From IMG/VR virus record IMGVR_UViG_3300045988_122441: a DNA stretch of 64,000 nt. One strand, 5' to 3'. Shown one piece after another: positions 1-64,000 of the stretch; positions within the stretch are counted from its first letter, which is position 1; the number at the start of each line of letters is the position of its first letter. The DNA comes from a virus. Both the position numbers and the translations under genes were made by a program. Below the pieces are notes generated by a model. It was not told the origin of the DNA. It worked only from the letters and a program-made list of their open reading frames with translations, and did no database searches.

Positions 1-49
1 ACAACAAGCCGACGATCTTTTCGTCGGTATGCTTACCTATGCTCGGCTT

Positions 50-78
50 CCGGGAGGACGACAACTCCTCCCGGTTTT
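50..78 (+). terminator. Rho-independent terminator
   Basis: 9-bp stem ccgggagga/tcctcccgg with a 7-nt loop, followed by TTTT. It lies just upstream of the RNase H RBS. Confidence 0.6.
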
Positions 79-99
79 ACAAAGTAAACGGAGGTCACT

Positions 100-744
100 A
101 TGGCTAAGAAGAAAAACAACTTTTATGCGGTGAAGAAAGGAAAGAATCCGGGGATATATAAAACCTGGTATGAATGTAGAGCGCAGGTTGAAGGCTTTAG
201 TGGCGCTCTATACAAAGGTTTCACAACCAGAAAAGAAGCTGAGAAGTATCTGAGTTGTAACAATACATCGGAAAAACAGGAGTTAAAAGAAGCTGATGTT
301 ACTATCTATGTTGATGGTAGCTTTGATGAACGATCCGGTGTTTATGGGTACGGGTGTGTTGTTATCAAAAATGATGGGGCTGTGGAAAAATATTACGGAG
401 CTGGTAATAATCCAGAATCAGTCAAGCTGAGAAATGTGGCAGGTGAGATGCTTGCCGCAATGAATGCAGTCAGATACGCAATGCAGAACGGATATAAATC
501 TGTGAATATTTGCTACGACTACAGTGGCATTGAGATGTGGGCTACTGGGGAATGGAAAACAAACAATGCATTAACAATGAAATACGCTCGTGCGATGCAG
601 GAGTGGGGAGAGAAAATCTCAATCATGTTTCAGAAAGTCGCAGCTCATACAGGTGTCGAATACAATGAAGCCGTAGATCAACTTGCAAAATTTGCGGTAA
701 GTAATTTTTGTAAGGAAAACGGTATAGGGAATGAAATGCGTTGA
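100..744 (+). CDS. Ribonuclease H (RNase HI type) with N-terminal hybrid-binding (Cauli_VI-like) domain
   Basis: The N-terminus FYAVKKGKNPGIYKTWYECRAQVEGFSGALYKGFTTRKEAEKYL is typical of the RNase H1 HBD. It is followed by IYVDGSF...GEMLAAMNAV...KVAAHTG..YNEAVDQLAK, an RNase H fold D-E-D-H/D pattern. RBS aacggagg is upstream. Confidence 0.85.
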   Translation: MAKKKNNFYAVKKGKNPGIYKTWYECRAQVEGFSGALYKGFTTRKEAEKYLSCNNTSEKQELKEADVTIYVDGSFDERSGVYGYGCVVIKNDGAVEKYYGAGNNPESVKLRNVAGEMLAAMNAVRYAMQNGYKSVNICYDYSGIEMWATGEWKTNNALTMKYARAMQEWGEKISIMFQKVAAHTGVEYNEAVDQLAKFAVSNFCKENGIGNEMR

Positions 745-779
745 GGCGCTAAGTGCGGGTTCGATTCCCGCCATTCCCT
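727..779 (+). other. Truncated tRNA-like element (7-bp acceptor stem plus T-arm only, 53 nt)
   Basis: gggaatg (727-733) is the perfect complement of cattccc (772-778). A canonical T-arm gcggg-ttcgatt-cccgc lies at 755-771. Only 21 nt separate the acceptor 5' strand from the T-arm, so no D-arm or normal anticodon arm fits. It overlaps the last codons of the RNase H gene. Confidence 0.35.
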
Positions 780-881
780 CTATCTCATAAATTGAAATGA
801 GATATGAGGAGGCTGTCCGAGATGTAAGAAACAGTCGGCTCGTGGGTTGCCGGTACAAATATGCTGAAAATCCACATGAAC

Positions 882-955
882 GGATCGTTAGCTCAGTTGG
901 TTAGAGCAATCGGCTCATAACCGATCGGTCATCCGTTCGAGTCGGATACGATCCA
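882..955 (+). tRNA. tRNA-Met (anticodon CAT); elongator type, or tRNA-Ile2 if lysidine-modified
   Basis: Hand-folded cloverleaf: acceptor ggatcgt/acgatcc, D arm gctc-agttggtta-gagc, anticodon arm atcgg-ctCATaa-ccgat, variable cggtc, T arm atccg-ttcgagt-cggat, discriminator A. The G1:C72 pair and the absence of a 3xGC anticodon stem argue against an initiator. Confidence 0.9.
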
Positions 956-984
956 TTGAATATTAGAAAAGGAGGAATTTTAAA

Positions 985-2592
985 ATGTTCAGACCAACCA
1001 TTAATTCAACGCCACTGACATCACAGACGGCGAACACTTTTTTCAGAAACATTGGTGGAGAAAGTTTCCACAATGATGTAACATTCATCTCTACATTGAG
1101 AGCATTAGTTGCATCAAGAGTTAGTGAGGGAGAAAGTGTATTTGTTGCATTTAGAAATACCAGCTATTCAAAAAACACTATCGAAGATAATCCGAGTCAT
1201 GCTGTATTAAACGCTATGTATGATCCGCGTGATTACGGAGAGGGAAGCATTATTATCCATAGCTTTGAAGGTAATGCATCAGATAATCTCGCATCGTTCA
1301 AAATTATCGAGAGAGAGTTTGCATCACATAATAGTGGATTTGAACGAATCGTGAAAGTGACCGAATTTTTCAGGAAAACTTTTTATTCTTTGTGCTATGT
1401 AAATCCGGCGGAGCGCAAGGTCGTTATCTTCGTAGACCATCTGAATATTCGCAGAATGCATTATTTACAGTGTGCGATATTCGCCTTTTTACCATGGTAT
1501 TTTGATCCGAATGCAGGAGTTACAGAAGATGAGATGGATTTGATTCAGTCTTTAAGAGAAACTACTCCGGAAAGATATATGGCAGCAATCTCAAAAATTG
1601 CATCTGCATACGATTTCAGAGGTATGCATATCAGAAATTCTCTGAAGGGATTTGAAACGATTTATGAAAAGCATCAGTGTGATTCTCTCAGAAGCAGTAT
1701 CCAGAGTTATATCAGAAAGATTAGAGATTATAACGACCAGATTGCTAATGTATTGAGAAATAAAAATGATGCGGAAATCAGGCTGATGGGGCTGGAAGAG
1801 AAAATCGCAAGACTTGAGGGAGAAGATTCTGAAATCATGGAATACTTCCTTTGCAACACAAAACTCGATTTGGAATATGTCAATGGTTCAGAACTGACAT
1901 TTGTTGTAAAAGATTACCTGATGTATTTCGATGAGGATATGGCAAAAACAATCATTGACAATAATAACAGCTATGTGTACAGACATTCAAGAAGCTTTGA
2001 CCGTGAAGATGTAAAAAAGCTGATGTATGCAATTTTCATCGATCAGGTGTTAAAACTTAGATTTTGCTGCGCTTATACTATCCGCCTTGGTGAAAGAGTA
2101 ACCGGTATGCGCGACTATAGCTATAACGAAAGCTGTGATACATACATCCCGAACCCACATATCGACCGCTTTAGTTGTCTCGGAAACTACGAGAGAACAA
2201 TGAATGAACGGTTGATGGACAACGATGCGATTGGTGCTATCGAGCAGTGTATCAGCTCATGTAAGAGTTTGAACTTCAGTGACAGCACAGTTATGGAAGT
2301 ATTTATGGATCGTATGTGTAGTAGAGATGGATACAGACATAATAAATGCATAGAGCTTCCAGACGGCAATATCGTGGATATGAAGGGTGCAATCGAATGG
2401 ATGAAAGAGCAGGAAAGAGCTGCTCAGGAAGCGGAAGCTCCAGAAGAAGAACAGGAAGAAACTTCAGTTGCTGAAGCACAGGAGCCGACAGAGGAAATTC
2501 CAGTTCCGGATGAAGAAACTGTAGACCACATCGATGAAGATGAAGAAATCGAAGATGACCTCGAATTACTCGAAGAGGATGAATTATTCTAA
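985..2592 (+). CDS. Hypothetical protein (535 aa) with central coiled-coil and strongly acidic C-terminal tail
   Basis: Long ORF with RBS aaaggagg 8 nt upstream. The C-terminus is E/D-rich (EEEQEETSVAEAQEPTEE...DEDEEIEDDLELLEEDELF). No motif was recognised with confidence. Confidence 0.7.
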   Translation: MFRPTINSTPLTSQTANTFFRNIGGESFHNDVTFISTLRALVASRVSEGESVFVAFRNTSYSKNTIEDNPSHAVLNAMYDPRDYGEGSIIIHSFEGNASDNLASFKIIEREFASHNSGFERIVKVTEFFRKTFYSLCYVNPAERKVVIFVDHLNIRRMHYLQCAIFAFLPWYFDPNAGVTEDEMDLIQSLRETTPERYMAAISKIASAYDFRGMHIRNSLKGFETIYEKHQCDSLRSSIQSYIRKIRDYNDQIANVLRNKNDAEIRLMGLEEKIARLEGEDSEIMEYFLCNTKLDLEYVNGSELTFVVKDYLMYFDEDMAKTIIDNNNSYVYRHSRSFDREDVKKLMYAIFIDQVLKLRFCCAYTIRLGERVTGMRDYSYNESCDTYIPNPHIDRFSCLGNYERTMNERLMDNDAIGAIEQCISSCKSLNFSDSTVMEVFMDRMCSRDGYRHNKCIELPDGNIVDMKGAIEWMKEQERAAQEAEAPEEEQEETSVAEAQEPTEEIPVPDEETVDHIDEDEEIEDDLELLEEDELF

Positions 2593-2605
2593 GGAGAGAA
2601 TGAAT

Positions 2606-3550
2606 ATGAGTAAACTGATTAAATTGCCGCAGGATATTCTCGATCAGTATACAAAGGAGTTTTATGAAACTCTGAGATCGGGAAAATTTTCAGATGGGAA
2701 GGTAAACTTTACAAAGACACTTGGGACTGTTGATCGAAAAGCAACAGTCCTTTTTACTAAGATGGCATGGGAGAAAATGCAGCTGCTTGTTAAAGAATTT
2801 GATAAGGAAGTTGCATGGCATGGAATTGCAGAGAGATGCGAAGAGAAAGATACATATCTGATTTCAGACATCCTTGTTTATCCACAGGAAGTAACGGGTT
2901 CTACAGTTACAACAGATCAGTCCAAATACGAAAACTGGCTTATGTCACACGATGACGAAGTGTTTAATAACATTAGAATGCAGGGGCATTCACATGTAAA
3001 TATGGCGGTAAGCCCATCAAGTGTGGATTTGAGTCTGTACGAACGAATTCTGGATCAGCTCAGTAGCGATATGTTCTATATCTTCATGATTTGGAACAAG
3101 CGTGGTGAAAAGACTGTAAAAATCTATGATCTCAGAGAGAATATCCTGTTTGAAACAGCAGATGTCACAGTGACTATCAAAGGTATGGAAGATATGACGG
3201 AATTCCTTGAAGAGGCAAAGGAATTGGTCGTGACAAAAACATACAATTATGGCGGATACGGAACCGGTGCCCATCCATATCATTATCCGGGCTATGGAGC
3301 TGCAAAAAGAGATGAGTCGAAAGGCGGTGCAAGCCTGGGAAAACATCAGCCCCTTGTGTCAACAGGTAAGAAAAGCAAAGGGCGCAAGGGGAAACGTAAG
3401 AAAGACAAATCAACTGGAAAACAGATGAGCATGGCTGATTATGGATATCCCGGTTGTGGCGATGATGACTATGATGACACAGATATTCATGGCGGAGTCA
3501 ATGGATATAACGACGAATACTGGAGACGCCAGTATGGGTTCGACTATTAA
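2606..3550 (+). CDS. JAB/MPN (JAMM) metalloprotease-domain protein with Gly/Lys-rich C-terminal extension
   Basis: Complete JAMM signature: upstream Glu (EVAWHGIAER) plus GHSHVNMAVSPSSVD, which matches H-x-H-x7-S-x2-D. The start was chosen at the ATG with RBS aaggag 9 nt upstream; the track ORF begins earlier, inside the upstream gene. Confidence 0.8.
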   Translation: MSKLIKLPQDILDQYTKEFYETLRSGKFSDGKVNFTKTLGTVDRKATVLFTKMAWEKMQLLVKEFDKEVAWHGIAERCEEKDTYLISDILVYPQEVTGSTVTTDQSKYENWLMSHDDEVFNNIRMQGHSHVNMAVSPSSVDLSLYERILDQLSSDMFYIFMIWNKRGEKTVKIYDLRENILFETADVTVTIKGMEDMTEFLEEAKELVVTKTYNYGGYGTGAHPYHYPGYGAAKRDESKGGASLGKHQPLVSTGKKSKGRKGKRKKDKSTGKQMSMADYGYPGCGDDDYDDTDIHGGVNGYNDEYWRRQYGFDY

Positions 3551-3563
3551 GGTGGTGAAATGA

Positions 3564-4052
3564 ATGACCAGAGAAGAATTTCAAGAGAATGTAAATAGCT
3601 GGTACGACCTTAGAGAGTTTTGTAATGAATATGGCTGCGAGGTATGCAGTGATATTTATTCACAGGACGAAATGGACGAGGAAATCGATAATAGTATCGT
3701 AGATATGGCAAGAGAAGCGACGGATTGGAGAGATTTATTATCGAAATTAGAGGACATTCCTACTGAAGATGAGTATTACATAAAGAATGGATATGGTGAT
3801 TTCACGGAAGTAGATGAAGAAGATTTCGATTATCACAAAGATGATGTCTTTGATTGGGCTGAGAATGAAGGTGTCTTCGACGAGGAAGATGAAGAGGATG
3901 AAGAGCCAGAGGAAGAATCAGAAGAAGATATCGAAGAACCGGAGGAACCAGAAGACCCTGATGATGGATATGAGGTAGGAAATGAGGAAATGTCTATCGC
4001 AGAACTTTTCGTTGTACCGAACAATGGAAAAAGAGGAATATATAACGTTTAA
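3564..4052 (+). CDS. Hypothetical highly acidic protein
   Basis: ORF with RBS aaggtggtg. It contains long runs of D/E (EEDEEDEEPEEESEEDIEEPEEPEDPDD). Confidence 0.6.
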   Translation: MTREEFQENVNSWYDLREFCNEYGCEVCSDIYSQDEMDEEIDNSIVDMAREATDWRDLLSKLEDIPTEDEYYIKNGYGDFTEVDEEDFDYHKDDVFDWAENEGVFDEEDEEDEEPEEESEEDIEEPEEPEDPDDGYEVGNEEMSIAELFVVPNNGKRGIYNV

Positions 4053-4067
4053 ACTAAGGAGGATAAC

Positions 4068-4739
4068 ATGGATTTAAGTAAATCATATGAATTTTTTCAG
4101 CCAGAGAAGGATAAAGCAAGAATCCACATCGTAGGATGTGGTTCCGTTGGATCAACAGTTGCAGAAAACCTTGCAAGATGCGGTGTAACAAAGATAACTC
4201 TGTATGACTTTGATAAAGTTGAACCGCATAATATCGTAAACCAGATGTTCGATCAGAACGACGTAGGAAGACTGAAGGTGGATGCACTGAAGGATATCCT
4301 TACAGACATCAATCCAGAAATCGCAGATCAGATCGAGGTGAAACCAGAAGGATGGCAGGGAAAATTAATGTCTGGATACATCTTCCTGTGTGTGGATAGC
4401 ATCGAACTGAGAAGAGAGATCGTTGAAAAGCATATGGACAGCCCGTATGTAAAAGCGGTATTTGATTTCAGAACCCTTCTTGAAAGCGCACAGCATTATG
4501 CAGCTGACTGGTCTGATTCCAAAATGAAGAAAGACCTGCTGAACTCGATGCAGTTCTCACACGATGAAGCTAAGGATGAAACCCCTGTATCTGCTTGTGG
4601 TGTAACTCTTGGCGTAGCAACAACAGTGCGATTGATTTCAGCTCTTGGAGTGAACAATTACATTAACTTCGTAAAAGGAGAAGGAATCAAGAAGATGATT
4701 ATCATGGACGGGTTCAAATTTGACCTTCTGGCATTCTAG
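4068..4739 (+). CDS. ThiF/MoeB/E1-like adenylation-domain protein (short, no catalytic-Cys domain)
   Basis: IHIVGCGSVGSTVAENLARCGVTKITLYDFDKVEPHNIVNQMF matches the Rossmann GxGxxG plus D-x-D...N..RQ pattern of E1/ThiF adenylation domains. The protein is only 223 aa. Confidence 0.8.
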   Translation: MDLSKSYEFFQPEKDKARIHIVGCGSVGSTVAENLARCGVTKITLYDFDKVEPHNIVNQMFDQNDVGRLKVDALKDILTDINPEIADQIEVKPEGWQGKLMSGYIFLCVDSIELRREIVEKHMDSPYVKAVFDFRTLLESAQHYAADWSDSKMKKDLLNSMQFSHDEAKDETPVSACGVTLGVATTVRLISALGVNNYINFVKGEGIKKMIIMDGFKFDLLAF

Positions 4740-4741
4740 TC

Positions 4742-4942
4742 ATGAGGGATAAGCAAAGGATTGACCCGTTCTGTGAAGTCTTATCGGCTGAGTGGAAAAG
4801 AATACCAGACATGAGATTTGGTCAGTTAATGTATAACTTCTTTCACGATGAGTATAACTCTGATCCATTTTATATAGAAGATGCTGAACTGATTAGTAGA
4901 TTTCAAGCATACGTCGATAAGATCAGCAAGAATGTGTATTAA
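4742..4942 (+). CDS. Hypothetical small protein (66 aa)
   Basis: ORF starts 2 nt after the E1-like gene stop and is followed by a strong terminator. Confidence 0.5.
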   Translation: MRDKQRIDPFCEVLSAEWKRIPDMRFGQLMYNFFHDEYNSDPFYIEDAELISRFQAYVDKISKNVY

Positions 4943-4951
4943 AAGTGAATG

Positions 4952-4978
4952 AACCGCCACCTTGCGTGGCGGTTTTTA
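4952..4978 (+). terminator. Rho-independent terminator
   Basis: Stem accgccac/gtggcggt with loop cttgc, followed by TTTTT. Confidence 0.8.
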
Positions 4979-4980
4979 TA

Positions 4981-5268
4981 AAGAACATGCAATGATATTT
5001 ACCTCTTTGAGGTAGCTTCTTACTGTCAGTGGAAGTAACAACTTGATAAGGAAAAGAACAGAGGCGACAGAGAAAGCGGAGCACGCCGGAAGAACGTCGA
5101 ACTTCAGAATCAACTGATTCTGTCGAACGATCCAAATAACAAATTACCAAGTTAAAAACAACTAATGAACTGGTTATCAACGGATTACACTACCTGAGAA
5201 AATAAATACATGTCAGGAGGAGATCATCCGGGATACAGCCCATACATACATTAGATTGCGAAGTTCTT
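4981..5268 (+). ncRNA. Structured element A of a 4-member paralogous family (candidate RT-associated ncRNA)
   Basis: Closing helix aagaac-at-gcaat (4981-4993) pairs with attgc-gaa-gttctt (5255-5268). Invariant G at 4994. Hairpin 1 is tacctc-ttt-gaggta (5000-5014). Hairpin 2 is cttc-tt-act-gtc-agt-g-gaag. The 3' motif catacattag is conserved. It ends 13 nt before the RT start codon. Confidence 0.7.
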
Positions 5269-5281
5269 GAAAGGAGAAGAT

Positions 5282-6421
5282 ATGTACTACATTACAGTAA
5301 AACAGCCTCCATCATACCATCAGATGACATTAGAAGAGTTTCTTTTTGGAGGTAACGTACAACCAGAATTAATCAATGAAAATCTTACGAATACCAGAAC
5401 ATATGAGGTTGAAAATGTAAGCGAAAGATTTCTTCAGCTTGTTGATATAGATAAGCTTATTGCCAGACTTGTGTGGTTTAATGAGAGAACCGAATACTTA
5501 CGAGAGAAGCCAAGACGTGAATGGTATTATGAGTTCTACATTCCAAAAAAGAGTGGCGGTCTTAGAAAAATAGATGCACCAGAACCGGAATTAAAAGAAG
5601 CACTTAGCACGCTGAAGAATATTTTTGAGATAGATTTTAAAGCACTTTATCATACATCTGCGTTCGCATATATAAAGAAGAGAAGCACTCTTGATCTGCT
5701 GAAGCGTCATCAGGCAAACGAGAGTAAATGGTTTGAGAAATTGGACTTATCTAATTTCTTTGGAAGTACAACAATGGAATGGGTTCTCCATATGTTTTCA
5801 ATGGTTTTCCCATTCTCAGAAGTTATGAAAGACGAAAAAGGTAAGGCAGAACTTACAAAAGCACTTGAACTCGGATTCCTGGATGGCGGTCTTCCACAGG
5901 GGACTCCATTGTCACCAACTGTTACGAATATCATGATGATTCCGGTTGATTTCAAAGTTGCCAGAGAATTAAGGGAACATAATCATCAGAGATTTGTATA
6001 TACCAGATATGCTGATGATTTTCAGATTTCATCTAAATATAGTTTCAGTTTCATGGAAATCCAGAATGTAATAGTGTCTATCTTAAAGGATTTCGATGCA
6101 CCGTTTACAATCAAGAGTGAAAAGACACGATACGGATCATCGGCGGGACAGAACTGGAATCTCGGTCTTATGTTAAATAAGGACAACGAGATTACAGTAG
6201 GTCATAAGAAAAAGAGACAGTTCCAGGCAATGCTTTCTTCCTATATTATGGACAGGAAAAATGGAATTGCTTGGGATAAAAATGATATTCAGACAATGGA
6301 TGGGTATCGAAACTATTACCGAATGGTTGAGCCGGAAACGATTGATGGAATCGTTAGACATCTCAGCGAAAAATTCGGTGTTGATATCATAAAAGCAATT
6401 AAGGAAGACCTTACGGCTTAG
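5282..6421 (+). CDS. Reverse transcriptase, RT domain only (retron/retron-like type)
   Basis: RT motifs in order: YIPKKSGGLRKIDAP (1), SAFAYIKKRS, KLDLSNFFGST (A), GLPQGTPLSPTVTN (B), YTRYADDFQISS (C, YADD), IKSEKTRYG (D), NLGLMLNKDNEITVGHKKKRQF (E). No maturase, endonuclease or other fused domain. The start was taken at the ATG with RBS aaaggagaag. Confidence 0.85.
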   Translation: MYYITVKQPPSYHQMTLEEFLFGGNVQPELINENLTNTRTYEVENVSERFLQLVDIDKLIARLVWFNERTEYLREKPRREWYYEFYIPKKSGGLRKIDAPEPELKEALSTLKNIFEIDFKALYHTSAFAYIKKRSTLDLLKRHQANESKWFEKLDLSNFFGSTTMEWVLHMFSMVFPFSEVMKDEKGKAELTKALELGFLDGGLPQGTPLSPTVTNIMMIPVDFKVARELREHNHQRFVYTRYADDFQISSKYSFSFMEIQNVIVSILKDFDAPFTIKSEKTRYGSSAGQNWNLGLMLNKDNEITVGHKKKRQFQAMLSSYIMDRKNGIAWDKNDIQTMDGYRNYYRMVEPETIDGIVRHLSEKFGVDIIKAIKEDLTA

Positions 6422-6478
6422 GCTGTAGGTCTTCTGAGGTATTAAAAGGTATAAATAGGCATCATTTAGGAGAATATT

Positions 6479-6700
6479 ATGCTATATGGTAACGATGACA
6501 TTAAAGTAGATGGCGAGGACTATGCTATAGCATTACGCAATCTTGAACAAAAATATGGTTATGATGAGGATATCGAAACGATAATTAAAATGTGTAAGCA
6601 ATGGGAAAATAGTTTTCATAAATTAGAGAACAGATATCACAAATTAGTTATGGAAACAGCTATATTTGAAGCAAAAATCCGTAAAATCACAGCGGAATAA
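6479..6700 (+). CDS. Hypothetical small coiled-coil protein (73 aa)
   Basis: ORF with RBS aggaga 7 nt upstream, immediately downstream of the RT. Confidence 0.5.
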   Translation: MLYGNDDIKVDGEDYAIALRNLEQKYGYDEDIETIIKMCKQWENSFHKLENRYHKLVMETAIFEAKIRKITAE

Positions 6701-6739
6701 TCATCAATATTTATATCTAACTATAACAAGAAAATAAAA

Positions 6740-7001
6740 TCTATGCAATGAAATTACTGTTTTACAGTGCTTTTAGCTGTCAGCGAAAGTAACACCTTGA
6801 GAAGGAAAAGAACCACCTCCCAGCCAGCTGCCACGAGCTTCCTTCCAGGATCCAAACAAACAATATCAGAATCACTAGACATCAACATAATCCAACCACT
6901 GATTATCAATCACCTACAAATAGGAAATGTTCAAAGAACTAGATAACCAGTGAGATGCTCCTGAATTCTCAAGAAGACATACATACATTAGATTGCATAG
7001 A
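6740..7001 (+). ncRNA. Structured element B of the 4-member family
   Basis: 10-bp closing helix tctatgcaat (6740-6749) / attgcataga (6992-7001). G at 6750. Hairpin 1 is actgt-ttt-acagt. Hairpin 2 is cttt-ta-gct-gtc-agc-g-aaag. 3' motif catacattag. Confidence 0.7.
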
Positions 7002-7004
7002 AGC

Positions 7005-7292
7005 AAATGTACAATGAAATTATATCCTTTGGATATGCTTTTAGCCGTTGGCGGAAGTGACAACTTGATAGGGAAAGGAGAAGAGCACCCCGTGCTGCTG
7101 AGGCGCCTAAATCATGATCTTCAGATCCTGGTAAGGTTCCGAACAATATCAAACGAAGATAAAATCACGATAACGTCCTGATAATCAATAAGTTCATACG
7201 CAATCTTCACTCATTTCTGCAAATCAAAGATCTGCGTAGCTAAGCTGAAGACTCATCGAGGACATCACCATCGTACATCAGATTGTACATTT
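7005..7292 (+). ncRNA. Structured element C of the 4-member family (3 nt after element B)
   Basis: 11-bp closing helix aaatgtacaat (7005-7015) / attgtacattt (7282-7292). G at 7016. Hairpin 1 is atatcc-ttt-ggatat. Hairpin 2 inner stem is gcc-gtt-ggc. 3' motif gtacatcag. The 62-aa track ORF inside it has no RBS. Confidence 0.7.
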
Positions 7293-7322
7293 TGGATAAA
7301 TTATATTCAAGGAGGATAGAAT

Positions 7323-7781
7323 ATGTATTTTAACACAAACATCAATTTAATAAGGGTTCCTAGAGTATTCAGTGGCTCTCATCCAAACGAGGATAAGATG
7401 AATGCATGTAGAGCCTACTATAGAGAAAATCACAAAATCGATAGAGATATCGTGGTTGACGAAAATATGCAGCTCAAGGATGGATACATCGGATATCTGG
7501 TTTTGAAAGAAAACAACGAGTCTGTAATTGGAGTCAAACAGACGGAATCAGGTAAAACGACTCTTGTATATGGAGTTCATCCAGGCGTAGACAAAGAGTA
7601 TTGCTGGAAAGTAGTTGATGATACAGAGGATAGACTGAATCTTAATGTTGGATCACATGCTATTGTAAGAACAAAATTCGGAGATGAAGAAATTCTTATC
7701 ACAAGAATTGAGCGTGTTTCCAAGGCTAAGAAGAAAAAGATGGGACACTTAAAAAGAGTCGTAAGATGTCTGGCGGAGTAA
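7323..7781 (+). CDS. Hypothetical protein with ParB-N-like 'L-x-DGY' segment followed by a small beta-rich module
   Basis: RBS aaggagga. IVVDENMQLKDGYIGYLVLKENN resembles the ParB/sulfiredoxin-type DGxxR/Y segment. The C-terminal KEYCWKVVDD..VGSHAIVRTKFGDEEILITRI recurs at the N-terminus of ORF 18058-18513. Confidence 0.6.
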   Translation: MYFNTNINLIRVPRVFSGSHPNEDKMNACRAYYRENHKIDRDIVVDENMQLKDGYIGYLVLKENNESVIGVKQTESGKTTLVYGVHPGVDKEYCWKVVDDTEDRLNLNVGSHAIVRTKFGDEEILITRIERVSKAKKKKMGHLKRVVRCLAE

Positions 7782-7955
7782 CAGTATGAGATGTGTTTAC
7801 TTAGAAAAGAAAGAATTTCTTTCAAACGAAGACAGACGTATTCATACAGCTTGCATATGCAGAAATAAAAAGTGTGCGAAATATAAAACTTTTAGCCTGG
7901 ATAAAGCATACATATGCGGAAATTGCTTGCTTCATGCTAAGGAAAGAGAGGAACA

Positions 7956-8522
7956 ATGAATTTTTATATAGCCGATATGCATTTTGGTCATAAGAATGTG
8001 ATCAGATATGACAATAGACCATTTGATTCTATCGAAGAAATGGATAAGGCAATGATTACACTGTGGAATGAAACTGTCGGAGATAATGATGTTGTTTATA
8101 TTCTCGGCGACTTTAGCTGGTATAAAGAAGAAAAGACGGCATTTATTCTTGGATGCCTTAAAGGACACAAGGTTCTTATCAGAGGGAATCACGACCATAT
8201 TTCTCCAAAAGTCGCAAGACACTTTGAACGGATTTGTGAATATGCAGAAATCAAAGATGGAGAAGAAAAAGTTGTCATGTCTCACTATCCAATGCCTTTC
8301 TGGAATGGTCAGCACAGAAACAGTATTCATTTGTATGGTCATGTCCATAACTCACATCAGTATAATTACTGTCTGAGCATTGAGAAGGAGTTGCGTCAGT
8401 TACAGGATATCCCGATGAGAATGTTTAATGTTGGGTGTATGATGACGTATATGAATTACATGCCGAGAACATTAAATGAAATTTTGGAAAGCAAAGGAGG
8501 TACAGAGGATGGACAGAAGTAA
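7956..8522 (+). CDS. Calcineurin-like metallophosphoesterase
   Basis: Motifs IADMHFGH, GDFS, RGNHDH, SHYP, YGHVH. Confidence 0.8.
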   Translation: MNFYIADMHFGHKNVIRYDNRPFDSIEEMDKAMITLWNETVGDNDVVYILGDFSWYKEEKTAFILGCLKGHKVLIRGNHDHISPKVARHFERICEYAEIKDGEEKVVMSHYPMPFWNGQHRNSIHLYGHVHNSHQYNYCLSIEKELRQLQDIPMRMFNVGCMMTYMNYMPRTLNEILESKGGTEDGQK

Positions 8523-8811
8523 CTTTGATCCACAGGTCGGTGATTCTGTAAGGGTTCGATCGTGGGAAGATATGAAAAGTGAGTTCGGTATCGATGAGGA
8601 TGGAAATATCCCGTGCAGATTTTCCTTTACCGAATATATGAAAGATATGTGCGGGGATGAATTTACCATTACGAAGATTCACGATGGTAAATATAGCGGA
8701 CATGAAAAGGGGAGCGTTATGTTGTCGGTTGATATGCTCGAACCTATCCCAGAAGAAGAAATCGACGGGACGGAAATTGATGATTTCCTGAGTGCAATGA
8801 AGGTAAATTAG
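8509..8811 (+). CDS. Hypothetical protein (100 aa)
   Basis: ATG with RBS aaggagg 10 nt upstream; overlaps the upstream gene end by 14 nt. Confidence 0.55.
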   Translation: MDRSNFDPQVGDSVRVRSWEDMKSEFGIDEDGNIPCRFSFTEYMKDMCGDEFTITKIHDGKYSGHEKGSVMLSVDMLEPIPEEEIDGTEIDDFLSAMKVN

Positions 8812-8824
8812 TGGAGGTAGTGTT

Positions 8825-9232
8825 ATGAGGCTTATCATAGTGACTGGACAAGAGGGTGCGGACGTAGAGAACCTACTCCGCAGAACTATATCCGAAAATA
8901 AATACACGTATGATGATGCTCCTAAAATGGTCTTTCCTGAAAGGTCTAGCTTGCTTTATCATCCAAGAAGCCTTTACAACAACGTTAGAAAAGTTGTCAG
9001 CGATCATATTGACAGGAATGAAGATTTGTTCGTAGCAACATTTTCTGATTATGCTATGTATGGCGTAAGGGTTGAGATAAGACTTGCTGATTTTGAAGGC
9101 GCTAAGCTGTATCAGATGATGTCAGATGGCGAGGTTGTGGTATCCGAGATAGATAGTAATGGGAAATGCCAATATATCAAGGGAGTATTTGATGTTTTGG
9201 ACGAAGCTCTTAATGACGTACTTGGATGGTAG
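8825..9232 (+). CDS. Hypothetical protein (135 aa)
   Basis: ORF with RBS ggaggtag upstream. Confidence 0.55.
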   Translation: MRLIIVTGQEGADVENLLRRTISENKYTYDDAPKMVFPERSSLLYHPRSLYNNVRKVVSDHIDRNEDLFVATFSDYAMYGVRVEIRLADFEGAKLYQMMSDGEVVVSEIDSNGKCQYIKGVFDVLDEALNDVLGW

Positions 9233-9537
9233 AAAGATATTACTGCACATAGTGCATTAGTACACTCACAATGAAGATAGATTGTTTTTGGGCGAAAGTA
9301 TTTAATACGATAGCAATACATAATAGCAATCACTCCTGCTGTTAGCGAGAGTTCGACAATGGTACTTGCATCTCAAAATTACATAAGATTTGAAAAAGAC
9401 TATCAACTGCGTTGACACTAATTTTCAAATCATACGAATTTTTCGATGGCATGATATAGCATATGCTAAACCGAAGTTTCCAGAACGAGGAAACCGGTTT
9501 ACGCATACGGATTGTGAGTAAATAAAAAGGAGGCTAC

Positions 9538-10824
9538 ATGGGATATAAAGATATATATAAATTGCAGGAAATTGGGGGAGCAAAAGCCAAATGCGATTTC
9601 ATAAAAGAACACGCAGATGATGGATATTTTAAAAGATTTCTATATTTTGCGTTGAATCCGTTAATTACATACAATATATCGAAAAAATCACTGGATAAGC
9701 TTGTGACTGAAGAGGGTACAGAGGGTCAAAAGCTTATCTTTTTTAATGATATTTTCGAGTGCTGCGAACACCTTTCAAGATTGAGAAGTATGGATGATGC
9801 AACATTACGGCAGGTAAAAATGCTGTTAAATGTGAAATATTCCGATAAGGCAGAAAGAGAGTTATATATGCAACTGCTCTCAAAGACAGTACGTCTCGGT
9901 ATTACAGGTAAGACCATTAACAAGATCATTCCGAATCTTATTCCTGAATGGGAAGTACAGCAAGCTTATCCGGTTGATAAGTATCCTTTGAAAGAAGGAA
10001 CAGAATTCTGGTTGACACAGAAGCTCAACGGAGCAAGAGCAACCTTATATGAAGGTCAGCTGCTTGCAAGAAGTGGTATGCCATACAAAGGTCTGGAACA
10101 TATCACTTCTGCATTGTCCTGGTTAAGAGTGGCAGGATTCGTTGCTGACGGAGAATTGACACTCAAAGACAAAGGAAATCTGAGTGATAACGAAGCGTTT
10201 AGAGTTGCAACTGGAGTTCTCAACTCGGATAGTGTTAATAAAACGGTGATTTGCTACACGATTTTTGACATGATTCCAATCAGAGATTTCGATTCACCTG
10301 CTCCACAGACTACATATCGTTATCGTCGAGAGATTCTGAATCAGTTCGCCGAAAGGATTGATGATACGAATGGCGCGGTTAAGGTTCTGCCTGTTTTGTA
10401 TCATGGAAACGATCAATCCAAAATAGATGAGCTTTTGGAACAGATGGTTCGTGAGGACAAAGAGGGACTGATGATTAATACGGATGTTCCATATAGAAGA
10501 ACACGACATAAAGGTATTCTTAAAGTAAAGAGATTCTATACTATGGACTTACCAATTATCAGATGTGAAGGTGGAACTGGAAGACTGAAAGGGACTCTCG
10601 GAGCTTTTGTTCTGGAGTACAAAGGTAATGAGGTCAAAGTTGGTTCTGGATTCACTGACGAACAAAGAGAAAAATTCTGGCGAGATAGAGATGATCTGAC
10701 AGGAACGCTTTGTGAAGTAAAATATAAAGAAATTTCACAGGATAAGGGAACTGGGCTTGAAAGCTTGCAGTTCCCCGTTTTTGTAGGATTGAGAACAGAT
10801 AAAACAGAAGTAAGTTACGGATAA
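9538..10824 (+). CDS. ATP-dependent DNA ligase
   Basis: Nucleotidyltransferase motif I KLNGAR (KxxG), motif IV EGLMIN, motif V LKVK. OB-domain pattern GAFVLEYKGNEVKVGSGFTDEQRE. Confidence 0.85.
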   Translation: MGYKDIYKLQEIGGAKAKCDFIKEHADDGYFKRFLYFALNPLITYNISKKSLDKLVTEEGTEGQKLIFFNDIFECCEHLSRLRSMDDATLRQVKMLLNVKYSDKAERELYMQLLSKTVRLGITGKTINKIIPNLIPEWEVQQAYPVDKYPLKEGTEFWLTQKLNGARATLYEGQLLARSGMPYKGLEHITSALSWLRVAGFVADGELTLKDKGNLSDNEAFRVATGVLNSDSVNKTVICYTIFDMIPIRDFDSPAPQTTYRYRREILNQFAERIDDTNGAVKVLPVLYHGNDQSKIDELLEQMVREDKEGLMINTDVPYRRTRHKGILKVKRFYTMDLPIIRCEGGTGRLKGTLGAFVLEYKGNEVKVGSGFTDEQREKFWRDRDDLTGTLCEVKYKEISQDKGTGLESLQFPVFVGLRTDKTEVSYG

Positions 10825-10839
10825 TCAGGAGGAGTAGAA

Positions 10840-11292
10840 ATGTTATTACACAGTCAAAAGTCATTGTATTACGCAGATGGAGAAGAGATTACTAATCTGA
10901 CCGATATGGTTTTGGTTGCAATCAATGAGGTTACAAAGATTGATCCAGATAACAGAGATGATGGTAGTTATAACTACGGTGTGGATTTTTCAAATATACC
11001 GCCATTTAACCCATATATGATAGCAGCAACTCTTGAAGAACTCGGTTATAACGCCGAGTGTTTGGAGTCAAATGGATGGGAGCATGATTATTGGCAGTCA
11101 TTTTATCATCCAGACAATAAGAAATTCCCTCCTATGCAGACTTCTGGAACAAGCTTAATTCATCAATGTCGTTTGCATGGAAATGAAGAAAAGTGCGGAG
11201 AGTATCCTCGCTTAGAAGATAATCCGGAATACGCAGATCGTATTAAGCACGGGCTGGAGCTGCTTAAAAAAGCAATGGATCGTGCTGAATAG
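10840..11292 (+). CDS. Hypothetical protein (150 aa)
   Basis: ORF with RBS aggaggag upstream. Confidence 0.55.
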   Translation: MLLHSQKSLYYADGEEITNLTDMVLVAINEVTKIDPDNRDDGSYNYGVDFSNIPPFNPYMIAATLEELGYNAECLESNGWEHDYWQSFYHPDNKKFPPMQTSGTSLIHQCRLHGNEEKCGEYPRLEDNPEYADRIKHGLELLKKAMDRAE

Positions 11293-11317
11293 GATAAATA
11301 AATCATTAAAGGAGGCG

Positions 11318-11500
11318 ATGTCTATGATTGGACTCGTAATTTGCACATTATTAATTTGTGCAACGGTAATTATATGCATCTTGGGGTGGAAATACCTGGA
11401 TGAAAGAGATGATCTGTCGTATCAGAGATGGAATGCACTTGATACAAAGATTTCAAATATCGAAGAGTTATTAGAAAAGAAAGACGGAGGCAGAGGATAA
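11318..11500 (+). CDS. Small membrane protein (1 TM)
   Basis: ATG after RBS aaggaggc. Hydrophobic segment IGLVICTLLICATVIICILGW. Confidence 0.5.
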   Translation: MSMIGLVICTLLICATVIICILGWKYLDERDDLSYQRWNALDTKISNIEELLEKKDGGRG

Positions 11501-11679
11501 TGAATCCAGTATTTTGGTTCCTGGTATTTCTTGCGGCTGTTGTGTTATGGCTTGCGATTTCCTTCATCTTTATTCCTTTGGGAGGTTTACTCCTGAAACT
11601 GGTGAAGAGAATTTTAAATATTATCAACTATGAGGAAAACGATTCAGAGTCAGAAGAGGAAGAAAATGAAGAAAACTAA
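11500..11679 (+). CDS. Small membrane protein (59 aa, below the ORF-track cutoff) with acidic tail
   Basis: Hand-translated as MNPVFWFLVFLAAVVLWLAISFIFIPLGGLLLKLVKRILNIINYEENDSESEEEENEEN. RBS ggaggcagagg. ATGA overlap with the upstream stop. Confidence 0.4.
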   Translation: MNPVFWFLVFLAAVVLWLAISFIFIPLGGLLLKLVKRILNIINYEENDSESEEEENEEN

Positions 11680-12550
11680 GAAGAAAAATGGTTTAATCGG
11701 AGCTATTGCAACAGCGGTAGTTGTCATTGTTGCATTGGTATGTGTTGTGAGATGTGTAGAAAAGATCCCGGTAGGATACGAGGCTGTTGTGTATAACATC
11801 AACGGCGGTGTCTCTGGAGAAACATTAGATACAGGATGGCATATTGTATCTCCGATGAAGAAGATAAAGAATTTCACAATCAGTAATGAGCAGATTATCC
11901 TGAGCAAAGACAGCAGAGAAGGAAGCGAAGGGGACGACTCCTTTAAAGTTTCCACGTCTGATGATGCAATGCTGGCGATTAGTTTCCAGATGTCCTACAG
12001 ATTTAATCCGGAAACGCTTGTTGATACATATAAGAAGTTCAAAGGAATGGATGGAGAGTCGATCGTAACCAGTAGAGTAAAGACTGTTCTCAAGTCTAAA
12101 GTGTCTGAGGTAACGACGGACTACTCAATGATGGATATCTACTCCGGAAATCGTAGTGAAATCAACAATAAGATTACAGAGTATCTGAACAATGCTTTCG
12201 AGAAAGAGTACGGTATTCAGGTGCTTGATGCAAGCATTATTGATGTTCATCCAGACGATAAGCTGAAAGAATCTATCGACAATAGAGTAACAGCACTGCA
12301 GCAGAAGCAGCAGGCTCAGGTAGAACAGGAAACTGCAAAAGTTCAGGCAGAAACAGCTCTTATTAAGGCAAAGAATGAAGCAGATATCAAGGTTACAAAA
12401 GCAGAGGCAGAAGCTAAGGCAAATAAGCTGAAATCTGAGAGCTTAACACCAGAACTTATCCAGATGACAGAAGCAGAAGCAAGACTTAAACATGGCTGGG
12501 TTACTGTTCAGGGAGCAGATGCGACAGTTGTTGACGCGAGTGAAAAATAA
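11666..12550 (+). CDS. SPFH/Band-7 (stomatin/prohibitin/HflKC-like) membrane protein
   Basis: N-terminal TM (LIGAIATAVVVIVALVCVV) followed by IPVGYEAVVYN...GWHIVSP, typical of the SPFH domain. Long Q/A/E/K coiled-coil tail. Start taken at the internal ATG. Confidence 0.75.
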   Translation: MKKTKKKNGLIGAIATAVVVIVALVCVVRCVEKIPVGYEAVVYNINGGVSGETLDTGWHIVSPMKKIKNFTISNEQIILSKDSREGSEGDDSFKVSTSDDAMLAISFQMSYRFNPETLVDTYKKFKGMDGESIVTSRVKTVLKSKVSEVTTDYSMMDIYSGNRSEINNKITEYLNNAFEKEYGIQVLDASIIDVHPDDKLKESIDNRVTALQQKQQAQVEQETAKVQAETALIKAKNEADIKVTKAEAEAKANKLKSESLTPELIQMTEAEARLKHGWVTVQGADATVVDASEK

Positions 12551-12637
12551 TTAAATAAGAAACTCGGCTGCTATATATAGATATTTTCCTCAAGAAATCG
12601 CAAGTATTAGTAGCCGAGTAATAAAAGAGGTGGATTT

Positions 12638-12937
12638 ATGAATAATGCAATGAAATTTATATGTCGGCTTACCTCGAATGGAGCAAATCAAGGTGTTATT
12701 GATTCATTTTCTGGATCTAATAGCTATTGGTTTGCTTCTATTTTATTCAAAAGATTTATTAGAAATAACGCAACCATCATGTATGATCCGAAGAACCAAT
12801 GCTTTGGAACTCGTATAGGCACGAGGGTATACGACGTGACCGGAGATGTTACAGAAAATCATAAATGGATTTCATGGTTGGAATACTCTAATAAAGCATC
12901 CAAAGAGAAAATCACAAAAGAAAATATTATGTTTTAA
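12638..12937 (+). CDS. Hypothetical protein (99 aa)
   Basis: ORF with RBS agaggtgg upstream. Confidence 0.5.
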   Translation: MNNAMKFICRLTSNGANQGVIDSFSGSNSYWFASILFKRFIRNNATIMYDPKNQCFGTRIGTRVYDVTGDVTENHKWISWLEYSNKASKEKITKENIMF

Positions 12938-13191
12938 ACCGTAATGATATTACTGCTTTGCAGTGCTTCTTACTGTTAGTGGAAGTGACACCTTGAGAAG
13001 GAAAGGAGGAGACGCCTCCAGCACGGCAGGCGCTGCCGCATCCGGATCAGACCCAGAAGACTCCGACGAGAAATCGATAAATTAACCATAACACACTGAG
13101 AATCAATAATCCCCATACCAAGTCGAGTCTCCAGATGCGCGGGATACCGGCGATGAATTCCAGGTTACCGTACATTAGATTACAGTTTAAA
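12933..13191 (+). ncRNA. Structured element D of the 4-member family
   Basis: Closing helix tttaaac-c-gtaat (12933-12945) / attac-a-gtttaaa (13179-13191). G at 12946. Hairpin 1 is actgc-ttt-gcagt. Hairpin 2 is cttc-tt-act-gtt-agt-g-gaag. 3' motif gtacattag. Confidence 0.7.
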
Positions 13192-13210
13192 CAAAGAAAG
13201 GAGCATACAT

Positions 13211-13429
13211 ATGGCTGAGAAGTATCTTATTGTAATGACAACTGTGCTTGTTGCGACACAGGTAATAAGAATCACACAGAATTTCGTACAGCTTTCAAGA
13301 CAGAACAAAGCAATCAAAAGAGAGCTTGATAGAGTTGGAGAAATTACTGATGACGATATCGCAACACAGAAGCGATTCTTTAGAATTGCCTGCGAATATT
13401 TGGATGAAAAGAGGGAACAGGATGAGTAA
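13211..13429 (+). CDS. Hypothetical small protein (72 aa), N-terminal hydrophobic helix
   Basis: RBS aaaggagc 7 nt upstream; directly downstream of element D. Confidence 0.5.
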   Translation: MAEKYLIVMTTVLVATQVIRITQNFVQLSRQNKAIKRELDRVGEITDDDIATQKRFFRIACEYLDEKREQDE

Positions 13430-13592
13430 AGATAATACGTGCCTTTTCTGCAATGAGCAAATTCCAGAGGGAAGAATGGTGTGTCCGGTGTGCGAGGAGG
13501 CACTGAGAAATATTCCTGCTGGAAAGTATACAACGAAATCATTCCTTGCGAGATTAAAAAGAGAAGCAAAGAAACTGTTCCAAATCGCATAG
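13422..13592 (+). CDS. Small zinc-ribbon protein
   Basis: MSKDNTCLFCNEQIPEGRMVCPVCEE carries two CxxC pairs. ATGA-type overlap with the upstream gene. Confidence 0.5.
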   Translation: MSKDNTCLFCNEQIPEGRMVCPVCEEALRNIPAGKYTTKSFLARLKREAKKLFQIA

Positions 13593-14010
13593 GATTTTGC
13601 CCGGTTGAGATAACATACCACGGCTGTAAGTAGCGGTCGGAATCCAGGGTGGATACATTGAAAAGAATGCGTTGTGGTTGGTGCATATCAATTCGTGTAT
13701 TCGGGCGTAAAAGAAACAGAGGTTAGGTAGTATTGCACTATCAAAGCGAAACGATGAGCTTCTGCGATGCGTAAGGCATTGCCTCAGAGCCATTATTCCT
13801 TTTCTGGCTCAAGAAATACCCTGGTAAGCTAAGACGGGAAACACTAATCCCCTTGCTCCTCAGAAGAAAGACTGAAAAGACTATCGGCATCATACTTGAG
13901 ATGTTGTTGTGGTTGAAATATCGCCATGCGTAAAGGCAATGGGTGAGGTCAGGAGTGAAGTTACTTATGCAATAAATTTGAGAATAAGAAAACAGATATG
14001 AGGTGAAATC

Positions 14011-16224
14011 ATGAGAGTTTTACTGTTATTAAGAGGAAGCGCCGGATGCGGAAAATCAACATGGATTGAGCAGAACGGGTTAAAGCAGTATGCATTATCT
14101 GCTGATGATATCCGAATGATGTATTCAAGCCCTCAGATGATGCCGGATGGAACACACGCAATCAATCAGTCAAATGACGGAGTAGTATGGAAAACACTGT
14201 TTAATATTCTGGAAACTAGAATGAGAAATGGAGAGTTTACAGTAATTGATGCCACAAACTCCAAAACAGCTGAGATGAATAGATACAAGAAGATGTGTGA
14301 CGAATACAGATACAGAATGTTTTGCGTTGATTTTACTACGATTCCGATTGAAGTTACAAAGGAAAGAAATCGTGGACGGCAGGAGTTGAAAAGAGTACCG
14401 GAGGAAGTAATCGATAAGATGTATGCAAGATTTGAGACACAGAAGATTCCGTCTGGTATCAAGGTCATTCAGCCGGATGAGTTAAACGCTGTGTTTATGA
14501 AGAAATTTGATCTGAATCAGTATAAGCGCATCCATCATATTGGAGATATTCATGGATGTAGAACTGCACTGGATACATATTTCAAGATGAATGGCGGATT
14601 CAAAGATGATGAGTTTTATATCTTCTGTGGCGATTACACAGATCGTGGAATTGAAAATGCAGATGTCCTGAAATTCCTCCTTTCAACCTACGATAAGCCG
14701 AATGTTTTACTGCTTGAGGGGAATCATGAACGGTGGTTATGGGACTGGGCGCATGACAAAGTAAGCAATTCAAAGGAATTTGAGTTCCATACAAAAGCTG
14801 AGATTGAAGATGCCGGAATTGACAAGAAATCAATCAGAAAGCTTTACAGAAGAATGGGACAGTGTGCTTACTATGAGTTTCGTGGCAAGACAGTCCTTGC
14901 TACTCATGCAGGATTGAGCTTCATCCCAGAGAATTTAACTACAGTCGCTACGAGTCAGATGATTAAGGGCGTTGGAAGATATAATGATGCCGAGCAGGTC
15001 GCATCTACCTTTGCTGAAAAGATGGGCGATGGATTCTATCAGGTTCATGGTCATAGAAATACCAAAGGTCTTCCGGTAAAAGTCAACGCTCATGTCTTCA
15101 ATCTTGAAGGCAGAGTTGAGTTTGGTGGAAATCTGAGAGCCGTTATCCTCGATAACGATGGGGCTTTCGTCCCTGTTGAGGTACAGAATACCGTCTTAAG
15201 AGAGCCTGAGAAATTAGAGTCCAGTGCTGACTCTGTCGGTGAGTGGATTTTTGAATTACGTCGTAATAAATACATCAAAGAAAAACAGTACGGCAATATT
15301 TCATCTTTCAACTTCACCAAAACAGCGTTTTATGACAAAATCTGGGACGAACAGACAACAAAAGCAAGAGGATTGTACATCGACATTCCAAAGCAGAAAG
15401 TTGTAGCCAGAGCATACGATAAGTTCTTCAATGTGAATGAGCGTCCAGAAACAAAACTTGAGATGTTGCATGACAAGCTGTCATTCCCAGTGAGAGCGTA
15501 TGTTAAGGAAAACGGATATCTCGGAATCGTTGCGAATAATCCAGAAACAGGAGAGCTGTTTGTGACAACGAAATCCAATCCGGAAGGAGCATTCGCAGAA
15601 TGGTTTATGGAGGCACTTCAGAAACAGCTCGGCGAAGAAACGCTTGACAAAGTAAATGAGTATTCAAAAGAGCATAACGTATCCTTTGTGTTTGAAAATG
15701 TAGACATGGAGCGTGACCCGCACATCATCAAATACCCAGAAAGTAAAGTATTTCTGCTTGATATTGTAGTAAACGATATGAAGTTCCAGAAGCTGAGCTA
15801 TGAGGATATGTGTGACGTGGCTGACTCAATGAATATTCCACATAAAGAGCTTGGCTATGAGATCGATACATGGCAGGAGTTCTTTGACTGGTACAACGAA
15901 GTGATGGTAGAAGATTACAGATACAACGGAAGACTCATTGAAGGATTTGTGGTTGAAGATTCAGATGGATACATGGTTAAGCTGAAACTGGCATACTACC
16001 ATTTCTGGAAGTTCATGAGATCTATCGCTCATGAGGCAATCAGAAAAGGCTATATCGACCCGAAGAGAACATCAGCACTGGTTACTCCTATTGCAAATCA
16101 GTTCTACTCATGGGTAAAAACACTGCATGATGTGGAAGATGTTGACAGTGTCCCGAGGGATATTTGTACTCTGAGAGATATGTTCTATGAATCCGACTCC
16201 GGTAAGAAATTCAAATATGAATAG
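14011..16224 (+). CDS. Pnkp-type RNA repair enzyme: polynucleotide 5'-kinase / 2',3'-phosphatase / ligase-like adenylyltransferase
   Basis: N-terminal P-loop GSAGCGKST. Central lambda-phosphatase-type motifs GDIHGC, GDYTDRG, GNHE, THAG, GHRN. C-terminal nucleotidyltransferase motif I VKENGYLG (KxxG). The three-domain order matches bacterial Pnkp. Confidence 0.8.
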   Translation: MRVLLLLRGSAGCGKSTWIEQNGLKQYALSADDIRMMYSSPQMMPDGTHAINQSNDGVVWKTLFNILETRMRNGEFTVIDATNSKTAEMNRYKKMCDEYRYRMFCVDFTTIPIEVTKERNRGRQELKRVPEEVIDKMYARFETQKIPSGIKVIQPDELNAVFMKKFDLNQYKRIHHIGDIHGCRTALDTYFKMNGGFKDDEFYIFCGDYTDRGIENADVLKFLLSTYDKPNVLLLEGNHERWLWDWAHDKVSNSKEFEFHTKAEIEDAGIDKKSIRKLYRRMGQCAYYEFRGKTVLATHAGLSFIPENLTTVATSQMIKGVGRYNDAEQVASTFAEKMGDGFYQVHGHRNTKGLPVKVNAHVFNLEGRVEFGGNLRAVILDNDGAFVPVEVQNTVLREPEKLESSADSVGEWIFELRRNKYIKEKQYGNISSFNFTKTAFYDKIWDEQTTKARGLYIDIPKQKVVARAYDKFFNVNERPETKLEMLHDKLSFPVRAYVKENGYLGIVANNPETGELFVTTKSNPEGAFAEWFMEALQKQLGEETLDKVNEYSKEHNVSFVFENVDMERDPHIIKYPESKVFLLDIVVNDMKFQKLSYEDMCDVADSMNIPHKELGYEIDTWQEFFDWYNEVMVEDYRYNGRLIEGFVVEDSDGYMVKLKLAYYHFWKFMRSIAHEAIRKGYIDPKRTSALVTPIANQFYSWVKTLHDVEDVDSVPRDICTLRDMFYESDSGKKFKYE

Positions 16225-16236
16225 GAGATGATAAAT

Positions 16237-16365
16237 ATGGTGGTCAAAATGATTATCATTGGTGCGGTTTGCTTTCTCGTCGGGCTTATGCTCGGCGTGA
16301 TGCTTACTGCCGTAGTCAGTATTGACAGAGTAAACCGAGAACAAAGAGGTAATACATATGACTGA
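16237..16365 (+). CDS. Possible small membrane protein (42 aa, below track cutoff)
   Basis: Hand-translated as MVVKMIIIGAVCFLVGLMLGVMLTAVVSIDRVNREQRGNTYD. RBS aggaga upstream. Confidence 0.3.
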   Translation: MVVKMIIIGAVCFLVGLMLGVMLTAVVSIDRVNREQRGNTYD

Positions 16366-16690
16366 GGTTATGACAAGCGAAGGACGAGTATCAAGAGCAG
16401 ATGCTGCGAGAATACACTTCGCAAAGCACTATGCAATAATGAGAAAATACCATACACAGCTAACCAGAATCAAGAACAGAACTATTAGTAAGAATAACAA
16501 AACTGGAAGAACTGGTGTGTGGTTAGACCAGGAGCATAATAGATATCGAGCATATATCACATTACATAGAAAGAAAATACATCTTGGTTGTTTTGAAAAA
16601 TATGAAGATGCAGTTGCGGCAAGAGAGAAAGCGGAACATGAATATTTTGATCCGTTAATTGCAGCTATTGATGAAGAATTTGGAACATAA
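16358..16690 (+). CDS. AP2-domain DNA-binding protein
   Basis: NKTGRTGVWLDQEHNRYRAYITLHRKKIHLGCFEKYEDAVAAREKAE matches the AP2/ERF-type pattern (G..GV......W.A.I......LG.F....eAa.A) seen in phage AP2 proteins. Confidence 0.65.
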   Translation: MTEVMTSEGRVSRADAARIHFAKHYAIMRKYHTQLTRIKNRTISKNNKTGRTGVWLDQEHNRYRAYITLHRKKIHLGCFEKYEDAVAAREKAEHEYFDPLIAAIDEEFGT

Positions 16691-16700
16691 GGAGGTTCCT

Positions 16701-16898
16701 ATGGATCTTGAAGAAATGATGATTGATTATGTTTTGAATCGTGCAACACAGGAAGAAGTTGAAGAATTTTTCGGATATGCAGACTACGGAGAATGTACGA
16801 GAGAAACATGCGAAGAAAATATTTCACAGATGCCAGATGAAGAGTTTGATATGTTCGTAAAGAAGTTTCGTCTTCCAACGGACGGGATTAAATTGTAA
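16701..16898 (+). CDS. Hypothetical small acidic protein
   Basis: ATG with RBS aaggagg 5 nt upstream. Confidence 0.5.
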   Translation: MDLEEMMIDYVLNRATQEEVEEFFGYADYGECTRETCEENISQMPDEEFDMFVKKFRLPTDGIKL

Positions 16899-16914
16899 CA
16901 GAAGGAGGATAATC

Positions 16915-17556
16915 ATGAATTTAAAAGAAGCGTTTAGATACCAGAATTTTCTGGATCGGATGTTTAGTGCAGCTGCTCTGAGCATCCAGAAACGAGAGCA
17001 TTGTCTTACACAGACAAGAAATCATCTTTGTAGCAAGGTAAATCCAGATGCAAATGACTTTGAAGAAGAGGTTAAAGTAGAGGAGGAATTCTTTGCAAAT
17101 GACGATGTAATTAAGGCAATGCTCTTTATGATCGGAGAGAAGGAGAAACTCACTATCGCAATCAACAATGCAAAGAAGTCAATCGATCTGGATATTGATG
17201 CGGCTGTGGCTGTCAATAAATATAGACAGCAGCTTAATAGTGCAGTTGCTTTCATGATGAGATTCAAGCCTTGCAATCGTGTGGAGACGGAAATCGGTCA
17301 TAAGTTCAATGTTGCAGGAGATCCGGTTGATTACAAGTACGATGTTGAGGTGACCAGTGTAGAAGCATATGACAGAGATGCTGCAAAGAAGGCTGTGAAA
17401 GAAATTATTTCTGAGGCGGATAAGACATCATCTGAAATCGATGCTGCAAAGGTGAATACCAAAGTTGAATATACTCCGGTATTTGATGTAAATGATTCGT
17501 TCGAGGATGTGATGAATGCTTTCCTCGGTATGAATCAGATTGAGAAACAGGAATAA
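16915..17556 (+). CDS. Hypothetical protein (213 aa)
   Basis: ORF with RBS aaggagga upstream. Confidence 0.6.
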   Translation: MNLKEAFRYQNFLDRMFSAAALSIQKREHCLTQTRNHLCSKVNPDANDFEEEVKVEEEFFANDDVIKAMLFMIGEKEKLTIAINNAKKSIDLDIDAAVAVNKYRQQLNSAVAFMMRFKPCNRVETEIGHKFNVAGDPVDYKYDVEVTSVEAYDRDAAKKAVKEIISEADKTSSEIDAAKVNTKVEYTPVFDVNDSFEDVMNAFLGMNQIEKQE

Positions 17557-18057
17557 GGGAGCCATCGGCTCTCTGATTTGGACAGTAATTTAGGATAGTA
17601 TGATATCAGTGTCTGACAGTACATAACTGTTGGCTTTCAGCGATGAAGGTCTATATTGTAAAAGGCATCCCTTAGAGGGTGTTGATTATAAATTATAAAA
17701 AACGAATATAAATTTTCGAGTGAAAATTAACTTCTCCAATCGCTTTGCAATGCATTATACACCATAACCTTATGTCCCTATAATCTCATATCATAAAACC
17801 CATAGCGTGCATTAAGCTCTACTTAATCTCCAATCAATAAACACGCTATTTTCTTCCTCAAAGGATATTTGAGTTTTAGTTAAAGACACATACGGTAAGT
17901 GTAAAATTGGTGAAAACATGTATTATTATTCGGTCATAGCGACTGGTAACGATACTTTTGCAAATTTAATTGCATGGCTTAGTAAGCCGTTTCTGATATT
18001 CATGTTTGAATAAATTGCTGTTCAAATCAGGGAGCCGATAGAAAGAGGTAAGGTATT

Positions 18058-18513
18058 ATGGCAACATTTGCAGGAGTTAAATTGAAATCAGACTCTCAGA
18101 AAGCCTACTGGTTTTCTGTGCCAGAAGAACTTAGTCCCGATATCCGTATGGGGTGTGATGTTATTTGCACAACAGTAAGAGGGACTATGGAAGGTATAGT
18201 CGTAAAAATTCTCGATGGAATACAAGAAGTCGATGCAGCGAAAATTATTCCGGCAAGACTTTTCCCATTAAAGGGCATCATTGCAGTCGCAAGACAATAC
18301 GAGCTGAAAGATGTGTATGTTCCGATGGAACTTGAGATGGAAGCGGTTAAGCCAGAAGCCATCGCAGGAAGAGTTCAGGAGTTTTATGACACAGGTAGAT
18401 TTCAAAAAGTAGTTATAAAGGCTGGCGGTCAGTTAATTGATGGATATGACGCTTTCCTAGTTGCGAAAATGTTTGGTCATGATTCAATAACTGGATGGAC
18501 GCTTGCAGAATAA
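18058..18513 (+). CDS. Hypothetical protein; same two modules as ORF 7323-7781 in reversed order
   Basis: The N-terminus KAYWFSVPEE..MGCDVICTTVRGTMEGIVVKI parallels the C-terminus of 7323-7781. The C-terminus VVIKAGGQLIDGYDAFLVAKMFG parallels its ParB-N-like segment. Confidence 0.6.
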   Translation: MATFAGVKLKSDSQKAYWFSVPEELSPDIRMGCDVICTTVRGTMEGIVVKILDGIQEVDAAKIIPARLFPLKGIIAVARQYELKDVYVPMELEMEAVKPEAIAGRVQEFYDTGRFQKVVIKAGGQLIDGYDAFLVAKMFGHDSITGWTLAE

Positions 18514-18530
18514 AAGTCAGGGGTGATGAA

Positions 18531-18746
18531 ATGATTAATTCTTTCCTCCAGCTGATTGTTTTTGTGTTTGCGGTTTGGTGTCTTGTGATAGTTATTAAGG
18601 CTATTGTAGATAACCCGGACGCAAGATGTCAGTATGGAAATTGTGATGAATGTCCATTCCCTAGATGTAGAAAGGAGATGGTCAATAATGGGCGTATACA
18701 TAACAGGAGACTGCCACGGCGAATGGACAAAACTAAGGCAGTTTAG
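18531..18746 (+). CDS. Small membrane protein with Cys-rich tail
   Basis: TM segment LQLIVFVFAVWCLVIVIKAIV followed by CQYGNCDECPFPRC. The 3' end overlaps the next gene, so the end point is uncertain. Confidence 0.4.
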   Translation: MINSFLQLIVFVFAVWCLVIVIKAIVDNPDARCQYGNCDECPFPRCRKEMVNNGRIHNRRLPRRMDKTKAV

Positions 18747-19449
18747 CATTATGAAGAAATTAACTGAAGAAGATTTCATCATTGTATGTGGAGACTTCGG
18801 AATTTGGAATGATGCAGACGGATATGAGACATTGGGTCTTAATAGACTGTCAAAAATAAAACCAACGGTCGTATTTGTTTCTGGTAATCATGAAAACTTT
18901 GACAGACTTTACAGTGACGAATTTGAAACAGTTGATTTTCATGGCGGAAAGGCTCAAAAGATAAGAGATAATGTATATCACTTACTCAGAGGATATGTAT
19001 TTGATTTCTGTGGGAAGAAATTCTTTGCGTTCGGTGGAGCAAGTAGCCATGATATTGATGACGGGATTCTTGATCCGGATGATTTTGAATCTTGGCATGA
19101 ATTTACAGAAGTAGCAAAGCAGTGGGAGAAAGATCTGAAAATGTTCAGAATCAAAGGGCTGTCATGGTGGGAGCGGGAGCTTCCAACAGAAGACGAGATG
19201 AACTTCGGGAAAGAAACGCTGAAAACGAATAATAATGAAGTTGACTTTATCATATCTCATTGCTGTCCGCAGCAAATAGCTGCTATATTTTCTCATGGAA
19301 TGTACAAGCATGATGTGCTGACAAACTATTTCGACGAGATTATGGAGTCTACAAAATTTACACGTTGGTATTTTGGTCATTATCACGATGATCGAACAAT
19401 CATGGGTAAATTTGTTATGTTATATTACTCATTTGAAAGAGTGGTGTAA
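18688..19449 (+). CDS. Calcineurin-like metallophosphoesterase
   Basis: Motifs ITGDCHGE, VCGDFG, SGNHENF, GHYHDD. Start taken at the ATG after RBS aaaggaga. Confidence 0.8.
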   Translation: MGVYITGDCHGEWTKLRQFSIMKKLTEEDFIIVCGDFGIWNDADGYETLGLNRLSKIKPTVVFVSGNHENFDRLYSDEFETVDFHGGKAQKIRDNVYHLLRGYVFDFCGKKFFAFGGASSHDIDDGILDPDDFESWHEFTEVAKQWEKDLKMFRIKGLSWWERELPTEDEMNFGKETLKTNNNEVDFIISHCCPQQIAAIFSHGMYKHDVLTNYFDEIMESTKFTRWYFGHYHDDRTIMGKFVMLYYSFERVV

Positions 19450-19450
19450 T

Positions 19451-20050
19451 ATGGAGGTAAAAATCAGTAGTGGAAATTCAAAGCTTGGAAAGATTCCGAG
19501 CGTATCGTTACCTGCGGGGCTTACTTGCAGAAGCGATTGTGAATGTAGTAAGAAGTGTTATGCGAAAAAGCTGGAGAGGTTACGGAGAACCGTAAGAGAA
19601 GCATATCAGCATAATTATGACTTGCTGAAAAATAAACCAGATGTATATTGGAGAGAGGTCGAGGCGTCAATTATGATGTCTCGATTTTTTAGATTCCATG
19701 TTTCTGGTGATATTCCTGATGAAGAGTATCTAATACATATGATCGAAGTGGCTGAGAGAAACCCGCATTGTGAGATTCTCTGTTTCACAAAGAAGTATGA
19801 GATTGTAAATAAAACACTACTTTCATATCCAATTCCAGCCAATTTACATTTGATTTTAAGTGGTTGGGTGGGGTTCAAAATGGAGAACCCATTCAATCTT
19901 CCGGAAGCTCATGTGAGATATAGAGACGGAACAACAACGGCAAGAGGTGACGCAGTTGAATGTGCAGGGAACTGTACTGAGTGTGCGATTACTGATGACG
20001 GGTGTTGGTCGCTTCAGAATGGAGAGCAGGTGGTTTTCAATGAACATTAA
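19451..20050 (+). CDS. Cys-rich conserved phage protein (GP88-like pattern)
   Basis: SSGNSKLGKIPSVSLPAGLTCRSDCECSKKCYA resembles the N-terminus of the phage GP88 family as I recall it. This is an unverified family assignment. Confidence 0.45.
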   Translation: MEVKISSGNSKLGKIPSVSLPAGLTCRSDCECSKKCYAKKLERLRRTVREAYQHNYDLLKNKPDVYWREVEASIMMSRFFRFHVSGDIPDEEYLIHMIEVAERNPHCEILCFTKKYEIVNKTLLSYPIPANLHLILSGWVGFKMENPFNLPEAHVRYRDGTTTARGDAVECAGNCTECAITDDGCWSLQNGEQVVFNEH

Positions 20051-20231
20051 TATGGAAGATATTAAGTCAGCTATTATTGATTTAATAGACGATAATAAAG
20101 AGCATTACGAGTTACCATCTTATGACGAAGGCGGCTATGATGCGGGTTATACAGAGGGATATAACGACGGATTAGTTGATTTGTTAAATCGACTAGGGAT
20201 CAAGCATCATGAGCAAATCATGAACGATTGA
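20040..20231 (+). CDS. Hypothetical small acidic protein
   Basis: Internal ATG overlapping the upstream stop region. Confidence 0.45.
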   Translation: MNINMEDIKSAIIDLIDDNKEHYELPSYDEGGYDAGYTEGYNDGLVDLLNRLGIKHHEQIMND

Positions 20232-20242
20232 AACAGTAGGAG

Positions 20243-20581
20243 GTGATTGATTTGAACAGAGAAAAAAGAAGAAAATTCGTCAAAGAAGCAAGAAAGAAAG
20301 GTATTCCAGACGAATACATTGATGCTTATCTTACGATGCTCAGCGGTAAGGAAATTCATGATAACATTAAAGAAGATGAGAAAGTCATGGTAAATGTTGA
20401 GCGTGTTGTTTCTAGTAAGAATTATGCAACAATGAATGACCGATATAAAAGATTCATCCAAAACTGCGTAGGTCAGGTGTTTACTGCACACGTAGAAGAC
20501 AGCGGATTAATTAGTTTAAAGGAGAGTCCGGAGTGGATATTCTGGGAAGGAGATCTCCTTAAATGTGAGGAGGCTGTTTAG
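20243..20581 (+). CDS. Hypothetical protein (112 aa)
   Basis: RBS aggaggtg precedes a non-ATG start. Confidence 0.5.
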   Translation: MIDLNREKRRKFVKEARKKGIPDEYIDAYLTMLSGKEIHDNIKEDEKVMVNVERVVSSKNYATMNDRYKRFIQNCVGQVFTAHVEDSGLISLKESPEWIFWEGDLLKCEEAV

Positions 20582-20582
20582 T

Positions 20583-21095
20583 ATGGACGTGGTAGATAAA
20601 CTTAAAGCAGAGCTGTGTAAATTTGTGAGTACGAAGTTGGGCGCGAAATACGCAGATCAGCTTTCAATCATGAAAATTGTAGATAAGTACAATAGTCATG
20701 TGGGAACAGTAGAGGGACTTCCGGTCGATTGCATTACCATACATAATCGACTGTTAGTAGTAAGATATAATCAGGAACGTCATACTCTTGAAGATATCAA
20801 TAGAATATATAATAGCGTTAATGATGTTATAAGGGATAATACCGCAAGTGTGGTATGTATACCGGATGACGTGAATATTGCCTCAATGTCTGCCTCTGAT
20901 TTTGGAGATTTAATAAATAAACAGCTTGAAATATATAAGATGGTAAGCCAAAGACCGGTGTATATGAGCGACGCATGGGAGATTAATGACGATTCAGTAA
21001 TGTCTTCATGGAGGGGGTTCCCACCATCACCGTCATCAGCCGGGGTGAGCGGTATGATGTTGCACGGTTTAGGTTATGCACCGTGGAGACTGTAG
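20583..21095 (+). CDS. Hypothetical protein (170 aa)
   Basis: ATG 1 nt after the upstream stop. Confidence 0.5.
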   Translation: MDVVDKLKAELCKFVSTKLGAKYADQLSIMKIVDKYNSHVGTVEGLPVDCITIHNRLLVVRYNQERHTLEDINRIYNSVNDVIRDNTASVVCIPDDVNIASMSASDFGDLINKQLEIYKMVSQRPVYMSDAWEINDDSVMSSWRGFPPSPSSAGVSGMMLHGLGYAPWRL

Positions 21096-21097
21096 TC

Positions 21098-21307
21098 ATG
21101 GGTAGGGCTAAAAGAAAGCCGAAGCCATCAATGCCTAGATGGTATTGGCTAGATCAAGACGGATGCTGGTACTGTAAAAACAGAAATAACTGTAATCAGT
21201 GCAAACCCAATAGGAAATACGTCAAAGAGTACGGCGGAAAGAAATTCAAAGGCAGGCATCCAAACAAAGATAGAGGTAAAGATAAATATTGCAATCAAAG
21301 ATGGTGA
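21098..21307 (+). CDS. Small basic Cys-rich (zinc-finger-like) protein
   Basis: MGRAKRKPKPSMPRWYWLDQDGCWYCKNRNNCNQCKPN carries a CxxC...CxxC pattern. Confidence 0.5.
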   Translation: MGRAKRKPKPSMPRWYWLDQDGCWYCKNRNNCNQCKPNRKYVKEYGGKKFKGRHPNKDRGKDKYCNQRW

Positions 21308-21364
21308 GCGTACAGAAATGTATGTCTCATCATTTTTTGGTGAATAAAAGAAAGGAGCAAATTA

Positions 21365-23956
21365 ATGAATGGATTAAGCAGCAAGGAGGTTCTGGAGAGT
21401 AGAAAGCTTTATGGCAGTAATAAGCTTCCGGAGCCGGAAATGAAAAAATGGTATGACTTTGCAAAAGAAGCGTTGAGTGAAAAAATTACAATGATTTTGA
21501 TTGCAATCGCTGTTCTGCAGTTATTCCTTGGTTTCATGGGAGTGATGGAGCTTTCTGATCCGATCATGATTCTTGTAGTCCTTGCAATCGTAACTGGCAT
21601 TGCTGTGAAAACTGGTCTTGGCGTACAGAAATCAGCAGCAGAATTACGGGCAAAGACGGCAGTCAGGTATTGTGATGTGATTCGTGACGGAAAGGTTCAG
21701 ACAATCAATAAGGATGAATTGGTAGTAGGAGATATTGTATGCATTGGAATGGGACAGGAAATTTTTGCAGATGGTTACATCATTGAAGGTAAAATTTCTG
21801 TAAACAATGCAGCAATCAATGGAGAAACGAAGGAGTGTAAAAAATCCCCTATTCCGGGATACATACATGCAAAAACAACATCTACATCTGCCTATACAAA
21901 CCAGAATTGTCTTTTCGCAGGAACCACAGTTATGGCTGGCGAAGGAAAAATGATTGTTACTGATGTCGGTGTTAATACAGTCAACGGAGATACGATGGTT
22001 AAGATGCAGACACTGGAATCTCCAAAGACGGCACTTGACATTGCTCTGGATAATCTGAGTGATTTCATTTCAAAATGGGGGACAATCGCAGCAGTTATTA
22101 CATTCGCAGTTCTTACAGGAACTGGGATCATCAAAGTCGGATTTAGCAATTACTTTGGTGGAAATATTCTTGAAGTAATTCAGAAAATTGCACAGAACTT
22201 TTCTGTGGCATTAACAATCATTGTTGCCGCAGTACCTGAAGGGCTTCCGCTTATCGTGAAATTGGTAACGAAACAGAATGTAAAGACAATGGAAACGTTC
22301 AACATTCTGGCAAAGAATCCGGGAAAGATCCCAGAACTTGCTTATGTAGACATTATTTGTACTGATAAGACAGGAACGCTGACCACAGGTGTTATGACAC
22401 CAAAGAAAATCATTGATGGATTTGCTGATGAGGTGGATACATCATCGGAACTTTGGAACAATATCGTGGCGAATATTTGCTTGAACAACAGTGCGGTATT
22501 TGATGGAAACGGAGAAATTACCGGAGGCAATTCAATCGACAGAGCAGTGTTGACGCTTGTAGATTCTGATGAATATCAAAAAGTACATGACACTTTACAC
22601 GTTAAAGCTAAACAGGTTTTCAATAGTGCAAATAAATATTCAGCAGTGACTTGCGAAGACAACACTTCCTATTATAAAGGCGCTCCAGAGAAACTGGTTG
22701 AACGATGTACAACAGCACTCGGAGATGGCATTCAGACTTTTACTGATAGTGACAAGGTAAGACTTCTGGAAAATATTAAAATCATGACAATGAGTGCGAT
22801 GAGATGCATTGCTTTGGCAAAAGCAGATGGAGAACTTGTTGAAAATGAACTTCCGAACAACATGACATTGCTCGGCATCATCGGTGTTGTTGATCCGGTC
22901 AGAGCCGAAGTACCAAAGGCTGTGGCAATGGCGCATAAAGCAGGTATTCAGGTAATCGAAATTACTGGTGACTGCCTTGAAACTGCAAAGGCAGTAGCAG
23001 AAGAATGTGGAATCTACATGTATGGTGACTTAGCAATCACAAATGATGAGTTTGAGGCGATGTCAGACGAAGAAGTGAAAGGTATTATTCCTCGGTTGAG
23101 AGTTATTTCCAGATGTTCACCGAACACAAAACTGAGACTGGTGACTCTTGCTCAGGAGATTGGAAAATCTGTAGCTATGACTGGAGATGGAGTGAATGAT
23201 TCTCCAGCACTGAAGAGGGCAGATGTCGGATTTGGAATGCAGGGCGGATCTGATGTTGCAAAAGAAGCATCAGATATCGTACTGACTGATGATAATTTTG
23301 CAAGTGTAGTAAAAGCGGTTGAGCTTGGAAGAACGTTCATGCACAACATCATGATGTTCCTTGAGTTCCAGCTTCCGATCAATATTGCACTTCTGATTCT
23401 AAGCGTGATTTATCCAATGGTTGCGACAGGTGCGCTTCTTGCATCAGTTCAAATTCTGATTGTCAATATCATAATGGATTCTCTGAATTCACTATCCTTC
23501 GGCGGAGAGCCTCCGAAAGAAGAATATATGTCAGAAAGACCTATTAAAAAGGGTTCTGGTCTATTTATCAGAGGGGCGAAAAAGCGGATCGCAATTAGCA
23601 CTGCAGCATTTATTGCACTGTATGGAATTATCACTTTCAGCCCGGTAGCAAATATATTTGCATCAGATATCGAATCTATGACAGCAAGATTTGCTCTGTT
23701 ATGCTTCATGGCAGTGTTTAATGGATTCAATATCCGTACAGAGCATATGAATTTGTTTAACGGCATTAGTAAAAATAAGCTGTTTTCATACATTGCAGTT
23801 GGAATTTTTGCGATGACAGTTATTTTGTGTGATTTCGCAGGAGCACTTATCAAAACTACGGCTCTTAACCCGCACCAGTGGCAGGTAGTTGTTGCGCTTG
23901 CGTTCATGGTTATCCCAATCGATCTTATTAGAAAGATTGTTGATAATAGAAATTAA
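21365..23956 (+). CDS. P-type ATPase, type II (Ca2+-transporting, PMCA/SERCA-like)
   Basis: Phosphorylation motif ICTDKTGTLT, TM4 VPEGLP, hinge MTGDGVNDSPALKRADVGFGM, actuator region, and about 10 predicted TM segments. Confidence 0.9.
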   Translation: MNGLSSKEVLESRKLYGSNKLPEPEMKKWYDFAKEALSEKITMILIAIAVLQLFLGFMGVMELSDPIMILVVLAIVTGIAVKTGLGVQKSAAELRAKTAVRYCDVIRDGKVQTINKDELVVGDIVCIGMGQEIFADGYIIEGKISVNNAAINGETKECKKSPIPGYIHAKTTSTSAYTNQNCLFAGTTVMAGEGKMIVTDVGVNTVNGDTMVKMQTLESPKTALDIALDNLSDFISKWGTIAAVITFAVLTGTGIIKVGFSNYFGGNILEVIQKIAQNFSVALTIIVAAVPEGLPLIVKLVTKQNVKTMETFNILAKNPGKIPELAYVDIICTDKTGTLTTGVMTPKKIIDGFADEVDTSSELWNNIVANICLNNSAVFDGNGEITGGNSIDRAVLTLVDSDEYQKVHDTLHVKAKQVFNSANKYSAVTCEDNTSYYKGAPEKLVERCTTALGDGIQTFTDSDKVRLLENIKIMTMSAMRCIALAKADGELVENELPNNMTLLGIIGVVDPVRAEVPKAVAMAHKAGIQVIEITGDCLETAKAVAEECGIYMYGDLAITNDEFEAMSDEEVKGIIPRLRVISRCSPNTKLRLVTLAQEIGKSVAMTGDGVNDSPALKRADVGFGMQGGSDVAKEASDIVLTDDNFASVVKAVELGRTFMHNIMMFLEFQLPINIALLILSVIYPMVATGALLASVQILIVNIIMDSLNSLSFGGEPPKEEYMSERPIKKGSGLFIRGAKKRIAISTAAFIALYGIITFSPVANIFASDIESMTARFALLCFMAVFNGFNIRTEHMNLFNGISKNKLFSYIAVGIFAMTVILCDFAGALIKTTALNPHQWQVVVALAFMVIPIDLIRKIVDNRN

Positions 23957-23969
23957 GGAGGTATGAGAA

Positions 23970-24548
23970 ATGTCAATTAGTTTAGTTAAGGGTCAGAAGA
24001 TTGATCTCACAAAAGGAAATGCAGGACTCAAGAAAGTGGTCTTTGCTCTTGGATGGGATACTAATCGGTACGACGGAGACGCAGAATTTGATCTCGATGT
24101 GTCTGCGTTTTTCACAGATGACTCAGGAAAGGTAACTGGAGAACAGGATTTTGTTTTCTATGGTCAGCCGCAGCATCCGAGTGGAGCACTTATATATTCT
24201 GGTGATAACAGAACCGGAGATGGTGACGGGGATGATGAAACAATGGCTGTCGAACTTAGCAAGATTCCTGCAAACATCTCCAAAATCAGTTTTGCCGCTA
24301 CTATCTATGATGCGGAAAATAGACTGCAGAATTTTGGTATGGTAGATAATTCATATATCAGAGCATACGATGCTGATACAAAAGAAGAGCTGTTCAAGTA
24401 TGAACTGAATGAAGATTTCTCACTGGAAACAGGAGTTGTAGCAGGAGAGCTGTATCGTAGAAACGGAGAGTGGAAGTTCAATGCTGTTGGTTCTGGATTT
24501 GCTGGTGGTTTAGCTGCCGTTTGTAGAAACTTTGGTGTGAATTTATAA
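23970..24548 (+). CDS. TerD-domain stress protein (paralog 1)
   Basis: [15 protein letters not shown]...LGWD...FDLDVSAF...[13 protein letters not shown]...GEWKFNAVG is the canonical TerD/TerE/TerZ pattern, including the Ca2+-binding acidic loops. Confidence 0.9.
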
Positions 24549-24566
24549 GAAAGGAAGTACAGGAAT

Positions 24567-25139
24567 ATGTCAGTAAGTTTGGTAAAAGGTCAGAAAATCA
24601 ATCTCTCAAAAGAAGTTGCAGGTTTAAAGAAGGTAGTTGTAGGTCTCGGATGGGATGCTGCAAAGCAGGGGCTGTTTGGTCATAAGCCAAATATCGACTG
24701 CGATGCATCTGCCATTATCTTAGGAAAGGGCAATAAATATCGAGGCGTCGTTTACTATGGAGATCGATCAGCAGAAAATGGCTGTGTATATCATCACGGT
24801 GATAACCTTACTGGTGATGGAGATGGTGATGACGAGCAGATCACAGTAAATCTGGACAAGATGCCAGCTGATGTGGAAAAGGTTGTGTTCGTTGTGAATA
24901 TCTATGCCTGCACATCCAGAAAACAGGATTTCGGTCTGGTTGAGAACGCATTCATCAGACTGGTTGATGACGCAACTGGAAAAGAAATTTGCAAATATGA
25001 TCTGTCAGAAAACTATGCAGGAAAGACTGCTATGGTATTTGCGGAGGTTTATAAGAAAGATGGTGAATGGAAATTCAATGCGATCGGGCAGGGAACAAAC
25101 GACACCAGTATCAGTGAGCTTACCAACAGATACAAATAA
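24567..25139 (+). CDS. TerD-domain stress protein (paralog 2)
   Basis: [15 protein letters not shown]...[13 protein letters not shown]...GEWKFNAIG. Confidence 0.9.
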   Translation: MSVSLVKGQKINLSKEVAGLKKVVVGLGWDAAKQGLFGHKPNIDCDASAIILGKGNKYRGVVYYGDRSAENGCVYHHGDNLTGDGDGDDEQITVNLDKMPADVEKVVFVVNIYACTSRKQDFGLVENAFIRLVDDATGKEICKYDLSENYAGKTAMVFAEVYKKDGEWKFNAIGQGTNDTSISELTNRYK

Positions 25140-25258
25140 TGCAGAGAAATTTGAATACTTGAAGAAGAATCCAGATAGATTCCTTGAGAATTTCTTCGGG
25201 ATTAAATTCTTTTGGTATCAGAGAATTTTGCTGAAAATAATAGCAAAGGAGAAGAGAC

Positions 25259-25840
25259 ATGTCAGTATCATTAAGTAAAGGACAGAGGGTTGATCTTACA
25301 AAAGGTCGCCCTTCATTAAAGAATATTTTCGTAGGTCTTGGTTGGGACATCAACCATTACGATGGAGAGGCTGATTTTGACCTTGATGCATCTGCTTTTA
25401 TGACGAAAGCAAATGGAAAGGTAGGATCAGACGGAGATTTCATCTTCTATGGCAACCTGGCGCATAGTTCAAAGAGCGTGGTGCATATGGGTGATAACCG
25501 TACCGGAGAAGGTGAAGGTGATGATGAGGTAATCAATATTAAACTCGATCAGGTTCCTGTTGATTACGAGACAATCGCCGTAACTGTAACAATCTACGAT
25601 GCAGAAAACAGACTCCAGAACTTTGGAATGGTTGAAAATGCATATATCAGAGTTGTTGATGCAGATACCGGAGAAGAACTGATGAGATTCGATCTTAGTG
25701 AGGATTTCTCTACAGAAACAGCATTGGTTGTTGCTGAAATTTATCGTCATAATGGCGAATGGAAATTTAAAGCTGTCGGAGGTGGATACAGCGGAGGTCT
25801 TAAATCTCTTTGTAGCCAGTATGGGATTGACGCAGAATAG
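25259..25840 (+). CDS. TerD-domain stress protein (paralog 3)
   Basis: MSVSLSKGQRVDLTK...GDNRTGEGEGDDE...GEWKFKAVG. Confidence 0.9.
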   Translation: MSVSLSKGQRVDLTKGRPSLKNIFVGLGWDINHYDGEADFDLDASAFMTKANGKVGSDGDFIFYGNLAHSSKSVVHMGDNRTGEGEGDDEVINIKLDQVPVDYETIAVTVTIYDAENRLQNFGMVENAYIRVVDADTGEELMRFDLSEDFSTETALVVAEIYRHNGEWKFKAVGGGYSGGLKSLCSQYGIDAE

Positions 25841-25849
25841 GAGGATATT

Positions 25850-26596
25850 ATGACAAACTTCATGTTTATGGTAATTGTTGTAATCGTACTTGCTGTCATC
25901 ATTCTCTTCGGAACCGTCTTCGGAAAGCAGCTTCGTGTGAAGATGAAAGGCAGAACTGACGAGGTAATGCGGCAGGATGCTCAGACTCCAGAGGGAGCAA
26001 AAGATTACTACAATGCAGCGATTCGAGAGAAAGAGGAGTTCTACAATAGAGCATCTACGAGCTTCGCAGAAATCTCCGGGAAACGAAAGGCAGCACAGGA
26101 TGATCTGCGAAATGCGAATAAAGAGTACATGAGAGTCTCAAAGCAGATGAATGACTGTATTGATGGTAATAATGAAAATGAAGCAATGCAGTATGCGATG
26201 AAGAAATCAACTCTGGAAAATAAAATCAATGTGTTGAAGGATACAATCGCAGAGATGAAAGAGGCAGAAGCCCATCAGAAAGATATTATGCAGCAGGCGG
26301 CTGATGATTTACAGCGTCTCAAAGAAGAGAAAGAACAGGTAGTCTTCCAGATGGAAGCAGACAGCCAGATCATCGAGCTTCATCAGAGCATGGATTCTCT
26401 CAACATGAATAACGAGAGCGAAAGAATGCTGGAACGTGTTCGTGAGGGAGCAAGAAAGACACGAGAAAGAGCCGAAGGAAGCAGAATTGCATATGATTCA
26501 AGCTCACAGGCAGCGGATCGTAGGCTCGCGGCTTCTGAAAGAGAAAGAAATGCTCGTCAGATTCTCGAAGAAGCAAAAAGACAGCGAGGAAAGTAA
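25850..26596 (+). CDS. PspA/IM30-like (or TelA-like) coiled-coil membrane-stress protein with N-terminal TM anchor
   Basis: N-terminal TM (FMFMVIVVIVLAVIILFGTVF) followed by about 220 aa of heptad-rich helical sequence. The family call rests on composition and context, not on a specific motif. Confidence 0.45.
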   Translation: MTNFMFMVIVVIVLAVIILFGTVFGKQLRVKMKGRTDEVMRQDAQTPEGAKDYYNAAIREKEEFYNRASTSFAEISGKRKAAQDDLRNANKEYMRVSKQMNDCIDGNNENEAMQYAMKKSTLENKINVLKDTIAEMKEAEAHQKDIMQQAADDLQRLKEEKEQVVFQMEADSQIIELHQSMDSLNMNNESERMLERVREGARKTRERAEGSRIAYDSSSQAADRRLAASERERNARQILEEAKRQRGK

Positions 26597-26609
26597 TTCC
26601 GGTGAAAAT

Positions 26610-26963
26610 ATGTTCAGAGTAATAATTGCAGGTAGCCGATCATTTGCGAACTACGAAATGTTAAAAGCAAATATGAATCGGCTGCTGCAGAACATCAGTG
26701 ATGAAATATCCATAGTTTGCGGAACCGCAAGAGGAGCAGACAGGCTGGGGGAGAGATATGCAAAAGAAATGGGTTTCCATGTTGCATACTTCCCGGCAGA
26801 TTGGGAACGGTATGGCAAAGCAGCTGGATATATAAGAAATAAAGAGATGGCTCAAAACGCTGATGCTTTGGTAGCGTTTTGGGACGGAGAAAGTAGAGGA
26901 ACAAAATCAATGATAGACCTGGCTAAAGAGTATGATCTTGCTGTCAGGGTTTTAAAATTCTGA
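26610..26963 (+). CDS. SLOG-fold protein (DUF2493/YspA-like)
   Basis: RVIIAGSRSF...VCGTARGADRLGERYA...PADWERYGKAAGYIRNKEM...ALVAFWDGESRGT matches the DUF2493 pattern. Start taken at the ATG after the upstream gene stop. Confidence 0.7.
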   Translation: MFRVIIAGSRSFANYEMLKANMNRLLQNISDEISIVCGTARGADRLGERYAKEMGFHVAYFPADWERYGKAAGYIRNKEMAQNADALVAFWDGESRGTKSMIDLAKEYDLAVRVLKF

Positions 26964-26979
26964 CGGAGGTAATACCGAT

Positions 26980-27117
26980 ATGGATAAAGATGAGTTTGAC
27001 TACTGTTATGAATGTGAAGGCTATGGAGATGATTACTCTGTAGATGAAAACGGTGAGCTTGTACATAATTGCGAAACATGTCCAAGTAACCCATTTAGAG
27101 ACGACTGGGATGATTAA
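26980..27117 (+). CDS. Possible small zinc-ribbon protein (45 aa, below track cutoff)
   Basis: Hand-translated as MDKDEFDYCYECEGYGDDYSVDENGELVHNCETCPSNPFRDDWDD. RBS ggaggtaa upstream. Confidence 0.4.
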   Translation: MDKDEFDYCYECEGYGDDYSVDENGELVHNCETCPSNPFRDDWDD

Positions 27118-27126
27118 GATACACGA

Positions 27127-27489
27127 ATGGAGGAAGAAATGCAGAAAGCTAAAATTGCTTACACGATTAAGCACAGAAAAGCATTCAGAAGAGTAGAGAA
27201 AAAACTACTCGGACATAATACCTTGAGAGGAATACTTCATGATTTGGATAAGGTGTTTCTGTATATGATCTTTGATTATAAATCAGTACATAACTGGCAC
27301 AGGAATCATTCCAGACATCATTCTGTTAAGGCAAAGACACATAGTGATTTTGTCCAGATGGTAGTGGACTGGGAATGCGCTAGGTATACAAAGCCGGATA
27401 AGCCTTTAAATGCAAGGGATACGCTTGATAAGTTCTATCCTGAATTAAAAGACAAGGTTTTACCTGTCATTCAGGAGCTTGGTTTATAA
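27127..27489 (+). CDS. Hypothetical His-rich protein (120 aa)
   Basis: RBS ggaggaag. LHDLDK...HNWHRNHSRHH suggests a metal-binding helical protein. Confidence 0.55.
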   Translation: MEEEMQKAKIAYTIKHRKAFRRVEKKLLGHNTLRGILHDLDKVFLYMIFDYKSVHNWHRNHSRHHSVKAKTHSDFVQMVVDWECARYTKPDKPLNARDTLDKFYPELKDKVLPVIQELGL

Positions 27490-27501
27490 AATTGATGTTT
27501 G

Positions 27502-27535
27502 ATAGGGTAGAGTCACATCTGCCCTATTGATTTTC
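27502..27535 (+). terminator. Rho-independent terminator
   Basis: 10-bp stem at-agggtaga / tctgccct-at with loop gtcaca, followed by tgatttt. Confidence 0.6.
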
Positions 27536-27820
27536 TACGGCAGACAATAGTTGGTATCTGTAACGACTATTGTAGAAGACTTTGCTCGGTATATGACTTC
27601 TTCAGTGCATGAAAACAGATAAATGCATTGATAACGAGCAACACTCCAAAAGTCTTGGGTAGTTTTTGAGGAGAGACCCCTTCCGACTTAGGTGATATCG
27701 GTATCCGGGTTACGGGAGAATAGTTTGGAGCCTGCAGAAGCGACGTAACCGCGTGACCAGACATAGGAGGAAATGAGCCTCCTACCACCAGTAAACAGGG
27801 CGATAGCTGGATGGATTTTC
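27536..27820 (+). ncRNA. Candidate structured RNA of unknown class, immediately 5' of the tmRNA
   Basis: No plausible ORF with an RBS. Several helices were read by eye: acaatagt/actattgt; a bipartite aagacttt+tgctcg with cgagca+aaagtctt; ggttacg/cgtaacc; ggagg-aaatgag-cctcc. Confidence 0.3.
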
Positions 27821-28149
27821 GGGGCTGTAAAGGTTTCGACAGGGGTATGAAAGTTATGAATTCGCTAGAGTGATGACTTAATCATCAAACCTTAAATACA
27901 AACGCAAACAGACAGATGTTAGCAGTAGCCTAAGTTGCTACACCAAAACACATTGAGATAATGCTGGTAGATGTTGAGGTTCAAAAACAAGCATATTCAG
28001 TATACGGTTCCCTGTATATGAATACCTGCATTGGTTGAGATGGTTAAGAACAGGGTGGTGGACAAGAAATCAGTACATGATTCCAAAACAGCGTAAAGAT
28101 TCATAGTGAGTAGTATTTTTGGACAGGGGTTCGATTCCCCTCAGCTCCA
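27821..28149 (+). ncRNA. ssrA: tmRNA (SsrA), one-piece
   Basis: 5' end ggggctgtaaaggtttcgacagggg. 3' end ggacaggggttcgattcccctcagctcca. The acceptor stem includes the G3:U70 alanine determinant; T-arm gaggg/cccct-like. The tag reading frame ends ...ANRQMLAVA-TAA (stop at 27931-27933). CCA is not encoded. Confidence 0.9.
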
Positions 28150-28178
28150 TTTTAATCTAAGAAAGGGCGGCAGTTATT

Positions 28179-28376
28179 ATGGATGAAAAAGTAGTTAGAT
28201 ACAGGCAAAGACATAAAAGATGCAAATATTGCATACATAAAACGCTTCGTACACCAAAATGTACCGGATTTCCAGATTATTATGTATGTAATGCAAAAGA
28301 CAAAATAATGTTTGACTGGAGCGTAGAACATTTGTCGAGACTCTTTTGTTCATACTATCAATTAAGCAGATTGTAG
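28179..28376 (+). CDS. Hypothetical small Cys-rich protein (65 aa)
   Basis: ORF with a weak RBS (gggcggcag). Confidence 0.4.
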   Translation: MDEKVVRYRQRHKRCKYCIHKTLRTPKCTGFPDYYVCNAKDKIMFDWSVEHLSRLFCSYYQLSRL

Positions 28377-28392
28377 GAGTGGAGGATTTTTT

Positions 28393-28578
28393 GTGAAATT
28401 GTATGAAATAAATTATATGGATGATTGTGATAATGAGACTTGCTTAATGGTTGCAAGTAATGAAGAAGATGTAAAGAAGAAATTCGAGGAGGAGATATTC
28501 TCGAAACTTCCGTGTCCAATGTATTATTTTGTACACGAGATAAGTGAAATAGATGGTCATAAAATTATAGTCAATTAA
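28393..28578 (+). CDS. Hypothetical small protein (61 aa)
   Basis: RBS ggagtggagga upstream of a GTG start. Confidence 0.45.
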   Translation: MKLYEINYMDDCDNETCLMVASNEEDVKKKFEEEIFSKLPCPMYYFVHEISEIDGHKIIVN

Positions 28579-28581
28579 TAA

Positions 28582-28652
28582 CATGCGGTGGCGGAATAGG
28601 TAGACGCTAATGACAGATAGGTTGCCCTAACGGTTCGATTCCGTCGGCATCT
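28582..28652 (+). pseudogene. Degenerate tRNA-like sequence (type II D-arm and T-arm signatures, no foldable anticodon or acceptor stem)
   Basis: tggcggaataggtagacgc resembles the tRNA-Leu/Ser D-arm and acggttcgattccgt resembles a T-arm. I could not pair an anticodon stem or a 7-bp acceptor stem. Confidence 0.35.
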
Positions 28653-28761
28653 GGAACAGTGAAATAGCTGATGATGCTGGGTCTGATTTGGTAGAAGGGA
28701 GTGGGGAGCTATGTATGGTGCGAATCCATACCCGCTTTATTTAAGAAAGGAGATTTCAGAC

Positions 28762-28998
28762 ATGTGTAAAGTGATGTTAAATTCCATTGACAAAGTAAAA
28801 CGATTTGTCAATATAACCTCAAGAGTAGACGGAGATGTATTTCTTCAGTCTGGTAGATACATAATTGATGCGAAGTCCATTATGGGGATTTTCAGTATCG
28901 ACTTAACAAAACCATTGGAAATGAGCTTTGAGAAATGTTCCGACGGAGAAAGAGATAAGTATCTGGAGAAAATTCAGGAGTTTATCGTGGAGGTGTAG
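28762..28998 (+). CDS. HPr-like (PTS phosphocarrier fold) small protein
   Basis: IIDAKSIMGIFSIDLTKPLEMSFE resembles the HPr-family pattern aKSimgvmsLg...g..i. Start taken at the ATG with RBS aaaggaga. Confidence 0.5.
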   Translation: MCKVMLNSIDKVKRFVNITSRVDGDVFLQSGRYIIDAKSIMGIFSIDLTKPLEMSFEKCSDGERDKYLEKIQEFIVEV

Positions 28999-28999
28999 T

Positions 29000-30028
29000 A
29001 TGAATTTATTACAAATCAAAGATTTAATCGCATCCGATGAATACGAATTTCTCAGAAGCAATGAGCATCTTGGAGATAAAGTAATCATGATAGGGCTTGG
29101 CGGAAGTCATGCTTATGGAACTAATATAGAAACTTCTGACCTCGATGTCAGAGGATGTGCATTAAATAGCAAAGAGGAAATTCTTACGAATCAGCATTAT
29201 GAACAGTTTGTTGATGAGAAAACAGACACTACAATTTATGCATTCAATAAATTAATTAGTCTGCTGTGTAATTGCAATCCAAATACGATTGAAATGCTCG
29301 GGTTAAAGCCCGAGCATTATTTATATCTGTCACCTGTTGGTAGAGAGCTTCTTAATAATAAAGGTCTTTTCCTTTCAAAGAAAGCAGCTCAGGCTTTCGG
29401 CGGTTATGCAACAGCTCAGCTTAGGAGACTTGATAATAAGGCAGCAAGACTTGTCGGGCAGGCTCAACGAGAGCAACATATCCTGAATAGCATTAATAAT
29501 GTCAGGGCGGATTTCAACGAAAGGTATTCTCTGTACCCAGACGATGCTATCAGATTATACATAGATAAATCAGATAAAGAAGATATGGAATCAGAGATTT
29601 TCATGGATGTAAAGCTGACAAGGTATCCTTTGCGTGATTACAAATCTATGTGGTCAGAAATGCATAATGTCGTGAAAGATTATGCGAAAGTTGGTAAGAG
29701 AAATCAACATGCGATTGAGCATAATAAACTCGGTAAGCATATGATGCATCTGATCAGACTGTATATGATGTGCCTGGATATACTTGAGAACAAGGAAATT
29801 GTGACGTTCAGAAGCAAAGAACATGACTTATTGATGTCGATTAGAAATGGTAAATATCTGGATACCAATAGACAGCCGATTCCAGAATTCTTTGAAATGG
29901 TTGATGAATATGAAAAGAAAATGCAGTATGCGAAAGAGAATACTGATCTTCCAGAGAAACCGGATTATAAGAAGATACAGGAATTTGTTATGGATGTTAA
30001 TGAGAGAGTTGTCAGAGGATCAATTTAA
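29000..30028 (+). CDS. Pol-beta-superfamily nucleotidyltransferase (RlaP/PF10127-like, RNA-repair-associated type)
   Basis: IGLGGSHAYGTNIETSDLDVRG matches the G-S-x-x-x-G...D-x-D minimal NTase motif. The size and helical C-terminal half fit the 'predicted nucleotidyltransferase' family linked to RNA repair operons. Confidence 0.6.
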   Translation: MNLLQIKDLIASDEYEFLRSNEHLGDKVIMIGLGGSHAYGTNIETSDLDVRGCALNSKEEILTNQHYEQFVDEKTDTTIYAFNKLISLLCNCNPNTIEMLGLKPEHYLYLSPVGRELLNNKGLFLSKKAAQAFGGYATAQLRRLDNKAARLVGQAQREQHILNSINNVRADFNERYSLYPDDAIRLYIDKSDKEDMESEIFMDVKLTRYPLRDYKSMWSEMHNVVKDYAKVGKRNQHAIEHNKLGKHMMHLIRLYMMCLDILENKEIVTFRSKEHDLLMSIRNGKYLDTNRQPIPEFFEMVDEYEKKMQYAKENTDLPEKPDYKKIQEFVMDVNERVVRGSI

Positions 30029-30041
30029 GGAGGTGTAAGCT

Positions 30042-30857
30042 GTGGGTGAAATTGTAAGTATTGCTGATACAAAAAACAAGGTAATTGATTTGCAAGCTCT
30101 ACAACGACGTAAGATACGATCAGCAGCTGGTCTCATCGCTCCAGCAACAGAAGAAACCCATTGCGAATTAGCACCAGAACATGCTGCGGAACCGATAAAG
30201 AGTCTTGACGATATCTATGCGATTTCAGAATTTCTCATTTCGCAGAAAAGATATAGAGACAATATGCTATTCATAGTTGGAATTAACTTCGGTCTGCGAG
30301 TGAGCGATTTGAGAATGCTTAGGTTTTCAAATCTTATCAATGATAATTTCACATTTCGTGATAATTTCCCGGTGTATGAGAAGAAAACAAGAAACACAAG
30401 AAAGCGAAAAAAGAATAGATATATCACAATCAATACCGCCGTTATAGAGGCGGTAACTTTGTATTTGGAGAATACACCAAATGTTACATTGAGTGATTAT
30501 CTATTCAGAAGCGAATCCAATAGAGGTAAGTCATCAAATCAGCCTCTTTCAAAACAGTCAATCGACAGGATATTAAAGGGAATTGCTGTGGATTTACATC
30601 TGAATATCAGAATGGCAACTCACAGTCTGAGAAAAACATTTTGCTATCATCAGATGGTTATGTCGAATAACGATAGCAGAAAACTTCTTCTATTGCAGAA
30701 AATGCTCAATCATTCATCGCCAGCGCAGACACTGGACTATATCGGAATTACATCTGAGGAGATTGAGAAAGCGTATAAGGAACTGAATCTCGGAGGAAGA
30801 ACCAGAAATTATTTGGTTGACAGTAATCTTGTCGAGGTTGAAAACTCGGCAGGGTAG
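30042..30857 (+). CDS. Tyrosine recombinase (small XerC/D-like phage integrase-family protein)
   Basis: GLRVSDL (catalytic R box), ATHSLRKTFCYH (H-x-x-R), LNHSSPAQTLDYIG (H...Y). Confidence 0.75.
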   Translation: MGEIVSIADTKNKVIDLQALQRRKIRSAAGLIAPATEETHCELAPEHAAEPIKSLDDIYAISEFLISQKRYRDNMLFIVGINFGLRVSDLRMLRFSNLINDNFTFRDNFPVYEKKTRNTRKRKKNRYITINTAVIEAVTLYLENTPNVTLSDYLFRSESNRGKSSNQPLSKQSIDRILKGIAVDLHLNIRMATHSLRKTFCYHQMVMSNNDSRKLLLLQKMLNHSSPAQTLDYIGITSEEIEKAYKELNLGGRTRNYLVDSNLVEVENSAG

Positions 30858-30870
30858 AAAGGAGGTCATA

Positions 30871-31065
30871 ATGTCGTTAGATAAGGCAATTCTGCATGGT
30901 AAAGAACATAGAAAACCGTATATCGGTGGGAAATCTATTGATCGTACTTGCAGAAATCATGGAAGTTATGATTGGTGCAAAGATAACAGTCTACATGCAT
31001 CTAAGATGCAGCAAGAAGTTGCTGATGCGAAGCTGGCAGAATATGAGGAAGGAGGCAGTGGATGA
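30871..31065 (+). CDS. Hypothetical small protein (64 aa)
   Basis: ATG with RBS aaaggagg upstream. Confidence 0.5.
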   Translation: MSLDKAILHGKEHRKPYIGGKSIDRTCRNHGSYDWCKDNSLHASKMQQEVADAKLAEYEEGGSG

Positions 31066-31379
31066 AAAAGTGGTTTTATATCTTTATGTTGTCGCTAATG
31101 GCTACATTCGGAATAATTGGCTGTACATCCCAAAATGATGAGACACGGAATAGCGAAGCGAGTGAAGATACACCGATACATATTACAATCCCGAAAAGGA
31201 GACGGAGCAATTTCGTAGAAGATATTGATACAGTTTCTGTTGTAGATGAAAACGGGGAGATATTGTATGAATGTGATACAAATTTGGAAATAACTATCAG
31301 ACTGGAAGACGGAATCCTTACAGTTACGGTTCCCAAAATAAATGATAGTTGTTTTGATAATGGAGATTTAGATGAATAA
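31062..31379 (+). CDS. Lipoprotein
   Basis: Signal peptide plus lipobox MKKWFYIFMLSLMATFGIIGC. Confidence 0.65.
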   Translation: MKKWFYIFMLSLMATFGIIGCTSQNDETRNSEASEDTPIHITIPKRRRSNFVEDIDTVSVVDENGEILYECDTNLEITIRLEDGILTVTVPKINDSCFDNGDLDE

Positions 31380-31394
31380 GAAAGGGTAGAGGAC

Positions 31395-31916
31395 ATGAAG
31401 AGAGTATTGATTGTAGTTGATGTGCAAAATGATTTTGTGGATGGGGTACTTGGTAGCAAGGAAGCTCAAGCAATCATCCCGGCTGTGAAAGCAAAGATTG
31501 AGAAATATGATAAATACGGTAGAGAGATTCTTTTCACGAGAGATTCGCATGATGGGGACTATCTGTACACCTCGGAAGGAAGAAAGCTGCCTATTAAACA
31601 CTGCATTATGGGGACTCGCGGACATAGAATTGTCGATGGTCTGGAGACACATAATAGTAGACATATTGATAAGCCGACATTCGGATATGCGGGATGGGCT
31701 GAGGTGTTAGACATGCTTGGAGATCCGGATAGCATTGAGATGATTGGTCTTGATACCGATATTTGTGTTGTAACAAATGCGTTGATTATCAAGACATTGA
31801 ATCCAGATATAGAAATCACAGTTGATGCGAGCTGCTGTGCCGGATCAACACCAGAGAAACATAAAGCTGCACTCGAAGTGCTGAAAAGCTGTCAAATTGA
31901 AGTGATTGGAGAGTAA
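31395..31916 (+). CDS. pncA: Nicotinamidase / isochorismatase-family hydrolase
   Basis: LIVVDVQNDF..G, TRDSH, and IGLDTDICV (catalytic Cys) are typical of PncA. Confidence 0.8.
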   Translation: MKRVLIVVDVQNDFVDGVLGSKEAQAIIPAVKAKIEKYDKYGREILFTRDSHDGDYLYTSEGRKLPIKHCIMGTRGHRIVDGLETHNSRHIDKPTFGYAGWAEVLDMLGDPDSIEMIGLDTDICVVTNALIIKTLNPDIEITVDASCCAGSTPEKHKAALEVLKSCQIEVIGE

Positions 31917-31920
31917 GGAT

Positions 31921-32748
31921 ATGATTATTTTGGATGGTACAGAAGTAAAAGTAGAACATTTCCCCGATGGGACACAGCGCATCGTTTTGGAGAATCTTCC
32001 AAATATGGAATGGAGAAATACACATGAAATCACATGGAAATTTGAGAGAGAAGAGGAACTTTCGACACTGATTTATGTTACAAGACATCTGAGAAATATG
32101 CCATGTATACAGGAAATTTGCCTTAATCTGTTATATCTTCCAAATGCAAGAATGGATCGTATCCATAACCATAAAGAGGTATTCACATTAAGAGGCTTTG
32201 CAGACGCAATCAACTGGCTTCGGTTTGATGTGGTGAGAGTCCTTGACGTACATAGTAACGTAGGAGCCGCACTTCTGAATAATGTACTTGTGTGTACACC
32301 AGAGAAGTATTTAAAAGAAGTAATAGATCAGATAGATGAGACCGTACCGTTAGTTTTATATTTCCCAGACGAGGGAGCAGCGAAAAGATATTCAGGTTTA
32401 TTACCGGGTATGAAGTATTGCTACGGAGAGAAGAAAAGAGATTGGGAGACAGGGAAAATTCTTGGACTGGCTATCAAGACAAACGGTATTGACCTACAAA
32501 AGCAGACTGTATTGATGGTAGACGATATTATAGCTTATGGAGGTTCCTTATATTACAGTGCGAAAGAGTTGAAACGCATGGGAGCTGATACAATTTATGC
32601 TTATGCCACACATACGGAAAACTCAATTCTCGATAAAGAAAAAGGAACATTGATTAAGTTGCTGGAGGACAATACGGTAGAAAGATTATTTACAACAGGA
32701 AGTCTGTTCATTGGAGAACATGATAAGATTACAGTTTTGGAGGTGTAA
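31921..32748 (+). CDS. Ribose-phosphate pyrophosphokinase-like enzyme (Prs-like; candidate ADPR-pyrophosphate synthetase of NARP1 type)
   Basis: PRPP/ribose-phosphate binding loop LMVDDIIAYGGSL on a two-domain PRTase-type layout. It sits directly upstream of the NAMPT-like gene. Confidence 0.7.
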   Translation: MIILDGTEVKVEHFPDGTQRIVLENLPNMEWRNTHEITWKFEREEELSTLIYVTRHLRNMPCIQEICLNLLYLPNARMDRIHNHKEVFTLRGFADAINWLRFDVVRVLDVHSNVGAALLNNVLVCTPEKYLKEVIDQIDETVPLVLYFPDEGAAKRYSGLLPGMKYCYGEKKRDWETGKILGLAIKTNGIDLQKQTVLMVDDIIAYGGSLYYSAKELKRMGADTIYAYATHTENSILDKEKGTLIKLLEDNTVERLFTTGSLFIGEHDKITVLEV

Positions 32749-32751
32749 GAA

Positions 32752-34215
32752 ATGGATAGCACAATGGCTTTATTGTTATCAGATACATATAAACAGTGTC
32801 ATGACCGGATGTATCCGCAGGGATTGACTAAATTGGTTTCATACTGGGTTCCGAGAAGATCTATGCTCAAGAAGCAGGATAAGATGGTTTTCTTTGGTTT
32901 GCAGGCATTTATTAAAGAGTATTTGATGGGATATTTTCAGACCAGTTTCTTCGATATTGACGAGGAAGAAATTGTTAAGCAGTACACTGATACGATGAAC
33001 GTACAGATTGGAGCCAGTAATTATGATGTGGATAAGATCGTACAGTTGCATCGCCTCGGATATCTTCCGTTGGAAATCAGAGCACTTCCAGAAGGAACGC
33101 TTGTTACAATGGGAATCCCATGCATTGAAATCACAAACACTAAAGAAGACTTTGCATGGCTCGTGCAGTGGATCGAATGTATTTTACAGGTAGAACTGTG
33201 GAAGCCTTGCTGTCACGCAACAATCGGTCATATGTACAGAAATATTGCAGACTATTGGTATAACAAGACAACCGATGGTCTGGACGGAGCAATGGCTTGT
33301 GCAGATTTCGGGATGAGAGGAATGTCATGTATGGATGAAGCGGTAAGATGCTCTGCTGCATGGCTGCTGTCATTCAACAAAACATCTACAATTCCGGCGA
33401 TTTCATATATTGATAAATATTACAATGCAGATTGTAAAAATAAGGGGATTGGTCTTGGAGCAGTATCCACAGAGCATAGCGTCATGGGTGCGAATTTCTC
33501 AATCGACGGCGATGAAATCACATTCGTCAAAAGGCTGCTTACTGAATTATATCCAGATACATCATTCAGTATGGTTTCAGACACATATGATTACTGGAAT
33601 ATGGTAAACAACATCCTGCCTCAGTGTAGAGATGAGATTATGAACCATAACGGAAAACTTTTAGTCCGACCGGACAGCGGAGATATCGTGGAAATCTCAG
33701 TTAAAACAGTTGAAAGATTGTGGGAAATTTTCGGAGGAACTGAAAACTCCAAAGGGTATAAGGTGTTAGATCCTCATATCGGAATCATTTACGGAGATGG
33801 ATGTACATTATCCAATGTCGAAACTATCTGGAAAGAACTTGAGAAACGTGGATTTGCTGCGAATAACATTGCATATGGAGTTGGGGCATTTTGCTTTACA
33901 GCAATCGTAGAAGATGGAAAACTTGTGGTTGCTACCAGAGATACATTTGGCATCGCAATGAAGGCGACATACGGTGTTATTAACGGTAAAAAACTGATGA
34001 TCTATAAAGACCCGAAGACAGACACAAGCCATTTAAAGAAATCGCATAAAGGTTGTTGCCGAGTATACAAAGAAGATGGACAGCTGAAGTGCCAGGATCA
34101 GCTGTCGGAGATGAGCGATGATAGCTTGCTCACAACAGTTTTCAAGGATGGTAAGCTTGTTAAAGAGGAGTCGTTTATGGATATTAGAGAAAGGATGTAT
34201 GGAGTAAATGATTAA
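32752..34215 (+). CDS. Nicotinamide phosphoribosyltransferase-like enzyme (NAMPT/NadV-like; candidate Namat)
   Basis: Length (487 aa) and blocks DTYKQCH, FGMRGMS, VRPDSGD, IIYGDG match type II PRTases of the NAMPT family. Confidence 0.8.
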   Translation: MDSTMALLLSDTYKQCHDRMYPQGLTKLVSYWVPRRSMLKKQDKMVFFGLQAFIKEYLMGYFQTSFFDIDEEEIVKQYTDTMNVQIGASNYDVDKIVQLHRLGYLPLEIRALPEGTLVTMGIPCIEITNTKEDFAWLVQWIECILQVELWKPCCHATIGHMYRNIADYWYNKTTDGLDGAMACADFGMRGMSCMDEAVRCSAAWLLSFNKTSTIPAISYIDKYYNADCKNKGIGLGAVSTEHSVMGANFSIDGDEITFVKRLLTELYPDTSFSMVSDTYDYWNMVNNILPQCRDEIMNHNGKLLVRPDSGDIVEISVKTVERLWEIFGGTENSKGYKVLDPHIGIIYGDGCTLSNVETIWKELEKRGFAANNIAYGVGAFCFTAIVEDGKLVVATRDTFGIAMKATYGVINGKKLMIYKDPKTDTSHLKKSHKGCCRVYKEDGQLKCQDQLSEMSDDSLLTTVFKDGKLVKEESFMDIRERMYGVND

Positions 34216-34669
34216 AATTATTGACGGCGATTTACTTGCATCCAAAACAGATATTATTGCACACCAGGTTAATTGCAAAGGTGCTTTTAACTCTGGTGTT
34301 GCAAGGGCAATACGGGAATATGATGTTCAGGTTTTCCATGATTATCGTGCGTACTGCTACAGTAAAACGGCAGATGATCTTATAGGAGATGTGAGATATT
34401 TCCAATCAGATATGGATGACAAAATATACGCAAACCTATTTGCTCAGAAATCTTATGGATATGATGGCAAACAATATACAGATTTGGAAGCGTTGAAAAA
34501 GTGCTTTGAAAATCTTCGGGACTATGTAATGGAGAGGAATATGAGTATTGCAATGCCTTATAAGATTGGAAGCGTTAGAGGAGGCGCAAACTGGGAAGAT
34601 GTTTATGCTTTAATTGAAACTACATTTCGAGAAGTAAATGTAGAATTATGGAGGCTTGATAAAGGATGA
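34208..34669 (+). CDS. Macrodomain protein (ADP-ribose binding/hydrolase)
   Basis: IKIIDGDLLASKTDIIAHQVNCKGAFNSGVARAI matches the N-terminal macro-domain pattern. Confidence 0.75.
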   Translation: MIKIIDGDLLASKTDIIAHQVNCKGAFNSGVARAIREYDVQVFHDYRAYCYSKTADDLIGDVRYFQSDMDDKIYANLFAQKSYGYDGKQYTDLEALKKCFENLRDYVMERNMSIAMPYKIGSVRGGANWEDVYALIETTFREVNVELWRLDKG

Positions 34670-35082
34670 TAAGTGCGTTTAGAGGAAAATATTATTTTTT
34701 AAGCAATTTTTATGCAGCTCCTGTGGTGTGGGACGGTGTTTCTTATAAGAATAATGAAGCTGCGTTTCAATCTGCTAAAGTAGGAAGAGAGTACAGGCAG
34801 GAATTTGCAGAACTAACCGCTTCAGAAGCTAAGAAATTAGGCAGGAAGGTTCCGCTTAGACCAGACTGGGAGAACGTTAAGGAAAGAATTATGTACGAGA
34901 TTTGCCTTGCTAAATTCTCTCAGAATGAAGAACTCAAAGAAAAATTACTTTTAACAGGAGAATGTGCCTTAGAAGAATGTAATACATGGGGTGACAAAGT
35001 CTGGGGAACGGTTAATGGTGAAGGAGAAAACAAACTTGGAAAGATTCTGATGAAAATACGGGAGGAACTGAGACATGAGTAA
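34666..35082 (+). CDS. NADAR-domain protein (YbiA/DUF1768 family)
   Basis: FRGKYYFLSNFY...V.WDG..Y.N.EAAFQSAK...W......M...KF.QN..L...LL.TG...L.E......D..WG is the hallmark NADAR pattern. Confidence 0.8.
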   Translation: MISAFRGKYYFLSNFYAAPVVWDGVSYKNNEAAFQSAKVGREYRQEFAELTASEAKKLGRKVPLRPDWENVKERIMYEICLAKFSQNEELKEKLLLTGECALEECNTWGDKVWGTVNGEGENKLGKILMKIREELRHE

Positions 35083-35821
35083 ATTTAATGCAAAGGCAGT
35101 AAAAGATGACATCGTAAAATGGATTAGAGAATTCTTTGAGCAGAATGGTAAAGGATGTAGTGCTGTAGTCGGGATCTCCGGAGGAAAGGATTCCAGTGTG
35201 GTTGCAGCTCTGTGCGTAGAGGCTCTCGGCAAAGATAGGGTTTTCGGAGTGCTTATGCCGAATGGGGAGCAAGTTGATATTGAAGCATCGTATTCTCTGG
35301 TAAAGCATCTCGGGATTGACTATTGTGTGGTTAATATTCATGAAGCAATTCGATCACTGAAACATGAAATTAAACCACAGCTCGGAGACCATTGGTCTAT
35401 GCAGACTTCTATAAATCTTCCGGCAAGAATCAGAATGGCTACATTATATGCAGTATCTCAGACGATTGGTGGAAGAGTTGCCAATACATGTAATTTATCA
35501 GAGGACTGGGTTGGTTATGCCACCAGATATGGAGATGGAGCCGGAGATTTCAGTCCGTTATCTAAACTCACGGTAACAGAGGTTAAAGCGATCGGACGAG
35601 AGCTTGGTCTTCCAGAAGAGTTAATTGAAAAGGTTCCTACGGACGGTCTGTGTGGTCATACGGACGAAGACAATCTCGGATTCACGTATGTAGTTCTTGA
35701 TAGATACATTAGAACTGGTGAAATCGATGATATGCATACAAAAGAAAGAATTGATACTATGCATGAAAAGAACCTATTCAAACTGAAGCCTATGCCAACA
35801 TTTGAATACGAAGCGGCATAA
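35075..35821 (+). CDS. nadE: NH3-dependent NAD+ synthetase
   Basis: PP-loop VVGISGGKDSSV plus GDGAGDFSPL and the TDEDNLGFTY blocks characteristic of NadE. Confidence 0.85.
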   Translation: MSKFNAKAVKDDIVKWIREFFEQNGKGCSAVVGISGGKDSSVVAALCVEALGKDRVFGVLMPNGEQVDIEASYSLVKHLGIDYCVVNIHEAIRSLKHEIKPQLGDHWSMQTSINLPARIRMATLYAVSQTIGGRVANTCNLSEDWVGYATRYGDGAGDFSPLSKLTVTEVKAIGRELGLPEELIEKVPTDGLCGHTDEDNLGFTYVVLDRYIRTGEIDDMHTKERIDTMHEKNLFKLKPMPTFEYEAA

Positions 35822-35842
35822 TATTTAGAAAGGATTGATAAT

Positions 35843-36313
35843 ATGTTAGTCCCAGCTGCGCTATATAAGGATGAAATTATCAAAAATTTTAAGAAGCGAT
35901 ATTACACAGAAGACATGATGTATGAAACCGGATGTTTAGAGCAATGGTATCCGAATATTAAGGATATGCCAAGCGAGGGAGAATTTGATTATGCGATTGT
36001 GTGTTGTGATAAGCTAATTGGATATCTTTCTTACAAAGTAGACTACTATTGCTCAAAAGTATATAATTTTGGACTTATGTCATTCGAGAGTGGCAACCCG
36101 ATTATAGGAAGAGATTTGTTCAATAAAATGGAGGAGCTAGTACATCGGTTCCACAGAATTGAATGGAGAATGGTGGGAGGCAATCCGGTTGAGAAGCATT
36201 ATGATAAGTTTTGTGAAAGATATAATGGTAACAAGTATTTCTTAAAAGATGCGATTAGAGATCGAAATGGGAATTACCACGACGACATTATTTATGAAAT
36301 TGTAAATGAATAA
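35843..36313 (+). CDS. GNAT-like acetyltransferase-fold protein (tentative)
   Basis: The pattern LIGYLSYKVD...RIEWRMVGGNPVEKHYDKF..RYNG resembles RimJ/L-like GNATs. No acetyl-CoA motif is clearly readable. Confidence 0.4.
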   Translation: MLVPAALYKDEIIKNFKKRYYTEDMMYETGCLEQWYPNIKDMPSEGEFDYAIVCCDKLIGYLSYKVDYYCSKVYNFGLMSFESGNPIIGRDLFNKMEELVHRFHRIEWRMVGGNPVEKHYDKFCERYNGNKYFLKDAIRDRNGNYHDDIIYEIVNE

Positions 36314-36323
36314 AGGAGAAATT

Positions 36324-37183
36324 ATGGATACATCAGCACTTGCGAAAAGAATGAAAAAGTATGAAGCAGTGCCGAAAAATACGTTAATGAGAAGAACGCC
36401 CGTAATCATCAGAGTTGATGGTCGGGCGTTTCATACTTTTACAAAAGGATTTCAGAAGCCTTTTGATGACGTATTGGTGCGGGTAATGCAGGATACGATG
36501 AAGTATTTATGTGAGAATATACAGGATGTGTGTTTGGATATACGCAGTCCGATGAAATTACACTAATTCTCATAGATTATAAGAAGCTTAATTCAGAAGC
36601 TTGGTTTGCTTATGAGGTGCAGAAAATGTGTAGCATTGTGGCAAGTATGGCTACAATGGCATTCAATAGATTTTTCATGTATGAGTATGAAGAATTCAAT
36701 AGATGGATTTACGAAGGAAGTCCAACAGATGAAGACAAGCGACTAAATGATGTCTATTACAATGCGATGTGTCAAGGAGCAATGTTTGATGCCAGAGTCT
36801 TCAATATTCCAAAAGAAGAAGTTACGAACAATATTTATTGGAGACAGCTTGACGCAAGTAGAAACTCAATTCAGATGCTCGGACAGGCAAATTTTAGCCA
36901 CAGAGAGTTACTGAATAAGACATGTAACCAAATACAGGATATGTTGATGACGCAGCATGGAATTAACTGGAATGACATGGGTACATCTTATAAACGAGGC
37001 AGTTGCTGTGTAAGAAACAGGCGAGTTATCAGCACATCTGCCGACGGTACAGTAACATGTGAAATCAGGAATCCAAAAGAGCCTGAAACAGCGTGGGTTA
37101 TCGACAATGAAATTCCGATTTTCAAAGGAGAAGGCAGAAAATACATCGACGAGCTGATATTTATTGGAGGTGTTGAGATTTGA
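36324..37183 (+). CDS. Thg1-like protein (tRNA-His guanylyltransferase family / 3'-5' polymerase) interrupted by a -1 frameshift near 36522-36526
   Basis: Frame 1 gives IIRVDGRAFHTFTKGF.KPFD...MQDTMKYLCENIQ. The -1 frame continues GCVFGYTQSDEITLIL. Joined together they reproduce the conserved Thg1/TLP core (RxDGxxFHxF...G.x.YxQSDEIS). Confidence 0.75.
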
Positions 37184-38016
37184 AATGGTCAGAAGCAAAG
37201 GAAAAATCAGCAGATAAGACATGGGCGTTTTTGGAACTGCGACCGACAGGTAAGGTAGTATCCAAAGAACAGTATGAATATGTGCTTTATTACGCAAAGC
37301 AAACAGGTATTGATACCAGGTACATAAGAACATTCGAGGAAGAAAAGGGCAAATATCTCAGACTTGGAAGTTGGTTCGGCGGAGCCAGCTATTATTTCTA
37401 CTTTGCAGAACAGCCAGAAGGCGTATCGGAAACTGCTGAGAGAAATGAATTTGGAGCTTATACAAAATGCACAGAGTATTACGAGGATTTCTCATACGGA
37501 AAGTTTGGGGCTATCACATTTGAAGAAACGACTCAGAAGGTAAAGTGTAAAAGATGTGGTGGACATGGCGTGCTTCCTATTGGAAAGAATATCCGAGGAG
37601 TTATGAAATGTAATGTTTGTGGTGGCAGTGGCGAAGTTGAAGTGGATGCGCCGGTTTATGAAACGAATATGAAGAAGGCTATCCTGTTTGATTATTGCTT
37701 TGAGGCTCCGGAAGAGTTAGTGAATTTCTGCAAGACTATCGGATATAGTAATCCTGATTTTGCAAATGACTTTGACCTTATGTTCGATCAGAGAGTGATT
37801 GAATTCTGCGAAAAGCGTCTGGAACCACTTTGGAGTGAGAAAGTGTATAAGGGAAGAGAAAGTTATGCATTTCGATGTGGCTTTGCAGGAGCCGGATACA
37901 TAAGAGAGATTGATACTTCAAGAGTTTGGAACTTACGACATAATAATGTGGACGCTCCGATTATTAATTATGTAGAAGTAAGCACGAACAAGTATGGATA
38001 TTTGTCCGTATTATAG
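37180..38016 (+). CDS. Hypothetical protein with DnaJ-type zinc finger
   Basis: CKRCGGHGVLP...CNVCGGSGEV carries two CxxCxGxG repeats. Confidence 0.55.
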   Translation: MKWSEAKEKSADKTWAFLELRPTGKVVSKEQYEYVLYYAKQTGIDTRYIRTFEEEKGKYLRLGSWFGGASYYFYFAEQPEGVSETAERNEFGAYTKCTEYYEDFSYGKFGAITFEETTQKVKCKRCGGHGVLPIGKNIRGVMKCNVCGGSGEVEVDAPVYETNMKKAILFDYCFEAPEELVNFCKTIGYSNPDFANDFDLMFDQRVIEFCEKRLEPLWSEKVYKGRESYAFRCGFAGAGYIREIDTSRVWNLRHNNVDAPIINYVEVSTNKYGYLSVL

Positions 38017-38025
38017 GAGGAATTT

Positions 38026-39225
38026 ATGATTTACTTAGATAATTCAGCAACGACTCCGATTCACCCGGAGGTGCTCAAAGCGATGATGCCGTACTTAAAG
38101 GGTGGATATGGGAACGCCGGGGCTGTTTATAGAATTGGACGAGAGTCTGCAAAGGCTATTCAGAAAGCAAGAGAGCAGGTTGCTCAGTTATTTAATGCTT
38201 CTGCAGATCAGATTGTATTCACATCTGGGGGAAGCGAAGGAAATAATATGGTGTTCTCATACGGCATGAGATGTATGCTTGAAGAGCGAGGAAAGAAACA
38301 TGTTGTAATTTCTCAGATCGAGCATGATTCAGTATATGAAGCAGCAACCCATATGTTTAAGCCGTCTGGAAAAGTGAATATAAAAGACGACTTTTATACA
38401 CAGTTTATACATACAAAAAGCGACGGAACGGTCGATGTAAAGCATTTAGAGGCATTATTAGACGAAGATGAGAGCATTGGTCTTGTGTCGGTAATGTATG
38501 TAAACAATGAAACTGGCGCAGTCAATCCAATTAATCATATAGGAGAGATATGCAGAGACAGGGGAATTCTGTTCCATACCGACTGTGTACAGGCAGCAGG
38601 ATGCCATCCGATTGATGCTAACATAATCGGGTGTGATTTTGCAACGATATCCGGTCATAAAATATATGCCCCCAAAGGTATCGGAGCTATATATATTAAA
38701 GATAAGACTCTTGCACGTTCATTAATATATGGCGGCACTAATCAGGAATTTGGTCTTCGTGGAGGAACAGAAAATGTGGCGAGTATAGTTGGTTTGGGAA
38801 AGGCGTGTGACTTAATTTGCTCAGATTTTGGCACACAGAGAGTGACGGTATCCCTGCTTAAACGGTTGTTTTATGAGAATATGACATCTTATTTGAAGGA
38901 ATTGAACCTTGAAGACAGGATTCATGTCAACGGTGCTTCTGTAGGCGATGTAGGTAAAACATTAAATCTTAGAGTTGAAGATATCGACAGTGAAACGCTA
39001 CTTTTGATGTTAGATGCAAAAGGAGTGTGTATATCTGCAGGATCTGCCTGCCATAGTCATAGGTCAGAGCCGAGTAGAGTGTTGACAGCTATGGGGCTTT
39101 CTGATGATGAGGCGAGGGATTCGGTAAGAATATCGTTTTCGTCTACCAACACGCCAGCTGAGATCGAAGAGGCTGCTGCAATATTTTCATCATGCATTAA
39201 AACATTAGCCGGATTGCAGAGGTAG
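38026..39225 (+). CDS. Cysteine desulfurase (NifS/IscS, class V aminotransferase)
   Basis: IYLDNSATTP, FTSGGSEGNN, PLP-lysine ISGHKIYAPKGIGAIY, and active-site loop SAGSACHS. Confidence 0.9.
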   Translation: MIYLDNSATTPIHPEVLKAMMPYLKGGYGNAGAVYRIGRESAKAIQKAREQVAQLFNASADQIVFTSGGSEGNNMVFSYGMRCMLEERGKKHVVISQIEHDSVYEAATHMFKPSGKVNIKDDFYTQFIHTKSDGTVDVKHLEALLDEDESIGLVSVMYVNNETGAVNPINHIGEICRDRGILFHTDCVQAAGCHPIDANIIGCDFATISGHKIYAPKGIGAIYIKDKTLARSLIYGGTNQEFGLRGGTENVASIVGLGKACDLICSDFGTQRVTVSLLKRLFYENMTSYLKELNLEDRIHVNGASVGDVGKTLNLRVEDIDSETLLLMLDAKGVCISAGSACHSHRSEPSRVLTAMGLSDDEARDSVRISFSSTNTPAEIEEAAAIFSSCIKTLAGLQR

Positions 39226-39259
39226 GGCTTTAATGGTAGAATAAAGGAGGTTACAGTAC

Positions 39260-39658
39260 ATGGAAGCATTAAGAAATCAGATTGATTTGAGCTTTTTAAA
39301 TTCTTCTGATAAGAAATGGATTACGGATACGGCAGATGACGTATTGAAAAAGAATCCAGATACAGACAAAGCACGTATCTGCCAGATGCTGTATAGTTAT
39401 CTGGCTTTACGACATATAACAAAAGGTAGAAATGTGAAAGTGAAGTACGAGCTGTTTGAGCCGTCTAAAAATATGGGCTATATCAGTGTGACAGGAAGAA
39501 AAATTGATTATCAGAATAGTAAGGTATTCAAAACTGTTACAGCATTGGCAACGAATTTTGAAGCTTATCCAAAAACAAACGGTACAGTTCAGCTCAACTT
39601 CACGTTTCACAAATTAAGAAAGAAGCGAGGAGATGGTTGCAATGGAAAGTGTGATTAA
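39260..39658 (+). CDS. Hypothetical protein (132 aa)
   Basis: RBS aaaggagg upstream. Confidence 0.5.
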   Translation: MEALRNQIDLSFLNSSDKKWITDTADDVLKKNPDTDKARICQMLYSYLALRHITKGRNVKVKYELFEPSKNMGYISVTGRKIDYQNSKVFKTVTALATNFEAYPKTNGTVQLNFTFHKLRKKRGDGCNGKCD

Positions 39659-40001
39659 GTGTTTTGACGTAGTAAATATGGTGGTTGAAGAGGCGAGTGA
39701 CAGATTTAAACCATTATGGAAAGTCGATAAGGAGAAGCTGGATATCCTTCATGAGTATTGTGATGCGATTGACGGGATCTTAAAAGAGTTTGCAGGAGAT
39801 TCGGTCGATGTAGATATTGATGAAATTAAGATGACAATCAGTATTACGATTGAATGCGAAGATTTAACAATCGAATCAAAAGAGCATCAGTTCCATCAGC
39901 TTGTAGAAAGAGCTGTCAAGTTTTGCTTTTCAAAATCATCAGAGAGAGAAGCAATGTGTGTGAACTTTGTGTTCCCGAGTGTTTGGGATAAAGCAATGTA
40001 G
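39642..40001 (+). CDS. Hypothetical protein (119 aa)
   Basis: Internal ATG overlapping the upstream gene end. Confidence 0.5.
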   Translation: MESVIKCFDVVNMVVEEASDRFKPLWKVDKEKLDILHEYCDAIDGILKEFAGDSVDVDIDEIKMTISITIECEDLTIESKEHQFHQLVERAVKFCFSKSSEREAMCVNFVFPSVWDKAM

Positions 40002-40017
40002 GCTGGAGGTAACCTGC

Positions 40018-40248
40018 GTGAACAATAAGAGACGAGAACTGTTAAGAAATGCGACAGATTTGCTCGGTAAGGCATCCAATATGGTTCAATCGGCATTAGA
40101 TTCAGAGCAAGATTGCCTTGATAATATGCCAGAGAATTTATTGGATAGTGAGAGATGTCAAAAAATGGAGGACGCAATAGAAAGATTAGAGGAGGCTGTG
40201 GAGCAGATCGATAGCGCAAAGGATTGTATCAATGAAGCCTCCGCATAG
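40018..40248 (+). CDS. Hypothetical small helical protein
   Basis: GTG start after RBS ctggaggt. Confidence 0.45.
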   Translation: MNNKRRELLRNATDLLGKASNMVQSALDSEQDCLDNMPENLLDSERCQKMEDAIERLEEAVEQIDSAKDCINEASA

Positions 40249-40259
40249 GAGGTAAAGGT

Positions 40260-40868
40260 ATGTGGAGTTTATTTGGATTGTTGGCGGTTGGTGGGTTTAC
40301 TTTGACAAAATATATCAGTGATTCTTCAACAACTAAGGCTGTTGAGTTGAAAAGAGAAAAAGCTGAAAATATTAATAAACTATTAGAGATGACATATAAC
40401 GATGAAATTTCTCTCGACGAATCACTCAAGGATGACGAATGCAGAGAAAATTTGCTATCATCAATCAGTGATGACATGGAATATATATACGGTAAACGAT
40501 GGCATAGTTTGCTTGAAAATTCAACATATTCATCTGCGATTTATGATGAGCTGAATACGATATGGGGAATTGTATTTCATCTCTTGTGCGCCAAAAATGG
40601 CAAAATAGTGCTGAATCAGAGAAACTATTCATTAGCTGGCAATCCAGAACTCTGCGAACAAAAGGTACGAACGTGCAAGATAATCGAACGATATATAAAA
40701 GACAGGCATCAAAATCTGGAATTGGTGTTTGTACCTGGATGGAAAATTTCAACATCATCGACGAAATTAGAATATCATGAAGAGATTTGCATGGGGAAAC
40801 TTTGGTGGAAACATAATCTTCCGGTATTGAACAAAGAGCAAACTTCGTATGTTAAAAAGCTATGGTAG
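40260..40868 (+). CDS. Membrane-anchored hypothetical protein (202 aa)
   Basis: RBS aggaggtaaagg. N-terminal TM WSLFGLLAVGGFTL. Confidence 0.55.
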   Translation: MWSLFGLLAVGGFTLTKYISDSSTTKAVELKREKAENINKLLEMTYNDEISLDESLKDDECRENLLSSISDDMEYIYGKRWHSLLENSTYSSAIYDELNTIWGIVFHLLCAKNGKIVLNQRNYSLAGNPELCEQKVRTCKIIERYIKDRHQNLELVFVPGWKISTSSTKLEYHEEICMGKLWWKHNLPVLNKEQTSYVKKLW

Positions 40869-40891
40869 TTTTTCCAACTATCGAAATTTCA

Positions 40892-40920
40892 TTGACAGTC
40901 AACTCTTTATATGCTAAAAT
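40892..40920 (+). promoter_or_regulatory. Sigma-70/SigA-type promoter
   Basis: TTGACA (40892-40897), a 17-nt spacer ending in TGc, then TAAAAT (40915-40920). Confidence 0.65.
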
Positions 40921-41184
40921 TAGACTAAACCGAACAAACGTTCGCTGAATGACAAAATAGAATTGCATAAAAAGTAGCCGTGCAACAACCACGAAACACG
41001 GCTACAACCAGCGTTGCGACAACAACACCACAAAGATCACGCTTATACAGCAACAATAAGCGTGTATTAACACGTAATGGAGAAATATGCCACTACGATT
41101 GGAATACATGCCCACTATTAGAACACATATTCTGATTGTAGTATGCCACACCACTGCGAAAAAGTCAATGGAGGAATGCTACGA

Positions 41185-41568
41185 ATGAATGGAAAAAATG
41201 GAAATAATAGAACAAAGATCCTGCTTGTCGATTTATTAGAATATATTGCAAAGTATCAATATGCTAGATATATTTTTTCAAGTCACTATAATGATGAGTG
41301 TTTGAATGAGAATGTAAATAAACACACTCTTAGGATGAATCTGGTATTTAAAGAAATGTCTATCAAATTCAATCCAAATCAAATTTTACTGTATAATTTC
41401 ATGGATTTTAAGTCAACAGATTCCCAGTACGTTATACTTGATAGGGTGAAATATGCCAGAATAAAAGAGATGGCGACGGGAATAAAGATAGATTTTGTGA
41501 GTGGAAATCTATTAGATGATATTGATAATCATACATATACCGTATTTGCGGAGTTTGTAACTAGGTAA
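41185..41568 (+). CDS. Hypothetical protein (127 aa)
   Basis: ATG after RBS tggaggaa. The longer track ORF begins inside the leader. Confidence 0.5.
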   Translation: MNGKNGNNRTKILLVDLLEYIAKYQYARYIFSSHYNDECLNENVNKHTLRMNLVFKEMSIKFNPNQILLYNFMDFKSTDSQYVILDRVKYARIKEMATGIKIDFVSGNLLDDIDNHTYTVFAEFVTR

Positions 41569-41582
41569 ATTATTTTTTTAGC

Positions 41583-41611
41583 TTGACAAAAAGGGCGTGG
41601 TATGCTATTCT
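41583..41611 (+). promoter_or_regulatory. Sigma-70/SigA-type promoter
   Basis: TTGACA (41583-41588), a 17-nt spacer ending in TGc, then TATTCT (41606-41611). Confidence 0.6.
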
Positions 41612-41661
41612 TTAACTGTAAACAAAACAGAAATAAATTACAGTGAAAGGAGTGGCAACCT

Positions 41662-42090
41662 TTGAAGAGCAGTAATAATACAAAAAATCCGAAGATCGGA
41701 GATATCTATCTTGTGTATTTCGACGGTAGTGGAAATGAACAAAAAGGATTTAGACCTGGATTGGTATTCCAGAACAATGTGGGAAATGAACACAGCCCTA
41801 ACTTAATAGTTTTACCACTTACGAGTGCGCTGAAGAAGACTAATCAGCCAACACATGTATTTATTCCAAAGGAGGTTGGACTCCGGAAGGATAGCATGGT
41901 ATTATGTGAGAATCCGAAATGTATGTCAAAATACAAACTTGGAGAGTATATCACTACATTACCAGAAGAATATATGGCACAAGTTGCCGTTGGTAATATA
42001 TTGTCTTCATCAGCAATAGCGTTCATTGATCCGGATTTACTGATGAGCGTTTGGCAGAAGGCGTTAGCATTAAATGCGATAGCTAATTAG
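41662..42090 (+). CDS. MazF/PemK-family endoribonuclease toxin-like protein
   Basis: PKIGDIYLVYFDGSGNEQKGFRPGLVFQNN...NLIVLPLTS is the typical PemK/MazF N-terminal SH3-like barrel pattern. TTG start after RBS aaaggagtgg. Confidence 0.75.
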   Translation: MKSSNNTKNPKIGDIYLVYFDGSGNEQKGFRPGLVFQNNVGNEHSPNLIVLPLTSALKKTNQPTHVFIPKEVGLRKDSMVLCENPKCMSKYKLGEYITTLPEEYMAQVAVGNILSSSAIAFIDPDLLMSVWQKALALNAIAN

Positions 42091-42099
42091 GAGGGACGC

Positions 42100-43056
42100 A
42101 TGTATAATGAAAAAGTAAAACATCAGTTTATGAAAGAACAAATGGAGGCTACTCCGTGGAAGATGAATTTGTGTGAGCTAATATTTAATAGCACACAAGA
42201 ATATGAGGAAGAGTGGGATGCCGATCTGTGTACCAAATCAGCTGAGGAACTTCAACCTATGCTAAGCCAAATAACGGGATTCAGAGCTAGAAGCAAATGG
42301 TCAAGGCTTATCATACTCAAAGACTATGTTAAATGGTGCATAGAAATGGGAGTAGACGGTGCTTGTCCTGGAATGTTGGAAGTTCAAACGGTTGGATTGG
42401 ATAAGGTAAAACAGCAGACAGTTGCAAATCCGAAACATCTGCAAGGCTATTTAGATGCGATATGCGAACCTGCGGACAAGAAAGCTACGGATAATATATA
42501 TCGATGTTACTATTGGCTGGCATATGCTGGTATGGCAGAAGAAGATATACTAAATGTAAAATGTTCAGATGTTGACTTTGCAAAACTTAGGGTGAATTAC
42601 GAATCACGATACACGGTTGTTCCAATTTACCCTGAGAGCCTAGATGCTTTCCATAACTGTGCAGAATTAAATCAATTCCTATTTGTGCATCCGAACTATT
42701 CTAAAGAAATATGGAAGGCTAGGGCAGAAGGAGATACATTGATCCGAGGTATTAAATCAGTACCTACATTAAAAGCTTTGAGGGTAGAATTATCGAGAAG
42801 ATCAAAGCAGAACAGCGACAAGACGCCGCTGAAGTTGAGCTATTTCAGAGTATGGATATCTGGAGTATTCTATAGAATGTATGAGCAGGAGATAATAGGA
42901 GTTCCACCAGATTTCAACGCCATAGCATATCAACAGATGGAAGGAAAGACTTATAAACTGGATAGCGGAAGAAACACAATGGAAGCAAAGCGCAGACAGC
43001 TTGTAAGAGATTACGAAGAAGACTACGAAAGATGGAAACTTGCGTGGTTTTTATAA
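42100..43056 (+). CDS. Tyrosine-recombinase-fold protein with degenerate catalytic residues (possible MrpR-like regulator)
   Basis: The N-terminal SAM-like/core-binding-type helices and LAYAGMAEEDILNVKCSDVDF resemble the box I region of integrases, but the Arg is replaced. No H-x-x-R or terminal Tyr motif is visible. Confidence 0.35.
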   Translation: MYNEKVKHQFMKEQMEATPWKMNLCELIFNSTQEYEEEWDADLCTKSAEELQPMLSQITGFRARSKWSRLIILKDYVKWCIEMGVDGACPGMLEVQTVGLDKVKQQTVANPKHLQGYLDAICEPADKKATDNIYRCYYWLAYAGMAEEDILNVKCSDVDFAKLRVNYESRYTVVPIYPESLDAFHNCAELNQFLFVHPNYSKEIWKARAEGDTLIRGIKSVPTLKALRVELSRRSKQNSDKTPLKLSYFRVWISGVFYRMYEQEIIGVPPDFNAIAYQQMEGKTYKLDSGRNTMEAKRRQLVRDYEEDYERWKLAWFL

Positions 43057-43117
43057 TATTATTTGAGCAATAGCTCAGTTGATCGCCTACTGTGAAGTGG
43101 GCTTTCAATTACATACA

Positions 43118-43140
43118 TCAAGCTAATTAAATAATTTACA
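43118..43140 (+). promoter_or_regulatory. 23-bp conserved intergenic motif, copy 1 (TCAAGCTAATTAAATAATTTACA)
   Basis: 22/23 identical to the copies at 47378 and 52924. It lies 1 nt upstream of tRNA-Gln. Confidence 0.5.
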
Positions 43141-43141
43141 T

Positions 43142-43213
43142 AGGGGTATAGCCAAGCGGTAAGGCACAGGAATTTGACTCCTGCATTCGTCGGTTCAAAT
43201 CCGACTACCTCTG
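43142..43213 (+). tRNA. tRNA-Gln (anticodon TTG)
   Basis: Cloverleaf: acceptor aggggta/tacctct (one G:U), D arm gcc-aagcggtaa-ggc, anticodon arm cagga-atTTGac-tcctg, T arm gtcgg-ttcaaat-ccgac. The overall sequence is close to bacterial tRNA-Gln. Confidence 0.85.
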
Positions 43214-43259
43214 CTCGGACGTAAAAACGTCCAAAAAATAATCTGAAAGGAGAACGTCA

Positions 43260-43838
43260 ATGCTGACAGAAACAAAAAGAGTTGAAAACCATGACAGAGT
43301 TGTGGAACTTCTGAATTCAGTAGAAAGAGATGGTATCTCTGATTTACTGAAATGGCTTGAGGAATCTGATTTCTTCACAGCACCTGCATCTCGTGCATAT
43401 CATGGAGCCTACATCGGAGGTTTATGCGAACACTCTCTGAATGTCTATGACGAAGCAAAGAGATTGTTATCAGCATATCCAGAGGTAGAGGTTTCTGACG
43501 AAACAGTGATTATTTCTGCACTGCTTCATGATTTATGCAAGGTCAATTTTTACGCAACAGAAAAGAGAAATCGTAAAAATAGCGAGACAGGTCAGTGGGA
43601 AAGCTATGATGCATTCACCATTAAAGAGAAGTTCTGCTATGGAGGTCATGGCAGTAAATCGGTATTTCTTGCTCAGAACTTTATCAAACTGACACCTACA
43701 GAGGCAATCGCAATTAACTGCCATATGGGTTCTTGGGATGGCAATAAAGATGTTGGAAGCGCATATGAAAAATACTGGTTTGCATGGCTGCTGCATGTTG
43801 CAGATGAAAGTGCTACATATATCAAAGAGGGAGAATAA
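43260..43838 (+). CDS. HD-domain phosphohydrolase (YhaM-like HD module)
   Basis: ASRAYHGAYIGGLCEHSLNV and ALLHDLCK (the H...HD motif). Confidence 0.7.
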   Translation: MLTETKRVENHDRVVELLNSVERDGISDLLKWLEESDFFTAPASRAYHGAYIGGLCEHSLNVYDEAKRLLSAYPEVEVSDETVIISALLHDLCKVNFYATEKRNRKNSETGQWESYDAFTIKEKFCYGGHGSKSVFLAQNFIKLTPTEAIAINCHMGSWDGNKDVGSAYEKYWFAWLLHVADESATYIKEGE

Positions 43839-43840
43839 GA

Positions 43841-44116
43841 ATGAGAAGAAGAACTGCTCAGGAGCCTGTAGAGATCGATGTGCTCCAGAAAAAGAAAGAG
43901 GAACTTGCTCAGTTTGTAGATCGCTATAATAATGCCGTATCTATGGTGACTGGAACCGTCAGTAGCCTCGAATCACTTAATGAAAGTATTGAAGCGAAAA
44001 TCAAGGAAATTGATGAGTATCAGGCAGAACTTACGAGAACTAAGGATGGTCTCGGAGAAACAAGATCAAAGAATGAGAAAATCATCAAAAATTTTAAGGC
44101 GCTGATTGAGGCGTAG
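43841..44116 (+). CDS. Hypothetical coiled-coil protein (91 aa)
   Basis: ATG 2 nt after the upstream stop. Confidence 0.5.
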   Translation: MRRRTAQEPVEIDVLQKKKEELAQFVDRYNNAVSMVTGTVSSLESLNESIEAKIKEIDEYQAELTRTKDGLGETRSKNEKIIKNFKALIEA

Positions 44117-44128
44117 TAGGGAGGAAAT

Positions 44129-44830
44129 ATGGCAGAGACAGAAACATTAAATCTTATTCAGAAACTTGCAAAAATCCGTGCGATTTCTGATGTCGTAGCA
44201 AAAGAAAAAAGAGGATACAACTACAGTTATGCAGATATTACATCAATTCTGGCTAAGATTACAGCAGGTATGAAAAAATATGGAGTTTCTTTAATTCCAC
44301 AGATTGTTCCGGGAACATCTCATGTTGAACAGTTGGTAACATCCAATACGAAGTTCACTAAAACTGGCGAGGCATATGAGGCGAAGACATCAGAGATGCT
44401 TGTAACTGCCGATATGGTATTCAAATGGGTAGATGATGCAAACCCAGAAGACTTCATTGAGGTTCCATGGTTTGTCACTGGATCACAGGGAGATCCATCA
44501 CAGGCTCTCGGATCTGGTCTTACATATTGCACAAGATATTTCCTTTGCAACTATTTCCAGATTGCACAGGCTGATTCAGATGTTGACGCATACCGTAGTA
44601 AGCAGAAAGCAGCTGAGGAATCAGAAGATAAAGCAATCGCAGAGGAAATCATTGCTCAGTTTGATGGAATTGTAAGACAGTTCCTCGCAGACCATCCAGA
44701 TAAAGCGGATGATGTCAAGAATCTCGTTAAGAGATATGTGAAAAACGGAAATTATCTTGCAATTAAAGAGCCTGCGTTAGCAGCTGATTTACTTGAAAAA
44801 TTCAATGAAAAATTCATTAAAGGAGAATAA
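44129..44830 (+). CDS. ERF-family single-strand annealing recombinase
   Basis: LIQKLAKIRAISDVVAKEKRGYNYSYADITSILAKITAGMKKYGVSLIPQ matches the ERF N-terminal pattern. It sits next to the SSB and a nuclease. Confidence 0.7.
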   Translation: MAETETLNLIQKLAKIRAISDVVAKEKRGYNYSYADITSILAKITAGMKKYGVSLIPQIVPGTSHVEQLVTSNTKFTKTGEAYEAKTSEMLVTADMVFKWVDDANPEDFIEVPWFVTGSQGDPSQALGSGLTYCTRYFLCNYFQIAQADSDVDAYRSKQKAAEESEDKAIAEEIIAQFDGIVRQFLADHPDKADDVKNLVKRYVKNGNYLAIKEPALAADLLEKFNEKFIKGE

Positions 44831-44835
44831 TACAT

Positions 44836-45225
44836 ATGGGATTCAGAACAGGAAGTTATGCAACTATTTGGTCAGTAGAAAGTGCTACAGATACTCGAAC
44901 AAAGGCAAGAATTTCAATCAGCAGAAAGAACAAGCAGACGGGAGAATATGATACAGATTTCTCTGGATTTGTTGACTTCATCGGTACAGCTGCGGCAAGA
45001 AAGGCTCTTACTTTAAAAGAGAAAGATAGAATTCGACTGGGAGATGTTGATGTTACAAATAACTACAATAAGGAGAAGAATATTACCTACACCAACTTCA
45101 AAATCTTTAGTTTTGAGACACAGGCTGAGATCAATTCTGGCGGTGGTGGAAACTCCGGTTTTAACACAGAACCTCAGAGAGCTGTGGATAGTGGAGAAAT
45201 TGATGACTCACAGCTTCCATTCTAA
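44836..45225 (+). CDS. ssb: Single-stranded DNA-binding protein
   Basis: OB-fold-sized N-terminus, Gly-rich linker (SGGGGNSG) and acidic tip DDSQLPF, typical of bacterial/phage SSB tails. Confidence 0.65.
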   Translation: MGFRTGSYATIWSVESATDTRTKARISISRKNKQTGEYDTDFSGFVDFIGTAAARKALTLKEKDRIRLGDVDVTNNYNKEKNITYTNFKIFSFETQAEINSGGGGNSGFNTEPQRAVDSGEIDDSQLPF

Positions 45226-45235
45226 GAGGTGACAA

Positions 45236-46045
45236 ATGGGAGAAATAAGTTATCGTCCACTGATTGAGGCGATGACCTGGAGCTATAGTAGGCTCGAAAT
45301 ATTTGACGACTGCCCGTACAGGTGGTTTCTAACATATATACATACTCCCAAATTAAAAAAAGAAGATAAATTCTATGCTGCATACGGATTGTTTATGCAT
45401 GATTTGCTTGAGAAATATTTTAAAGGTGAAAATTCCAAAGAAGAAATACTAATGATGTTTCTCACGCAATTCAAAGCAAAGACAAAAGGAACTGGAAGAC
45501 CTAAAGCTGCAACAGTACAGAAATATTTCCAGTCAGGAACAGAATTTATTAAATCATTAGAGCCGCTGAGATTCAAAATGATTTCTGTGGAAGAGAAAAT
45601 CGACTTTAAAATAGGAGAGTTTAATTTTACAGGAAGAATTGATTATCTCGGAGAGGAGGACGGAGAGTTTGTTATTATTGACAATAAATCAAGGGATTTA
45701 AAGCCGAGAAGCGGGCGAGCGAAGCCAACGCTAAAGGATAAAGAACTTGATTTGATGTTACGGCAGCTGTACATATATGCAGAAGCAGTACGTCAAAAGT
45801 ATGGTAAATTGCCGAAATTATTATGTTTTAACTGTTTTAGGACAGGAGTGTTTATCGAAGAACCGTTTAACGAAGACGCATATCGCGAAGCCTTATCATG
45901 GGCGCAGCACAAAGTCGAAGAGATATCAGGCGCAGATGAATTCTATCCTAATCGGGAATTTTTCTCGTGTTATTACCTTTGTGGTCTCAGCAATCATTGC
46001 TGTTACGACATAGAAGCACGAGCCGAGAGGAGGACTAGAACATGA
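45236..46045 (+). CDS. PD-(D/E)XK nuclease of the Cas4/RecB-exonuclease type with Fe-S cysteines
   Basis: N-terminal CPYRWF, the core GRIDYL...VIIDNKS, and a C-terminal cysteine cluster SCYYLCGLSNHCC. Confidence 0.7.
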   Translation: MGEISYRPLIEAMTWSYSRLEIFDDCPYRWFLTYIHTPKLKKEDKFYAAYGLFMHDLLEKYFKGENSKEEILMMFLTQFKAKTKGTGRPKAATVQKYFQSGTEFIKSLEPLRFKMISVEEKIDFKIGEFNFTGRIDYLGEEDGEFVIIDNKSRDLKPRSGRAKPTLKDKELDLMLRQLYIYAEAVRQKYGKLPKLLCFNCFRTGVFIEEPFNEDAYREALSWAQHKVEEISGADEFYPNREFFSCYYLCGLSNHCCYDIEARAERRTRT

Positions 46046-47373
46046 CTAGCGTAGATGACATCAATAGTCTTGAGAGTGAAGCCGGTATTATTGCATCGCT
46101 AATACATAAACCGGATTTCATCTTCTATTCCGAATATTTATTACCCAACCATTTTACAAATAAAGAAAACAGATGTGTGTATACAGCTATTGGAGATCTC
46201 GTTGAAAGAGGAATTACCACAATAGACCCGTATAACATCATAGAAAGTCTCAATGCTTCAGAAGCAACACGAAAATATGCTGATGAATTATCTATTGAAA
46301 AGCTGAATGAACTTATGGAAATGAGTGATGTACTGGAAAGACATACAGTCGAAGAATACAAGATGCTCGTTGATAATGTTCTGGATGCAGCTTTCAGAAG
46401 AGATACATTCCAGAGGTTAAAGGAGTGTCAGGCTCTTTGCTACAACCGGGCAGAAACAAATGTTGAAGAGAAGATATATTCCATCATCGATGATGTAATG
46501 ACAGAATTCTCAACAACAAATGATGTGCCGATGTTCAAAGATGTTGTGGATGACTGCTGGGACGAGATTCAGTCCAGACAGGGAGATGGATACGCAGGTA
46601 TTCAGTTCAAATTCCCAGCATTAAATGAATACGCCACGATTGAGCCTGGTGAGTTGTTTATCTTTGCGGCAGAAGCGAAGCAGGGAAAATCAATGATGCT
46701 CCTTAATTGTGCAGTCGATCTGATGAAGAAAGACTTAGCAGTATTGTATCTGGATAGTGAGCTTAACACAAGAATGTTTACAGCACGAATTCTTGCTCAT
46801 ATTGCGAGAGTAGAGTACAAGAGACTTACATCTGGAAGTTACAACGCAGAAGAAGCACAGAGAATTGATGAGGCAAGAAAATGGCTGAAGACCAGAAAGT
46901 TCACTCATTTGTATATCCCAATGTTTGACCAGCAAACAATTTTCACAGCAGTAAAGAGAGTCCAACACACAATGGGGCTTGACGTACTGATTGTTGATTA
47001 CTTCAAAGGATCTGGTGATGGAGATGCATTTGATTCATATCAGGAACTGGGAAGATTTGTAGATATGGTTAAGAACAAAATTTGTGGAGATATGGGGATT
47101 TGTGGAATAGGAGCCGCACAAGCAACAACAACAGGTAAAGTCGCAGATTCAGCTAAGATTGGACGAAATGCAAGTACGATTGCAATTATTCAGGACAAAA
47201 CAGCTGAAGAGGTAGAAGCTGATGGAGCTGAGTGCGGAAATAAGAAATTAAGGGTTATCCTTAATCGAAACGGTATGCAGCACGCATCCGGAGAATACAT
47301 AGATTTGCAGTTTAATGGAAACTTGATTTCCTATGAACAAGCAAAGCAACACATACCGAGTACCCCTTATTAA
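46042..47373 (+). CDS. dnaB: Replicative DNA helicase (DnaB-like)
   Basis: DnaB N-terminal pattern ESEAGIIASLI. RecA-like core with Walker A AAEAKQGKSMMLLN and Walker B LIVDYF. Confidence 0.8.
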   Translation: MTSVDDINSLESEAGIIASLIHKPDFIFYSEYLLPNHFTNKENRCVYTAIGDLVERGITTIDPYNIIESLNASEATRKYADELSIEKLNELMEMSDVLERHTVEEYKMLVDNVLDAAFRRDTFQRLKECQALCYNRAETNVEEKIYSIIDDVMTEFSTTNDVPMFKDVVDDCWDEIQSRQGDGYAGIQFKFPALNEYATIEPGELFIFAAEAKQGKSMMLLNCAVDLMKKDLAVLYLDSELNTRMFTARILAHIARVEYKRLTSGSYNAEEAQRIDEARKWLKTRKFTHLYIPMFDQQTIFTAVKRVQHTMGLDVLIVDYFKGSGDGDAFDSYQELGRFVDMVKNKICGDMGICGIGAAQATTTGKVADSAKIGRNASTIAIIQDKTAEEVEADGAECGNKKLRVILNRNGMQHASGEYIDLQFNGNLISYEQAKQHIPSTPY

Positions 47374-47377
47374 ACTA

Positions 47378-47400
47378 TCAAGCTAATAAAATAATTTACA
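47378..47400 (+). promoter_or_regulatory. 23-bp conserved intergenic motif, copy 2 (TCAAGCTAATAAAATAATTTACA)
   Basis: Identical to copy 3. It starts 5 nt after the helicase stop. Confidence 0.5.
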
Positions 47401-47417
47401 TGAAAGGAGACGACGGT

Positions 47418-48401
47418 GTGGACTTAGAAGAACTGATTGATTCGATAGATATCGTGGAATACATATCACAATTTGTAGAACTTGAGGAGAAAAATGGAGA
47501 ATACTGGGGGCTTAGCCCATTCTCCGATGAGAAAACACCGTCGTTTTCAGTCCGCAGGGAGAACAATACTTTTTATTGTTTCTCCAGCGGCATTGGAGGA
47601 AACGTCTTTACATTCACAAAGTTCTACTATCAATGCGATGCAAACAAAGCAGTAGATATTTTAAAGAAATATGCAGGGTGCGACGGAACAGAGTTTATTC
47701 CGAGAAGAAGAATGGCGGCTACGATGGCTTGCAGGAAGTATATGAAAAAGCAAGTACGCCATAAGGAATCAAAAACGAAGCGATTTCCAGACGACTGCAT
47801 GAGCAAGTATGAAAAGAGAGATGATAAGTTGGCTGTATGGGAAGCAGAGGGTATCTCCAGAGAGGCACTTGATACATTTCAAGTGTACTATGACAGCTTC
47901 TCTAACCGGCTCGTATATCCGATACGAGATATTGAAGGAAATATTGTGAATATCGGTGGCAGAATCCTTGATCCTGAATGGAAAGAAAAAGGAATGAGAA
48001 AGTACACATATCTTTCTGGATGGGGAGAGATGAGCGTGATTTACGGACTTTTCGAGAATATGGAAGAGATTCTAAAGAAGAAAGAAATCATTATTTTTGA
48101 AGGATGTAAATCGGTGTTATTGGCAAGGTCGTGGGGAATAAGAAATACCGGAGCACTTCTTACGTCTCACTTGAATCCGGCTCAAATGAAACTGCTTGCA
48201 AAGCTCGGTGTAAAAGTCGTGTTTGCATTAGATAAGGAAGTAAATATTAAAAAAGATCATAACATCAACAAGTTAAAACAATATGTGAATGTTGAGTATG
48301 TATGGGACAAAGACAATTTATTAGAAGAAAAAGATGCGCCAGTAGATAAGGGGGTTGAAACATTTGATAAGGTTTACGAATATCGGCACCGATTCAGATA
48401 G
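47418..48401 (+). CDS. dnaG: DNA primase (DnaG-like: degenerate zinc-binding region plus TOPRIM)
   Basis: GLSPFSDEKTPSFSV....FYCFSSGIGGNVFTF corresponds to the CHC2 zinc-finger block with Cys-to-Ser changes. RNA-polymerase core RLVYPIRD..G.IVNIGGR and TOPRIM IIFEGCKSVL. GTG 47418 is preferred (RBS aaaggag 8 nt upstream); ATG 47400 is the alternative. Confidence 0.8.
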   Translation: MDLEELIDSIDIVEYISQFVELEEKNGEYWGLSPFSDEKTPSFSVRRENNTFYCFSSGIGGNVFTFTKFYYQCDANKAVDILKKYAGCDGTEFIPRRRMAATMACRKYMKKQVRHKESKTKRFPDDCMSKYEKRDDKLAVWEAEGISREALDTFQVYYDSFSNRLVYPIRDIEGNIVNIGGRILDPEWKEKGMRKYTYLSGWGEMSVIYGLFENMEEILKKKEIIIFEGCKSVLLARSWGIRNTGALLTSHLNPAQMKLLAKLGVKVVFALDKEVNIKKDHNINKLKQYVNVEYVWDKDNLLEEKDAPVDKGVETFDKVYEYRHRFR

Positions 48402-48426
48402 ATATGGCTTTGACGGTCATGGAAGA

Positions 48427-48903
48427 ATGTCTCGTGTAGCCGGTACGGACAGACGTTGGAGAAGCGGTAGCAGTACGATGTCAAGTAGCACGATGTCAAG
48501 ATCAATATCGGACAAAATGGATGCAACAATTTATGGGTATAGATATTGCAGAGATGATAGACAGAGAAGAGCTGCTGAAAACATGACGAAATATTCCTAT
48601 GATATAGCAGAAATTGTAGAAATTCTCAATGAATTCAAGGTGGATATGAAACTGCCGGGAGGGTCTCCACGACCGCTTGTAAGTATTCTATTGGATGTCG
48701 TAAGGATGTATACGCAAATACACGATCCGGCAACTGGTAGTAGATTGCTTACATTATCGGAAAGCATAAATCAGATTATCACCACATGTGTGGAGAATGG
48801 TATGAACCAGAGAGAAATTACATCAGAGATATTGTGCGATCCAGAAGTCGATGATGCTCAACTTGATGATTTCCTCCATGAATTTGCAATAAAGGAGGGA
48901 TAG
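48427..48903 (+). CDS. Hypothetical protein (about 158 aa; start uncertain)
   Basis: The ORF overlaps the primase 3' end; the first ATG downstream of the primase stop was chosen. Confidence 0.45.
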   Translation: MSRVAGTDRRWRSGSSTMSSSTMSRSISDKMDATIYGYRYCRDDRQRRAAENMTKYSYDIAEIVEILNEFKVDMKLPGGSPRPLVSILLDVVRMYTQIHDPATGSRLLTLSESINQIITTCVENGMNQREITSEILCDPEVDDAQLDDFLHEFAIKEG

Positions 48904-48908
48904 GCAGA

Positions 48909-51900
48909 GTGAATAAAGATTATTACGAAATGTATCACTGTCATACGGAGTTAAGCCTTCTCGACAGCTGTACAAAATATCAAGAATATGTGGACTTAGC
49001 AGTAAAAAATGGTCAGAAAGTCCTGTCAATATCAGAGCACGGAAAACCTATGAACTGGACTGAAAAATGGGCGGCTTGTAAGAAAGCAGGTCTCAGATAC
49101 ATACATTCAGTAGAGATATATCTAACAGAACAACTGGAACCAAAAGTCAGAGATAACTATCATACAGTGCTCATGGCTCGAAATATGGATGGACTGCTAG
49201 AACTCAATGCTTTAATTACAAAATCATGTGACAAACAGCATTCGTACTATACAAACAGAATTTCTTTTGATGAGTTCTTAAATATTTCAGACAATATCAT
49301 ATCGACAAGTGCCTGTTTAGCTTCTCCGTTGAATAAATTGCCATCAGATCATCCACGATATATGGAATTGGCTCGTAAGTATGACTTCTTAGAAGTACAG
49401 GCACATAACCACCCAGAGCAGATCGCTTTTAATAAGAAGCTTCTGGAATTATCAAAGGAGATTGGCACTCCATTAATTGCAGGAACAGATACTCACAGTT
49501 CTACTCCATACAAAGCAGAATGTAGAGCTGCGTTAATATCCGCAAAGGGTAAATCTTATGGTGACGAAGATGCGTTTGATCTGACATACAAAACATACGA
49601 TGAACTCGTAGAGATGTTCAGAGTACAGGGAGCGTTACCGGAAGAAGAGTATATGCAGGCAATCAGGAATACTCATCAACTATACGATCTCACAGAGGAT
49701 ATCGAGCTTGACACTGCGATTAAGTACCCAATTTTATACGGTTCACGAGAAGCGGACTCAGAGAAGTTCACTGAAACAGTATATACGAAGCTTGAAGAAA
49801 AACTAGAATCCGGTGTCATACCAAGAAGCCAGGAACAGGCATTTAGAGATGCGATTGAAGAGGAACTTCGAGTATTCAGAAAGCTGAAAATGGACGGCTT
49901 TATGCTGTCAATGTCAGAATTGATTTCATGGTGTAAAGAGCATGGCATGGCGATTGGAACAGCTAGAGGATCTGTAGGCGGTTCACGAGTAGCCTATGTA
50001 ACAGATGTCATTGATTTGAATCCTGAAACATGGCACACAGTATTCTCACGATTCTGTAATGAAGATAGAGAGGAAATCGGTGATATTGATATAGACTGCG
50101 TTGAGTCTGACAGACCAGCAATATTCCAATACATCATTAAGCGATTTGGGGCGGATAAGACCGCAAGAGTGGCATCTTTCGGAACTCTGCAGGAGAAAGG
50201 TGTTATCGATGAGGTCGGCAGATACCTTGCTAAGAAATGGAATAAGGAACACGGCGTAGATAGCGGGGCATCACCAAAGGAAAACCCGTGGACATTACCT
50301 AAGATTGCAAAAATTAAAGAAGAGTATTCAGCTAATCCTGAGAAAACTAAGAGTAAGTATAAGGAACTGTTTTACTACTTCGATGGATTACTTGACACGA
50401 AGATATCGCAGTCAGTACATCCGGCAGGCATGGTAATCAGTCCAATCACTCTTGATGATAACTTCGGTATTTTCGAGAAAGATGGAGAAACCTGTCTGAT
50501 GCTTGATATGGAGAATATCCACGACTATACAGGTCTTGCTAAATATGACTTCCTTATTTTGAAAACAGTACAGGTAATTAGAGACACATGTAGATACCTG
50601 AACAGACCATATCCGAAGACACATGAAATTGACTGGGACGATCAAGAGGTATGGGCGGATATGATTAAGAATCCGTCAGGAATATTCCAGTTTGAGGGCG
50701 CATTTGCATTTGAGAGCTTAAAGAAATTCACTCCAAAGAGTATTTTTGATATGTCAATCGTTACAGCGTGTATCCGACCATCAGGAGCTTCTTACAGGGA
50801 TGCGTTACTTGCCAGAAAGCCACATAGTAATCCGTCAGAGATTATTGATGAGCTTCTAAAAGATAACCTCGGTTACCTGATCTATCAGGAGGATACGATC
50901 AAGTTCCTGCAGCAGATTTGTGGACTATCTGGTAGTGAATCCGACAATATCAGACGAGCTATTGGTAGAAAACAGAAAGACAGACTTGATGCGGCTATGC
51001 CATCAATCTTAGAGGGATACTGCGAGAAGTCACCACAGCCTAGAAAGGTTGCGGAAGCAGAAGCAAAAGAGTTCCTGCAGATTATTGAGGATAGTGCTTC
51101 TTATCAGTTTGGCTACAATCATTCAATAGCATATTGCTTACTCGGTTATCTCTGCGCTTATTACAGATACTACCATCCACTTGAGTTTATCACATCATTC
51201 TTGAATAATGCGGCAAATGAGGATGATATCCGAAATGGTACAGCATATGCTCATAAGATTGGCATCCGGGTAACGATGCCTAAATGGGGATTATCAAAGA
51301 GTGAATACTTCTTCGACAGTGAAAAGCGTGTTATTGCGAAAGGACTTAGTTCCATTAAGTACATGAGCGCTGGTCTTGCAGAAGAAATGTTCGAGATCGC
51401 CCATAAGAAAAAGTACAACAAGTTTATGGATGTACTGTATGACCTCAATAATAATTCTTCACTCAAGACAAATCAGCTGGATATTTTGATTAAGATTGAT
51501 TTTTTCTCAGAGTTTGGAAACCAGAGGGAGCTTCTGAAAATCACAGAACTGTTCTATGACATGTTTAAAAAAGGACAGGCTAAGCAGATTAGAAAAGACC
51601 GAGTTGACGGAACTCCACTTGAAAAGATTGTCCAGAAATATGCAGTTGGAATAACAAAGAGTGGCGGTGTCGCAAAAAGTTATACGCTGTTAGATGTAAT
51701 GTCGATTATGTATGATGCAGAATACGCCGTAAAGGATTTACATATGAATGATCTTAGCATTGTAGCTAAGGTAAGAAACTTTGCAGATGTCATGGGATAT
51801 GTCGGTTATGTGTCAGGAAGAGAAGAAGACCGCAAAAAACTGTATGTATCTGATGTATACGAACTGGTTCGCCGGAAAGATAATAAACAGTTCGGATATT

Positions 51901-52067
51901 CGATTATAACAAAATCCATTGGTAGCGGGGTTGAGAGTAGATTTACGGTAGTAAACAGTGTATACAATGAAGACCCTATCAAGAAAGGTGACATCATTTA
52001 TTGCAAAGGATGGGAAAGAAACGGTCAATATTTCAGATTGACGAGGTTTGAAAAAGTGCTTTATTAG
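48909..52067 (+). CDS. dnaE: DNA polymerase III alpha subunit (DnaE-type, N-terminal PHP domain)
   Basis: PHP motif MYHCHTELSLLDS...SEHG...GTDTH. Palm/fingers blocks GSVGGSRVAYV, DIDIDC, HPAGMVIS, GLAKYDFL, IRPSG, YQED. Length 1052 aa. Confidence 0.9.
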   Translation: MNKDYYEMYHCHTELSLLDSCTKYQEYVDLAVKNGQKVLSISEHGKPMNWTEKWAACKKAGLRYIHSVEIYLTEQLEPKVRDNYHTVLMARNMDGLLELNALITKSCDKQHSYYTNRISFDEFLNISDNIISTSACLASPLNKLPSDHPRYMELARKYDFLEVQAHNHPEQIAFNKKLLELSKEIGTPLIAGTDTHSSTPYKAECRAALISAKGKSYGDEDAFDLTYKTYDELVEMFRVQGALPEEEYMQAIRNTHQLYDLTEDIELDTAIKYPILYGSREADSEKFTETVYTKLEEKLESGVIPRSQEQAFRDAIEEELRVFRKLKMDGFMLSMSELISWCKEHGMAIGTARGSVGGSRVAYVTDVIDLNPETWHTVFSRFCNEDREEIGDIDIDCVESDRPAIFQYIIKRFGADKTARVASFGTLQEKGVIDEVGRYLAKKWNKEHGVDSGASPKENPWTLPKIAKIKEEYSANPEKTKSKYKELFYYFDGLLDTKISQSVHPAGMVISPITLDDNFGIFEKDGETCLMLDMENIHDYTGLAKYDFLILKTVQVIRDTCRYLNRPYPKTHEIDWDDQEVWADMIKNPSGIFQFEGAFAFESLKKFTPKSIFDMSIVTACIRPSGASYRDALLARKPHSNPSEIIDELLKDNLGYLIYQEDTIKFLQQICGLSGSESDNIRRAIGRKQKDRLDAAMPSILEGYCEKSPQPRKVAEAEAKEFLQIIEDSASYQFGYNHSIAYCLLGYLCAYYRYYHPLEFITSFLNNAANEDDIRNGTAYAHKIGIRVTMPKWGLSKSEYFFDSEKRVIAKGLSSIKYMSAGLAEEMFEIAHKKKYNKFMDVLYDLNNNSSLKTNQLDILIKIDFFSEFGNQRELLKITELFYDMFKKGQAKQIRKDRVDGTPLEKIVQKYAVGITKSGGVAKSYTLLDVMSIMYDAEYAVKDLHMNDLSIVAKVRNFADVMGYVGYVSGREEDRKKLYVSDVYELVRRKDNKQFGYSIITKSIGSGVESRFTVVNSVYNEDPIKKGDIIYCKGWERNGQYFRLTRFEKVLY

Positions 52068-52076
52068 GAGGACAAA

Positions 52077-52505
52077 ATGGAAATATTAACAGATGTCACG
52101 CTTAGCAAATTGCTTGCTAATTGTGAGAAGTACGAGAATTATGTTGCAGCCATATTATTTTCGAGCAAGGCGAGAGAGACAGAGTTCCTTAATGAAATCA
52201 AAACTATCGGAAATGATTGGAATGTGAACGTAAGACTCGGAAGAATGAAATGTAAAAAGACGAATAGTCATATCTACACATTTACAATCGCTAAGAATTT
52301 TGAGGATAGAATCCGCGGAATGGAGTTCAATAGTATGTTGCTGGATGGCGATAAAGGTGCGGATGAAGTAATTGCATACATATATGGTCAGTCATTGGTT
52401 AAGTACATGAGTACGCAGAACGTGGAAGAAATGATCGATAAGGGATCGGCAGATAAAGCACTGACGAATTTCCTGGATGAATTTACAATCACAACGCATA
52501 GCTAG
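52077..52505 (+). CDS. Hypothetical protein (142 aa)
   Basis: RBS aggaggac upstream. Confidence 0.55.
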   Translation: MEILTDVTLSKLLANCEKYENYVAAILFSSKARETEFLNEIKTIGNDWNVNVRLGRMKCKKTNSHIYTFTIAKNFEDRIRGMEFNSMLLDGDKGADEVIAYIYGQSLVKYMSTQNVEEMIDKGSADKALTNFLDEFTITTHS

Positions 52506-52516
52506 GAGGTAGACAA

Positions 52517-52636
52517 ATGCTTTTATGGATGTTGCTTGTAGCTGCTGAATTGACTGGCACGCATTGCTTTGACGCAAACGGGTGGCTATTCGTTACTCTT
52601 GCGTGTTGGTTATGGCACTATATTATGTCCGATTAA
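52517..52636 (+). CDS. Possible small membrane protein (39 aa, below track cutoff)
   Basis: Hand-translated as MLLWMLLVAAELTGTHCFDANGWLFVTLACWLWHYIMSD. RBS aggaggtag upstream. Confidence 0.3.
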   Translation: MLLWMLLVAAELTGTHCFDANGWLFVTLACWLWHYIMSD

Positions 52637-52712
52637 ACTTATTTGTATCATATGTTATAAACAAGTTTAGATATAAAACTACTATTTTATATACGAAATT
52701 GAGGTGATTGTA

Positions 52713-52913
52713 ATGGCGAAAAAGATGTATTGCAACAAATGTGGAAAAGAAATGGACTTCTGGGATAAACAAGAAGAGTTTTCAATCCACACACATTGCG
52801 GTTATGGCACGAAATTTGATGGGTCTGATTTAGAACTCGATTTGTGCTGTGATTGTATGGAAGAGCTGGCGGATAGTTGTAAGATACCTCCGGTAGCAAA
52901 TGAAGAAAAATAA
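52713..52913 (+). CDS. Small zinc-ribbon protein
   Basis: CNKCGKEM...CCDCMEE. RBS gaggtg upstream. Confidence 0.5.
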   Translation: MAKKMYCNKCGKEMDFWDKQEEFSIHTHCGYGTKFDGSDLELDLCCDCMEELADSCKIPPVANEEK

Positions 52914-52923
52914 TTATACATAT

Positions 52924-52946
52924 TCAAGCTAATAAAATAATTTACA
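52924..52946 (+). promoter_or_regulatory. 23-bp conserved intergenic motif, copy 3 (TCAAGCTAATAAAATAATTTACA)
   Basis: Identical to copy 2. It ends 11 nt before the ThyX-like start codon, with the RBS in between. Confidence 0.5.
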
Positions 52947-52957
52947 AGGAGTAAGAG

Positions 52958-53494
52958 ATGAAAGTAGAAATTTTAAAACATCCAACAGATGATGACTGGC
53001 GGTTATGCCAGACCTGTACTCTTGTGACGGTTAGCAAGAAACCAGCGAAACCGCCAACAGAAGCGTGGAAAGTAAGATTGCTTAAAGCCAATCACTCTCC
53101 GGTAAGAACATTAGAGTTCTGCTTCAGACTGACAGATATCCCTTATTGGGTGTCTGTTCATCTTGTCAGACATGTTCATGCCACACCTTTCGTGTCTACA
53201 CAGAGAGATGACAGACAGGATAAATACGAAAGAGGAGCCGCACGACAGGATGCGCCAGTAACAATGTGTTGGTTCATGAATGCGGAAGAGCTGATTACCA
53301 TTGCTCATAAGCGACTGTGCAATCAAGCATCCAAAGAAACACGCGAAATCGTAAGAATGATTTGCGAAGAGGTTATCAAAGTCAATCCGGAGTTCAGGGA
53401 GTTACTTGTTCCGAATTGCCAGTACCGTGGCGGTATTTGTGAAGAGTTCAACTGTTGTGGATTGAATCAGAAATATTTGCCTCATATCGAATAG
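52958..53494 (+). CDS. thyX: Flavin-dependent thymidylate synthase-like protein (ThyX-like, short)
   Basis: LVRHVHATPFVSTQRDD resembles the ThyX signature RHRxxSxxxxSxR. At 178 aa it is shorter than canonical ThyX. Confidence 0.55.
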   Translation: MKVEILKHPTDDDWRLCQTCTLVTVSKKPAKPPTEAWKVRLLKANHSPVRTLEFCFRLTDIPYWVSVHLVRHVHATPFVSTQRDDRQDKYERGAARQDAPVTMCWFMNAEELITIAHKRLCNQASKETREIVRMICEEVIKVNPEFRELLVPNCQYRGGICEEFNCCGLNQKYLPHIE

Positions 53495-53498
53495 TGAG

Positions 53499-53957
53499 GT
53501 GATGGCAATGGAAAGCAGAATCCATAACAAACGCAAGATGAAACAGCTTATTGATTTCAAAGGATGCGCTATGGATGGCGGTATGTACCCAACAGATATT
53601 GATGGTGTGATTGAGTACAAAGACTCAAAATACATAATTTTCGAGGTGAAATACGGTGACTCAGAAATACCAATCGGACAAAGATTGGCTCTGCAAAGAA
53701 TGGTCGATGATTTCACTAAATCAGGTAAGCAGGCGATTGTGCTTATATGCTCTCATACAGTTAAAAATCCAAACAAGCCAGTTGTGATGGCGTGGTGCAA
53801 TGTCAGAGAGATTTATTACGGTGATGAGAAGCGCTGGCGTACTCCAGATAGAGAAATAAAGGTCAGAGAAGCGATTGATTGCTTTCAGAAATATTCAAAC
53901 ATTGTTTTAAACAAAGAAGAGGAGGCGAAAGAGCATGGAAGAACAGACAAGGCTTGA
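53499..53957 (+). CDS. Hypothetical protein with PD-(D/E)XK-like motif
   Basis: PTDIDGVIEY...YIIFEVKYG fits the D...(D/E)xK pattern. Confidence 0.4.
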   Translation: MMAMESRIHNKRKMKQLIDFKGCAMDGGMYPTDIDGVIEYKDSKYIIFEVKYGDSEIPIGQRLALQRMVDDFTKSGKQAIVLICSHTVKNPNKPVVMAWCNVREIYYGDEKRWRTPDREIKVREAIDCFQKYSNIVLNKEEEAKEHGRTDKA

Positions 53958-54306
53958 TGATAGCGGAGAGCGTATCTCATACGGAGATGGTATGGCTATC
54001 AGGGAACCGTCAACAGGAAAGGGAAGATATGATTTGGTATCTCCATTTGCTATGAGACGACTTGCTCAGCATTACGAGAATGGCGCTCAGAAATACGCTG
54101 ATAGAAACTGGGAAAAAGGAATGCCATTTTCAAGATATGTTGATTCAGCAAAGCGTCACTTAGACAAATACATAATGGGTATGACAGACGAAGATCATTT
54201 AGCTGCTGCTGCATGGAACATTTTTGCAATCATGCATCATCAGGAGCTTGGACAGACGGAGTTGGATGATATGCCACATTATGATTGTAAATATGAACAT
54301 GAATAA
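53935..54306 (+). CDS. All-alpha NTP pyrophosphohydrolase-like protein (dATP/dGTP diphosphohydrolase N-terminal-like)
   Basis: RYDLVSPFAMRRLAQHYENGAQKYADRNWEKG...AKRHL...DEDHLAAAAWN matches my recollection of the phage dNTP-PPase family pattern. The assignment is unverified. Confidence 0.45.
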   Translation: MEEQTRLDDSGERISYGDGMAIREPSTGKGRYDLVSPFAMRRLAQHYENGAQKYADRNWEKGMPFSRYVDSAKRHLDKYIMGMTDEDHLAAAAWNIFAIMHHQELGQTELDDMPHYDCKYEHE

Positions 54307-54316
54307 GGAGAAAAAT

Positions 54317-54958
54317 ATGCAGAGAAAAGAAACAAACTATTACGACATCGATGTTGATATTGACGAAACACTCTTAAAAATGGGTCTGGTAGATGACATC
54401 TTCTACGTGAGAGACCTTAAACAGAGAAAGCTGTTTCTGACAGCTAATGTAGATCAGTTCTCCATAGGCGATATCACAAAACATATCATGCAGTACAACG
54501 CAGAGGATAAGGGAGTTCCGGTAGAACAGCGACAGCCGATTCTTCTGTACGTGGCGTCCAATGGGGGGGATGTCGATGCCGGTTTCGAGCTGATCGATGC
54601 CATCCTTGCAAGCAAAACGCCTGTTTACACTATCAATCTGGGCTACCAGTACAGCATGGGATTCTTAATTGGACTGGCAGGTCATAAGAGATACGCTACA
54701 CAGAATGCGAAATTCCTTATGCATGATGGTTCAAATCTCATCTGGAATTCTGGAACAAAAGCACAGGATCAGATGGAATTCCAGAAACGTGTAGAGCAGA
54801 GAATCAAACAGTATGTAATTGCACATAGCAACGTCACAAGTGAAGAGTATGACAGCAAATTACGTGTTGAATGGTATCTGTTTGCTGACGAAGCGAAGGA
54901 GAAAGGATTCTGTGACCACATCTTAGGTGTGGATTGCGATATGGATGAAATTGTGTAG
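54317..54958 (+). CDS. clpP: ClpP-family serine protease
   Basis: ILLYVASNGGDVDAGFELIDAI, GYQYSMGFLI (catalytic Ser context) and the KFLMHDGS (His) blocks. Confidence 0.75.
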   Translation: MQRKETNYYDIDVDIDETLLKMGLVDDIFYVRDLKQRKLFLTANVDQFSIGDITKHIMQYNAEDKGVPVEQRQPILLYVASNGGDVDAGFELIDAILASKTPVYTINLGYQYSMGFLIGLAGHKRYATQNAKFLMHDGSNLIWNSGTKAQDQMEFQKRVEQRIKQYVIAHSNVTSEEYDSKLRVEWYLFADEAKEKGFCDHILGVDCDMDEIV

Positions 54959-54970
54959 GAGGCTTGACAT

Positions 54971-55801
54971 ATGGACAAGGAATATCTTGGATTTAAGGAA
55001 CTCGTGATTACAGGGGAAGAGGCTAATGACCTCTTCAACCCTGAGTCTGAGAATACGTTCGGATGCCTGCAGAACGAATATTTGATTGCATCTGACGAAC
55101 ATGGAAGCGCCATCGGCAAATTCAAATGCGATGGACATAAAGTTGTGAAGATTCCGTATAAGGCTATCGAAACAAGATTCGCAGGAAAAGTAAAGCCTAG
55201 AAATCCGCAACAGGAACTTGCTATTGATATGCTTTATGACGAGAACACAACAGTCAAAATTATTGCAGGAAAGTTTGGCACTGGTAAGGACTTCTTAATG
55301 TGCTCTGCGGCAATCGATCTGCTTGAACATGATAAATTTGAAAAGATTGTGTATGTCAGAAACAATATCGAAGTGAAAAATTCTAAGCCAATCGGTCATT
55401 TACCGGGTTCTTATAATGAAAAACTCTTACCATTTGCGATGCCTTTAGCCGACCATCTGGGAGGAGTAGACGGTCTGGAACTGATGATTGGTCACGGAAA
55501 GATTGAAATCGTTCACTTAGGATTTATCAGAGGTAGAGACATTAAGAACTCAATCATTATTTGTTCCGAAGCAGAGAACATGACAAAGGAGCATATACAG
55601 TTACTTCTCGGAAGAGTCGGAGAGGGTTCCTCATTATGGATCAACGGAGATTTTAAACAGTGTGATGCAGATGTATTCAGAGAGAATAGCGGTCTGATGA
55701 TTGCTGTTGATAAGCTGAAAGGTCATCCAAGATTCGGATATGTGAAGCTTCTCAAGACAGAGCGAAGTGAAACTGCTGCTATGGCAGATTTGCTTGATTA
55801 G
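54971..55801 (+). CDS. phoH: PhoH-like ATPase
   Basis: PRNPQQELAIDML, Walker A AGKFGTGKDFL, and the IRGRD block typical of PhoH. Confidence 0.85.
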   Translation: MDKEYLGFKELVITGEEANDLFNPESENTFGCLQNEYLIASDEHGSAIGKFKCDGHKVVKIPYKAIETRFAGKVKPRNPQQELAIDMLYDENTTVKIIAGKFGTGKDFLMCSAAIDLLEHDKFEKIVYVRNNIEVKNSKPIGHLPGSYNEKLLPFAMPLADHLGGVDGLELMIGHGKIEIVHLGFIRGRDIKNSIIICSEAENMTKEHIQLLLGRVGEGSSLWINGDFKQCDADVFRENSGLMIAVDKLKGHPRFGYVKLLKTERSETAAMADLLD

Positions 55802-55812
55802 GAGGTAACTGA

Positions 55813-58035
55813 ATGATTGTAATGAAGAGAGATGGTCGAGAAGACCAATATACAAAAACAAAGATACATACGGCGATTTGTAAAGCGATCGTCGAAGTCA
55901 ACGGAGCAGGGGATACTTCCCTTGCTACCGTTATCACAAACCGTCTGGACTCAAGATATCGTAAGAGAAAGAGAACAATTTCTGTGGAAGAAATCCAGGA
56001 TGATATCGAAACAGAACTGATGAAAGAGCAGGCGTTTGAAGTAGCTAAAGCGTATGTGAGATACAGATACAAACACGAAATGAAGCGTAACGGCAATGGG
56101 ATTGACAGAAAAATTCTCACAATCGTAGATGGTGTAAATGAGGAAGTAATACAGGAAAACTCCAATAAGAATCCAACAATCTTATCTACCCAGAGAGATT
56201 ATATCGCAGGAGAAATCAGTAAGGATATCACAAGAAACACATTGCTTCCAAAAGACATTCAGCACGCTCATGACGAAGGGATTATCCATTTCCATGATTC
56301 GGATTATTTCGTACAAAGAATGCATAACTGTTGCCTTGTAAACCTCGGAGATATGCTTCAGAACGGTACAGTAATATCTGATACGCTGATTGAAAAACCA
56401 CACAGCTTTTCTACTGCTTGTAATGTCGCCACTCAGGTTGTAGCACAGATTGCTTCAAATCAGTATGGTGGTCAGAGTATTTCGTTATCACATCTTGCGC
56501 CTTTCGTAGATGTAAGTAGAAGAAAAATTCGTAAGGATGTAGAGGAAGAAATTGCAGCTTGCAACGGAGACGTAAACAGTATCAATTCTATTGTAGAAAA
56601 GAGACTGAGAGAGGAAATCAAGCGTGGCGTACAGACAATTCAGTACCAGGTACTGACATTGATGACAACGAATGGTCAGACCCCATTTATCACTGTCTTT
56701 ATGTATCTTGGAGAAGTAGAAGATGAACGAACCAAAGCTGATTTGGCAATGATCATTGAAGAGGTTGTACGCCAGAGATATCAAGGTGTTAAGAATGAAA
56801 AAGGCGCGTGGATTACTCCTGCATTCCCGAAACTGATTTATGTCCTTGAGGAAGACAACATTCGTGAAGATAGCGAATACTTCTATCTGACAAAATTATG
56901 TGCAAAGTGTTCTGTGAAACGTCTTGTACCGGATTATATCTCTGAAAAGATGATGTTGCAGAATAAGATTGATGCGAATGGCGATGGTCATTGTTTCCCA
57001 TGTATGGGATGCAGAAGCTTCCTGACTCCTTATCTTGATGAGAACAGAAAGCCTAAATATTACGGAAGATTCAATCAGGGTGTTGTTACAATTAATCTTC
57101 CAGATGTAGGACTTTCTGCTGTGAAAAAGATGGAGGGAATCACTTACGTTAATGACGAGCAATATCAGAAACGTAAGGAAGAAATTTTCTGGGAAATCTT
57201 TGAAGAGAGATTGGAGCTGTGCCATAGAGCACTGCGTCTTCGCCACGAAAGATTGCTCGGAACACTGTCGGATGCTTCTCCAATCCATTGGCAGAATGGT
57301 GGACTTGCAAGATTAAAGAAAGGTGAGACCATCGATAAGCTCCTATATGGTGGCTATTCCACGTTATCTCTCGGATATGCCGGATTGTATGAATGTGTTA
57401 AGGCAATGACCGGAAAGAGTCATACAGACGACGAAGCAAAACCGTTTGCACTTGCTATTATGCAGAAGATGAATGATAAATGTGCAGAGTGGAAAGCAGC
57501 AGAAAACATTGATTATTCATTATATGGGACTCCGATTGAGTCTACTACATATAAGTTTGCTAAATGCCTCCAGAAGCGTTTTGGAGTGATTGAAGGAATC
57601 ACGGATAGAAACTACATCACAAATAGTTACCATGTTCATGTGACAGAAAAAATCAATGCATTTGACAAACTCAGATTTGAATCAGAATTTCAGCTGTTAA
57701 GTCCTGGAGGAGCTATTTCATACATTGAAACTGCGAATCTGAGCAATAATGTCGAAGCGGCAATAAAGGTTATCCAGTACATCTACGACCACATCATGTA
57801 TGCAGAATTGAACACGAAGTCTGATTTCTGTCAGGAGTGTGGATATGATGGAGAAATCCAGATCGTAGAGAACGAGGATGGAAAATATATCTGGGAATGC
57901 CCGAATTGCGGAAATAGAGACAGAGCTAAGATGAATATCGCAAGAAGAACATGCGGTTATATCGGAGTTAATGACTTCAATCAGGGACGTACACAGGAAA
58001 TCAAAGAAAGATATGTGCATTTAGGCGGTGAATAA
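55813..58035 (+). CDS. nrdD: Anaerobic ribonucleoside-triphosphate reductase
   Basis: N-terminal ATP-cone (VMKRDGREDQYTKTKI), C-terminal zinc ribbon CQECG...CPNCG, and glycyl-radical motif ARRTCGYIG. Confidence 0.95.
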   Translation: MIVMKRDGREDQYTKTKIHTAICKAIVEVNGAGDTSLATVITNRLDSRYRKRKRTISVEEIQDDIETELMKEQAFEVAKAYVRYRYKHEMKRNGNGIDRKILTIVDGVNEEVIQENSNKNPTILSTQRDYIAGEISKDITRNTLLPKDIQHAHDEGIIHFHDSDYFVQRMHNCCLVNLGDMLQNGTVISDTLIEKPHSFSTACNVATQVVAQIASNQYGGQSISLSHLAPFVDVSRRKIRKDVEEEIAACNGDVNSINSIVEKRLREEIKRGVQTIQYQVLTLMTTNGQTPFITVFMYLGEVEDERTKADLAMIIEEVVRQRYQGVKNEKGAWITPAFPKLIYVLEEDNIREDSEYFYLTKLCAKCSVKRLVPDYISEKMMLQNKIDANGDGHCFPCMGCRSFLTPYLDENRKPKYYGRFNQGVVTINLPDVGLSAVKKMEGITYVNDEQYQKRKEEIFWEIFEERLELCHRALRLRHERLLGTLSDASPIHWQNGGLARLKKGETIDKLLYGGYSTLSLGYAGLYECVKAMTGKSHTDDEAKPFALAIMQKMNDKCAEWKAAENIDYSLYGTPIESTTYKFAKCLQKRFGVIEGITDRNYITNSYHVHVTEKINAFDKLRFESEFQLLSPGGAISYIETANLSNNVEAAIKVIQYIYDHIMYAELNTKSDFCQECGYDGEIQIVENEDGKYIWECPNCGNRDRAKMNIARRTCGYIGVNDFNQGRTQEIKERYVHLGGE

Positions 58036-58037
58036 AG

Positions 58038-58550
58038 ATGTATTACGGCAAGATAAGAGATTGTGATATTGCGAATGGAAAAGGTGTGAGAGTGAGCTTG
58101 TTTGTATCTGGATGCAGAAATCATTGTAAGAACTGCTTTCAGCCAGAAACATGGAATTTTGATTACGGAACTCCATATACAGAAGAAACCGAAGAGTACA
58201 TTATCCAGTTATTATCAAAGCCGTATATTCAAGGTCTGACAATACTCGGAGGGGAGCCGTTTGAGCCAGAAAATCAACGTGGTTTAATACGACTCCTCAA
58301 AAGAGTCAAATCTGATTGTCCAGAAAAAGATATATGGTGCTATACCGGATATACTCTTGAACAAGCATTAACAGATGGAGCTTCTTGCAGATGTGAGGTT
58401 ACAGATACATTCCTTTCAATGATAGATACATTGGTAGATGGACGATTTGTAGAGAAATTAAAAGACATCTCTTTAGAGTTTAGAGGCTCTTCAAATCAGC
58501 GAATAATTAGCATGAAAGAATGGAGAGAGCAGCATGAGCAGAAAGAATGA
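58038..58550 (+). CDS. nrdG: Anaerobic RNR activating enzyme (radical SAM)
   Basis: SGCRNHCKNCF gives the CxxxCxxC cluster. GGEP motif. Adjacent to nrdD. Confidence 0.9.
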   Translation: MYYGKIRDCDIANGKGVRVSLFVSGCRNHCKNCFQPETWNFDYGTPYTEETEEYIIQLLSKPYIQGLTILGGEPFEPENQRGLIRLLKRVKSDCPEKDIWCYTGYTLEQALTDGASCRCEVTDTFLSMIDTLVDGRFVEKLKDISLEFRGSSNQRIISMKEWREQHEQKE

Positions 58551-58761
58551 ACTGAAAAGATCAATCGCATGGCATAGCATTAAATATGTTTTGACAGCAA
58601 TATTTATGGTGCTTAATCTTCTCGGAATACTGCATTGGTATTGGGTGTGGATATTTTTCCCGATCCTGTTATCGCTGGGGATAAAGATACTGATATTAGT
58701 TGTACTTAGTTTCTTTGTTTGCGTATTACCGAGATGGACTGAGAGGTGGACGGAAGAATGA
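58534..58761 (+). CDS. Small membrane protein (2 TM)
   Basis: Hydrophobic segments VLTAIFMVLNLLGILHWYWVWIFFPILLSLGIKILILVVLSFFV. Confidence 0.5.
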   Translation: MSRKNELKRSIAWHSIKYVLTAIFMVLNLLGILHWYWVWIFFPILLSLGIKILILVVLSFFVCVLPRWTERWTEE

Positions 58762-59186
58762 GAAGATTATTTATTATGAGAAAAGATTTACATATGTCTA
58801 CAGGAAAACTGCTTGCACAGGTAATGCACTGTGCCGAAGCATACTGGACTTCAAAGATTCGTAAGGGTAATTTATACCGAACAAACGATGGACAGTATAT
58901 GGCGCAAATGACAATGCCTGTTGAAGTGTATACAGACTATGTATGCGGATCATTCACAAAGACAGTGTGTGAGGCAAAGAATAAGAACCAGTTGCTTAAA
59001 GCAAAAGCCATTGCAGATGAGTTGGGTCTTGTGGAAGACATTGATTATGGGTGTATTTATGATAACTGCCTTACAGAGCTTGAGCCAGAAGAAGATAACG
59101 GCACAACACTTACTGGCATTTGGTTTTGTCCGTTAGATGATGAGATTGCTCACAAGATCAGTAAAAAATATCAATTATATAAATAG
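58758..59186 (+). CDS. Peptidyl-tRNA hydrolase, PTH2 family
   Basis: LFIMRKDLHMSTGKLLAQVMHCAEA matches the PTH2 N-terminal pattern (vvR.DL.M..GK.aAQ..HA). Confidence 0.6.
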   Translation: MRRLFIMRKDLHMSTGKLLAQVMHCAEAYWTSKIRKGNLYRTNDGQYMAQMTMPVEVYTDYVCGSFTKTVCEAKNKNQLLKAKAIADELGLVEDIDYGCIYDNCLTELEPEEDNGTTLTGIWFCPLDDEIAHKISKKYQLYK

Positions 59187-59197
59187 GAGAGAAAATA

Positions 59198-59653
59198 ATG
59201 ACAACAGTAAATATGAATGTAAAGAAATTAAATAATGATTCCATCGTACCTACAAAAGGCTCTGAATATGCGGCAGGACTTGATTTATACGCATATATCG
59301 AATCCGGTGCGGTTGATATCCCGGCAGGATCGACAGTAAAAATCGGAACAGGTGTTGCAGCAGAAATTCCAGTAGGATGTTTTGGCGGTGTATTTGCGAG
59401 AAGCGGACTTGCTACAAAACGAGGATTAAGACCATCTAACTGTGTAGGTGTAGTTGATTCTGATTATCGTGGAGAAATCATCGTTGCCGTACATAATGAT
59501 TCGGATAAGTGCGAAACAATTCATCATGGAGATCGTATTGCTCAGTTGGTTATCATGCCGTACATTAGTGTTAGCCTACAGGAAGTTGAAGAGTTATCTG
59601 ATACGGAACGTGGAGCTGGCGGGTTTGGTAGCACAGGAGTTTCGCTGTCATAA
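59198..59653 (+). CDS. dut: dUTP diphosphatase
   Basis: AAGLDLYA, ARSGLA, GVVDSDYRGEI, GDRIAQL and C-terminal RGAGGFGSTG. Confidence 0.95.
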   Translation: MTTVNMNVKKLNNDSIVPTKGSEYAAGLDLYAYIESGAVDIPAGSTVKIGTGVAAEIPVGCFGGVFARSGLATKRGLRPSNCVGVVDSDYRGEIIVAVHNDSDKCETIHHGDRIAQLVIMPYISVSLQEVEELSDTERGAGGFGSTGVSLS

Positions 59654-59658
59654 TGCAA

Positions 59659-59688
59659 AGAGGTGGGCGTAAGCCTGCCTCTATTTTA
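59659..59688 (+). terminator. Rho-independent terminator (GNRA-like gtaa loop)
   Basis: 10-bp stem agaggtgggc/gcctgcctct, loop gtaa, then atttta. It is homologous to the hairpin at 61583-61604. Confidence 0.65.
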
Positions 59689-59706
59689 TAAGGAGATATT
59701 ATACAT

Positions 59707-59895
59707 ATGGAGAAAATATTGATGAGCCTCAAAGAGGTATGTGAGTACACAGGGTGGGGAGAAACAAAGGTCAGAGAGATACTGAAAAGACCTAATAGTA
59801 CGTTTACAGTGATACTTGGAAATAGACTGTATGTTAATAAGAAGAAATTCGATGAATACTTAGATAGATGCGCGAAATACCATATCCCTGTGTAA
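59707..59895 (+). CDS. xis: Excisionase-type helix-turn-helix DNA-binding protein
   Basis: LMSLKEVCEYTGWGETKVREILKRP is a MerR/excisionase-like HTH. It lies immediately upstream of the integrase. Confidence 0.6.
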   Translation: MEKILMSLKEVCEYTGWGETKVREILKRPNSTFTVILGNRLYVNKKKFDEYLDRCAKYHIPV

Positions 59896-59927
59896 AAGTT
59901 TGCAGTTGTATTTTTGCGTAAAATAGT

Positions 59928-59944
59928 GTAATGTATATGTGTAA
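59928..59944. repeat. Left copy of 17-bp perfect inverted repeat (gtaatgtatatgtgtaa)
   Basis: Exact reverse complement of 61566-61582. Confidence 0.8.
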
Positions 59945-59981
59945 GTTGATGCTGTAGTCAATATAGAAAGGAATATTGATT

Positions 59982-61178
59982 ATGGGAAGAGACTTAAATG
60001 GTAAAGAACTGGGCAGAGGATTTAGTCAGAGAAAGGACGGTAGATACGAAGCCAGAGCCGTTATATGCGGCACAAAAATAGATATTTATGACATGAATCT
60101 AGCAAAGCTGAAAAAGGAATTTGAAGCTGAGAAAGCTAGAGTGTTACGAGACGAAAAGAATGTAAGACCTAACGTCACGTTTGGAGAGTGGTATCAGGAA
60201 TGGTTTGAAAAGTGTAAATCACCTCAGTTAAAATCTGATGTAAGCAGAAAGACGTATGACAGAAAAGTAAGAAATACCTACTGTAAAATTCTCGGAGAGA
60301 AACGAATGGAAAATATCTCTCAGATGAATATGCAGGCTGCTACAACAGAGTTGATTGAGAAAGGATATACAGACCGTTCTGTAAGAGAAGCTCTCGGAAT
60401 TGTGAACGAATGTATGGAGATTGCTATTGTAAACCACATCATCAATGTAAATCCATGCGTAGGAATTAAAATCCAGAATGCAAACGAGCGTAAAGAAAGA
60501 AGAGTTATGAAGCAGTGGGAACAGGACTTATTCTTGAACGAGGTCAAGGATAGATATTACTACGAAGCGTACAAGATTCTTCTTCTAACTGGAATGAGAA
60601 TCGGAGAGTTCTCTGGGTTGCAATGGCGAGATGTTGACTTCGAGAATAAAGTCATCAATATTAATAGATCCATGCAGACCGCATATATTGACGGAAGAAA
60701 GATCGAGGAACTTACTACACCGAAAACAGCCAACTCATACAGAGCAATCCCGTTCTTTGGAGAAACAGAAGCTTGTTTGAAGAGCTGGAAGAAGAAGCAG
60801 GACGAGTATAAGAAACGTCTGGGTGACAGATGGAGAGCAAGACCTGAGTTAGGCGATCTTGTTTTTACAAGCACTGTAGGCTCGCCTGTGACTCGATATG
60901 TCATTGTACATGACATAGACAAAGTAGTCCAGAACATCAATCTCAAAGAGATGACAAAGGCATTCAGAGAGCACAGAGAGCCAGTGATGTTTGAACACTT
61001 ACATCCACATGCTTTTCGCCACACATTTGCAACACGTTGTTTTGAAAAAGGGCTTGACCCATTGTTTGTACAGAGTATAATGGGACATGCCAATTATGCA
61101 ACTACGGTGTCATATACACATATATTAGACGATTTGCGTCAGAAAGAGGTGCAGAAGGTTGGTAACTTCTTAGAGTAA
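59982..61178 (+). CDS. int: Tyrosine integrase
   Basis: LLLTGMRIGEFSGLQWRDVDF (R box), HPHAFRHTFATR (H-x-x-R), SIMGHANYATTVSYTH (H...Y), N-terminal arm-binding/SAM-like region. Confidence 0.9.
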   Translation: MGRDLNGKELGRGFSQRKDGRYEARAVICGTKIDIYDMNLAKLKKEFEAEKARVLRDEKNVRPNVTFGEWYQEWFEKCKSPQLKSDVSRKTYDRKVRNTYCKILGEKRMENISQMNMQAATTELIEKGYTDRSVREALGIVNECMEIAIVNHIINVNPCVGIKIQNANERKERRVMKQWEQDLFLNEVKDRYYYEAYKILLLTGMRIGEFSGLQWRDVDFENKVININRSMQTAYIDGRKIEELTTPKTANSYRAIPFFGETEACLKSWKKKQDEYKKRLGDRWRARPELGDLVFTSTVGSPVTRYVIVHDIDKVVQNINLKEMTKAFREHREPVMFEHLHPHAFRHTFATRCFEKGLDPLFVQSIMGHANYATTVSYTHILDDLRQKEVQKVGNFLE

Positions 61179-61565
61179 GAGAGTTGCGTAAACCTTACAT
61201 TGCGTCGAGATTGAAGAATCCGCGATACAGTAAGCTCGAAAAGAGTTGCGTAAAAGTTGCGTAGATAGCAGAATTTAATCTCCGTAAGCCCTTGAAATAC
61301 AAGGAGTTAAGAAAATACTTCGCAATTCAGATGGGAATGTAAGTACCTCAGCAAACTAAATCGTATAAGCCTTATAATTACTTGAAATTCAATGACTTGC
61401 AGAAGGCTTGTGTCTAATATGTGGTTTGAGTAACTATCATAAAGTATCGTATTTTAAGGAAAAATATCATATGGTTTTGCGTCAAAGTTGAGTAGCGAAT
61501 TGCGTAAGATAAATTTTGATTATCTTCAGCGAAGTTTACGCAAAATGATGGGTTACAGTATCAAT
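61179..61565. promoter_or_regulatory. Candidate attP region with clustered arm-type repeats (TTGCGTAAA-like)
   Basis: gagttgcgtaaac (61185), attgcgtcgag (61199), gagttgcgtaaaagttgcgtaga (61244), tttgcgtcaaag (61477), aattgcgtaaga (61499) and the inverted tttacgcaaaa (61535), plus tttttgcgtaaaa at 59911 upstream of int. No ORF with an RBS. Confidence 0.55.
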
Positions 61566-61582
61566 TTACACATATACATTAC
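61566..61582. repeat. Right copy of 17-bp perfect inverted repeat (ttacacatatacattac)
   Basis: Exact reverse complement of 59928-59944. It abuts the hairpin at 61583. Confidence 0.8.
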
Positions 61583-61612
61583 GGGGTGGGTGAAAGCCTG
61601 CCCCTTTCTTTT
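61583..61612 (+). terminator. Rho-independent terminator (GNRA loop gaaa)
   Basis: Stem ggggtgggt/gcctgcccc, loop gaaa, then tttcttttt. Confidence 0.65.
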
Positions 61613-61623
61613 TGAGAAAAAGA

Positions 61624-61654
61624 AGGCAGACTGGTAAATCAAACCAGTCTGCCT
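61624..61654. terminator. Bidirectional terminator hairpin between convergent + and - strand modules
   Basis: aggcagactgg / ccagtctgcct (11 bp), flanked by A-run (5') and T-rich (3') sequence. Confidence 0.65.
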
Positions 61655-61687
61655 ATATTTATATACACACTCACAATTTGTTACATA

Positions 61688-61978
61688 TTACTTTTCTGCT
61701 CTTAACAGCGTCACGTCGATATCGGAAGTATCGGTATCAGCGTCTGTGTTAGTGTATGCAGTAGCGTCAATCGTATAGTCAACGACTCTTACGATAATGA
61801 AGTCGCTTTTAGCATACCCCTCTTCATTGAGCATCTTTTCAACTCTTTTATCCAAAGCTTCTTTGGAACCGAGTTCAAGCGGAATTACCTCACCGTCAAT
61901 ATTTGTTGTCAAATATTTATACAGCGTTTCGTAGTTATCACGCTTAGCCTGAGCAATCATAATTCTATACATTCTCAA
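61688..61978 (-). CDS. Hypothetical protein (96 aa), last gene of the minus-strand lysis cassette
   Basis: ORF with RBS aggaggtg (on the - strand) upstream. Confidence 0.55.
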   Translation of the reverse strand: MRMYRIMIAQAKRDNYETLYKYLTTNIDGEVIPLELGSKEALDKRVEKMLNEEGYAKSDFIIVRVVDYTIDATAYTNTDADTDTSDIDVTLLRAEK

Positions 61979-61989
61979 GCACCTCCTGT

Positions 61990-62517
61990 TTAATGCTTTG
62001 TCTTAGCTTTTGCGTTCTTCACGTATGTAGCAGTACCGTCAAATTTGTGCTTATACTGTTCCGGCGGCTGTTTCGGCAATGCACGTATTTCGTCCATAAG
62101 ACCTTCCACGAATGAGTTGCCATGCTCATGCTGATAGATTAAGAATCTACGCTCTAAGCATTCCATAGAGTAGTCATCAATCCAGCCCTGCTCATATACA
62201 AAGAAATGATGACGTTCTGTTACATAAGCTTTGATACTTTCCTTGTCAGACTCAATCAGCATAGTAATACTATCATTGATCTTGTCTACAGAATCATTTG
62301 TATCTTCCTTAGCTTCCTTCAGCTCGTCTACATCTTCTTTAATCGTGTCAATCTCTTCTCGTTCGTCATGGTCTTTATCATAGTATTTGCGGACACGATC
62401 ACAAGCCCAGTCGATAAAAGACACTACTCCCTTAACAGCAAGACACAGAATTACTGTGTACATGATAATATCTGTGGGAGAATAGTTTGTAAGTAATTTT
62501 TCCATATTTCCCTCCAA
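61990..62517 (-). CDS. Membrane-anchored protein downstream of the endolysin (holin-like candidate)
   Basis: N-terminal TM IIMYTVILCLAVKGVVSFI followed by a charged coiled region. It is adjacent to the endolysin. RBS ggaggga. Confidence 0.45.
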   Translation of the reverse strand: MEGNMEKLLTNYSPTDIIMYTVILCLAVKGVVSFIDWACDRVRKYYDKDHDEREEIDTIKEDVDELKEAKEDTNDSVDKINDSITMLIESDKESIKAYVTERHHFFVYEQGWIDDYSMECLERRFLIYQHEHGNSFVEGLMDEIRALPKQPPEQYKHKFDGTATYVKNAKAKTKH

Positions 62518-62568
62518 AAGTTACATGCCGGAAATATGCAAGGGCGGAATGACCCGCCCGAACATAGA

Positions 62569-64000
62569 TTACAGTTTTACGCAGTAATCAAGAGAAATCC
62601 ATCCGGCTCCGGATTTCAGTTTTCCCCAGCCCTTAGTAGAGCCAGTTCCTGCTTTTTCCTCAACAATAGTGAAAGTTCCCTTTCCGGTGTATTTACCAGT
62701 AATAGGATAGTTTGTGCCAGCTCCAGAACGAATTCTGAGATCACTTGCGTCAACACGAACTTTGTACGGTACGTTGCTTGCAGCTGGTTTTGAGGAGGAA
62801 CCAGATACGGTGGAACCAATCGTACAATAAGACGCATTTGCAAGGTAAATCCAGCCAGCACCAGACTTCAGTTTTCCCCATCCGTTGCTGAGAGCGGTAA
62901 TTGTGAATACACCCTTGCCAGTCTGACCAACAATATCGCCGTTCGGTGTTTTTCTGATGTTCAAATCAGATACCAGAACATTGACTGTGAACGGAGTGTT
63001 CGGGAAGTTGGTGTTTGTCTTTGACGGGGTAGTAGTGCTTGTAGAACCAGAAGAGCTTCCTCCGGTAGATGTAGAGCCGCTTCCCAGCAATGCATTGATA
63101 CGATTTGCTAAATCACCGTATCTTGAATATAGCCAGTTACCAGGGCAACTCTTGTTCGCAAAGAAGCGATGAGCAGTCAGAACCATCTCATTGCTCTTTG
63201 GTTCGTATGCCAGAGCTGCTTCCTTACTGCCTTTCCAAACTACTTTGGTTTTGCCGTTTCTACGACAGATATCAGCGCAAAGCTTAATCAGTTTTTCGTA
63301 AACGACATCGTTCATTTCGTAAGGTTCTTTCATACCGCTTGCACACTCAATGGTGATTGCTCGCTGGTCGTTTGCATTACTGGATGAACACCAGCTACGA
63401 TTAGCCTCGTCCACGCATAACACAACTCGTCCATCTTTACCGATACCATAGTTACAGCTTGCCTGTACGGAAGAACTTGTAAAGCAGCTGCCGATAGATT
63501 CAGCGGAGAGCTGTCCAACAACGCAATGCGGTGTTAATCTGTCGATTGAGTGAGTACGTCTGCCGCTGTGGTTAGGACTCTTTACCACACAATCTACAAG
63601 TGAACTGTTTGTGTAACCCATAGTCGTACCTCCTTCTGTCTGAGTTGTTTTTGAAGCAAATTTGTCGTAATATACCTGACCGTAGGATGCTCTGCGGCTC
63701 TGTACAGCAGAACTCTGGTCAGCAGGACGCTCATACTTTAAGAGCACAGCATTTGATGCCTGCAGAACGGAAGTAGCACTACGCAGTTCAGAGAGAACAG
63801 TACCGTAGTTTTCACTCAGTTCCTTGTACATGAACTCAAGCTGCATCTCCAGATCACCAATAGATGTACCTTTAGACTGACAGAATGCAAGTAATGCCTG
63901 CTTTCTGCTCCAATAAGTCCACTGGCACAAACCATAGCCAGCACTGTCTCGTACAAAATTCTTGTATGATCCGTTATCGACTGCTGCCGTATAAGCCGCA
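62569..64000 (-). CDS. Multidomain endolysin (lysozyme-like N-terminal region, amidase_2/PGRP domain, 2x SH3b), 5'-truncated by the window edge
   Basis: The frame stays open upstream of the track start, reading ...AAYTAAVDNGSYKNFVRDSAGYGLCQWTYW. Amidase block ITIECASG...LTAHRFFANKSCPG. Two C-terminal repeats contain GWGKLKSGAGWI. A Ser/Gly/Thr linker is present. Confidence 0.8.
   Translation of the reverse strand, partial: AAYTAAVDNGSYKNFVRDSAGYGLCQWTYWSRKQALLAFCQSKGTSIGDLEMQLEFMYKELSENYGTVLSELRSATSVLQASNAVLLKYERPADQSSAVQSRRASYGQVYYDKFASKTTQTEGGTTMGYTNSSLVDCVVKSPNHSGRRTHSIDRLTPHCVVGQLSAESIGSCFTSSSVQASCNYGIGKDGRVVLCVDEANRSWCSSSNANDQRAITIECASGMKEPYEMNDVVYEKLIKLCADICRRNGKTKVVWKGSKEAALAYEPKSNEMVLTAHRFFANKSCPGNWLYSRYGDLANRINALLGSGSTSTGGSSSGSTSTTTPSKTNTNFPNTPFTVNVLVSDLNIRKTPNGDIVGQTGKGVFTITALSNGWGKLKSGAGWIYLANASYCTIGSTVSGSSSKPAASNVPYKVRVDASDLRIRSGAGTNYPITGKYTGKGTFTIVEEKAGTGSTKGWGKLKSGAGWISLDYCVKL

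Follow-up and report, generated by a model that had tools for sequence, protein, structure and literature searches.

What is a phage doing with an E1-like enzyme encoded next to a JAB/JAMM protease? A preliminary description of the locus, made within the window (the whole 64,000-nucleotide stretch of IMG/VR record IMGVR_UViG_3300045988_122441 analysed here), had recognised the pair as one found in ubiquitin-like protein (Ubl) conjugation and deconjugation cassettes, here borne by a phage. Our analysis bears out both points. The window carries DNA polymerase, DnaB, NrdD, integrase and endolysin genes, related IMG/VR contigs reach 100-125 kb, and the source is a large gut phage. Here, we propose that the cluster is probably the enzyme half of a complete phage-encoded Ubl conjugation and deconjugation system, the other half of which, encoding the Ubl and a partner protein, p130, lies immediately upstream.

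The enzyme operon is bounded upstream by a tRNA-Met (CAT anticodon; 882-955, + strand; ARAGORN, Rfam tRNA 68 bits), starts with the p535 ORF (985-2592, +), and is closed by an intrinsic-terminator-like element (4952-4979, +) made up of a 9-bp hairpin with 6 G-C pairs at 4952-4974, followed by TTTTT on the + strand. All five ORFs first described here are present and real, as are the tRNA and the terminator, but two of the five are not constant members of the cluster. The hyper-acidic 162-aa protein (3564-4052, +) is a variable accessory neighbour outside the conserved core; some loci have its gene between those of the JAB and the E1, others have it at a distance of 5-7 kb, and the distant loci lack it. 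The 66-aa ORF (4742-4942, +), mapped by tblastn and HMM, holds its position in close relatives only. Neither protein has a family or PDB match.

The E1 (4068-4739, +) is a minimal, single-domain enzyme of 223 aa, a ThiF/UBA5-like adenylation domain whose earlier assignment is upheld by Pfam ThiF (E=1.7e-25, 90 bits against a cut-off of 28). Its N-terminus is very short, the protein beginning at the Rossmann fold, and its best PDB match is UBA5 (3e-12). The GxGxxG motif lies at 4134-4151 (+), and no variation is seen at G23, G25, G28, D47, D49, K70, D110, R115 or C177 across 16 sequences, among them those of the distant clade. The preliminary description had stated that this E1 lacks a Cys domain, which is correct in that none is inserted, but the invariant Cys177 (4596-4598, +) is present in the crossover loop. 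The nucleotide-binding motif has N-Q where canonical E1/MoeB enzymes have R-Q. In PADLOC the best matches are Cap2 models, which cover only the Rossmann region (aa 16-86), and nothing was found beyond this generic E1 region.

The second enzyme is a JAB/JAMM (MPN+) metalloprotease of 314 aa (2606-3550, +), identified by its invariant motif and a match to Rpn11. The ORF is open from 2534 to 3550, with orthologues and gene callers placing the start at 2606. Its catalytic residues (Glu at 2807-2809, His-x-His at 2987-2995, Ser at 3017-3019 and Asp at 3026-3028, all +) form the intact JAMM site already noted in this protein, with E...HSHx7SxxD invariant across 11 orthologues, while the C-terminal tail is variable and of low complexity, basic then acidic-aromatic. 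Searched against the PDB, the JAB profile matches Rpn11 chains alone (E=0.007), over the JAMM core and with the motifs in register; the match to Pfam Prok-JAB is only marginal. A RadC-type or tail-assembly JAB unrelated to the E1 had been considered, but the protein is of neither type, has no NlpC/P60 fusion, and is encoded next to or near the E1 in all loci mapped.

Where, then, is the Ubl? The preliminary description found no recognisable ubiquitin-like protein and no ORF ending in Gly-Gly, which is true within the window and only there, the missing Ubl being an artefact of the window edge. In the source genome, as seen in near-identical contigs (L021-L023, with 99.94% identity to window positions 1-10700), a 75-aa Ubl gene (9668-9895 in locus coordinates, where window base 1 is locus base 9902) stops 6 nt short of window base 1. 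The gene for p130 (129 aa; 9180-9569 in locus coordinates) precedes the Ubl gene by about 100 nt, and two hairpins (9-27 and 50-74, +, the second followed by TTTT at 75-78) lie within window positions 1-78, the 3' flank of this off-window p130-Ubl transcription unit. The AF2 model of the 75-aa protein (pLDDT 92.9) has as its top Foldseek matches exclusively ubiquitin, SUMO, NEDD8 and a bacterial Ubl (8tyx), at probability 1.0 and TM up to 0.71, and from this model we are confident in predicting a ubiquitin fold.

The Ubl of the source phage ends in …K-A-D-N-A, that is, Asn-Ala and not Gly-Gly, which hides it from any search based on a GG terminus. Across relatives the ends are …DNA, DGA, DSA, YGG and …KGN, often with Asn at or next to the terminus; the conserved [N/G/S]-[A/G] end is followed by variable tails of 1-4 residues, and GG occurs in locus L144. 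One locus (L163) encodes a tandem tri-Ubl, and six encode in-frame Ubl-p130 fusions in which the junction falls exactly between …DNA and A. These tails, the tri-Ubl and the fusions imply processing by the JAB. Most genomes encode Ubl and p130 separately, p130 preceding Ubl, and in L096, L118 and L119 the pair has been duplicated as one unit.

Is there also an E2? The 535-aa p535, which has no Pfam, PHROG or NCBIfam match, belongs to a family with 819 matches and 2290 representative clusters. Its AF2 model (pLDDT 86) opens with an N-terminal alpha/beta domain (aa 1-220), followed by a long helix (223-277), and ends in a disordered acidic tail (490-535); the C-terminal domain at about aa 283-480 (1831-2424, +) looks like a very divergent, derived UBC/E2-like domain. 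The preliminary description had remarked that PNPHIDRFSCLG loosely recalls an E2 active site, and transitive profile comparison supports this likeness. The motif PNPHIDRFSC is present in p535, and within the putative active-site loop P391-H392-I-D-R-F-S-C398-L-G400 (2155-2184, +), P391, H392, C398 and G400 are invariant in 20 sequences down to 11% identity, from a family diverged to 11-18%, with C398 (2176-2178, +) as the predicted Ubl thioester cysteine. By hhalign, the p535 family matches the distant clade at 95.2% (E=2.6e-8) over the active-site half only (50 columns), and the distant clade matches canonical E2s at 95.1% (E=3.3e-8, 113 columns), in a register that puts P-H on E2 P76-N77 and the Cys on the catalytic Cys85. 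The E2 assignment rests on this transitive link, since direct hhalign comparison of the p535 family with E2s gives just 0.5-18% and Foldseek of the p535 model finds nothing significant in the PDB, E2s included (best E=0.29). On the transitive evidence, the cluster would no longer be one without a recognisable E2.

The arrangement recurs in about 125 independent loci, which exceeds chance, and Ubl, E2-like, JAB and E1 genes are all present in 109 of 119 loci. As synteny in the main lineage could partly reflect shared ancestry, we argue function from the distant loci and the fusions. Across distant phage and CPR contigs the four components are shuffled in order, namely Ubl-E1-JAB-E2like (L153), E2like-JAB-E1-Ubl (L156), triUbl-E2like-JAB-E1 (L163) and E2like-Ubl-JAB-E1 (L168).

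How might the system work? Our analysis shows the folds and families of the Ubl, E1 and JAB proteins, the conservation of active sites, the gene linkage and the precursor architectures; each chemical step, the target and the biological role we infer. The beta-grasp Ubl would be made with a mature-type end in the source phage, and in relatives with a short tail, as tandem poly-Ubl or as a linear Ubl-p130 fusion. The JAMM protease would trim these precursors to expose a small-residue C-terminus, and probably reverses conjugates too. The minimal E1, presumably homodimeric, would adenylate the Ubl C-terminus and, like UBA5, form a thioester with it through a Cys where the crossover loop ends, here Cys177, before handing the Ubl to Cys398 of p535. 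With its N-terminal domain and coiled coil serving in oligomerisation and/or target recognition, p535 would be an E2 with built-in E3-like specificity, and the Ubl would finally be transferred onto target amino groups. The prime candidate target is p130, possibly at its N-terminal alpha-amine, as the natural fusions have exactly that chemical structure. The N-Q motif and very short N-terminus of the E1, the Asn-Ala end of the Ubl and the lack of a direct match between p535 and E2s weigh against this scheme.

Other readings of the same genes have to be weighed. The Ubl could be a sulfur carrier of the ThiS/MoaD/TtuB type, converted by the E1 to a thiocarboxylate for thiolating a cofactor, tRNA or DNA, with the p535 Cys as a persulfide relay and the JAB merely processing the carrier. 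The best NCBIfam matches of the E1 are ThiF/MoeB-type models, TtuB is at rank 41 among the Foldseek matches of the Ubl, an investment in tRNA biology is evident from the tRNAs, tmRNA, CCA-type enzyme and RNA ligase of the phage, and sulfur-assimilation clusters of JAB, ThiS and E1 exist in bacteria (Iyer 2006). Nevertheless, the E1 falls far below the ThiF/MoeB equivalog cut-offs (83.9 against 159 and 48.7 against 376, matching over the Rossmann half only), which speaks against the plain sulfur pathway raised in the preliminary description; the Ubl has no Gly-Gly terminus; among the cluster proteins we found no domain of the rhodanese, cysteine desulfurase, ThiG/MoaE or PP-loop thiolase type; the large partner protein appears E2-like; and modifier systems are typified by poly-Ubl and by Ubl-protein fusions. 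We thus regard a sulfur carrier as very improbable. Scarcely plausible is tailoring in the manner of MccB or PaaA, whereby the E1 would modify the C-terminal region of a small protein to yield a nucleotide-peptide or cyclised product and no conjugate. MccB and PaaA, along with Cap2, are among the PDB matches of the E1, and the Asn common at the Ubl terminus would suit such chemistry, but Gly or Ser replaces it in many members, the substrate is a folded 75-aa domain and no short peptide, the E1 does not have the N-terminal peptide-clamp domain of MccB, and the E2-like and JAB partners are left unexplained.

It is also quite unlikely that the Ubl serves p130 only as a chaperone or assembly factor at its N-terminus, cleaved off by the JAB as in ubiquitin-ribosomal protein fusions or lambda TAPI/TAPK, with the E1 and p535 in another, unrelated role. 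This would be in keeping with the fusions, the joint duplications and the pairing of Ubl with JAB, without E1, in phage tail assembly (Iyer 2006). However, no cleavage is needed in most genomes, given the separate genes; an E1 and an E2-like protein accompany Ubl and JAB in distant lineages without p130; the catalytic Cys is invariant in both the E1 and the E2-like domain; and the cluster sits amid replication and early genes, outside the structural module, with a JAB free of NlpC/P60. A further reading, unlikely though deserving of attention, keeps the chemistry and changes the role, from service in the infection cycle of the phage itself or in counter-defence to a Bil-like, prophage-carried anti-phage defence tagging the proteins of superinfecting phages. 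Every bacterial Ubl system characterised (CBASS type II, Bil) acts against viruses, the phage is temperate (integrase at 59976-61178), and related four-gene clusters in cellular CPR genomes (L158, L168) adjoin TrmB-type regulators. Against this, in about 125 genomes of the phage lineage the cluster keeps the same place and points the same way as the replication and early genes, unlike accessory defence cargo; the dedicated, phage-specific p130 suggests a self-directed function; and the PADLOC matches are generic.

As a conjugation system, the cluster fits none of CBASS, Bil, Bub or PRTRC. Like Bil (BilABCD, Type I/II, ISG15-like), it lacks a separate E3 and has individual genes for Ubl, a putative E2, JAB/JAMM deubiquitinase and E1; its JAB would, as in Bil, pre-process the Ubl so that the C-terminus is exposed, and Cys-based chemistry is expected of its E1 and E2. 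Bil E1s, in contrast, combine inactive and active adenylation domains with a mobile Cys domain, where the phage E1 is a lone 223-aa domain with its Cys in the crossover loop; the Ubls of Bil terminate in Gly and not Asn-Ala; the phage E2-like domain is embedded in a 535-aa protein, with a non-canonical P-H…C motif, and is not directly detectable; and Bil is host-encoded and antiviral, whereas the present system is phage-encoded and has p130 as an extra partner. With Bub (6E/DUF6527) it shares an E1 of one domain found alongside a JAB peptidase, a putative E2 of non-canonical form (in Bub including short forms without C-terminal helices), and Ubls whose precursors, either fusions or multi-beta-grasp proteins, would have to be cleaved by the peptidase, but Bub E1 and E2 have no catalytic Cys and use Tyr/Ser oxyesters, while both Cys are invariant here, the JAB is not fused to the E1, and there is no DUF6527 protein. 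Type II CBASS likewise pairs E1 adenylation chemistry (Cap2) with a JAB partner (Cap3), yet Cap2 fuses E2 to E1, and the protein it conjugates is the CD-NTase itself, whereas the phage operon has separate genes, a dedicated beta-grasp Ubl, and no CD-NTase or effector. The compact adenylation domain of the E1 resembles those of UBA5-UFM1, ThiF-ThiS and MoeB-MoaD, and, like UBA5, it has its Cys where the crossover loop ends on the C-terminal side, but the phage system has neither UFC1/UFL1 nor a sulfur-transfer partner, and its E1 departs from these enzymes in its N-Q motif and equivalog scores. The only earlier-described phage pairing of Ubl and JAB is that of TAPI (Ubl) and TAPK (JAB+NlpC/P60) in lambda/T1 tail assembly (Iyer 2006), with predicted cleavage after the beta-grasp Ubl; it belongs to the tail module, has its JAB fused to NlpC/P60, and has no E1 or E2, whereas early and replication genes surround the present system, which includes E1 and E2-like enzymes.

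Thus, a phage would carry a Ubl-tagging kit of a kind so far described only as bacterial anti-phage defence, and may use it for phage-intrinsic regulation, host takeover or counter-defence.

Here, we propose that widespread temperate phages of ~110-125 kb, mostly assigned to gut Clostridia, encode a complete ubiquitination-like cascade and use it in infection to tag their own p130 (a 129-aa partner protein) and/or host proteins, as a viral counterpart of Bil, Bub, and CBASS, a reading that we hold with slightly more belief than doubt. Its distinguishing parts would be a new E2 family (a P-H…C-x-G signature in ~500-aa proteins; 2290 representative clusters), a ubiquitin-like protein (Ubl) with an Asn-Ala terminus, and linear Ubl-p130 fusions and poly-Ubl precursors. 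The preliminary description had reported a phage cluster pairing an E1-like enzyme with a JAB/JAMM protease in which neither a Ubl nor an E2 was recognisable. The cluster stands, but its headline absence does not, as a Ubl and a putative E2-like enzyme are both present.

The other features that it had listed are all found in the sequence. The enzyme operon comprises five + strand ORFs, at 985-2592 (535 aa, here p535), 2534-3550 (the JAB protease), 3564-4052 (162 aa, hyper-acidic), 4068-4739 (223 aa, the E1), and 4742-4942 (66 aa), bounded by a tRNA-Met at 882-955 and by a + strand terminator consisting of a 9-bp G+C-rich hairpin (4952-4974) and a T-run. When the window proteins were mapped onto 14 related viral loci, the p535-JAB-E1 core proved constant, unlike the genes for the 162-aa and 66-aa proteins, which varied. 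Neither these two proteins nor p535 and JAB have a usable match in Pfam, NCBIfam, PHROGs, or PADLOC, and PDB profile searches with the N-terminal domain of the acidic protein and with the 66-aa protein returned nothing. The acidic protein (3564-4052) retains this N-terminal domain of ~100 aa as a conserved part but changes place among related loci: some genomes have it between JAB and E1, and in others it follows a reverse transcriptase (RT) gene at a distance of 5-7 kb downstream. It could be a DNA-mimic-like protein. The window itself belongs to a large temperate phage (with DNA polymerase, DnaB, NrdD, integrase, endolysin, RNA ligase/Pnkp, NAMPT, and tmRNA), and the related IMG/VR contigs are about 100-125 kb long. 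A blastn search of the whole cluster against deposited phages found no match, and tblastn of JAB found a single relative among deposited phage genomes, an unannotated contig.

The second ORF, for which orthologues indicate a start at ATG 2606 and a product of 314 aa, has no family match when taken alone, and Pfam Prok-JAB reaches it only at 0.019-0.15, under its cut-off. A profile of 11 JAB orthologues matches only Rpn11 in the PDB (E=0.007), over the JAMM core and with the motifs in register. The Glu, His-x-His, Ser, and Asp of the JAMM site described earlier are invariant among orthologues, so that the protein is predicted to carry the E…HxH…S…D zinc site of an MPN-type protease.

The 223-aa protein had been called a ThiF/E1-like adenylation domain lacking a Cys domain, and both points are borne out: Pfam assigns it to this fold at 1.7e-25 (PF00899, 90 bits against a cut-off of 28.1), its chain starts almost at the Rossmann fold, and no Cys domain is inserted. 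Its best PDB relative is UBA5 (3e-12), followed by MoeB, Uba1, MccB, and Cap2. In 16 E1s spanning the whole family, the GxGxxG glycines (G23, G25, G28), D47, D49, K70, D110, R115, and R135 are invariant, and so, with the distant clade of divergent loci included, is Cys177, found where the crossover region ends on its C-terminal side. Judged by the UBA5 alignment, this residue would have a position like that of the catalytic Cys250 of UBA5 at the end of the crossover loop; a conjugating E1 needs a catalytic Cys in this loop or inserted into it. Every member carries N58-Q59 where canonical E1/MoeB enzymes, behind the D-x-D motif, carry R-Q with an Arg that contacts an ATP phosphate.

Where, then, is the putative substrate of this enzyme? 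A listing of all ORFs in 14 loci revealed two more conserved genes directly upstream of p535, one of ~130 aa (p130) and one of ~75 aa ending in …VVKADNA. Neither lies within the window. Contigs whose RNase H is exactly that of the window match window 1-10700 at 99.94% identity and carry p130 and the 75-aa gene directly upstream, with the stop codon of the latter ending 6 nt before window base 1; window bases 1-78 are the terminator hairpins of this p130-Ubl unit. Homologues of the 75-aa protein form ~1500 clusters, the best 120 being 75-96% identical to the query. An AF2 model, made for a database homologue ~95% identical to this phage's own off-window protein, has a pLDDT of 92.9, a beta-grasp with the order bb-a-bb-3(10)-b, and a low-confidence, flexible tail at residues 70-75, and Foldseek against the PDB returns ubiquitin, SUMO, NEDD8, Ubl domains, and the bacterial Ubl 8tyx, with a probability of 1.0 throughout. 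As modelled, the 75-aa protein has the ubiquitin beta-grasp fold with a flexible C-terminal tail.

The Ubl terminus is unusual. This lineage ends in …K-A-D-N-A and has no C-terminal Gly-Gly or single Gly, and the terminus retains a small-residue character and a tail-processing architecture. The core common to Ubl C-termini of this and other genomes is K-x-x-[N/G/S]-[A/G], mostly NA but also GA and SA and rarely GG (L144, L106), followed in many genomes by variable tails of 1-4 residues. We had considered an invariant penultimate Asn as the key terminal feature and dropped it in view of DGA, DSA, and YGG variants and the variable tail lengths. The small proteins of the distant clade align with the main-lineage Ubl over their full length with modest support (43.9%, E=2.4e-4).

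The E2-like assignment of p535 is transitive and is the weakest link of the overall reading. The family is large (819 matches in a word-indexed database and 2290 representative clusters in an exhaustive library), and neither p535 itself nor the family has a Pfam domain, UQ_con and Prok-E2 included. In the AF2 model (pLDDT 86), a 55-residue helix lies between two alpha/beta domains, one N-terminal and one C-terminal, and the acidic tail is disordered; the model has no significant Foldseek match in the PDB, matches only uncharacterised phage proteins in BFVD, and its C-terminal domain has no match in PDB profile searches. The route to E2 enzymes leads through distant JAB+E1 pairs (28-38% identity) on phage-like and CPR contigs, which adjoin 340-560-aa proteins with the coiled coil of p535 and the signature P-H-[IVL]-x3-8-C-[LW]-G … N-x-x-D. 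Across 20 sequences including these, only P391, H392, C398, and G400 are invariant, and D433 is nearly so. By hhalign, the distant-clade domain matches five canonical E2s (95.1%, E=3.3e-8, 113 columns) from helix 1 through the beta-meander, active-site loop, and helix 2 to the PNPxDP loop, with its P-H on E2 P76-N77 and its Cys on Cys85. The p535-family domain in turn matches the distant clade in the active-site half (95.2%, E=2.6e-8, 50 columns). Compared directly with E2s, the p535 family reaches only 0.5%, and a mixed alignment 18%, with the register unchanged, and the order of secondary structure in the p535 model is compatible, given a helical insert, with that of the UBC fold, where a1, a four-strand meander, the active-site loop, and a2 follow one another and the catalytic Cys comes about 8-10 residues past an HPN-type motif. 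A diverged UBC-like domain in which Cys398 would be catalytic is thus probable for the family on sequence comparison, and the window's own p535 is predicted to be a strongly diverged member with the same putative catalytic Cys. One distant E2-like protein ends in Cys-rich, zinc-finger-like repeats (weak FYVE-type matches), which may be a built-in E3-like module. Plasmid-borne bacterial E2 domains, approached through the E1, led to generic ThiF genes without useful neighbours and were set aside.

In six loci, Ubl and p130 are fused in frame (among them L085:4945-5565, L087:6462-7082, L101:5941-6582, L150:1606-2370, and L151:7919-8563), with the Ubl HMM covering positions 1-75 and the p130 HMM beginning at position 2. 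The junction, …VVKADNA|A-x-IK-x-AG, fixes the mature Ubl end at …DNA, and by "Rosetta-stone" logic the fusions tie p130 to Ubl. Three loci (L096, L118, and L119) carry p130+Ubl as a tandemly duplicated unit. In the distant clade, L163 encodes three head-to-tail Ubl repeats, each ending in IKGN, and a one-residue cap, and the Ubl repeats of L164 and L161 carry fused helical extensions (polyubiquitin-like/E2-like ORFs at L163:4929-5552, L163:6089-7642, L164:10054-10668, and L161:11460-12461). These architectures point to processing by JAB and to p130 as the partner, and the linear fusions and poly-Ubl indirectly predict covalent attachment of Ubl to targets through its C-terminal carboxylate. 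p130 itself has no detectable relatives of known function, and its PDB profile search returned only noise.

HMMs of the components were applied to another 139 loci, of which 80 are viral and 59 come from genomes or MAGs, the latter labelled mostly as Clostridia, Oscillospiraceae, Christensenellaceae, and Ruminococcus. The order p130-Ubl-p535-JAB-E1 was found in about 125 loci, and Ubl, p535, JAB, and E1 occur together in 109 of the 119 loci that have adequate flanks; the remaining 10 are the divergent clade, in which the four parts were identified separately. Gene order there is shuffled (L153, Ubl-E1-JAB-E2like; L156, E2like-JAB-E1-Ubl; L163, triUbl-E2like-JAB-E1; L168, E2like-Ubl-JAB-E1), and its combination with retained co-occurrence favours a functional unit over inherited synteny alone. 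Cellular CPR genomes carry the four-gene module as well, with a TrmB-type regulator upstream of it (L158, a 1.21-Mb Saccharibacteria MAG contig, 8845-11655; L168:2243-9090), and hence the broader family is not restricted to phages.

Could these genes belong to something already described? NCBIfam models of ThiF/MoeB sulfur-carrier adenylyltransferases do match the E1; those matches are confined to its N-terminal part (mostly aa 13-91) and the equivalogs all score below cut-off (PRK08644, 83.9 against 159; TIGR02354, 68 against 152; TIGR02355, 48.7 against 376), which places the E1 outside these equivalogs. A RadC-type or tail-assembly JAB is excluded by the Rpn11-like profile, the lack of NlpC/P60, and the genomic context. 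In tail assembly, TAPI/TAPK place a Ubl fused to a C-terminal domain beside JAB+NlpC/P60 in a tail module, whereas the genes around this cluster are non-structural, among them HU, RNase H, RT, and ligase. In the literature searched, no phage Ubl+JAB pair is described other than TAPI/TAPK of lambda and T1, which come without E1 or E2 (Iyer et al. 2006).

Systems combining Ubl, E1, E2, and JAB are already known as types 6a-6e (Iyer et al. 2006), Type II CBASS, Bil, and Bub, and the phage genes differ from each. In Type II CBASS, Cap2 is an E2-E1 fusion encoded with a CD-NTase and an effector, whereas here the E1 and E2-like genes are separate, CD-NTase/effector models (Pfam, PADLOC) match no operon protein, and PADLOC E1-E2 matches of the E1 are confined to aa 16-86. 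The Bil E1 has two adenylation domains and a Cys domain (PMC11601596), in contrast to the single adenylation domain of this 223-aa E1, which places the cluster outside Bil. Bub E1 and E2 lack the catalytic Cys (Tyr/Ser oxyesters), whereas Cys177 and C398 are both invariant here, and the Bub marker DUF6527/PF20137 matches no protein. A PRTRC cassette comprises a ThiF-family protein (TIGR03736), the PRTRC proteins A-F, and a gene related to ParB; here the TIGR03736 score is 33 bits, far under the cut-off of 144.75, and NCBIfam models of PRTRC A-F have no match in the cluster. The finding is apparently a phage-encoded, complete Ubl conjugation system with unusual parts. The full-text literature searched, a jumbo-phage survey included, contains no description of a phage-encoded E1+E2+Ubl+JAB set, and an earlier description elsewhere is possible.

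Several neighbouring genes deserve mention. Upstream of the cluster, close relatives have an RNase H1 (window 100-744) that includes a hybrid-binding domain. A retron-like RT at 5267-6421 (start at 5282 according to gene callers) lies downstream of E1 in about 108 main-lineage loci, scoring 169 bits against NCBIfam retron St85 (below the cut-off of 235) and 2e-47 against PADLOC RT_II-A. It is ruled out as a core part of the Ubl system and looks like a lineage-specific neighbour because distant Ubl/E1/JAB/E2-like loci lack it. An intergenic + strand element is repeated at 4986-5050, 6745-6815, 7010-7085, and about 12940-13000, and has four parts, namely TGCAATGAAATTAT, which is promoter-like, one hairpin that varies, another with GCTTy…GCTGTCAGC…GAAGT, and GTAACAACTTGATAGGGAAA, which is conserved. 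No Rfam family matches this element, and a 16-locus alignment shows compensatory changes in 12 of 15 predicted pairs; it may be a phage promoter/leader or small-RNA family, and its recurrence at four sites weakens the idea that it is the cognate ncRNA of the RT. A DUF5839 protein is encoded downstream of the RT (7323-7781), and another (L167:6255-6551) lies on an unrelated Lactiplantibacillus plasmid two genes from a ThiF-family adenylyltransferase, a parallel that may be coincidence. The replication region encodes a Pnkp-like kinase/phosphatase/RNA ligase, tmRNA, a CCA-type nucleotidyltransferase, and NAMPT, with RNA-repair/NAD-salvage type genes at 14011-16224, 27821-28149, 28928-30028, and 32752-34215. 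Such functions are usually read as counters to host defences that cleave tRNA or deplete NAD.

In light of these components, how might the proposed phage cascade work? By analogy with Bil (DUB pre-processing followed by E1/E2 conjugation) and with UBA5, JAB would mature Ubl precursors and would probably also reverse conjugates, and the minimal E1 would adenylate the Ubl terminus and then form a thioester on Cys177. Ubl would pass to Cys398 of p535, whose extra domains would provide oligomerisation and target choice, and targets would then be modified. p130 is the prime candidate among them, possibly at its N-terminal amine, since this is exactly how the two are joined in the natural fusion. 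Surrounded by early and replication genes of the same orientation, the cluster genes keep a fixed position and adjoin repair/counter-defence-type functions (Pnkp/RNA ligase, NAMPT, and the CCA-type enzyme). Candidate roles are self-regulation, host takeover, counter-defence, and prophage-borne defence.

To our knowledge, the bacterial Ubl conjugation so far characterised is either a host anti-phage weapon (CBASS type II, Bil) or a stress system (Bub). If our reading is correct, both sides of the arms race use ubiquitin-like chemistry, as is the case with eukaryotic viruses, and the known repertoire gains a very divergent new E2 family and a minimal Cys-bearing E1, along with a Ubl terminus other than Gly, which broadens the rules known for E1/DUB recognition. 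The Ubl-p130 fusions name a concrete candidate substrate, so that the system lends itself to a direct test by co-expression. In gut metagenomes the family is abundant (~1500 Ubl and 2290 p535 representative clusters), and it is wholly unannotated, so that many phage genes now labelled "hypothetical" would gain a function.

Follow-up and report, generated by a model that had tools for sequence, protein, structure and literature searches.

The window analysed here is a 64,000-nucleotide stretch from the genome of a large phage, about 117 kb in full. Four intergenic elements, A to D, lie on its + strand together with the gene of a reverse transcriptase (RT), and direct inspection of the sequence confirmed the positions and the strand that the first-pass annotation had given for the four (Table 1). 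A gene for RNase H1 lies upstream of them, and the gene of a DUF5839 protein and a 72-aa ORF follow C and D, respectively. The 3' ends of A, C, and D stand 13–30 nt before the next start codon, just ahead of its ribosome-binding site. The 5' closing strand of D (a1, 12933–12945) overlaps the stop codon of the ORF at 12638–12937. Between the RT gene and B there is a 73-aa ORF, which has a counterpart at just one other locus. No convincing promoter candidate was found.

Table 1. Features of the locus, in window coordinates. CM, covariance model score.
Feature	Position	Strand	Remarks
Phage RNase H1 with hybrid-binding domain	100–744	+	Pfam Cauli_VI 1.5e-20, RNase_H 1e-12
Putative retron ncRNA A (msr-msd)	4981–5268	+	CM R1 100.8 bits; directly 5' of RT gene
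A closing helix	a1 4981–4993 / a2 5255–5268	+	aagaac..gcaat/attgc..gttctt
A predicted branching G (2'-OH primer)	4994	+	abuts a1
A msr core	5000–5054	+	hairpin 1 5000–5014, hairpin 2 5015–5036, conserved block 5035–5054; from covariation counts and pattern match
A putative reverse-transcription template (msd)	5055–5254	+	3' end ..ACATTAG; opposing G 5254
A central palindrome ACTGGTTATCAAC	5169–5181	+	position-constrained motif at ~0.5 of template (relative position)
Retron-type reverse transcriptase, 379 aa, YADD	5282–6421	+	starts 14 nt 3' of A
Putative retron ncRNA B	6740–7001	+	CM 84.2 bits
B closing helix, 10 bp	a1 6740–6749 / a2 6992–7001	+	tctatgcaat/attgcataga
B interior (predicted)	G 6750; msr core 6756–6808; template 6809–6991; palindrome 6898–6910; opposing G 6991	+	
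Putative retron ncRNA C	7005–7292	+	CM 95.6 bits; tandem with B, 3 nt gap
C closing helix, 11 bp	a1 7005–7015 / a2 7282–7292	+	aaatgtacaat/attgtacattt
C interior (predicted)	G 7016; msr core 7022–7076; template 7077–7281; palindrome 7177–7189; opposing G 7281	+	
DUF5839 protein	7323–7781		gene downstream of C
Putative retron ncRNA D	12933–13191	+	CM 89 bits; distal copy, 6.5 kb 3' of RT
D closing helix, 13 nt, one mismatch	a1 12933–12945 / a2 13179–13191	+	tttaaac.gtaat/attac.gtttaaa
D interior (predicted)	G 12946; msr core 12952–13004; template 13005–13178; palindrome 13095–13107; opposing G 13178	+	
72-aa ORF	13211–13429		gene downstream of D

A covariance model built from the 82 nt at the 5' end, run with filters off on the 64 kb window, scored the four elements at 84–101 bits against 14.6 for the next match, and it found no fifth copy. 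The architecture that had been described from the letters was seen in the sequence: closing helices that differ from copy to copy yet stay complementary in all four, a G directly after each 5' strand, hairpin 1 with a TTT loop, a two-tier hairpin 2, and TACATYAG ahead of the 3' closing strand. The conserved block GTRACAMCTTGAKARGGAAA that follows hairpin 2 gave exactly four pattern matches against 0.09 expected by chance. This block and hairpin 2 are nearly identical among A–D, and hairpin 1 and the closing helix vary by copy. The divergent middle is real as well; it is poor in T and rich in C, with a conserved central palindrome that the earlier list did not contain.

Compensatory change, which the first-pass annotation had proposed to examine more widely, is supported in an alignment of 75 matches, 52 of them distinct, which were taken from the window and from 37 related viral loci. 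The helices of the msr core were paired in 94.4% of cells against 75.9% in shuffles, and none of 500 shuffles reached the observed value. Both sides had changed in 14 of the 18 msr pairs, and slid-register controls gave 38–48% paired. The closing helix was tested on 23 distinct a1/a2 combinations anchored on the invariant G, with a2 permuted among elements as the control. The result was that 7.65 of eight anchored positions pair, against 5.98 (maximum 6.7) with permuted a2, and that positions 1, 4, 5, 7, and 8 show compensatory changes. A G lies directly 3' of a1 in 102 of 102 elements and directly 5' of a2 in 101 of 102, the odd one being a coordinate offset of the analysis. The earlier view that selection acts on a folded RNA rather than a protein or a simple repeat is borne out by the compensatory change in the helices and the lack of a consistent ORF. 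Its aside that ssDNA might be the selected molecule is apt in light of the identity proposed below.

The module was followed through 48 related loci (37 viral and 11 from MAGs) with RT identities of 59–97%, and 45 of them were long enough to judge. All 45 have at least one element, with the RT adjacent in every case. An element lies directly upstream of the RT in all of these except three truncated loci, one to three further elements lie downstream of it in most, and all element matches are on the RT strand. Full-length relatives of 115–117 kb carry four copies in total, and the distal D has an orthologue in L001–L006. The module occupies syntenic positions throughout the phage family and is present in every relative retrieved. 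The RNase H1 gene lies within the module flanks in the six closest relatives only. A human faecal phage contig whose RT is 41% identical has an msr-like match just upstream of the RT gene. In metagenomes there are more than 5,400 RT homologues, with 70–99% identity among the matches listed.

The RT was matched by Pfam RVT_1 (3.6e-19), by PADLOC RT_II-A over its full length (2.1e-47), and by NCBIfam retron_St85_RT (8.8e-50). Among PDB sequences, 12 of its 13 matches are named retron proteins, and the best is Ec83 (1.6e-19). YADD is kept in 50 of 50 RT homologues, in which the residues most conserved in regions X (H) and Y (G) are also invariant. The flanks of these motifs differ, since xxKRH and NLG stand where retron RTs have NAXXH in region X and VTG in region Y (PMC7736814). 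Judged by its sequence, the RT is of retron type yet is placed in no named RT family; its NCBIfam score of 169.6 bits is below the curated cutoff of 235.

A retron ncRNA is defined by an a1/a2 helix, a branching G, an opposing G, msr hairpins, and an msd template (PMC7736814). When the RT gene is considered, the features above appear to map one-to-one onto this msr-msd definition. The closing helix would be a1/a2, the invariant G would be the branching G, and hairpins 1 and 2 would be the msr, whose three helices agree with the one to three short hairpins of retrons. The divergent middle would be the reverse-transcription template, and TACATYAG its start, ending in the opposing G. We read the four elements as retron msr-msd ncRNAs served by one retron-type RT of a large gut phage and laid out as a natural retron array, A–RT–B–C plus the distal D, and we put the probability of identity and layout jointly at about 0.8. 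Because the RT gene begins 14 bases 3' of A, one enzyme probably copies the four RNAs into ssDNAs. The elements had previously been said to belong to no named RNA family. This stands as far as Rfam is concerned, but the retron msr-msd kind and the RT ORF at 5282–6421 had been overlooked.

The putative template is 170–205 nt long, and its length is conserved within each paralogue. Templates are T-poor (0.18 in A), C-rich, and A-rich (0.31–0.40). They are substituted at about the synonymous rate, and orthologues also differ by indels. What is constrained in the template is its length, its composition, and the central palindrome, not its sequence. Most copies lack a long stable msd stem-loop (10–50 bp), and the median z of the template fold is –0.9. 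Pairs spanning the centre of the template show no excess (15.6 against 15.0 in shuffles), and no consistent pairing partner was found for the palindrome motif. The cDNA folds gave z values of –2.3, –2.8, –0.9, and –0.2. A 13 bp central stem occurs in some copies only, for example in element B of locus L015. The small conserved palindrome stands in place of the long msd stem.

An alternative, which we consider improbable, is that the elements regulate the genes for the RT, the DUF5839 protein, and the 72-aa ORF, either as structured 5'-UTR leaders or as operators bound by the RT, with no reverse transcription. The position of A, C, and D just ahead of start codons is consistent with it, as is a template without a canonical msd hairpin. 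However, B is followed by C and not by a gene, and a branching G, an opposing G, and a1/a2 form a retron priming geometry that has no role in a plain leader. In addition, a retron-type RT always adjoins the elements, and template length is kept within each paralogue. The Rfam scan suggested by the first-pass annotation gave no match in the elements at the gathering threshold, nor at E up to 5, and so none to a known cis-regulatory leader. A clear hit of that kind was what the annotation had named as evidence against its own claim, and since Rfam gave no match this objection does not arise.

It is very improbable that the elements are Type VI-like retron hybrid RNAs, in which the stretch between a1 and a2 would also code for a small toxic protein, with cDNA synthesis lifting its repression. 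An ORF lies inside Type VI hyRNAs (10.1101/2025.10.22.683967). The elements resemble the hybrid RNA of Retron-Vpa2 in being long RNAs enclosed by a1/a2-like repeats, with retron RNA beside a ribosome-binding site, and 42 of 99 templates have an uninterrupted + strand frame, compared with about 20 in shuffles, although these sequences are not independent. Unlike Retron-Vpa2, however, they have no embedded small ORF. Among 39 non-redundant elements there is no consistent combination of ribosome-binding site, start codon, and ORF; such ORFs as are present begin inside msr hairpins and some elements have none, and orthologues diverge by indels and near-neutral substitution. Template repeats of a diversity-generating retroelement (DGR), which would direct adenine mutagenesis into a target gene, are hardly credible. 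An A-rich template adjacent to a phage RT is indeed what phage DGRs have, but this RT is of the retron type and not of the DGR clade, the priming geometry is that of retrons, and the template has no ORF and drifts neutrally. In the 64 kb window of the ~117 kb genome, blastn (word size 7) found no variable repeat, and in an A-masked ungapped scan no more than 0.66 of non-A positions agreed, with a null of 0.54–0.58. Just as implausible are miniature inverted-repeat transposable elements (MITEs) with a1/a2 as terminal inverted repeats: repeats of 10–13 nt round a 260–290 bp unit in four copies would suit them, but the repeats differ among copies while being complementary within each, the orientation is single and the sites are syntenic down to 59% RT identity, no target-site duplications were seen in the flanks, and the internal helices covary. 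None of the DGR, MITE, and coding readings holds up.

In the current understanding, a retron is a bacterial anti-phage system made up of one RT, one ncRNA, and one effector. The canonical bacterial retrons with the nearest RTs are Ec83/Ec78 (type I-A) and St85/Ec86 (type II-A). The phage module shares with them a1/a2, the branching and opposing G, short msr hairpins, and a YADD RT of the retron clade (PMC7736814), and in both the ncRNA immediately precedes the RT and shares its strand. On the other hand, it is atypical for a retron. There are two to four ncRNAs per RT instead of one, no effector gene could be recognised, and where a long stable msd stem-loop would be expected there is a long, T-poor template with weak structure. 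The phage RT is longer at its N terminus by about 70 aa and has divergent NAXXH and VTG motifs, and the module sits in synteny within a phage genome, whereas canonical retrons lie in bacterial defence islands. The retron arrays found in the literature were engineered only, and a natural arrangement of several ncRNAs per RT was not found described. In the engineered 'multitron' arrays (PMC10370050), tandem msr-msd units are served by one RT and each gives its own RT-DNA, which resembles B and C with their 3 nt gap. Those arrays are man-made, with editing donors as cargo, whereas the phage array would be natural and its templates have no match elsewhere in the 64 kb window. The Staphylococcus jumbo phage MarsHill encodes a retron-type RT without an associated effector, gp206, and the non-coding DNA upstream of it was proposed as the ncRNA site, as with A; no array was described there, nor was that ncRNA ever delimited (10.1101/2020.12.14.422802). 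The related Staphylococcus jumbo phages vB_StaM_SA1 and LY01 match only distantly, with 30–32% identity over 62% of the query.

The sequence and its covariation show that a1 and a2 close each RNA when it folds and set the invariant G, the predicted branching G, opposite the conserved G that ends the template (..ACATYAG, then a2). The RT would recognise the common hairpin 2 and GTRACAMCTTGAKARGGAAA block. By established retron biochemistry, it would prime at the 2'-OH of the branching G and copy the template leftwards, and each element would give a distinct branched RNA-ssDNA (msDNA) of up to about 170–200 nt, with the template RNA removed by the RNase H1 that the phage encodes. RNase H1 is needed by retron RTs (PMC8989520), and by analogy the phage enzyme may be an accessory for msDNA maturation. 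Neither a PADLOC nor a Pfam effector domain was found among the neighbouring ORFs, and no toxin-like effector is adjacent. Not every retron has an effector, and cassettes that stand alone have been described (PMC7736814). It seems rather unlikely that this is an abortive-infection toxin-antitoxin retron of the classical kind whose effector went unrecognised. Because of the family-wide synteny, the lack of an adjacent toxin-like effector, and a template constrained otherwise than in its sequence, we lean, at nearly an even chance, to a role that serves the phage itself, as counter-defence, as an ssDNA decoy, or as an aid to replication or recombination. At somewhat short of an even chance, a widespread family of gut phages of ~117 kb may have in its syntenic core a natural multiplexed retron, whose one RT and 2–4 ncRNAs would make several long, deliberately unstructured ssDNAs for the benefit of the phage, a role unlike that of an abortive-infection toxin-antitoxin guard.

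Retron chemistry has apparently been built into a virus, in a form where one enzyme has several templates and no toxin is in sight. If the elements are active, Rfam would gain from them a well-defined family of structured RNA, and so would the retron-finding tools, which now miss it. If the module is active, it would be a natural precedent for 'multitron' arrays, with a compact RT accepting several low-structure templates of ~170–200 nt, and such an RT would be attractive for ssDNA donor production. It would also mean that phages themselves use retron reverse transcription and that msDNA has a role outside abortive infection. Should the array indeed work for the benefit of the phage, it would be the first natural one of its kind, and retron reverse transcription would gain a new biological role.

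All four elements (A to D) were found at the positions assigned by the first-pass annotation, together with every feature that it had listed. The end helices differ from copy to copy and remain self-complementary in all four elements. The G after the 5′ strand, the hairpin 1 with a TTT loop, the two-tier hairpin 2 and the TACATYAG before the 3′ strand were likewise present, and the conserved block GTRACAMCTTGAKARGGAAA matched exactly at four sites, where chance would give 0.09. In a search of the whole window with filters off, a covariance model covering the 5′ 82 nt of the elements scored the four at 84–101 bits and the next match at 14.6 bits. Therefore, there is no fifth copy in the window. 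A hairpin resembling an intrinsic terminator (4952–4974) ends a few bases ahead of A, and a consensus-based promoter scan gave no informative signal. The elements had been assigned to no named RNA family. Rfam indeed showed no match at the gathering score, nor at E values up to 5, but that assignment fails once the adjoining reverse transcriptase (RT) gene is considered. Retron msr-msd RNA is bounded by the inverted repeats a1 and a2, with the branching G immediately after a1 and the opposing G immediately before a2, and carries one to three msr hairpins followed by the template (PMC7736814). Given the RT gene, the listed features correspond to a textbook retron msr-msd. The elements are read here as four retron ncRNAs served by one phage-encoded RT, in an array A-RT-B-C with a distal D.

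The RT was compared with several databases. It matched RVT_1 of Pfam (3.6e-19), and its best PADLOC models were retron RTs, RT_II-A being covered over the full length of the model (2.1e-47). The best NCBIfam model was retron_St85_RT (8.8e-50), with a score of 169.6 bits that is under the curated cutoff of 235. In the PDB sequence search, 12 of the 13 matches were named retron proteins, from Ec83 (1.6e-19), Ec78, the St85 family, Ec67, Kva2 and Ec86. In 50 homologues the YADD motif is invariant, as are H in region X and G in region Y. The region X motif NAXXH is xxKRH here and the region Y motif VTG is NLG (motif definitions from PMC7736814).

Covariation of the msr was measured in a model-based alignment of 75 hits, 52 of them distinct. 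Paired cells reached 94.4% against 75.9% in shuffles, and changes on both sides were observed in 14 of 18 pairs. Slid-register controls were 38–48% paired. The a1/a2 test was anchored on the invariant G, which removed the alignment freedom. The 23 distinct combinations paired at 7.65 of 8 positions, and permuted ones at 5.98 (maximum 6.7). All 102 elements have the branching G, and 101 have the opposing G; the single exception is a coordinate slip of the analysis.

Relatives of the RT were identified on 37 viral contigs of IMG/VR (identity 59–97%, contigs up to 133 kb), and more than 5,400 homologues are present in a large protein database. Nearly all of the 120 homologues listed are about 379–380 aa long, and contigs of about 116–118 kb carry many of them. 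The search for a cultured relative gave none, the best phage record being unannotated and 41% identical. Iterated nhmmer searches gave 115 msr-like elements in the window and the viral loci, all on the RT strand. Every viral locus carries an element, directly upstream of the RT in all except the truncated L035, and nearly all carry one to three further elements downstream. Relatives at full length (115–117 kb) have four copies in total. The same arrangement was obtained in the longer loci on MAG contigs and in two further contigs. The 11 RT relatives on MAG contigs have mutually inconsistent taxa, which suggests mis-binned phage contigs. These loci (L039–L049) were binned under Roseburia, Oscillospiraceae, Prevotella, Alistipes and Acutalibacteraceae, which are unrelated; L039 (JAUNSG010000001.1) is 358,930 bp, about three times the phage genome. 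At the sequence level, it is established how the elements fold, that they have the retron priming geometry, that the RT is of the retron type and that the array is conserved.

Partial msr-like fragments were also observed in five viral loci (L008, 12215–12250; L009, 13285–13320; L010, 13275–13310; L037, 13273–13308; L029, 16011–16041). They consist of hairpin 2 and part of the conserved block, without a1 and the branching G, and could represent degenerate copies or sites that serve RT binding on their own. The content of the gap that separates the RT from B (6422–6739) varies between loci. A 73-aa ORF (6479–6700) occupies it in the window and in one relative, L001 has a different insert, and in L004, L005 and L011–L036 the gap is missing.

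The putative template between the msr and a2 spans 5055–5254 in A, 6809–6991 in B, 7077–7281 in C and 13005–13178 in D. Its length is 170–205 nt in these copies and reaches about 290 nt in relatives, and its composition is poor in T (0.16–0.24 vs 0.265 in the whole window) and rich in C (0.21–0.29 vs 0.16). As RNA it folds weakly (median z –0.9), and the cDNAs of the four window templates gave folding z values of –2.3, –2.8, –0.9 and –0.2. No excess of pairs spanning the template centre or the central palindrome was found. Therefore, most copies lack the canonical long msd stem-loop. A downstream pairing partner for the central motif was tested, with negative or weak results. What is kept in the template is its length within each paralogue, its composition and a midpoint palindrome, CCATTG-N5-CAAT (CTGAnnATCAAT in the window). 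The covariation of this palindrome is weak and does not discriminate between a hairpin and a protein-binding site.

The template seemed hypervariable, yet hypermutation was rejected because the divergence matches that at four-fold degenerate positions in the RT gene. The template drifts at about their rate, and the msr keeps 83–100% identity. Between the window and L002–L005, the four-fold identity is 0.48–0.55 and the msd identity 0.56–0.63; against L001 and L006, the values are 0.69–0.73 and 0.77–0.92. In L004 and L005, whose RTs are 99.5% identical, the msd identity is 0.87 for B, 0.79 for C and 0.64 for D. This excess is explained by genome mosaicism, since a sliding-window comparison showed that D borders a replaced block and that B and C have flanks with 0.85–0.94 identity. 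The two loci are strongly mosaic (at 12.9 kb, 16.4–17.9 kb and 19.5–20.2 kb in locus coordinates), with blocks under 50% identity interrupting 94–100% identical regions.

Other explanations of the elements were considered. A plain 5′ leader would precede a gene; C, not a gene, comes after B, and the G/G priming geometry would be purposeless. A small ORF inside the RNA, known from Type VI retrons, is not consistent across the elements: plus-strand template ORFs preceded by a ribosome-binding site do not recur consistently, and the minus strand shows no coding signal. The template has no match elsewhere in the window. A DGR was rejected for lack of a variable repeat in the window, adenine-masked scan included, and for the wrong RT clade. 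A MITE does not fit the varying termini, the syntenic sites and the uniform orientation.

The neighbouring ORFs were searched with PADLOC and Pfam, and no recognisable defence effector was found beside the RT. A conserved gene block (985–4739, + strand) lies directly upstream of the retron. Its 535-aa protein gave a confident AlphaFold model (pLDDT 84.6) and no Pfam, PDB sequence or PDB fold match (best Foldseek E 0.08); its sole matches are uncharacterised viral proteins. A metallophosphoesterase gene begins right after the last ncRNA in the L011 and L015 lineages and 0.7 kb past C in the window lineage, and is not found within the flanks of other lineages. It was rejected as a debranching enzyme because it follows the array in some lineages only and has no informative PDB match; 2′-5′ debranching by it is pure speculation. 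The DNA ligase, the Pnkp-like fusion and the HNH endonuclease are located between and after the ncRNA copies. Within the fetched flanks, RNase H1 is found in the six closest relatives only.

Positions of the elements, genes and RNAs in the window, and of one gene in relatives
Feature	Position	Strand	Remark
RNase H1, N-terminal hybrid-binding domain	100-744	+	4 kb upstream of retron
Borderline tRNA-like	727-779	+	Rfam 29 bits, exactly the gathering score; no ARAGORN call
tRNA-Met (CAT)	882-955	+	
535-aa protein	985-2592	+	upstream of retron in all 37 viral loci
338-aa protein	2534-3550	+	upstream of retron in all 37 viral loci
162-aa protein	3564-4052	+	present in 30 viral loci
Short ThiF/E1-like protein	4068-4739	+	all 37 viral loci; 66-99% identical across them
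Element A	4981-5268	+	
RT ORF	5282-6421		starts 14 nt after element A
Element B	6740-7001	+	
Element C	7005-7292	+	
Calcineurin-like metallophosphoesterase	7956-8522	+	
ATP-dependent DNA ligase	9538-10824	+	
Element D	12933-13191	+	
Pnkp-like kinase-phosphatase-RNA ligase fusion	14011-16224	+	tRNA-repair type
HNH endonuclease	16358-16690	+	
Calcineurin-like metallophosphoesterase	18634-19449	+	
tmRNA	27821-28152	+	Rfam 93.4 bits; ARAGORN tag peptide ANRQMLAVA*
Nucleotidyltransferase	28928-30028	+	
Nicotinamide phosphoribosyltransferase	32752-34215	+	
Integrase-like gene	42100-43056	+	
tRNA-Gln (TTG)	43142-43214	+	
Integrase-like gene, second	59976-61178	+	phrog_1 at 5e-65
Calcineurin-like metallophosphoesterase in L011-L021 and related loci	~11475-12435		

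The window covers the part of a large phage genome that is devoted to replication and nucleotide metabolism, with genes for RNase H1, DNA ligase, DnaB, DNA polymerase, a Pnkp-like RNA repair enzyme, NrdD and NAMPT. It also encodes an endolysin and has two integrase-like genes. Clostridia are the predicted hosts. The nucleotidyltransferase and the nicotinamide phosphoribosyltransferase may form an NAD+ salvage module.

A single RT would recognise hairpin 2 and the conserved block, which are common to all copies. It would prime from the branching G and yield a different branched ssDNA from each element. Retron RTs need RNase H1 (PMC8989520), and this need could be met by the phage's own enzyme in the window lineage. 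Full-text searches of the literature found neither a natural retron array with several ncRNAs nor a description of the RT of this phage family. They turned up retron-type RTs of prophages and jumbo phages, and engineered ‘multitrons’, which have tandem ncRNAs as here; those are engineered, whereas the present array is natural. Considering the core synteny, the lack of a toxin and a template constrained in length and composition but not in sequence, we lean towards a function serving the phage rather than a classical abortive-infection guard. The phage may be temperate, given its two integrase-like genes, a point relevant to any protection of lysogens by the retron.

Follow-up and report, generated by a model that had tools for sequence, protein, structure and literature searches.

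The question raised by this locus is whether a reverse transcriptase (RT) encoded by a phage and the RNA elements around its gene form a retron-type system, and whom such a system would serve. Retrons are understood as bacterial defence systems, in which a single RNA and a single RT are combined with an effector. The window, i.e. the whole stretch of 64,000 nucleotides of viral DNA that was analysed, represents a common gut phage of Lachnospiraceae, and the initial annotation had described it as carrying a retron-like arrangement of a non-coding RNA and an RT that lacks an adjacent effector. The features of the window that bear on this question are compiled in Table 1.

Table 1 Features of the window around the RT gene and the four RNA elements (A to D).
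Feature	Position	Strand	Evidence or remarks
RNase H1 with N-terminal hybrid-binding domain	100..744	+	Pfam Cauli_VI 1.5e-20, RNase_H 1e-12
Protein X, 535 aa, first gene of the cassette	985..2592	+	conserved upstream of ThiF and RT
JAMM/MPN+ metallopeptidase-like protein	2534..3550	+	motif across homologues
E1-like ThiF-family adenylyltransferase	4068..4739	+	Pfam ThiF 1.7e-25
Terminator-like hairpin, then T-run	4952..4979	+	read in the sequence; promoter/hairpin scan
Element A, msr-msd-like RNA in the RT leader, about 273 nt	4988..5260	+	covariance model, folding, comparison
Element A, 5' arm TGCAAT	4988..4993		followed by G4994
Element A, hairpin P1	5000..5014
Element A, hairpin P2	5016..5035
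Element A, GUAACAACUUGAUAAGG	5035..5051
Element A, variable core	about 5055..5170 and 5190..5228
Element A, conserved box	5171..5188
Element A, 3' box CATACATACATTAG	5241..5254		last base G5254
Element A, 3' arm ATTGCG	5255..5260
Predicted retron-lineage RT, 379 aa	5282..6421	+	motifs, Pfam, profile and structure matches
73-aa ORF between RT and element B	6479..6700	+	no conserved partner
Element B	6740..7001	+	arms TCTATGCAAT/ATTGCATAGA; G6750, opposing G6991
Element C	7005..7292	+	arms AAATGTACAAT/ATTGTACATTT; G7016, opposing G7281
152-aa ORF, DUF5839 C-terminus, led by the B-C tandem	7323..7781	+	Pfam DUF5839 3.3e-7
Element D	12936..13188	+	10-bp stem, one C.A mismatch; G12946, opposing G13178

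The RT had been described as a protein of 379 aa with a YADD box, in which region 7 reads NLG instead of VTG, and indeed both YADD and NWNLG are encoded by ORF 5282-6421. D155 and the YADD box (residues 243-246) are invariant across the RT family. Clustered at 50% identity, the family amounts to 441 clusters (E below 1e-30). The statement that the protein carries no extra domain agrees with the Pfam result, where RVT_1 is the only match, but a conserved N-terminal extension of about 70 aa is present relative to the solved retron RTs. The position of NAXXH (region X) is occupied by LLKRH, or by AVKRH in the relatives, and that of VTG (region Y) by NLG. If both motifs are required of a retron RT, the phage enzyme does not carry them in full, with xxxxH left of NAXXH and xxG left of VTG; the two residues that it keeps, H and G, are the most conserved ones of these motifs (Mestre 2020).

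All of the 25 top PADLOC matches of the RT are retron RT models, including RT_II-A with 2e-47 across the full profile, and the C-terminal 80 aa, when searched alone, match retron models only. Likewise, the 12 best matches of a PDB sequence search are retron RTs, and the six best Foldseek matches of the AF2 model are retron I-A RTs, with TM scores of only 0.41-0.50 for a model of mediocre quality (pLDDT 63.6). The NCBIfam model retron_St85_RT (NF038233) scores 169.6 bits, which is under its curated cut-off of 235. From the profile, PDB and Foldseek matches, the RT is predicted to belong to the retron lineage.

The RNA element in front of the RT gene is one of exactly four copies found when a covariance model was run position by position along the entire window, which bears out the three further paralogues noticed in the initial annotation. 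Common to all four are a covarying terminal stem, which has one G per strand at the inner end, two covarying 5' hairpins (P1 and P2), a 3' box that is conserved and an A/C-rich core that varies. The 3' part had been called divergent and msd-like, which is true of the core, but the extreme 3' end is conserved. In addition, element A does not end 13 nt before the RT start codon as previously stated, since its 3' arm stops 21 nt before the ATG. The terminator-like hairpin with its T-run ends 9 nt upstream of element A, and the same layout is found in relatives. Element C starts 3 nt past element B and ends 30 nt ahead of the ORF at 7323, and element D is followed after 22 nt by a 72-aa ORF at 13211; distal fourth copies are also present in three relatives (L162, L163 and L169). 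The RNAs range from 250 to 370 nt in length, with three to four of them per RT.

The conservation of the stem and the hairpins exceeds chance by far. In the terminal stem and P2, 94.6% of the cells pair compared to 75.5% in shuffles, and pairing drops to 29-43% when the partner is slid; both sides change in 13 of 18 pairs, a level that was reached by 0 of 500 shuffles. The terminal stems, which measure 5-13 bp, show changes on both sides in nine of their ten pairs, in agreement with the a1/a2-like variable inverted termini proposed earlier. The msr-like, stem-loop-rich 5' part is equally confirmed: based on 59 distinct sequences, 93.3% of the P1 and P2 cells pair, changes are compensatory in 13 of the 14 pairs, and P1 folds in 34 of 34 sequences. 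Many of the pairs in the stem, P1 and P2 are G.U, and the fold is therefore specific to the gene-sense strand. Elements in the relatives were collected with a loose motif pattern, whose matches arose mostly by chance, followed by a profile filter. The conserved G, which had been noted 3' of the 5' arm, proved to have a counterpart: when elements were searched for without demanding a G, 133 of the 152 distinct ones carried a G on each of the two inner stem flanks. Two opposing Gs at the stem are a feature of retron msr-msd RNAs (Mestre 2020).

The folding energy of the whole elements in the window is not clearly better than that of shuffles (z of -0.4 to -2.2), and full-length consensus folding recovers the terminal stem, P1 and P2 only. 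No long msd hairpin was found by folding elements A to D, and no core structure is common to the relatives, whose cores are unalignable between clades. The retron-like arrangement of RNA and RT is thus retained with regard to the RT matches, the covarying stem, the Gs and the hairpins, but not with regard to a long msd hairpin.

Every genuine element copy that could be checked adjoins an RT of this family, and no carrier lacking the RT was found among the relatives checked. This co-occurrence is not fully independent evidence, because all carriers are related phages with a conserved gene order. P2 identity among paralogues amounts to 0.826 within genomes versus 0.677 between genomes (permutation p<0.0005), and lineage-specific P2 variants are common to the paralogues of one genome, i.e. 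they evolve in concert, which fits a single protein partner common to all copies. Whether the RNA is located upstream or downstream of the RT depends on the lineage, but the link between the two is kept. Two distant relatives (L236 and L237), whose RTs are 38-41% identical, possess a single RNA positioned after the RT, with arms of 15-17 bp, opposing Gs, short 5' hairpins, of which CUCUUGAUGUCAUCAGGAG is similar to P2, and a long msd-like stem (z = -9.3). Judged by this predicted anatomy, the distant relatives carry canonical msr-msd RNAs.

The notion that the RT lacks an adjacent effector is probably wrong, since a conserved set of genes is located directly upstream, whose products are candidate effectors only. 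The cassette has the order X, JAMM peptidase, E1-like ThiF protein, RT and RNA(s), with the RT unit last. In all relatives whose upstream sequence reaches far enough, X, JAMM and ThiF precede the RT, and in the deepest relatives they form a tight operon with it. Among 67 loci with an X homologue, ThiF and RT follow downstream in all 66 that extend far enough, and ThiF adjoins the RT wherever there is enough upstream sequence. In the window, the ThiF gene is directly upstream of element A; its protein, which is present in identical form on at least 1000 contigs, has UBA5, MoeB, MccB and Cap2 as best PDB matches and reaches 1e-20 with the E1-E2 models of PADLOC. The JAMM-like protein (2534..3550), which has no match in Pfam, displays the motif QEVTG ... 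GHSHVNMxxPSSxD, which is invariant across homologues including those of L236 and L237, and the true start of its gene is likely near 2606. Protein X has no sequence match in Pfam, PADLOC or PDB, and its AF2 model (pLDDT 84.6) has no fold match in PDB. None of the three, i.e. the E1-like protein, the JAMM peptidase and X, is known to be a retron effector. The RT itself was considered as a substrate of the E1-like protein and ruled out, because the C-termini of the RTs vary.

The RNase H1 with a hybrid-binding domain at 100-744, also reported in the initial annotation, is supported by both of its Pfam matches; it could trim RNA/DNA hybrids and is regarded as context. On the other side of the RT, the 73-aa ORF is present at 6479-6700 as described, but it is neither the sole neighbour nor conserved in close relatives: no tblastn match was obtained in 12 related loci checked, including one with 97% RT identity (L005). 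The stretch is only 31-50% identical to that locus, yet it is present in another one (L010). At the position of the DUF5839 ORF, other clades encode a metallophosphoesterase.

We consider it probable, on the basis of the sequence comparisons described above, that the region is a phage-borne retron-derived reverse-transcription unit, in which one RT would serve several template RNAs. The retron-like reading holds for the predicted features of the RT and of the RNA, whereas cDNA synthesis and function are proposed by extension. Element A would act within the RT's own 5' leader, and B, C and D within the leaders of other early genes. The end pairing of each RNA would set G4994, or its equivalent, opposite the second G, and the RT would recognise the conserved 5' domain, which consists of the P1 and P2 hairpins and GUAACAAnUUG, and would prime, retron-style, on the 2'-OH of the G at the branching position. 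Copying would then start at the conserved 3' box and proceed backwards into the A/C-rich, variable core, and three to four different RT-DNAs could be produced by one enzyme. The use of the G for priming, the length of RNA that would be copied and the function of the cassette are put forward here by analogy. The cassette has a fixed position in every relative examined, unlike sporadic defence genes, and therefore probably serves the phage itself; its role might be counter-defence or conflict, or an RT-dependent control of the genes behind the elements, and the protection of a lysogen seems less likely.

A different purpose of the same reaction is conceivable, namely an RT-dependent leader switch in the style of type VI hybrid RNAs, in which reverse transcription of the leader would alter the translation or stability of the downstream gene; we regard this as unlikely. 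The precedent is Retron-Vpa2, where a hybrid RNA joins the template to the coding sequence of a repressed effector and the msDNA derepresses translation, i.e. the cDNA acts on gene expression and not as a free antitoxin (10.1101/2025.10.22.683967). The phage elements are alike in that the putative template would form part of the mRNA of the downstream gene: element A is the leader of the RT itself, a Shine-Dalgarno-type ribosome-binding site and its ORF follow 84 of 121 distinct elements at a distance of 11-30 nt, and 32 of the 121 abut the next element, although repression in this geometry is only hypothetical. Retron-Vpa2 differs in that it is bacterial, has one RNA and involves a small toxin in addition to an HTH protein, a pair that was not recognised in the phage. 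Moreover, the downstream genes vary by clade (DUF5839 protein, phosphoesterase, small ORFs), the ribosome-binding site is located outside the conserved structure, and the RNA follows the RT in L236 and L237. This switch overlaps with the preferred retron-derived unit, the sole difference being what the cDNA is for.

Still less probable are explanations in which the RT does not act on the elements or does so in another manner. If the elements were RT-independent structured leaders, such as mRNA stabilisers, processing sites or binding sites of another protein, they would have only ancestry and position in common with the RT, which we consider improbable. Their constant placement as 5' leaders, the non-RT genes behind three of the four copies and the promoter scan, in which sigma-70-like sites were fewer than in shuffles and none was positioned to drive the elements, are compatible with this explanation, and the RT linkage may reflect the common ancestry of the carriers. 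However, end pairing with two opposing Gs is a retron-specific architecture, and homologous canonical msr-msd RNAs appear to adjoin the distant RTs. The earlier suggestion of a leader that happens to precede the RT is further weakened by the co-occurrence with the RT, no RT-less carrier having been found among the relatives checked, the concerted evolution of P2 and the persistence of the link when the RNA moves behind the RT. A DRT2-like system, also raised in the initial annotation, in which an upstream RNA templates rolling-circle concatemeric cDNA encoding a new gene, is disfavoured and in our estimation very improbable: an RNA of about 270 nt does precede a domain-minimal RT and pairing does join its two ends, but NCBIfam Drt2 scores 36 bits (residues 202-283 only; cut-off 390) versus about 170 bits for the retron model, the DRT2 structure is only 49th in Foldseek, core indels are not multiples of three, and there is no conserved ORF in the core. 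The known DRT2 and DRT9 systems (UG2, UG28) resemble the phage locus in having a domain-minimal RT beside a structured RNA of a few hundred nt and differ in their RT clade, and no sign of rolling-circle templating or homopolymer synthesis was seen here. The least probable origin, which we judge to be highly improbable, is a DGR, the remnant of a group II intron or a small mobile element with inverted repeats at its boundaries, as might be suggested by the hypervariable core with its A-rich interior and by the terminal inverted repeats. The element cores have no antisense or template/variable match above shuffled sequence within the 64-kb window, which therefore contains no template/variable repeat pair. 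The RT is outside the DGR and group II clades (TIGR04416: 81.8, cut-off 300), Rfam returned no intron or other family for the elements (whole window at gathering thresholds; 4900-7400 at permissive E-values), copies are syntenic in all relatives, and the G.U pairs indicate an RNA fold and not a DNA element.

Among known systems, retrons, especially types I-A and II-A, resemble the phage unit in the RT including the C-terminal region Y, in an RNA contiguous with the RT, in the covarying a1/a2-like stem with opposing Gs, in the short msr-like hairpins and, in the distant relatives L236 and L237 only, in the long msd hairpin. In contrast to retrons, the phage system is fixed in the phage genome with three to four RNAs per RT, its RNAs have an unstructured variable A/C-rich core at the position of the msd hairpin, NAXXH and VTG of its RT are reduced and the N-terminal extension is added, its neighbours are the E1-like protein, JAMM and X, and its msDNA is predicted only. 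A phage-borne multi-RNA retron was not found in the literature searched.

UG27 RTs are encoded in over 3800 predicted genomes of gut phages, the hosts of which are Bacteroidetes and Firmicutes, are accompanied by two or three uncharacterised genes that co-occur with them (clusters 346, 337 and 336) and by a predicted structured RNA in the intergenic region adjoining the RT, and were assigned to Class 2 of UG/Abi (Mestre et al. 2022, PMC9226505). In a comparison by description only, the gut-phage setting, the gene count and the RNA beside the RT fit closely, and the phage cassette may be the catalogued UG27 system. However, the UG27 RNA is a single one with three long stem-loops, and ThiF, E1 and JAMM are unmentioned (PMC9226505), whereas the phage has RNA arrays with opposing Gs, ThiF/E1 and JAMM neighbours and an RT that scores as retron, and not as UG/Abi, in every part. 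The retron-like RT scores and the obvious ThiF domain thus argue against identity with UG27. If the cassette were UG27, the retron-like RNA anatomy and the domain identities of the partners would still offer testable handles.

A very abundant lineage of gut phages would carry the retron-type machinery as a fixed part of its genome, which is unusual in itself, and if the RNAs are reverse-transcribed, a retron-type system would be working for the virus. We tentatively extend this to a more specific possibility, which is doubtful but deserves mention: a retron kept by the phage, in which one RT, three to four fast-evolving RNAs, the E1/JAMM module and X cooperate and the RT-DNAs serve the phage. 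The RT-DNAs could then counter ssDNA-sensing or retron-type defences of the host, as decoys or as mimics of an antitoxin, or they could alternatively be RT-driven switches of early genes. In that case, reverse transcription would be linked to a ubiquitin-like module, a host defence would have been converted into a means of offence or regulation for the phage, and the system would be the first example in nature of a retron with several templates. With regard to genome editing, one retron RT for several templates would provide a natural model for multiplexed retron tools.

Concerning the distribution of the system, the host labels of metagenome-assembled genomes were inconsistent and were dropped as a source of host information, and the labelled carriers are therefore probably mis-binned phage contigs. 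No DNA relative of the window was found among GenBank phages, and at the protein level the matches were limited to one 41%-identical fecal contig and unrelated retron-type RTs. In the Staphylococcus jumbo phage PALS_2, a gap is present upstream of its retron-type RT.

Scoring every position of the window with a covariance model of the 5' domain revealed exactly four copies, all on the plus strand, of the retron-like structured RNA (elements A to D), in line with the three further paralogues named in the initial annotation. In each element, the 5' arm gives way to a G and, after a further 4-6 nt, to a hairpin (P1); GCUU and a second hairpin (P2) with a GUC or GUU loop come next, behind which single-stranded GUAACAAnUUG leads into a variable core rich in A/C and poor in G/T. 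The 3' end consists of a conserved box, (A)U(R)UAG, and a 3' arm whose sequence is complementary to that of its 5' counterpart.

Features of the window and of two distant relatives.
Feature	Coordinates	Strand	Remark
X, first gene of the cassette	985-2592		upstream of RT
JAMM-motif protein	2534-3550		upstream of RT
E1-like ThiF protein	4068-4739		upstream of RT
Element A, non-coding	4988-5260	+	upstream of RT
Reverse transcriptase (RT), 379 aa	5282-6421		YADD and NWNLG
Element B	6740-7001	+	paralogue of A
Element C	7005-7292	+	paralogue of A
ATP-dependent DNA ligase	9538-10824
Element D	12936-13188	+	paralogue of A
Kinase, phosphatase and T4 Rnl1-type RNA ligase fusion	14011-16224		Pnkp-like
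RlaP-family protein	28928-30028
NAMPT-type phosphoribosyltransferase	32752-34215		NAD salvage
Class-V aminotransferase/cysteine desulfurase	38026-39225
Canonical retron-like RNA	L236 13789-13973		distant relative
Canonical retron-like RNA	L237 8895-9100		distant relative

Relatives were gathered from IMG/VR by three routes, i.e. the RT protein, sequence motifs and the upstream gene X. For the terminal stem and P2 (n = 34 distinct sequences), 94.6% of the cells pair, versus 75.5% when shuffled and 29-43% when slid, and both sides change in 13 of 18 pairs, which was matched by 0 of 500 shuffles. For P1 and P2 (n = 59 distinct sequences), 93.3% of the cells pair, with 13/14 compensatory pairs; P1 formed in 34/34 when folded independently, with many and different stem sequences. 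A stem search without a G requirement placed a G on both inner stem flanks in 133 of 152 distinct elements, the arms being mostly 8-12 bp long. Since many of the pairs are G·U, the fold belongs to the gene-sense strand and is most likely that of an RNA. No Rfam family matched the elements.

The 3' part, initially annotated as divergent, is so only in its core, since the 3' box is conserved and the 3' arm pairs with the 5' arm. Between phages with RTs 94-97% identical, the core of element A (5100-5220) is 55-76% and that of element C (7140-7260) 66-75% identical, compared to 85-100% in most flanking 60-nt bins. The core lacks a long hairpin, the folding energies of whole elements were not clearly better than those of shuffles (z -0.4 to -2.2), and no core structure common to the relatives was found.

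The RT, with its YADD box, has RVT_1 as its sole Pfam match, in agreement with the initial annotation of no extra domain. Each of the best 25 PADLOC models is a retron RT, RT_II-A matching over its full profile length (2e-47), and the C-terminal 80 residues alone match retron models only; the first 80 residues alone gave no model match. The best 12 hits of a PDB sequence search were retron RTs, e.g. Ec83, Ec78, Ec67, Kva2 and Ec86, and the top six in Foldseek were retron I-A RTs (TM 0.41-0.50 with a mediocre AF2 model, pLDDT 63.6). NCBIfam retron_St85_RT matched with 8.8e-50 and 169.6 bits, below its cut-off of 235. Of the marks of retron RTs, NAXXH and VTG, in which H and G are most conserved (Mestre et al. 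2020), H and G alone are retained: NLG replaces VTG, as already noted, and LLKRH replaces NAXXH. The RT family comprises 441 clusters at 50% identity (E < 1e-30), whose members have about 380 aa, a common conserved N-terminal extension and invariant catalytic residues in alignments; the C-termini are not conserved.

The element lies directly upstream of the RT in 37 of 37 RT-anchored IMG/VR loci, usually with two further elements in tandem just downstream and often with a distal fourth. P2 variants are lineage-specific and common to the paralogues of one genome (identity 0.826 within genomes vs 0.677 between, permutation p<0.0005), a sequence pattern which a single shared, co-evolving protein partner would produce. 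The strongest evidence tying the RNA to the RT comes from two distant relatives (L236 and L237, RT 38-41% identical), in which one RNA follows immediately 3' of the RT. In these RNAs (minimum free energies -99 and -96 kcal/mol, z = -9.3) the arms span 15-17 bp and Gs oppose each other; short hairpins on the 5' side and a long stem-loop are also present, and the architecture agrees with the canonical msr-msd described by Mestre 2020. In another relative (L239, RT 39% identical), three tandem elements with arms of 8-12 bp and opposing Gs lie 3' of the RT (7579-8522), so arrays may be ancient or of more than one origin; in three further loci (L240, L161, L225) the elements are upstream. In Staphylococcus phage PALS_2, a jumbo phage, an RNA partner could lie in an unannotated 1.28-kb gap (605-1883) that precedes a 'retron-type' RT of 500 aa.

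Since position and copy number vary while the link is kept, a leader family independent of the RT, which merely happens to precede it, is hard to reconcile with the data. A motif scan blind to the RT found almost all genuine elements on contigs with the RT beside them, the sole exception being cut by its contig end, and no carrier without an RT, as envisaged in the initial annotation, was found. We regard this explanation as improbable, though it keeps some weight because all carriers are related phages. The alternative of a DRT2-like system is contradicted by the NCBIfam scores (Drt2 36 bits vs 169.6 for the retron model; Drt3a 21.8), and an intron by the group II score (81.8) and the lack of an Rfam match; DGR-like and mobile-element readings were each contradicted by specific tests. 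Taken together, the covarying terminal stem, the opposing Gs and the retron RT matches bear out the retron-like RNA-RT arrangement, and a real, widespread, retron-derived RT-RNA system is well supported.

In the initial annotation no recognisable effector was adjacent, a 73-aa ORF being the only neighbour. This ORF 3' of the RT varies even among close relatives. By contrast, X (535 aa), JAMM and ThiF precede the RT, their order unchanged, in all relatives whose sequence reaches far enough, RT-anchored and X-anchored loci agreeing; in L236 and L237 these three genes and the RT abut or overlap, with the RNA immediately behind them. ThiF matches UBA5, MoeB, MccB and Cap2. The window's exact ThiF (WP_270257972.1, labelled Lachnospiraceae) occurs on at least 1000 contigs, hence the system is abundant, and experiments on it in a cultured host may be feasible. 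The JAMM protein, undetected by Pfam, was assigned by an invariant E ... HxHx7SxxD motif read from the alignment; X has a confident model (pLDDT 84.6) with no known fold relative, and no ubiquitin-like protein was found. Two small ORFs inside the cassette (acidic, 162 aa, 3564-4052; 66 aa, 4742-4942) are variable or absent in relatives, so insertions are tolerated between JAMM, ThiF and RT.

UG27 is an RT of unknown function in >3800 gut phage genomes with Bacteroidetes and Firmicutes hosts, with two or three co-occurring genes of unknown function (clusters 346, 337 and 336) and a predicted RNA of three long stem-loops between the RT and cluster 336 (Mestre et al. 2022, PMC9226505). By the paper's description alone, gene count, gut-phage setting and an RNA beside the RT fit the cassette, and the MAG labels of our loci also span Bacteroidetes and Firmicutes; however, the present RT scores as retron in every part, and the paper never mentions ThiF, an obvious domain here. 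We see roughly even chances that, on this likeness, the cassette is UG27, which lowers any claim to novelty. Most targeted literature searches returned no phage-borne multi-RNA retron. To our knowledge, no description exists of three to four RNAs arrayed per RT, of the retron anatomy of the elements with its opposing Gs, of a fast-evolving core in place of the lost msd hairpin, or of the E1/JAMM identity of the neighbours.

By analogy to retrons, the RT would bind the P1/P2 domain, use the 2'-OH of the inner stem-end G as primer and copy each of the four RNAs, starting at the 3' box and proceeding into the variable core; that RT-dependent cDNA is made from the elements seems somewhat likelier than the opposite. 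The cassette probably serves the phage, since, in contrast to defence genes carried as cargo, it occurs throughout a deep phage lineage and always at the same position. Of 121 distinct elements, 84 are followed after 11-30 nt by a ribosome-binding site with its ORF, and 32 directly adjoin the following element; by this sequence context the elements are always leaders, which makes a type VI-like mode a serious sub-hypothesis. There, cDNA synthesis on the hybrid RNA would alter expression of the gene behind the element, as has been described for the type VI Retron-Vpa2 (10.1101/2025.10.22.683967). In bacterial retron toxin/antitoxin systems the antitoxin is the RT-msDNA complex, which sets its specificity; more speculatively, variable RT-DNAs could act as decoys or antitoxin mimics.

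The window appears to derive from a large phage genome and encodes two tRNAs, a tmRNA (27821-28152, Rfam 93 bits, tag peptide ANRQMLAVA), the RNase H1 with hybrid-binding domain already annotated, DNA and RNA ligases, PolIII alpha, DnaB, NrdD and an endolysin. The Pnkp-like fusion, the RlaP-family protein and the DNA ligase make up a nucleic-acid repair kit, suggestive of a counter to tRNA- or RNA-cleaving defences. The phage may be temperate because a tyrosine integrase is present (59976-61178); in one relative (L162), the RT lies 12-29 kb from the end of a 359-kb MAG contig. Unusually for a phage genome, a P-type cation-transporting ATPase is encoded at full length (863 aa, 21365-23956), and three paralogous ORFs of about 190 aa each stand in tandem at 23970-25840, with internal repeat blocks 64-71% identical. 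The 25-nt motif ATCAAGCTAATWAAATAATTTACAT occurs three times (43117, 47377, 52923; 88-100% identity), its first copy ending immediately 5' of tRNA-Gln, and could serve the phage as a promoter or a regulatory site. A borderline tRNA-like match (727-779) reaches 29 bits, exactly the gathering score; it overlaps the RNase H1 ORF at its end and directly precedes tRNA-Met.
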